From positions 15,746 through 39,563 of the forward strand of contig NW_002061000.1 in the NCBI RefSeq assembly GCF_000150275.1: a DNA stretch of 23,818 nt, written 5' to 3'. The DNA comes from Trichoplax adhaerens (taxonomy: Eukaryota; Animalia; Placozoa). The translations under genes were made by a program, and so were the position numbers. The notes under the pieces were generated by a model. That model did not search any database. It was given only the letters and a program-made list of their open reading frames with translations, and was not told the DNA's origin. This document shows positions 1 through 23,818 of this stretch, one piece after another; position 1 is the first letter of the stretch, and each line of letters begins with the position of its first letter.

Positions 1-60
1 TTTCACAATATCCATCGACATAAATACATCGATGACACCGTTGCCTCAATTCCAAGAACT
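1..60 (+). CDS. LRR exon 1 (partial, starts before window)
   Basis: Frame 2: FTISIDINTSMTPLPQFQE-L; phase-2 donor ct|GTAAGA at 61, like all other LRR exons. Confidence 0.65.
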
Positions 61-3000
61 GTAAGATGCTGCATTAATAAATTAAATTATGAAATAACTT
101 CTATTTTTTATGTAAAGTGCTAATGGCACTATATATTTACTACATGTATATTACTAACATTAATAAGTAGCACTATTAGCTTTAAATTAAAATTATTATA
201 ATGGCTAAAATACATTGAAATCTACATATGATAACCAGAGTGACACGACTATAATAAGGAAATCTATTCCAAATTACGTCTTTATTTACTATTAATGAGA
301 TTTTTAAGCCTAGCATATGAGAGATATACACAATTTGAAATTTTTGAAAGACATTAATAGTATAAGATTATGAACACGGGTTCATCCAAATGTTCATATC
401 AGCAATCCAATACCAGGTTCCTTTGTGATCATTCAACGTAGAAATTAATTCAAAAATTAGCTAGATTTTCAAGTTTGACACAATGCCTTACCTTGCTTAA
501 TTCAAAGACTTTTTGACCTTGATAATGTCTTTATCCAATGAAATATGCATGTAATAAAAAGATTGCTCTTATGTTTCTAATCTGAAAGTAATCTAACTTG
601 TACAAAAGCTGGATAGGCTTAAAAACTTTTACTTAGTATTTTAGAAAAGTAGTACCTTAAATTTTCTTGCAATACAAGAATGAACTTGGTGGTATTAATT
701 GATAAATTTGACTTCAATCTACCAGACTACTTCGCTAGCTTTCGATCGCTGTTATATAGATATTCAATGCAAACGTAGCTTAAATTTGAAAGTGTTAGGA
801 GATACAATCTGCAACTTTTAAATGCATTAAACTCAATTTAATTGTGGCATAACAATTTCACTCGTCATCTTTAGCTATCGCATTAATAAATTGGAATCTT
901 GTATAAGGAACATAGACCTGTGGATTTAATAATTACTATCCTTATCTTCATATAGTTTCCTTGACAACACTTTACTAGAAGAAATACCTGGAGAATTATT
1001 TGAACTATTCAAACACGCTATAATCATGTAAGTAGCTAGTAAAAACTTATGATAAAGATATCTTTAAGGCTAAGGATACTAGGAAAAGTTAGCGTATAGT
1101 TAATAAAGTATTAGTAAAGGACTTCTACAGAGTATCCATATTGGGATCGATGGATTTGATACGTTTAGTTATTGAGATAGAATTAAAAGTCTATTCAAAT
1201 AAATTTCATTTCCATTTCTAGTGAAATGATTACAGTAGTAATAACCTAATATTTATTGATCAGAGTAAATTGAAGTCAACGGGTAAGGGTATTCTTCTAT
1301 GGAAAATATTTCTATGCCTATCAGTGTACCAGTAAACAGCTCTACTGTATATTAAGATTATGTTATTTAATAGTTTTACGAATGTAGCTAAATTAAGCTA
1401 CAAATCGAACAGTCCATTAATAACTAAGATATCATACTACAGTGCAAGAGATAGTTTGTTCATTTCATTCCCTAGCGAAAGGGGTTTGTAAGAATTTCAT
1501 ATCATGACCTCAGTAAAGTATCGAAATAACGCTATTTGACTAAATATTTGTCGATTTGACACTTTATATTAATCATCAGGCTTTGCATAATTTAATTATG
1601 ATGGACAACTTAATCCAATGATATGCTTATTATAAAGGAATTGCAATTCCGTCAACTTTTCAAGCGACAAAGGAAAATCTTTATCTGTTCTTTCAAATTT
1701 GCAAAGATTGTACGTATTTCGTTTCTGTTATTCTAATTGTAAATATTTTCTCCTTTTGGTTGTTAGCGTACTATAGCCTTTAAATGATAATCAGTATAAC
1801 GGTATAAAAAAATTACAAATTCTGTAATCAATTAAAATTTATAATTATAATTCTTCGAGCGAGTTTCTTTACATACTGATATTTTTAATTCTTACATTTT
1901 GTATCTTCTCAGTAATAATAGTCTTTAAGTGGTAAAGTCATAGATGTTATACTCGTAAGCTTTCCATTTGAATAAATTATAGTTCGATTACGTTGAGTTA
2001 AAGTTTGTTTTAAAATCTTTCTTAATTTTAACATTGGGGAATCAGAGATATTACTGGAAGTCAAATTCACCCTAACTACACATTTAGCCATCATCAATTA
2101 TTGGCGCATCTGTGAGTAAAATGATGTTACTTATGTACTACTAATACCTGTAAAGTAATTAAGTATTGGTTAGTAGATTACTAGCGATGTTTAGCGTAAG
2201 TACTGAATGTAGCTTACTAAATTTATCATAAGATATATTTTCTAGCTCATAGTTATGGACCGTAAATGAAGTTGCTAGAGTACAGATGCCATATACTGTA
2301 AATTATTAAGTTACCGTTGGTGCTAAAGATAAAAAGAATTGAAATATATCTATATTAGACTGTAGATACTTCATTATAACATGAATAATTAGAAAATAAT
2401 ATCTGTATAAACGCGGTAGCTGCCAATAAAACAAATTTTAAATGTTCACCTAGGGATATGTTGCTAACACTTAAGAAATAACATGGAATATTGCTATATT
2501 GATCGTAGCTGTAGATGATACGAAGATGTCACTAACCAACTTCGTGACAAAGATACCGTAAAACAAATCTCTAAATTACTATAGTCTCCGGGATTTAGTA
2601 TCCCTTAACTACCTCACAAGAATTTACACGCCTTTGCTTCTACGTTAAAACAACTATAAAACTCTTCTTTTATTCAACATCTGCCAAGCTTAAATACCCT
2701 TCGGCAGCAGCTATCATGTATGACTCATAACAGTTAACTAAATTTAGCTCATATTGGATAGCTAAATTAATACAGACATTATTCATAATTTTGGACTTTT
2801 ACTGAACGATTTTAGATAATTAGACTACAGTATGTCCACACTCAGAATTATTTTTATTATCATCTATAATTGATTATTTTCAAGATATTCATCACAAGCG
2901 TTACAAGACATAACACTATCATCAATTAATATTATTTACCTTATGAGAACTCTTACTACAATACAGCATAGTTTACTGTAACAAAATAATAACTACTGTA

Positions 3001-6000
3001 GTTCTTACTGTAAGTCATTAGTTATCTCCATATATAAATGTTAAACACTAAATTTAGTCATTTACTCTTTACGGTGGTTCGTACTGTGACAGAAGAGTAT
3101 ATAAGCAGACGATTTAAATGATTTACAGGCAGATAATAGTAGTTATAAATAAATTTAAAGTATCTTCATTTTTCTAGAACAATAAACAACTTAATGACTC
3201 GAAATTTGATAATCAGAAGGGAATTATTCCAAGGCTTGCTTAAATTAAAATATTTGTAAGTACTAGAATTAAGCCCTGACTAAAGTTGAATTTTAAGTAA
3301 TGTAGATAGATATCACTGATATAATCTATAATATTAGATCCATAAGTTTTAACCATATTCAAGCGCTTAAGAATAATAGCTTTCCTTTTCTTCCCTCTCT
3401 TCACGATTTGTATGTACAGTGCTTTTATTTTCTGATATTGATAAACATCAATTGGCTAGTGAATATTTTAAAACTATATTCGATACTAAAATTATACGCG
3501 TAATTGCTTTATAGGCAATTGAAGGTCAACAATATTTCTACAATCGAAGCATACAGCTTTACTAGATTACCAAATCTAAGAAAATTGTAAGCCTTGTTAA
3601 ATTTATGTGCCATTATTTTATCAATACAAGAGATTCCAAATTTTCAAAACGGTCTAAAGCAAATTAAATCTTCAAATAACAGTTCAATTAATTGCTCTGC
3701 ATTTTAAGCCAAGTTATTTTCCTTGATATCGACACTAGTTATCCTACTTTTACTGATGTACGCACATTTTATGAACTGATGATAATTTATAGATAGGTAA
3801 TCATTATGTTATTGGATCACCGTTAAGTAAAATTAAATGCATTGATTGTTATAGACAGCTTATCGTTGGGGTAAAAGATCAGTTCACGTAATGTACTCTT
3901 TATAGGTAGAAATTATATGTAATTCTGCTTGCGTTACAAATAGCTATGATCTTTTCATCGTACTATATTTAAGCTATACAGTTGATGTATAATTGTAGAG
4001 ATAAATTACTCTCTATTTTGGTGATAGTGTCTAGAAATATACTTCAAAGGTTTTGATATTAACGTTAATCATTTTATTTACAGCTGGTGTTTCAGGTATA
4101 TATATAGTCTTTAAATTTAATGCACATAGTAATAAAGCGAGTTCGGTAATTTTTTATTTGCGCAGAAGAAGTTAGATCGCACGTCTTTTTTCTACCATGG
4201 AACTTGAATTAGAAGTCTATAGTTGTTTACGGAGTAATAGTCTTGACAAATAGCTCAAAATTGCGGAAGATCTAAAAATACCTCTAAGTCCTTATCTGTC
4301 GCAAGATTATATGACAGTTGGATACAGTAATAATAAATTTAATTTAATTCATAACCGTCCATTATCGTTCTATATCTTATATTTACTTACTGCCTAGATC
4401 ATTAACTAGAAATAACTTGAAAATCATTATTAAGAACACTTTGAATTCACTTTTGAATTTAAAAGAACTGTATGTACGAAAATATCCTGATAGAGGATTA
4501 TTTAAATAATCTGAGTCACGTTATTTAGTACATTTAAACCTATAGTAAAAGTCTATAATTTTATTTCTTGAAATAGACATTTAGAGTCAAACCAAATTAG
4601 TTCCATAGAAGAAAACGCTTTTATTGGCATGAAAAATCTAAATTTGCTGTAAGAAAATATCTCATAACCTTTAATGACGCTATTGTCTAACTTAATATAA
4701 CGGTGTAGTAGAAACAGATATGTCGAATACAGATTCTTAAGTTGCATCTTACAGATTTTTAGAATCAAATCAAATAATAAATCTCAAAGAGAACACTTTT
4801 ATGGGTTTACCAAACGTACAAGAGCTGTAAGATAACAAATAAAATTATGGTCGATTTACAATCGAATGAGCTCTTATCTTTAAACTAGACATCTACGTGA
4901 AAACAAAGTCCAGCAATTCAGCATGAATCACTTCAATAAAATACCATCCTTGGTTTATTTGTAAGTAGAAACTTTTATAAGCACTCTCTTACTAATCATA
5001 AATTAAAAACATCTAGATTATAAGAGTACAAGATTATAGTACACAGTAAATGCTGTATAATGTGGTATATCTAAATGTTAGAAATAGAGAAGAAAAATCT
5101 TACTCTCTTTTAGCCTTAGTTAGATATAAACCCAGGCTATTATATTGCAATGACGTTACATTGATGGATTTTAGAAACGAATATTTGTATATATGTTCAG
5201 TTATCATAGTAGCTTATAGCTGGAAATTGTAAATAACGTAAAAAATAGGGGCCTGAAGGTCTAGGAAACTGAAATAATGTAATGTAGAGGCTAGTCTTTA
5301 ACAGACCAAATAACAATCCCAACAAGCGCCATAGTTAAATCTAATAGAGTAATGTACAAGGTAAAGAATAAATTAATAGAGACAAGCAAAGTATGAATGA
5401 ATTGCATCTTTACTAAAAGCAATCACGACGGTTAATTTATGTATACTTACATTTTATATATTAGTAATTGTACATAAAAAAATTAAAGCAGCTTAGAGTG
5501 TCTAACTACGAATAAAATACTGTATGTATAACGCAATTTCTTAGGACAGATAATCATCTACTATTTTATATTACAGGAACTATAATAGTAAGCTGTAAAA
5601 TACGCAGATAAAACAACTGAAGCTTTGTAAGCAATATGGAGATTTCTGATACTATTTGATAGTAGTAAAGTAGCATAGCTGCGTATTGTACTTAAGATCA
5701 TTAGTTATTTCAAACAAAGTGTATCACAAACTACTAATCTCAGTATATGAAGTTACTATGCTAGAGTATCGATAAACATATACAGTTTGGTGTTGAGTTG
5801 CTGTTAATACCAGCAATAAAGATAGATGAAATACTTATATATTCGATCCTAACAGTCCGACATGCTGAAGTTAGTAATATGTTACCGTACTAGTTATAAT
5901 TAATATACTTTTAAAATAATGATAGAATATTCCTAGGCTGATTGCAGTTGCAGATACTGCGAAAAGTATTAGAGTAGTGTACAGTAAGTAAATGAGATTT

Positions 6001-9000
6001 TACTAATTATCTGCCAGAATACATCTGAGAGTGACTGTATCTACGAGTACGAGTATGTACAAGACTTACGTAATCTAACAAATCTTTATTTCCTACTAGA
6101 CTTCTGAAAATTTTTGATCTGTATTATTACAGTAAGAAAATGTCATGACATATGTTATAAGAATTATTAGTGCAGTGGCACAATTATAACCTAGTCCAAG
6201 TTTAGAAATGTACTTTCAGATAATATCGTGAGGCAAATAGCCATGGGTAAATATCATGAAAATGCATTCCCTTTCTTCCTTCAATTACATCAGCGTAACA
6301 TCACTTACGTTCTTAGAAATTTTTGCTAATAATTCAAATTATTTTCTCATAAATATAGGGATCTTTGCGACAATGCGTTTAAAGAATTTCAAGATCCAAG
6401 AGCTAATTATACAACACCAGCATTTCGAAGTCTTCGATCAATGTAAGTGGGACGATAGTAAAATTATAAGACATGGCTTATAAATCCAAGAGGGAATCTA
6501 AATATCTTTCATTCACAGCTATTTTTATAATTAGAAGCAATATTAAAATTATTATTTCTATTGAATAAGTGTAAGAATTATTTTATTGTATTTTTGTTAC
6601 GTTAGAAAAACCAGCGGGAATTTTTACTATATCGGTAACTTGAGATACTTCGCCAATAAATCTTTAGAACAATTGTAAGTTTGCAAGACAGTCAGGAATT
6701 TATCTGTAATGGTTTCATTAGGCAAAAAACACTGAAATTACAAGTATATTATAATATTGGACCTAACGTACAATATTATTATTTAGTGCATTTAATAATA
6801 GCCCATCATAATTTTGATCATAATTTCATCAAGGGTGTTTTACTTTATACGGTAACATTTATTTTCTGCATACGTAGCTTTTGCAACAAGTGTGACATTC
6901 GGGAACTACAAAAATCCCATTTTATTGGATTACAGAAGCTAAAGTGGATGTAATTACCAGCAAAACACTTATCAATTTAACTGACTAGCAAAGACATTAC
7001 AGCTATAATTTTCTAAATCTGTTTCATTAATCAATTTTTAAAATTTATCATATATTATAATCTAAATTAACGCCTACTGTTGCAATACACGTGTAGACAT
7101 ATAAGAAACAATTTAATTCGATTTTTGCCGGAAAATTTTTTTCGGAATATGAAGCAGATACGATACATGTAAGGGCATTTATCTGTAACTAATATTAAAG
7201 GAATTTAGGCTTAAAGACTTTACATTATATTATCGCATAGCTGATTCAATGAAAAGATCGTTAGGTACACCAGTAACGCATAACGTTCATCATGGTTTAA
7301 TCTTATTATAAGTGAAATGGAATAATCTTATGAATAACTATCGCAATATTGGACTTAATCTGGACATTTATATTTAATTGTACAATTCAATATTATCCTA
7401 GAGATCTAACCCTTAATGGATTAACAGATTTTGACTTAGCTTCACTGGAGGGCCTGCCAAATCTATTGAGGGTGTTGGTATTAAAATCTTATATAAAATT
7501 CAGTAGATGTAATATTTGCAGTTACAATCACTTATAAAATCGATAGTGATTTACTATATTTTACGACAATAAAGTAGTCTACTATTGTAGTTACCGCAAT
7601 AATATTAACTACCAGTACCTAATAAAATAGAAGTAATTTGCTTTCTCTTGGAAAGTATCTTTACTCAGCTAATATTTGGTTTAAATAAATGGATCACTCG
7701 CCTTGATGCTGTCTTTAAATAAATAATCAAGCTTTAAATTTGAAACAAATATAAAAAATAGAATAAATCATTTTATCATAGTCTTTTAGGATATAATTAC
7801 CTAACTACGTTCAAAAACACTGCGTCTGCAAATTCAGTGATATCAATTGAAAATTTGTAAGTAAAATGTTACAACACATTTTTACATAAACCAGAATTTT
7901 AATTTGAGTTGGATATAATTAGTATGGTATATATAATTTGAGCTTACATTTTACACCTTTAATTTTTTTCCTTACAAATCTTTAGCTATGCTCCGGATAA
8001 CTTTCTGACACATTTAAAACCTGGCTTGTTTTTTAATTTTCCTTATTTGAAGCTCCTGTAAGTAATTTCCGTTTATATTATATGCTGTGCTAAGATTCTT
8101 AGACTATAAATAATATATTAATTGTACGAATAATAATGACTTAAGACATTTTATAACAACATGTGACTTGAAAACTTTAAAATTCTAATCCTAATTATTT
8201 TCATAATTTACTTATTAGTTATAATAGCTTATAGATTTGAGAAATTAAAATTAGTAGCTAGCTTAGATATTATTCAGAAATAAAATTAAATAATGAACTG
8301 CTTACCTTCTTATGCGACATTGCAGCTATATATTTTGCTATTCGATCAATATTTTAAACTAATCCATGTCAATCCTAAAACATTTTAAACTAGCTACCTG
8401 CCTAATAATCGATTACATGCTCTGCCCTATCACTTATGTAACGGTACACAGTTGAAAACGTTGTAAGTTAAAAATATACATGAAAATATAAACTTTTAGA
8501 AAATAAATTAGCTAGTAATTCTATTTATGCATACTTAAACTTCACGTTACATTCAATTACAACAATTGTAGAGACGCTAGCGGAAATTTGATTAACAAAA
8601 TCAATCGGCAGCAATTTTCAGCATGCAAATACTTGAGAACAATGCAAGTATTTTTGTAGAAACGGCTATTTTATCATTAACCTTAATGCTATAAATAAAG
8701 TTAATGACCTGAAGCTCAGGCAGCTAATAATATACTCCCTCAATTTATAGTACTGTATTATAAATACTTTTGATATATAGTAATCTATCGTTACCTCAAT
8801 AGGAAGTCCGTGTTAGCTTAATTTACGTTTACAAAAAATCTTACAAATAACTATATGCATTGTATCATCACATGCATATCTGTTTATACCTCGCTACATT
8901 TACGTGGAGTAAACCTAATGAAATATCAAATACTGTGAATACTGAGTTTTTAATCACAAGGAATGAGCATGTGTAGCTTGATATCAAATATAGACTCCTA

Positions 9001-12000
9001 CCTATATAGTTCATATTAAATCTACTTTGTTTTATCAGCTTATATGTTTCATAAATACTATACTGTTGTTACAATGTTATACACTGTAATATCGAAATTA
9101 CGGTAGAAACATCTATGTTAGTGTGACGGAGTACAGACTCCGTCAATTAATTGCAGCGTTAGTTTTAGTAATTAGTAATTAGGATTTTATTAATTTGTAA
9201 TAACGTTTACTTATTAGGTATTCGATAATTATAACCTTGTTAGTAGTCTAGCTATACTTGTTGTAGACTCTGTGCAGAGTAGTGTACTTACAGAGGTGAC
9301 AAGTAATATTCACACATAGTAATTTCTGTTACTTTGTGCCGAGCCTTTGATTGTTAATTGGCTCTTGGTTAGTTTGTAACTCATTAGTGTTGTTTACGCC
9401 GTCTGCCATACTAAATCATATAGACAGTCGGCTATACAAAAGCTATATACTTTTAGAGTTATTTATCTGAGCTGTGCACCGAGTGCAACCGAGCTAGGGT
9501 ATATAAAGCCCGGTGCTCTCATTAGCTGTAGAGTTGACGATTGACTGTGTAGTATACGCGTATAGTTAGAGTAGTCTTGGATGTCAAGACTACCTTGGTT
9601 TAATAAACTATTTTAAAAGCCTAAGTCTAGTCTACACTTAGCCCGTTGGGGGCATATTTGGCTATTGCAGCCTTAGTATTCGTACAGGTAGGTATTCGTA
9701 CAGATTCAAAGACCCAGGTTTCCTGGTCGTGGGCTGAACACGACAGTTAGGATAATTTTGTTGATTTACCCTTACATGAAGAGTTTCTAATTTAGATATG
9801 TGATATTTAAATATAGCACTAGCTAGTGATATATACAGCCTACTGAAATTAGCAGTTTAATTATGGAATCGACAATAATCTTCTTACAATTCAAATTACT
9901 GCGATTGTAATTTACTTATGGTAGATTGTAGATTATCGTAGAAATGTTCCGTGAGAGGACATATTGTAATCTGACAATTTTGCATTAGTCATTCGATGTC
10001 TATTTTCGTGTCACAAACCAGCTTCGTGACAAGGATAACGTAAAACAAATCTCTAAATTACTATAGTCTCCGGGATTCAGTATCCCTACTCACAAGAATT
10101 TAGACGCCTTTGATTCTACGTTAAACAACTATACAATTGAGAACTGCTTTATTCAACTATCTGACGGGCTTATATACCCTTCTACAGCAGCTAACATTCA
10201 CAAGTCATCTTATAAAAATACTTGGGTGAGAACATCTACTAACTAGTTTTTCACAGTCGGACTACAATATGTCCATTCACAGAATCATTTCAGCACACAT
10301 TACAGCACAGCAATAAATTTACAGTAACACATTTATAATTAGAGTAATTCCTATTGTAAGGAACTAGATGTAATATATTATCACTATATTATATTAACCA
10401 AATTTAGATAACTATTTCTTCACGGTAGTTCGTACCGTGACACTTCGTAAATACTGTTGTCTTCATTAGGTAGCGGTAGATAAAATCAGCTTTAAATTCA
10501 TTATCAGTTTTCAAGCTTAATATTACTAACTCGGATGTCTTTGCTATCGTAAAAGAGTATGTAAATGCGATAAATCGTATAATAAAGTTAGTTCTTATGA
10601 TTAGTGTTTAACGTAAGATACGAGGCATCTAAGTCTTTTTGTAGTCTACTAGTATAGGAAATGTGTTCCTGAAAGAGTAGATACTGCTGCCTGATACGTG
10701 GTTGAGGGAATCGACTGATTGATCGTGCATTATGTTATCTTGTTGCAAAGCTGTTTTGTAACAACTGCATTGTTTCAAATTGCTTATTTATGTGATAAAT
10801 GTCAAAAATACTATTACATCATTCCTAGAATGAATTTTGTTCGCAACAGATAGTATTATAGATTCTTAGAATTTAAATTGGGCAACTTTGGGTATGCTCT
10901 AGATAAATTAAATGAAATTCTAATTCTAAGTGAGTACAAATACCGTAATTTCTAAGCGATAGAAACGGAGATATATAGTCACTTAATTTATAACGTGGAA
11001 AATAATTGTGTTGGATACCTAACTTAAATTTAGGTAAATGATTGCTAGGTATACAGTAGATATTTCGTGAATTCACCGGGTATTTCGCAAAATTCACTAG
11101 TATCTGTAGTATATGACAACAGCTGCGTGACTAACAAATCCAATTTAATTATTTCTCGCTTAGAAATTTATCAGGAAATAAGATTACTACCGTCAGTACG
11201 AAAACCTTTATCGATTTGAAGGCATTGAAAGAAATGTATGCCATTTTACTTTTAAATTACAAGATACCGAAACAAAATTGAAGTTGCAAATGTTAGTAAT
11301 ATTTAATAATTTCTTCATTAGCCGACTAAATAACAACTCTATAGATCGCATTCCACTTCATACGTTCTCTTCAGCTTCACCATTAACCATTGTGTAAGTA
11401 AAAGACCTAAAGATAACTTAAAGTACCTGTTTTTGTCTATACAAAGTGCTTGTCAAATGTTTAAAGATTGGAAAAAATTCGTGACCTACCCTACTAAAAG
11501 ATACTAACGTTATCAGTCGCTAAACATTTCATACGCATCTGCATGTATTAAGTACGCTAAATTATTAGGATCATTCTTGATTTTTAAGCTTGCTCACTTA
11601 AAGCCGAGCTCTATTTTTGCTTATTATAGCTACAATTTTAACAATTAATGTGGTTTACTATTGTAAATTATGTTTAAAATTTCTACAAAATGATTGAAAT
11701 CAGCTCTAACTTAGCAGATTACTGAAACGGGTATACTACTTGTATAGAAAATATCTAATTCCTACGACTGACAACAATATTAGGATAATCTAAAATGTGT
11801 ATTCCTGTAATTCTATATTTAGGAATTTGGCCTTAAATAAGATTAATTTTGTTCATGAAAACGCCTTTGGGAATTTAGCAGTACTGCAGAACTTGTAATA
11901 ATATTGGCATAGACATCCATTGATATCTTTATACCTGTCATTACGTTCATACCGGCTACATCATCTAAGCATTATTATTTATTCTTAAGAGATTTATCTA

Positions 12001-15000
12001 GAAACCGACTGACGAAAATTACTGCGTCTTTATATGAAAATATTCCTTACTTAACTTATCTGTTGGTGAAATTAATATGCATTAAATTTTCTTCAAACTT
12101 TTATATAAAACTTAATTGATGCAGCTACAGTAATATAGTAGCGTTGAACATCTTATAATTCATCATTAAAATTTGAAACATAAAGGATTTTAAAGTGAAC
12201 GCAAAACATGGGCGTAGAATTCATTTTTGATTTCATATCTATTTTAAAAATATTACGCTTAAGTATTGTTTGTTTGGAGTCGCATTTTTCCAATAAGTCT
12301 AAGTATTTTTCAATTTTTGTGATAGAAGTTTGGCCTTAAACAGAATAGAATCAGTTCCTGACTTTGTGTTTGCAAATTTACAAGGTCTAGAAAGCCTGTA
12401 AGGAAATAATAGGCTATTTAATTAATGTAAATTTTTAAATTATGTATTAGCTACTCAATTGTTTGAGTAACAGTTTCTGAAAAAGTCTGTAATCTTTATG
12501 ATATTACTTTAATGTTAATTGATTTAAATTGTAATAAATGTAATTGTACAAACTTACTGAAATCTTAATTTAATTAGGTGGCTTGGAAATAAGAGGTTGC
12601 AGTATCTAAATCAACAAGCGTTCTATGGATTAAGTCAGCTAAAACACCTGTACGATAAATTGCAATGTACTTTCATGTGATAATAATGCCATTAACGTGA
12701 TGAATATTTCTTGTTCATAAGTTTCTTATAGCGATTGTGACGTGTTTTCTAGAGAAATTGGCTATTGTCGAAATCTACGAACATTAAACTTCAAACTTTT
12801 TCATAATTTGAAATCACTCTTTGCTCTGTAAATATCCTAAATAAAAGTAAAAGAAAAGTTAAATGCATAGAATTTTTTCTTATTTACATCTAAATAAGAC
12901 AAGCCGTTTCAGCTTCGGTTTAAAAATCGAAATTAGTAACGCGAGCAAATGAAACAGTATCTAATTAAATTGATAAATGAGTTTCATTAAATATCTTACC
13001 GATAGTTATTTAACAATACGAGAGCATAGATTATTGAATCCTTTGTAGAATTTAGCATATGTTATCTATGGCTAGCATCTACCGCAACTTCCATTCTTTT
13101 TCATGTATTTAATTAGATATCTGAGATTTTGCAATCTCAATGCTACAGTATTCGAAGCGTCATCATTTCAACAGTTATCGGGATTGAGAGCCTTGTAAGT
13201 ATGTTATGGATATGAAATAGTTATAAATAAATATGTTATATGTTCTTAGAGTTGTCGAAGAATTTACGTGTATGAAAAGTCGATGATAGCATCAGCTTGA
13301 TAGGACTTTAAGTTGGTAAATCGCAATATGATGCCATAATTGAATTCCTACCTATATTCTCACTAATCCAAAGTTCTTAATTTATTCTTTTGCCTATTCG
13401 GGACAGTCATTTAAATTTTCTAGTTATGTCTGATTTTTGATAAGTTAACAAAATGAAATCAGCGCGCTTAAATTATTAAAATGTACGATTAATCTAGGTA
13501 TCTAGATGGCAATGATTTATCCAATATCGATGAATCCATTTTCAAGAATATGGCATTTCACAGCTTGTTAGTAATTAATGATTGCACCTTTGTTCGCTAC
13601 TGTAACAAATAATAGGTTAATTTTATCACGGATTAGTTGCATATTTAAAATTAAAATAACTGAATTTAAATAAAAAACATATTCTGAAGGTTTAAAAACT
13701 TATTATCCTGAAAATCGGCTGATTGTTACGTTATAAATTTCTGCCATTTCAATTTTATATTTGATGTTGTCATTCATAAGGGGTATAAGCTTTACCAACC
13801 TTCCTCCTACCAAAATTAATTTCATTATATCTCTGGGCGTAGATCTTACTAATCTGTAAGTATTTGTTCGCTCAAATTATCAAAGGTAAAATCGGTAATA
13901 AAGCAGTCTATATCATTTTTCTTACTAATATCCAGAATATGCTTTCATTAATTAAGGACTTCATTAAACATTTTATCATGTACTCAAGGTTCTTTATTTT
14001 TTAGACATCTGAACGGCCTTCGATTAAAGAATTTCATAAATGCTTCCTCAATTTCTAATAAAATCCAACACCTGTAAATGAAAATCATTTTCACAAATTG
14101 TTACCATTCCGCTGGTAACCTGCATTAAATTTGCTCACTAAGGCTACTATTCAGCCTTTTTAAACGTAGTCTAAGCCTAAACTAATACGATATACTCCCA
14201 GTTATAATCATGTAATAGCATCCTGCTATTGTTATTGATTCGCCTACATAACCAAAAATAGAAACAGTACAAGTGCGCAGTTTTATCGTATTAGCTGCCT
14301 ACTTCACTTCTGCAATCAACTGAGATATGTACACTCCTATAGGTATTAGAATTAAAGCTGCTGTAAGTGTATTATAGCATAGATAATCTGAGGAGAAAAA
14401 ATAGGTTATATTAAACAAGGGCACTAAAAATGTCTCAAACAGTAGCTCTTATAAACCTAGTCTATGCAAGTTAATTAGCGTCACAAATTTGCATTGCGAC
14501 AAAATAACATAATTTACGATCATTAAGTCACATCCTTAAATCATGCATCAAGGGATACTATCCACTCGATCAGAAATAATACTCAGTTGTCAACAGACAA
14601 GATTCAAGTGTCTCATAGTCGATATTAAACATAGATTCTCAAGAAATCTCTTTGTTATACGATAAATCTTAATTTATACTGTAAACGGTATACATTTCTT
14701 CAATAATTGAGGAGTCCTAGTTTACCCTTTTAGTAGTGAAGCCTTTCAGCAAATGAGATAGTGATCTTTTGCGTCATTATGTAATCAAGACAGCAAACGT
14801 TAACGAACATACCAGTAGATATCAAATGACAATACAAAATAGTCAGATTATATTAACTCCATATTGCATACACAGAATACGTATTCTCGAGTTAATCACA
14901 TTAAACCTTAAGTTAGCTTCTATCCCAACAATTTAAACTATAAGTAATGTAGATTCCGATTATTCTCAGCTGCTAAATATACAAGTAAGTATTAATTTCA

Positions 15001-18000
15001 GCACTGCTGTTTCATAATAATCTAATGCTATATTATGACACAATATATCTAAATTAAAGGCTAACTAAATTAAGTTAATTAGCCCTTAACATTGCTTCAA
15101 CATAGATATCATTATTCTTATTCATCATTGTACCTCATAATACTACACCAATTACCTAAATTGTGGCGCAATTTACTATACCGATGCGCAAAGCTTAAGG
15201 ATTTACTATGGGAATAGTATTCTATTCTACAAATTAGAATTTCATCTATACAAAATTATGGCAAACATCCTTATGTATCCGAACTCGTATCTAGAATTTT
15301 TAAAACAATGATAGTAGTAATCATTTAACCAATACGATTATATAAGCTAATAGTATAAGAAAATATAACTAAGAATTGTTTGATTGGTAAAGACAATCAT
15401 CATTACATGCTAATTCAAGTAACTGTGTGTAACATTGATTACCAACGACGCAACCTTAATAGAAATTATTCGTATTTCACGTAATTACAAACACATATTA
15501 AATACTTCGCTAGAATATACTTTATTTCATACTTGATGAAATCGACTGTACGCTTCGGTAAATGATAAAATGCTTATAGATATCTTATTACGCCAATAAG
15601 TTGTGGTCTACACGTATATCTCTCGAATAATTGTTCCACGTGGTCGTTTCGTATCTGCTTAAAATTATTAGAAATTTGGATGACAATAGTATAAGCTCCG
15701 TCCACGCATCATCGGCGCCAATACTTCGTGGTCTTAAGGAACTGTATGAAAATTGAATTAGCTAACTATAAAATCTAGATGTTACCTTCATTTATTAACT
15801 TGTTCAATATTGAAATCTATACTGTAATATGTATCTAGCACTCATCAAACCTATTTTAAATATAAAGTTGCTATAGCTTAGTAAATTCTAATACTATCAG
15901 TACCTATACTTATAAATCTAAGGTAAATAAGCATGCTTAACTTGCCAAATTTTTACTGAATTTTTTAGCTATATAAACCGAAATAATCTGGGAGATGAGG
16001 AATATGTGAAGTTGTTAACCTTAACTCCTAACCTGAAGATATTGTTAGTGAAAGATAATTAATAAGAATACAGATACATTTAAATTTACAAGTTAAACAC
16101 TTTAAAATAATACTGCCATGCGTAAAAGTAACTTTATTTAGCCGTATTTCTACATTATGTATATTAAATTTCAAGACATCGCCGTACTTGATACGGTAAT
16201 TCTTGGGTACATAAAATTCATAATATGTAGTTTATTAATAAAACTCCTTTAATGTGTCCTTAATAAGTGAAGCAACATGCATTAAAGATACTCAAAAGCT
16301 GGTTAAAAATTAAAATTTTTATCGATGCTTTAATTTAATTATAGGTTCCTAAGCAATAATAACCTTTCTGAAATCTGTCCAAAATTCCAGTCTTCAATTG
16401 CCTTTTCAAACATAATAATTCTGTTCGTATCTAAATTCGTATACCTTATAGAGAAAGCTATAAGCTTCTGTTAGCCTCCTTTCTTTATCCAAACTTGATA
16501 AAAATTAACAAATTTCAAAAAGGAGCATCGATCACAGTAGAACTTATCCATAATATTTTACCAACAAATAAAATTCTATATGCTGAGAAATGCGTATATT
16601 ACACCCTTAGATAAAACAGTAGAATTTTCCATTCTAAAATCTTTATAATTCATGAATGATCTTAAAGACTTATGTGACTTTAAAATTTTACTATCGGTTA
16701 GAGTGTACATGCTTATTGAGTAATAGTAGCCGTTTTATAGCTACCACACTATAAATTATCTAGAAATGTACTGATGATGATTTGTTAACGACTTCTAACA
16801 TATTTTTATTTATAGCTTATAATATCCATTTGCAATAAGATATACTAGGCCTAGAACTCACAATATCCCTTTCTCTAAATTAACTCTAGAGATTTAATTA
16901 AAGATCGTTAGGCCTATCCAACAGTAACACAATACTACTAACAGCCAATGATAGGTTTTGAATTAGCAATTTATTAACTCTTTCCAAGTCTTGATATCCG
17001 AGACCGTATACGATTTGCCTGACATTAATTATAAATGAGTATTTGTTATAATCAATTTCAATCTGTCTCAGATTTAAAAAATATTAACTATTGAACTACG
17101 AAGCTTAACATATTAACAACTGAATAGATACATACTTCTTCAATATCATCTTATACTAATAACCAATGTCTACGCAGCATATCACAGTATAAATTAGCTA
17201 GATTTTTAACAAAGTTTGACGTCAGTTTAGCCTAGAAGAGATATGTAGTTTACTGGGACCTCTTAGTAAAAGAGATTGGCATTATACTGACTTATACTGC
17301 AGGTTGATATCGTAGAGTACTAGCCTAACAGTAGGTTCCTAGCGTGGAAATTTTTGTAGTAGCTTTTATTTTTCTCATTACGAATATCAGCTTGTAACTA
17401 CTAGTATCTTTTTTTCTTTGTCAGTATATGAAATTGTTTAATTTCATGCTTAATTAATGGTTCATTTCGATCAGTTATTAATTAAATCGTAATATTTTAT
17501 CGACGAAGCGAGTAAACAAGGCTTCGATGGTATTTGCTGTAGTAGCCAACATCTAAATTAAAAACTTTATGTGTAGTAATCAGTTCGCATAATCATAATT
17601 TACGTATAAAAAAATATCTTAAATTTATTCAGTGCATTTATTCACTGACTTATTTTGATAATTTGCTGTCATACAAATGAAATTTTCGTTTCGTAATGCA
17701 CATGATATATATTTCTAGAAGTAAATAGAGTGTGGTAGTATATTACAATATGTATAGTTCAGGAAGATGACTATCTTAATTTAAAGTTATATTAGATTTT
17801 TAAAATGCTTGATTTATTATAATTATTACCGGTAACGCCTGTGAAATATCTCAAAGAAACATTCTATTAAACATGAAATAGTAATTAAATTTTAAAATTA
17901 ATAGAAATCTCAATGGCAATAACGTCGAAAAATTAGATAGCTATTGCTTTTGGAATATGCCTGAACTCAATAGCCTGTAAGTCAAATTTTACAATTTGTA

Positions 18001-21000
18001 GTAACTAATTCTAGTAATGCAGTAACTGAAATTGACGTTCGGTCTCAGATGATAATTTAAAATTTAGCATCAGAAATAAAGAAATTTCGGATGCCTGCAA
18101 TATCTAAAATATAGCTGATAATTGAAATGGTTTTCTCAATTTATATTTTACGTATAATTATTTGCAGGTTTTTGATAGATAATCCTATAATAACTTTTAA
18201 TGACCGTTCTTTTGGTGGTATAGAAGGCTTTCGAAGTTTGTAAGTACGCACACATGAGTACAGTAATATCTCCTATTCTTACGTAGTTAGATAAGTATGT
18301 TCTATAATTAAAACTGAATATTAGTAATTACTTTTACCAACATATGTACGGTTGCTTTTTCGACACTGCGTGACTCTTTTAGCGTAATTTATCACGTTCA
18401 GTATACTACATTACGATATACATACCATTGATTGTCTCTGCAATCAAATTAATTCTATTTCGCTAATTCACGTATCCAAAAATTTATTCATAACATTAAG
18501 TTAACGATAAGAAAAGGCCTCGGTTTTATTAGGCCGATAAATTTATTGTAATTCTATTGCTTAATATCTAGTTGACATAGCGTACTTCTAAGTGGATAAA
18601 TGGTTAGATGAAGATTTTAAAACAAAAAGTTGTATACGTACTTTTAACTCAAGGCTACTTAGAATAATAGCAACGGAGTATGGAAAGTAAAAGTTCCCAC
18701 AGTTTCTTCCTCTAAATGCTACAACGAAACGATTTATAAAGCGATCATGCAGAAATAAATTTTCCTAAATTTAATGTTTCTCTCTACCTACCAGAAGTCC
18801 ATGCAACAGTTTATACTCGACGTTGAGTTCACAAAATTATTTGTTAAAAGATATTTAGAATCAATACAATTCATTTTATTTCATTTTTTTAATTCATGGC
18901 TGTAATAATTATACCTATGTTACGAAGCAAAGCACCGTACATGCTAATTAAATAGATTTTGTTAGTATTTAGCTAATGGATCATATTGGTAATTGATAAT
19001 TGAAATTAAGAATATTAATATCTAGATTGCTAGACAACAAAGGCATAAATGCATTTTGCAATTAATTAGTAGAGCCTATATAGATATTAATAATGGTGGT
19101 ACGTTAGCATCCGCTGCGATTATCGTACAAAGCCTCAAGGGTCTAATTGGCTATTAATTCGTTATTGCTAATTAAAGTTGTCTACGTATTTGTATCTATA
19201 GTAAACTATATAGTTCATTGAGGCTTGTCCTCCTATACAAATTATGTAAATCTTATATTGTCAAGTTACTATGTGTGCACCAATAATTTAGTGGAAGGGT
19301 ATAAAAGGAAGAGCGAATGCTCAGTTCCTGAGTTCTTTATTAGATCGTGTACGAGAAGGTACTCGGCTACTCTATTAATAAATACTATACTAATCTTGTA
19401 GAACAGTCTTATCCCTGTGTGACCGTAAGTAGTATATAACTACCATACAGTAGAACTCCTGGTGTAGTGGAGCAAGGCATAAGTAATCTATTAGTTTAGT
19501 GTAGTAGTTCATAACATAAATTTGTGACAACCTAGTAAAGGTCGAATTAAGCATAAATTAGCCTTGGAACAGCTATCTTCTTCTAATTTGGATTTTTCCT
19601 CGTCTATTAACTATAGACATTCGACCCGTGAATATTTGTGTTGCATTGTGCCATCCACAGTGATTGTGTGTAGACCAAATCCGAATCAATTTAGCTTATC
19701 TACATGCTATGATATTCTATCGCATGATTTATTGCGAATATTTATCTGGGTAATTGGTATAATTTCAGTCGTTGGTAACATGATTTCTATAAGGTGGCAT
19801 TCTCAAAAAAAATCTTCTAAAATACTTGGAATAGTAGAAATACTATTAATTAACTTATNNNNNNNNNNNNNNNNNNNNNNNNNNNNNNNNNNNNNNNNNN
19901 NNNNNNNNNNNNNNNNNNNNNNNNNNNNNNNNNNNNNNNNNNNNNNNNNNNNNNNNNTCGCTTATCTAGTAAACTACTATTCTAGCGTTAGTAACTTTTT
20001 GGATAACATCAATCACATTGTCTGGATTACCAATTATTTATAGCATAGATCAACCATCAATTAATCGTCTATATTCTAGTAATAGTGCATGCTTGCCTGG
20101 TAATTTTAATAATCCATATTTATTAACATGGCTATTATGTTATGCTGGATTAACCTTCGTCGTTTGGATTCTTATTGCAATCATGTATGTCGCAATTCTA
20201 TCGACACTAGCAAATTCACGGAAAAAGGCTCATAGATGTTTATCAAAGAATGATAAGATTATTCGGGCTAAAATGATTATTATCGTAGCAACGGATTTAA
20301 TTTGCTGGCTACCATTATATTCAGTATTAATTCGAGGTTTTGGTTCTGGATTAGACACGCATTCATTGCCCTTTATTGCGGTTTTATCATTGCCACTAAA
20401 TTCTTGTATTAATCCAATTCTTTATACGATCTGTACAAGTACTTTTATCAATTACATCAATTTGGCTATTGGAAAGTTAAATTGCTGTTCATGTTTAGCA
20501 TTCTCTCGATCAATTCGTGAGTCAACTCAAGGTAGGTAACTACAAGCAAGTAAGTTAAGGCTTATTTTTCAAGTAAGGTGATTGATGTACTTCTGAAACC
20601 TTATTACATACGATTTTTAAAACTATTATGCAATAGTATACGTCTCAATAACTACAAAACAGTGTATAGCTATTAAACTTGCATACTTTCACAATGAAGT
20701 GTATTCCTTAGTTAAACGATAACAAAATAATTCTGTTTTAGATATTTATACCGGCTCAATTCATCCATCACATGTCATCGCGCTCTCCAGTAATCCTGAT
20801 CTATCTAAGGTAATCTTTTTGGATGATCGACGAGAAATTTTTTACGTTCAGAACCAAAAATCTTACACACTTGATTTTGCCTAACATAGTTATTCCTTAT
20901 TTCTTATTGAAAACCATAAATGATCTTGGCTTCAGAAAGATTTATTTTAAAATCTTTAATATTCAACTCAATCAAAAATTTTATTCGTCTAATATTTGTT

Positions 21001-23053
21001 TTAAGTATTGTATAATCTGAACTGGATCAGTAGCATTTACGTTACTCCATATAATGACCATTGCTAGACCGAAAACACGGTAATGACTCTTAAGCAATGA
21101 GCGAAACAAATACATATGACAATTATGTGGCATGGTTAGTTCTTTCTTTATGAAATAAATGCTAGATTTAACTATTCTAGTATTTCGAAAGAAGTTCAAT
21201 CAGTGATGAATAATTCTTTGCACATAATCAGTTTAATTATGGTAGTCTGGTATTCTTGTAAATTACAAAATGACAAAAGTTTCTGAAATTTCATTACTTT
21301 TTTACTAAGATTTATACAAGGTATATGTCTATCATTTATTTATTACACTAAATATTATCTATCACTAGTAGTATATAACACTTAGGTAAAGTAAGTTTTA
21401 ATATAAACTCATATGAAAATATTTAACTTCGATGCAAGGTTTACATTAAAGTCAAATTACCTCATAATCACAAAGCGAATAAATTGGGTTGGCTAAAATT
21501 TTACAGCGCGAAAGATAGTTTGCCATGGGAAAAGGAGATAGTATTTTATTCGCACATCAAATCGGAAGACTGCAAATTAGTAAATATTTTGAGCTTTTGG
21601 TGGCACTGTGATGGAAGTAAATGTAGAGTCGAAATAGATGGTATCAAGAAATTATTTCCGGATGAATTGTAGGTCTTATGTTTTCAGTTTTATAATAGGT
21701 TATATACCATATGTATTCATGCAGGTATATTTAAAAGACCTATTCTTTTGCAGCATGACATGTTACACAGCAGACGCAAATGATATTATGCTATTGAGTA
21801 ATTTCATCCGTTTGCAATCCAATCACCTAACATCAGAGCAGCTTTTGCAAATTCTTATTAATATTATTCAAGCAATTCAATCTATGCACCTGAATAATAT
21901 CGTCCATGGATCAGTTAATACCGATGCTGTTGTTCTTCTTATTCCGCCAAAGGTACAAGAAAGTACATTTGACGGTAGATATTTGAAAATGCAACAATCC
22001 TATAAGATTAAAGTTTTTATTAGTTTATTTTGATCGTACCAGTAATTTGTACTTGGTTTACCTATAAAACTAATATCTCTAATTTTCTGCCTGAATGAAG
22101 CCTTAACCAATGGCATCACCTTCAGAATTGGCTTATTAAATAATTCTCACTATCTTTAGCCTACTTGCAGATAAAGTTAGGATTAGAAATTTACAGATTC
22201 ATGAATCTGCAGTTCCTCTCAATATTGTAAAGAAATAGTTTAGAGTCACTAAAATTTTTTAGTGGGCGAGTATTTCAGAGATATAACGTTTCTGTTCAAT
22301 CAAATATCATCCTCACTACGGATCAGTTAAATTTCTATCATGATTTATTAACGCTCTTGTCGGTCCTTTATAGAAAAGTCACGATAATAGCGATAACTTA
22401 TTGCTTATTTAATGTTATATACCTAGGAACCGATTACCGCCCTATTAGGCAAATTTTCAAATACGACGATATTTAAAAATGATCTCCATGAAATATGCAG
22501 AGATCGATACCGTCAATTACTGAGAGTAGATATTTCAGACATTGCATCGCTATGTAATGAATTAAGTTCATACTGCCAAACGCAAATCGATCAAATAAAC
22601 AAGAGCCAACTACAACCAGATAAAATAATGCAAGCTGAATCTTGGAGATCGATGAACAAGAAAGTAAGCACATAAGAGTGCAATATATTGTATTAACTAC
22701 ACATAACTGATTTCTCATAACAAATACTTAGTGAAAGCAGTAATAATAATAACTCAACCTTGAGTATTACGCATACATTATAATTTAGTTAAAGCAACAG
22801 TAAATTGCCTTCGTAAATTATACAGCACTTATTATATTACATGTCCATGACTAGCTGCACTAGCATAATTGAACAAAATGCCAAGATCATCACGAAGAAG
22901 CTGTCAAATATTTTTTGATGTTCAATAATGTAATTAACATTTATTAAATTTTAGTTACGTACTGTCAAAGATGCCATCAATGATCGATTACAAGAAGATA
23001 GAGAACCAAAGCAAATTCTAGCTGATCTGTGGGCCATTGTCAGCAATAATTAA
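1..23053 (+). CDS. Spliced gene (>=42 exons, 5' end outside window): LRR-containing GPCR (type C LGR / RXFP-GRL101-like 7TM) with >=36 LRRs and a C-terminal pseudokinase domain
   Basis: join(<1..60,956..1027,1638..1709,2046..2111,3178..3255,3338..3409,3515..3586,4398..4469,4577..4648,4755..4826,4889..4960,6359..6442,6606..6674,6878..6949,7097..7168,7402..7473,7782..7856,7986..8057,8394..8462,8572..8643,11164..11235,11322..11393,11823..11894,11990..12061,12326..12397,12578..12649,12753..12827,13117..13194,13498..13566,13781..13855,14005..14073,15672..15743,15969..16043,16345..16422,17905..17976,18168..18239,19617..20531,20742..20809,21439..21668,21754..21952,22427..22663,22955..23053). Introns are GT..AG (one GC..AG) and phases chain without a stop, except next to the N gap. 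Stop TAA at 23051..23053. Confidence 0.88.
956..1027 (+). CDS. LRR exon 2 (72 nt)
   Basis: tatAG|..FLDNTLLEEIPGELFELFKHAII..|GTAAGT. Confidence 0.9.
1638..1709 (+). CDS. LRR exon 3 (72 nt)
   Basis: aAG|..NCNSVNFSSDKGKSLSVLSNLQRL|GTACGT. Confidence 0.8.
2046..2111 (+). CDS. LRR exon 4 (66 nt)
   Basis: cAG|..DITGSQIHPNYTFSHHQLLAHL|GTGAGT. Confidence 0.75.
2527..3091 (-). mobile_element. Solo-LTR-like element, family A copy 1 (565 bp), in intron 4
   Basis: Termini TGTCAC..GTGACA; perfect 5-bp TSD GAAGA (2522..2526 / 3092..3096); clear similarity to 10009..10442; TATA-like GGGTATTTAAGC then AATAAA on the - strand (2699..2669). Confidence 0.82.
3178..3255 (+). CDS. LRR exon 5 (78 nt)
   Basis: tttctAG|..TINNLMTRNLIIRRELFQGLLKLKYL|GTAAGT. 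Confidence 0.9.
3338..3409 (+). CDS. LRR exon 6 (72 nt)
   Basis: SISFNHIQALKNNSFPFLPSLHDL, AG/GTATGT. Confidence 0.92.
3515..3586 (+). CDS. LRR exon 7 (72 nt)
   Basis: QLKVNNISTIEAYSFTRLPNLRKL, AG/GTAAGC. Confidence 0.95.
4398..4469 (+). CDS. LRR exon 8 (72 nt)
   Basis: SLTRNNLKIIIKNTLNSLLNLKEL, AG/GTATGT. Confidence 0.93.
4577..4648 (+). CDS. LRR exon 9 (72 nt)
   Basis: HLESNQISSIEENAFIGMKNLNLL, AG/GTAAGA. Confidence 0.95.
4755..4826 (+). CDS. LRR exon 10 (72 nt)
   Basis: FLESNQIINLKENTFMGLPNVQEL, CAG/GTAAGA. Confidence 0.95.
4889..4960 (+). CDS. LRR exon 11 (72 nt)
   Basis: HLRENKVQQFSMNHFNKIPSLVYL, AG/GTAAGT; preceded by a 62-nt intron. Confidence 0.93.
6359..6442 (+). CDS. LRR exon 12 (84 nt, elongated repeat)
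   Basis: DLCDNAFKEFQDPRANYTTPAFRSLRSI, AG/GTAAGT. Confidence 0.9.
6606..6674 (+). CDS. LRR exon 13 (69 nt, atypical repeat)
   Basis: KTSGNFYYIGNLRYFANKSLEQF, AG/GTAAGT. Confidence 0.85.
6878..6949 (+). CDS. LRR exon 14 (72 nt)
   Basis: FCNKCDIRELQKSHFIGLQKLKWI, AG/GTAATT. Confidence 0.92.
7097..7168 (+). CDS. LRR exon 15 (72 nt)
   Basis: HIRNNLIRFLPENFFRNMKQIRYI, AG/GTAAGG. Confidence 0.95.
7402..7473 (+). CDS. LRR exon 16 (72 nt)
   Basis: DLTLNGLTDFDLASLEGLPNLLRV, AG/GTTGGT. Confidence 0.9.
7782..7856 (+). CDS. LRR exon 17 (75 nt)
   Basis: LLGYNYLTTFKNTASANSVISIENF, AG/GTAAGT. Confidence 0.85.
7986..8057 (+). CDS. LRR exon 18 (72 nt)
   Basis: YAPDNFLTHLKPGLFFNFPYLKLL, AG/GTAAGT. Confidence 0.95.
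8394..8462 (+). CDS. LRR exon 19 (69 nt)
   Basis: YLPNNRLHALPYHLCNGTQLKTL, AG/GTAAGT. Confidence 0.95.
8572..8643 (+). CDS. LRR exon 20 (72 nt; GC donor)
   Basis: DASGNLINKINRQQFSACKYLRTI, AG/GCAAGT at exactly the 72-nt phase-2 position. Confidence 0.88.
9122..9745 (+). mobile_element. Solo-LTR-like element, family B (624 bp), in intron 20
   Basis: Termini TGT..ACA; perfect 5-bp TSD GTTAG (9117..9121 / 9746..9750); TATA motif GGGTATATAAAGCCC 9497..9511; AATAAA 9602..9607; 3' part visibly more GC-rich than the flanks. Confidence 0.8.
10009..10442 (-). mobile_element. Solo-LTR-like element, family A copy 2 (434 bp), in intron 20
   Basis: Termini TGTCAC..GTGACA; TSD TTTCG/CTTCG (1 mismatch; 10004..10008 / 10443..10447); shares cgtaaaacaaatctctaaattactatagtctccgggatt with copy 1; GGGTATATAAGCCC and AATAAA on the - strand (10179..10148). 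Confidence 0.8.
11164..11235 (+). CDS. LRR exon 21 (72 nt)
   Basis: NLSGNKITTVSTKTFIDLKALKEI, AG/GTATGC. Confidence 0.95.
11322..11393 (+). CDS. LRR exon 22 (72 nt)
   Basis: RLNNNSIDRIPLHTFSSASPLTIV, AG/GTAAGT. Confidence 0.95.
11823..11894 (+). CDS. LRR exon 23 (72 nt)
   Basis: NLALNKINFVHENAFGNLAVLQNL, AG/GTAATA. Confidence 0.95.
11990..12061 (+). CDS. LRR exon 24 (72 nt)
   Basis: DLSRNRLTKITASLYENIPYLTYL, AG/GTTGGT. Confidence 0.93.
12326..12397 (+). CDS. LRR exon 25 (72 nt)
   Basis: SLALNRIESVPDFVFANLQGLESL, AG/GTAAGG. Confidence 0.95.
12578..12649 (+). CDS. LRR exon 26 (72 nt)
   Basis: WLGNKRLQYLNQQAFYGLSQLKHL, AG/GTACGA. Confidence 0.93.
12753..12827 (+). CDS. LRR exon 27 (75 nt)
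   Basis: EIGYCRNLRTLNFKLFHNLKSLFAL, AG/GTAAAT. Confidence 0.92.
13117..13194 (+). CDS. LRR exon 28 (78 nt)
   Basis: YLRFCNLNATVFEASSFQQLSGLRAL, AG/GTAAGT. Confidence 0.93.
13498..13566 (+). CDS. LRR exon 29 (69 nt)
   Basis: YLDGNDLSNIDESIFKNMAFHSL, AG/GTTAGT. Confidence 0.93.
13781..13855 (+). CDS. LRR exon 30 (75 nt, atypical)
   Basis: GISFTNLPPTKINFIISLGVDLTNL, AG/GTAAGT. Confidence 0.85.
14005..14073 (+). CDS. LRR exon 31 (69 nt)
   Basis: HLNGLRLKNFINASSISNKIQHL, AG/GTAAAT. Confidence 0.88.
15672..15743 (+). CDS. LRR exon 32 (72 nt)
   Basis: NLDDNSISSVHASSAPILRGLKEL, AG/GTATGA. Confidence 0.93.
15969..16043 (+). CDS. LRR exon 33 (75 nt)
   Basis: YINRNNLGDEEYVKLLTLTPNLKIL, AG/GTTAGT. 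Confidence 0.92.
16345..16422 (+). CDS. LRR exon 34 (78 nt)
   Basis: FLSNNNLSEICPKFQSSIAFSNIIIL, AG/GTTCGT. Confidence 0.88.
17905..17976 (+). CDS. LRR exon 35 (72 nt)
   Basis: NLNGNNVEKLDSYCFWNMPELNSL, AG/GTAAGT. Confidence 0.95.
18168..18239 (+). CDS. LRR exon 36 (72 nt, last LRR)
   Basis: FLIDNPIITFNDRSFGGIEGFRSL, TGCAG/GTAAGT. Confidence 0.95.
19617..20531 (+). CDS. Exon 37: Cys-rich LGR hinge plus rhodopsin-class 7TM domain (most of TM2, all of TM3 and most of ICL2 in the N gap)
   Basis: ctatAG| hinge EYLCCIVPSTVIVCRPNPNQFSLSTCYDILSHDLLRIFIWVIGIISVVGN (RXFP/GRL101-type hinge into TM1); TM4 TTILALVTFWITSITLSGLP; ECL2 YSSNSACLP; TM6 IVATDLICWLP; TM7 LPLNSCINPILYT; phase-1 donor caag|GTAGGT at 20532. 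Confidence 0.93.
19859..19957. other. Assembly gap (99 N) inside the 7TM exon
   Basis: Run of n characters. Confidence 0.99.
20742..20809 (+). CDS. Exon 38: linker and start of kinase-fold N-lobe (degenerate Gly-loop region)
   Basis: ttttAG|(D)IYTGSIHPSHVIALSSNPDLSK|GTAATC; phase 1 to 0 fits both neighbours. Confidence 0.82.
21439..21668 (+). CDS. Exon 39: kinase-like subdomains I-IV
   Basis: VYIKVKLPHNHKANKLGWLKFYSAKDSLPWEKEIVFYSHIKSEDCKLVNILSF..; beta3 Lys at 21496, alphaC Glu at 21535; donor tt|GTAGGT at 21669. Confidence 0.85.
21754..21952 (+). CDS. Exon 40: kinase-like subdomains V-VIb
   Basis: ttttgcAG|..LSNFIRLQSNHLTSEQLLQILINIIQAIQSMHLNNIVHGSVNTDAVVLLIPPK|GTACAA; matches the LHxxxIVHRDLKxxNILL pattern with substitutions. 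Confidence 0.88.
22427..22663 (+). CDS. Exon 41: kinase-like subdomains VII-X
   Basis: cctAG|EPITALLGKFSNTTIFKNDLHEICRDRYRQLLRVDISDIASLCNELSSYCQ..SWRSMNKK|GTAAGC; ALLGKFS aligns with AKLGDFG and DISDIASLCNEL with DxWSxGxxxxEL. Confidence 0.82.
22955..23053 (+). CDS. Exon 42 (terminal): kinase-like subdomain XI and stop
   Basis: ttttAG|LRTVKDAINDRLQEDREPKQILADLWAIVSNN*; phase 0 fits. Confidence 0.75.
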   Translation, partial: LRTVKDAINDRLQEDREPKQILADLWAIVSNN

Positions 23054-23818
23054 AATGATTTCATAGCCTATTCCATGCCAAATGTACTGAATAGTATGAA
23101 TTAATCTTTTCCAATTAATTAATCCGTGATGATATAATAACGTGAAAATTAGAATAGGAAATCGAACCCAGTAAAACGGATAGAAGCAACTTGTTACTGG
23201 AGTTCGTAGCTTTCTTAGATATACGGTAGTTTAAACGATGGTATTAGCTCATTGAATCTATAATGTTATAGATATTTAAACAATATCTAGATGCACTGGT
23301 AGATTCTTATTTCCGTTAACGGTTGTGTTTAGCATAATGATTTACTTTAGTAGTTTAGGGAGCAGTCACTTTTCTCGACTTCTTAGCTAATATTATTTAG
23401 TAAGCTTAGGATAAGATTTTGCGAAAAATGGCCCAGAGAACTCTGGCAACCTCCCTTTAAGTTCGTAATTTTGAATCATGGAATCGATGCTATATTTTAA
23501 GAGTAATTTCTGTTGCTTTGCTTGGCCTCAAGAGGCTATCATAAAGAACATTTAGTTACATGTATCGTCTAGTACCTGGTAATTAGACATCGCAGTCAAC
23601 ATCTATAGCATGCGTGGATATATGTGGAACAGTATTCAATCCTATTCCAATCGATACCAATAAATTCTGTCCTTTCAGTTTTGAAGCTCTAACATAAAAA
23701 TTTTATGTATCCAATATTGTTATCTCGTTCTTGGACCATGTGTGTTGGTAGAGTTCCAACTCGTAAGCATCATTGATCCCTTTCATGCCGCTGATATACT
23801 TTCGATGTCTTCCGATAT

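What the first reader, a model, noticed from the sequence alone, without database searches (positions are those of the whole stretch)
19617..23053. LRR-GPCR fused to a C-terminal kinase-fold domain: a receptor joining GPCR and receptor-kinase architectures
Seen in sequence: the 7TM exon has a donor (caag|GTAGGT, 20532) just before the stop used by the ORF track. Five downstream exons chain in compatible phases (1-0-2-0-0) with canonical splice sites. They add about 277 aa that run through kinase subdomains I-XI in order and end at TAA 23053. I see no separate start exon for this kinase part. Established: animal LGRs (glycoprotein hormone receptors, LGR4-6, RXFP1/2, GRL101) end in short tails with no enzyme domain, and GPCR-enzyme fusions are best known from protists (GPCR-PIP kinases of oomycetes and Dictyostelium). 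Inference: this is an LRR-7TM-pseudokinase receptor. It parallels plant LRR receptor kinases or Toll/IRAK signalling but uses a 7TM core, and I am not aware of a characterised example in animals.
Basis: partly seen in the sequence, partly recalled or inferred. Interest (0 to 1): 0.92.

Follow-up and report, generated by a model that had tools for sequence, protein, structure and literature searches.

The report
LGR receptor with fused pseudokinase tail
This Trichoplax adhaerens gene encodes a hormone-receptor-type GPCR (leucine-rich repeats plus seven membrane helices) that most likely continues into a catalytically dead kinase-fold domain, an architecture shared by about 15 paralogues and not described in the papers I could search.

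Summary
All six reader exons have the stated canonical splice sites and phases. Each translates to an exact stretch of one public protein, P0019 (747 aa, 'GRL101-like, partial', Trichoplax sp. H2), with one residue different in the last exon.

The genome is Trichoplax adhaerens. The 277-aa tail recurs at about 15 loci, always 1-4 kb downstream of the closest 7TM paralogues on the same strand. Every 7TM exon examined ends in a phase-1 donor just before its stop. Tail-bearing 7TMs form one clade (96/93). Tail dN/dS is 0.2-0.34.

The tail is a kinase fold. An AlphaFold model of P0019 gives pLDDT 82-96 there and Z 18 to IRAK4, plant receptor-like kinases, TGF-beta receptor I and pseudokinases NFR5 and IRAK3. 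The HRD Asp, catalytic Asn, DFG Asp and Gly-loop are lost, so it is a pseudokinase. Pfam stays below threshold.

Caveats:
- No RNA reads could be obtained, so co-transcription rests on gene structure and gene models.
- The N gap hides about 222 nt of TM2-ICL2, not 99.
- One base is missing just after the gap, so this copy's frame is broken in the assembly.

GPCR-kinase fusions are known in protists and sponges. This scan already noted the same architecture on paralogous DNA. I class it as a new variant of a known kind.

The parts
13991..18261 (+). Last five LRR exons of the same gene (13991-14074, 15673-15753, 15970-16044, 17906-17977, 18169-18261)
   Evidence: tblastn of P0019 residues 1-131 gives 87-100% identity. 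LRR_8 is found on P0019.
19617..19858 (+). 5' part of the large 7TM exon: Cys-rich hinge end (HSTREYLCC), TM1, ICL1 and the start of TM2
   Evidence: Translation in frame from 19618 equals P0019 126-205. The acceptor is tatag|A at 19617.
19859..19957 (.). Assembly gap inside the 7TM exon. It hides about 222 nt (rest of TM2, ECL1, TM3 with its DRY-type motif, ICL2).
   Evidence: Flanks map to L017 positions 1402 and 1623. P0019 residues 206-284 lie between the flanks.
19958..20531 (+). 3' part of the 7TM exon (TM4-TM7 and the Cys-rich helix-8 region). One base is missing at the A-run 19971-19973, which shifts the frame.
   Evidence: Pfam 7tm_1 E=5.1e-13 on 19973-20530. Translation equals P0019 285-470. 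AAA here versus AAAA in three paralogues.
20532..20539 (+). Phase-1 splice donor GTAGGT and the TAA stop that would end a tail-less product if the intron were retained
   Evidence: A strong phase-1 donor sits just before the ORF stop in all 13 paralogues examined.
20742..20809 (+). Tail exon E2: linker and beta-1 strand, with a degenerate Gly-loop
   Evidence: Equals P0019 472-493. It is 91% identical in four close paralogues. Model strand at 481-484.
21439..21668 (+). Tail exon E3: beta-2, beta-3 (Lys kept), helix C (Glu kept), beta-4 and beta-5
   Evidence: Equals P0019 494-569. There are 18 genome hits. The profile's only PDB hits are the TGF-beta receptor 2 N-lobe, E 2.8.
21754..21952 (+). 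Tail exon E4: hinge, helices D and E, degenerate catalytic loop (HGS in place of HRD), beta-7
   Evidence: Pfam PK_Tyr_Ser-Thr E=0.0028 at profile positions 88-134. The paralogue profile hits hundreds of kinases at this region, best E 3.3e-5.
22427..22663 (+). Tail exon E5: beta-8, DFG-equivalent (GKF), short activation segment, long helix-F-like helix
   Evidence: Equals P0019 637-715. Alignment A3. Model helix 658-695.
22955..23053 (+). Tail exon E6: last C-lobe helices and stop TAA 23051-23053
   Evidence: Equals P0019 716-747 with one R/Q difference. Model helices 700-728 and 733-744.

Best explanation
The window holds the 3' half of a Trichoplax adhaerens GRL101/relaxin-receptor-like (type C) LGR gene. 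Its large 7TM exon does not end the coding region. A phase-1 donor two codons before the stop splices it to five further exons, which encode a roughly 277-aa intracellular domain with a complete protein-kinase fold of the TKL type (IRAK/Pelle/RLK and TGF-beta-receptor-like).

The domain keeps the beta-3 Lys and the helix-C Glu. It has lost the HRD Asp, the catalytic-loop Asn, the DFG Asp and the Gly-rich loop, so it is a pseudokinase.

The fusion arose once in the placozoan lineage and expanded to about 15 loci.

Inferred mechanism: ligand binding at the LRR ectodomain rearranges the 7TM bundle and thereby repositions the tethered pseudokinase. The pseudokinase then acts as a regulated docking or dimerisation module, as IRAK3, NFR5, KSR, JAK JH2 or the kinase-homology domain of guanylyl-cyclase receptors do. 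It would act beside or instead of G-protein coupling.

Shown: gene structure, conservation, fold and loss of catalytic residues. Inferred: co-transcription in this species and the scaffolding role.
For: - Exons, splice sites and phases are as described.
- All exon translations match public protein P0019 of Trichoplax sp. H2 in order and abutting. That annotation is evidence-based MAKER with RNA-seq input, and the two genomes are 99.1% identical (PMC6057997).
- The species is T. adhaerens.
- E3, E4 and E5 recur only downstream of the roughly 15 closest 7TM paralogues, on the same strand and in the same order.
- All 13 examined 7TM exons have a strong phase-1 donor just before their stop.
- Five other public models (P0003, P0005, P0009, P0015, P0018) use that donor and an E2 of 21-24 residues (23-25 with the split codon).
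- Tail-bearing 7TMs form one group, 96/93 support, and that group includes a contig of another organism.
- dN/dS is 0.15-0.34 for tail exons against 0.22 for the 7TM.
- Fold of paralogue P0001: pLDDT 78.8, and at least 500 Foldseek hits, every row shown a kinase, best E 2.3e-8.
- Fold of P0019: tail pLDDT 82-96, and Z 18.2-17.2 with rmsd 3.2-4.4 over 213-223 residues to the cacao PR-1G kinase domain (a plant receptor-like kinase), NFR5, IRAK4, TGFBR1, IRAK1 and ActRII.
- The ESM atlas places tail residues 468-747 among kinase clusters at 0.95.
- UniRef names two tail-only models 'Protein kinase domain-containing protein'.
- Motif loss is seen in alignments A1-A3.
Against:
- I cannot tell whether P0019 itself had transcript support.
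- The JGI models of T. adhaerens split some loci into a 7TM gene and a tail-only gene (P0001; P0004 stops after E3).
- In this assembly the 7TM exon is interrupted by the gap and a 1-nt frame shift, so this copy is not shown to be intact.
- Sequence-level kinase evidence for this copy is weak: Pfam E 0.11 on P0019, and phmmer of P0001 against the PDB finds no kinase.
- The scaffolding role is inference only.
Confidence: 0.75

Rival explanations
1. Two genes rather than one. The kinase-like exons form a separate gene that has been co-duplicated with its LGR neighbour, and the joined models are prediction artefacts.
For: JGI predicted tail-only proteins: P0001, 271 aa with its own Met, and P0002. 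No RNA reads were available.
Against: - E2's open frame in the window has no Met.
- A strong phase-1 donor sits before the stop in all 13 7TM exons, and it matches the phase of E2 in six independent models.
- No complete tail lies away from a 7TM; the two orphans are fragments.
- P0001's Met-start is simply the open frame upstream of the E2 acceptor. The H2 model P0015 joins the same locus to the 7TM.
Confidence: 0.07
2. The family is real, but this particular copy is a decaying pseudogene. The frame is broken after the gap, and there is a stop where paralogues read six more codons before their donor.
For: There is a 1-nt deficit at 19971-19973 with two stops in frame. TAA 20537 lies in a stretch that L017 and L018 read as coding. 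One clear pseudogene copy exists nearby in the family: L019, with stops in all exons.
Against: - The H2 orthologue P0019 is open throughout and identical in all exons but one residue.
- The deficit is in a homopolymer 14 nt from a gap edge of a Sanger-era assembly.
- The upstream donor caag|GTAGGT keeps phase 1, and the H2 model uses it.
- dN/dS is 0.2-0.34.
Confidence: 0.1
3. The tail is an active, atypical kinase (as WNK or CASK proved to be) that phosphorylates the receptor or its partners.
For: The beta-3 Lys is kept in 11 of 14 copies and the helix-C Glu is invariant. The DF of DFG is kept in 2 of 12 copies. The whole bilobal fold is retained.
Against: The position of the HRD Asp is Asn, Ser, Cys, Gly, His or Phe in all receptor-linked copies, and the HRD Arg is Gly in 13 of 14. 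The catalytic Asn and the Gly-loop glycines are absent. The nearest structures include the pseudokinases NFR5 and IRAK3.
Confidence: 0.1
4. Alternative splicing gives both a tail-less LGR (intron retained, stop at 20537) and the tail-bearing form, so the pseudokinase is an optional module.
For: In every paralogue a stop follows the donor within a few codons, so intron retention would give an ordinary LGR.
Against: There is no evidence either way. A stop soon after a donor is expected by chance in 30% GC intron sequence.
Confidence: 0.25

Closest known systems
Type C LGRs (GRL101, relaxin receptors RXFP1/2) of cnidarians, molluscs and vertebrates
   Same: LRR ectodomain, Cys-rich hinge and a rhodopsin-class 7TM. 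The best non-placozoan sequence hits are coral and Aplysia GRL101-like proteins. The best structural hits are TSHR, FSHR, LHCGR, LGR4 and RXFP1.
   Different: The six relatives checked end 30-105 residues after 7tm_1, so they have no room for a kinase domain. Here about 277 residues of kinase fold follow TM7.
GPCR-TKL/K of acanthoecid choanoflagellates, oomycetes and amoebozoans, and GPCR-TK of choanoflagellates and sponges (PMC12716839; PMC5784254)
   Same: A 7TM receptor with a C-terminal protein-kinase domain in one polypeptide. Those fusions are thought to have arisen repeatedly, and none has been characterised functionally.
   Different: According to the paper, those 7TMs are not LGR or rhodopsin-class and cluster with no metazoan GPCR. 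Their kinase domains are recognised by Pfam/InterProScan. [quoted passage not shown] Here the 7TM is an LGR, the ectodomain is LRR and the kinase is degenerate.
Receptor pseudokinases of the RLK/Pelle-IRAK and STKR groups (Lotus NFR5, IRAK3, TGF-beta and activin receptors)
   Same: They are the nearest structural neighbours of the tail, at Z 17-18. The helix-C motif W-x-x-E-x-x-F-Y resembles that of TGF-beta-family receptors. An extracellular binding domain coupled to a dead kinase that signals by docking is the shared logic.
   Different: Those receptors have a single membrane pass. Sequence identity is only 11-18%. No family-level sequence assignment reached significance.
Kinase-homology domain of membrane guanylyl cyclases, and JAK JH2
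   Same: A catalytically impaired kinase fold used as an intramolecular regulator next to another signalling module.
   Different: This comparison is from my own knowledge and was not tested here. The partner module is different.

Membership tests
Leucine-rich-repeat GPCR (LGR), rhodopsin class | Rhodopsin-type 7TM domain | tested here: met
   Pfam 7tm_1 E=5.1e-13 on window 19973-20530 and 1.1e-24 on orthologue P0019.
Leucine-rich-repeat GPCR (LGR), rhodopsin class | LRR ectodomain N-terminal to the 7TM in the same protein | tested here: met
   LRR_8 E=2.4e-12 on P0019. Its LRR residues map to window exons 13991-18261. Foldseek matches TSHR, FSHR and LGR4 at E down to 1.6e-12.
Type C / GRL101-like LGR | LDLa module(s) N-terminal to the LRRs | not tested
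   Such modules lie outside my stretch. An earlier scan note (s1-752992) reports LDLa upstream, and I did not check it.
Eukaryotic protein kinase fold | Bilobal fold: five-stranded N-lobe with helix C, and a helical C-lobe | tested here: met
   VIA-align Z 18.2-15.4 over model residues 471-747 with 198-243 aligned. The Foldseek hits shown for the paralogue model are all kinases.
Eukaryotic protein kinase fold | Pfam Pkinase or PK_Tyr_Ser-Thr above the gathering score | tested here: not met
   Scores are 12.2-21.7 bits against cut-offs of 23.1 and 31.7.
Active protein kinase | HRD catalytic Asp and catalytic-loop Asn | tested here: not met
   The window reads H-G-S-V-N-T-D-A. The Arg position is Gly in 13 of 14 copies, and Asp is present only in orphan fragment L035.
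Active protein kinase | DFG Asp and a Gly-rich loop | tested here: not met
   The window has G-K-F-S. Asp is present in 2 of 12 copies. The E2 loop has no GxGxxG.
Active protein kinase | Beta-3 Lys and helix-C Glu | tested here: met
   Lys is kept in 11 of 14 copies and Glu is invariant. The positions were assigned through the alignment to TGF-beta receptor 2, which is a weak alignment.
GPCR-TKL/K or GPCR-TK (choanoflagellates, sponges, oomycetes) | 7TM and kinase domains homologous to those families | not tested
   No sequences of those families were on hand. The paper says their 7TMs cluster with no metazoan GPCR, so common descent is unlikely. Only the architecture is shared.

The most novel reading that the evidence does not exclude
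Placozoans have a lineage-specific clade of about 15 LGR-type rhodopsin GPCRs, each covalently fused to an IRAK/RLK/TGF-beta-receptor-like pseudokinase. This would be the first rhodopsin-class GPCR-kinase-fold fusion described in animals. It would link LRR ligand sensing through a 7TM core directly to kinase-scaffold signalling, possibly independent of G proteins.
Probability: 0.6. Interest if true: 0.75.

Novelty: new variant of a known kind. Interest (0 to 1): 0.68.

Why it matters
GPCRs and receptor kinases are usually treated as two separate solutions for signalling across a membrane. A conserved, selected and expanded family that welds an LGR to a kinase-fold module would show that the two were combined in an early-branching animal.

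It would also give a natural test case for how a 7TM rearrangement can be read out by a tethered pseudokinase.

Finally, it bears on placozoan LGR catalogues. The 2022 review lists 46 LGRs without using the word 'kinase', and gene models of T. adhaerens split several of these genes in two.

Tried and rejected
- Joined model. The joined spliced model of the window was not sent to any search or fold tool. Exons were searched one by one by reference. The public protein P0019, which equals the spliced model, was used in its place.
- PDB profile searches. The E5 profile found nothing. The E3 profile found only TGF-beta receptor 2 at E 2.8. The top E4-profile hits are TALE repeat proteins, an artefact of a short 'LTPE..I' motif summed over repeats; the kinases follow.
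- Other sequence searches. phmmer of P0001 against the PDB found no kinase. The profile of A4 was swamped by 7TM columns. A5, built from fragments only, aligned poorly and was dropped.
- Tail-only word searches with P0019 and P0017 found only themselves or the T. adhaerens counterpart. These searches are limited by length and by exact words, so this is not evidence of absence elsewhere.
- E2 could not be found by tblastx in distant paralogues. It was located through the public models instead.
Full report
**What is in the sequence**

The window is 30% GC. It carries one-repeat LRR exons on the + strand, followed by a large exon with a rhodopsin-type 7TM domain. Pfam 7tm_1 scores E=5.1e-13 on 19973-20530.

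- donor caag|GTAGGT after 20531, phase 1, two codons before TAA 20537-20539;
- E2 20742-20809;
- E3 21439-21668;
- E4 21754-21952;
- E5 22427-22663;
- E6 22955-23053, ending in TAA.

All have AG acceptors and GT donors, and the phases run 1-0-2-0-0. The two split codons read GAT (D) and TTC (F).

**The gap**

The flanks of the N run 19859-19957 map to positions 1402 and 1623 of paralogue L017. There, the whole hinge-plus-7TM region is one open 390-aa exon, so the gap hides coding sequence and not an intron.

Residues 206-284 of the orthologous protein P0019 fall between the flanks. They cover the rest of TM2, ECL1, TM3 with its DRY-type motif, and ICL2. About 222 nt are therefore missing, not 99.

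Fourteen bases after the gap, the window reads AAA where three paralogues read AAAA. This shifts the frame and produces the two stops seen there. It may be a read-end error of the assembly or a real lesion. Only reads can tell.

**Organism and orthologue**

A profile of E3 from 14 copies was searched against 1.84 billion proteins and found 14 hits.

P0019 (747 aa, NCBI 'G-protein coupled receptor GRL101-like protein, partial [Trichoplax sp. H2]') is the orthologue. Every reader exon translates to an exact substring of it, in order and abutting, with one R/Q difference in E6. It reads '...RESTQ-D-IYTGS...' across the 20531/20742 junction.

The H2 annotation is an evidence-based MAKER prediction with RNA-seq input, and the two genomes are 99.1% identical (PMC6057997). 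I could not see whether this particular model had transcript support.

I did not send the joined model of the window to any search or fold tool. Exons were searched singly by reference, and P0019 stood in for the joined protein.

**One gene or two**

The case for a single gene therefore rests on structure and conservation.

- E3, E4 and E5 recur at about 15 loci of the genome. They always lie 1-4 kb downstream of a 7TM exon, on the same strand and in the same order. These 7TM exons are exactly the closest paralogues (53-87% identity). The next-best 7TM exons (43% or less) have no tail.
- All 13 7TM exons examined carry a strong donor (mostly GTAAGT, GTGAGT or GTAGGT) in phase 1 a few codons before the stop.
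- Five further public models (P0003, P0005, P0009, P0015, P0018) use that donor, then an E2 of 21-24 residues (23-25 with the split codon), then E3.
- E2's open frame in the window has no Met.
- The only tail pieces away from a 7TM are two fragments, on C1404 (E4 plus a broken E5) and on C1385 (part of E3 plus E4).
- In a tree of the TM4-TM7 segment, the 12 tail-bearing rows form one group (96/93). The group includes a contig from another organism (ENA ERZ27263980) that also shows 7TM, E3 and E4 in order.
- Between the window and L017, dN/dS is 0.15-0.34 for the tail exons and 0.22 for the 7TM, while introns are 70-76% identical.

Against this, JGI's T. adhaerens models split some loci in two. 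One example is P0001, a tail-only model whose Met lies in the open frame upstream of the E2 acceptor.

**Is the tail a kinase?**

By sequence it is only faintly so:
- Pfam PK_Tyr_Ser-Thr gives E 0.0028 on E4 alone and 0.11 on P0019. The best paralogues reach 20-22 bits against a cut-off of 23.1.
- phmmer of P0001 against the PDB finds no kinase.
- A profile of E4 hits hundreds of kinases at helix E and the catalytic loop, best E 3.3e-5, after an artefactual block of TALE repeat proteins.
- The E3 profile finds only the N-lobe of TGF-beta receptor 2, at E 2.8.

By fold the case is clear:
- The AlphaFold model of paralogue P0001 (pLDDT 78.8, pTM 0.77) gives at least 500 Foldseek hits at E<=0.001. 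Every row shown is a kinase, and the best E is 2.3e-8.
- The model of P0019 has pLDDT 82-96 over residues 510-747.
- An exhaustive structural search aligns residues 471-747 to whole kinase domains at Z 18.2-17.2, rmsd 3.2-4.4 Å over 213-223 residues. The top matches are the cacao PR-1G kinase domain (a plant receptor-like kinase), Lotus NFR5 (a pseudokinase), IRAK4, TGF-beta receptor I, IRAK1, activin receptor II and IRAK3 (a pseudokinase). Fifty further kinases follow, down to Z 15.4.
- Foldseek on the whole model lists TSHR, FSHR, LHCGR, LGR4 and RXFP1 first, then kinases.
- A language-model look-up of residues 468-747 lands in kinase clusters at 0.95.
- UniRef already labels two tail-only models 'Protein kinase domain-containing protein'.

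The alignments span the tail from E2 to E6.

**Pseudokinase**

In the alignments of 12-14 copies:
- the beta-3 Lys is kept in 11 of 14 and the helix-C Glu is invariant;
- HRD reads H-G-(N/S/...), with Gly in 13 of 14 and Asp only in the orphan fragment L035;
- the catalytic Asn is mostly absent;
- DFG reads (K/N/D)-F-(S/T), with Asp in 2 of 12;
- the loop in E2 has no glycine motif.

The window's copy reads HGS and GKF.

**How it probably works**

Shown: an LGR whose cytoplasmic end is a conserved, selected and catalytically stripped kinase fold.

Inferred: the 7TM rearrangement on ligand binding repositions the tethered pseudokinase. The pseudokinase then serves as a regulated docking or dimerisation surface for active kinases or adaptors, as other receptor pseudokinases do. 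An atypical active kinase is a less likely alternative, and a tail-less splice form may coexist.

**Comparison with what is known**

- The nearest non-placozoan relatives by sequence are coral and Aplysia GRL101-like receptors. The six I checked end 30-105 residues after the 7TM domain.
[quoted passage not shown] None has been characterised functionally (PMC12716839; PMC5784254).
- The 2022 review of placozoan LGRs lists 46 in T. adhaerens and never uses the word 'kinase' (PMC9545775).
- Other LGR and placozoan papers I searched do not mention the tail.
- The sequences themselves are public.
- This scan has already reported the same architecture on two other pieces of this genome. One of those notes says the tail occurs in many invertebrate phyla. 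My checks did not support that, but my searches were limited by length and by exact words.

**Verdict**

The thing is a new variant of a known kind, a GPCR-kinase fusion: it has a rhodopsin-class LGR core, a dead TKL-like kinase, and is specific to placozoans as far as tested. The main open points are direct RNA proof of the 20531/20742 junction and the integrity of this copy at the gap.

Noticed in passing
window 19971-19973: The A-run is one base shorter than in three paralogues (AAA versus AAAA), 14 nt after the assembly gap. This puts two stops in the 7TM frame. It is either a gap-edge sequencing error or a real frameshift.
   Followed up: partly
window 20532-20555: The donor has moved. 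Paralogues L017 and L018 read six more codons (GSQLQG) and splice at ggga|GTGAGT or ggga|GTAAGT. In the window that stretch holds TAA 20537, and the upstream caag|GTAGGT, also phase 1, is used instead, as in the H2 model.
   Followed up: partly
L035 (G000:C1404:1078770-1078949 and about 1.8 kb downstream): This is an orphan tail fragment (E4 plus a broken E5) with no 7TM or E3 within 10 kb. It is the only copy that keeps H-G-D...D-N in the catalytic loop.
   Followed up: partly
L032 (G000:C1385:243092-244189): This is a second orphan fragment, with part of E3 and E4 only. No 7TM lies within 11 kb upstream.
   Followed up: partly
L019 (G000:C1394:267863-270266): This tandem family member has stops in the 7TM exon and in E3, E4 and E5. 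It is a pseudogene copy.
   Followed up: no
G000:C1288 versus C1394:306-311 kb, and C1266 versus C1400:1540 kb: Small contigs repeat loci of large contigs with identical scores. They are probably uncollapsed haplotypes, so raw hit counts overstate the number of loci.
   Followed up: no
P0003 / P0017 (locus L030), between E3 and E4: Both public models carry 33 extra residues (FGTFYHPAHFW...) that no other copy has. This may be a mispredicted exon.
   Followed up: no
L037 (ENA ERZ27263980, contig k141_518824) and L036 (Logan SRR30664516): These contigs come from other samples and have 28-29% GC. They carry 7TM-E3-E4 (L037) and E3-E4 (L036) at 37-56% identity to the Trichoplax tails. L037 nests with L024 in the 7TM tree. 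The source organisms are not identified.
   Followed up: partly
window 1-18261: There are many more one-repeat LRR exons upstream than the partial H2 model P0019 includes, so the full receptor is much longer than 747 aa.
   Followed up: no
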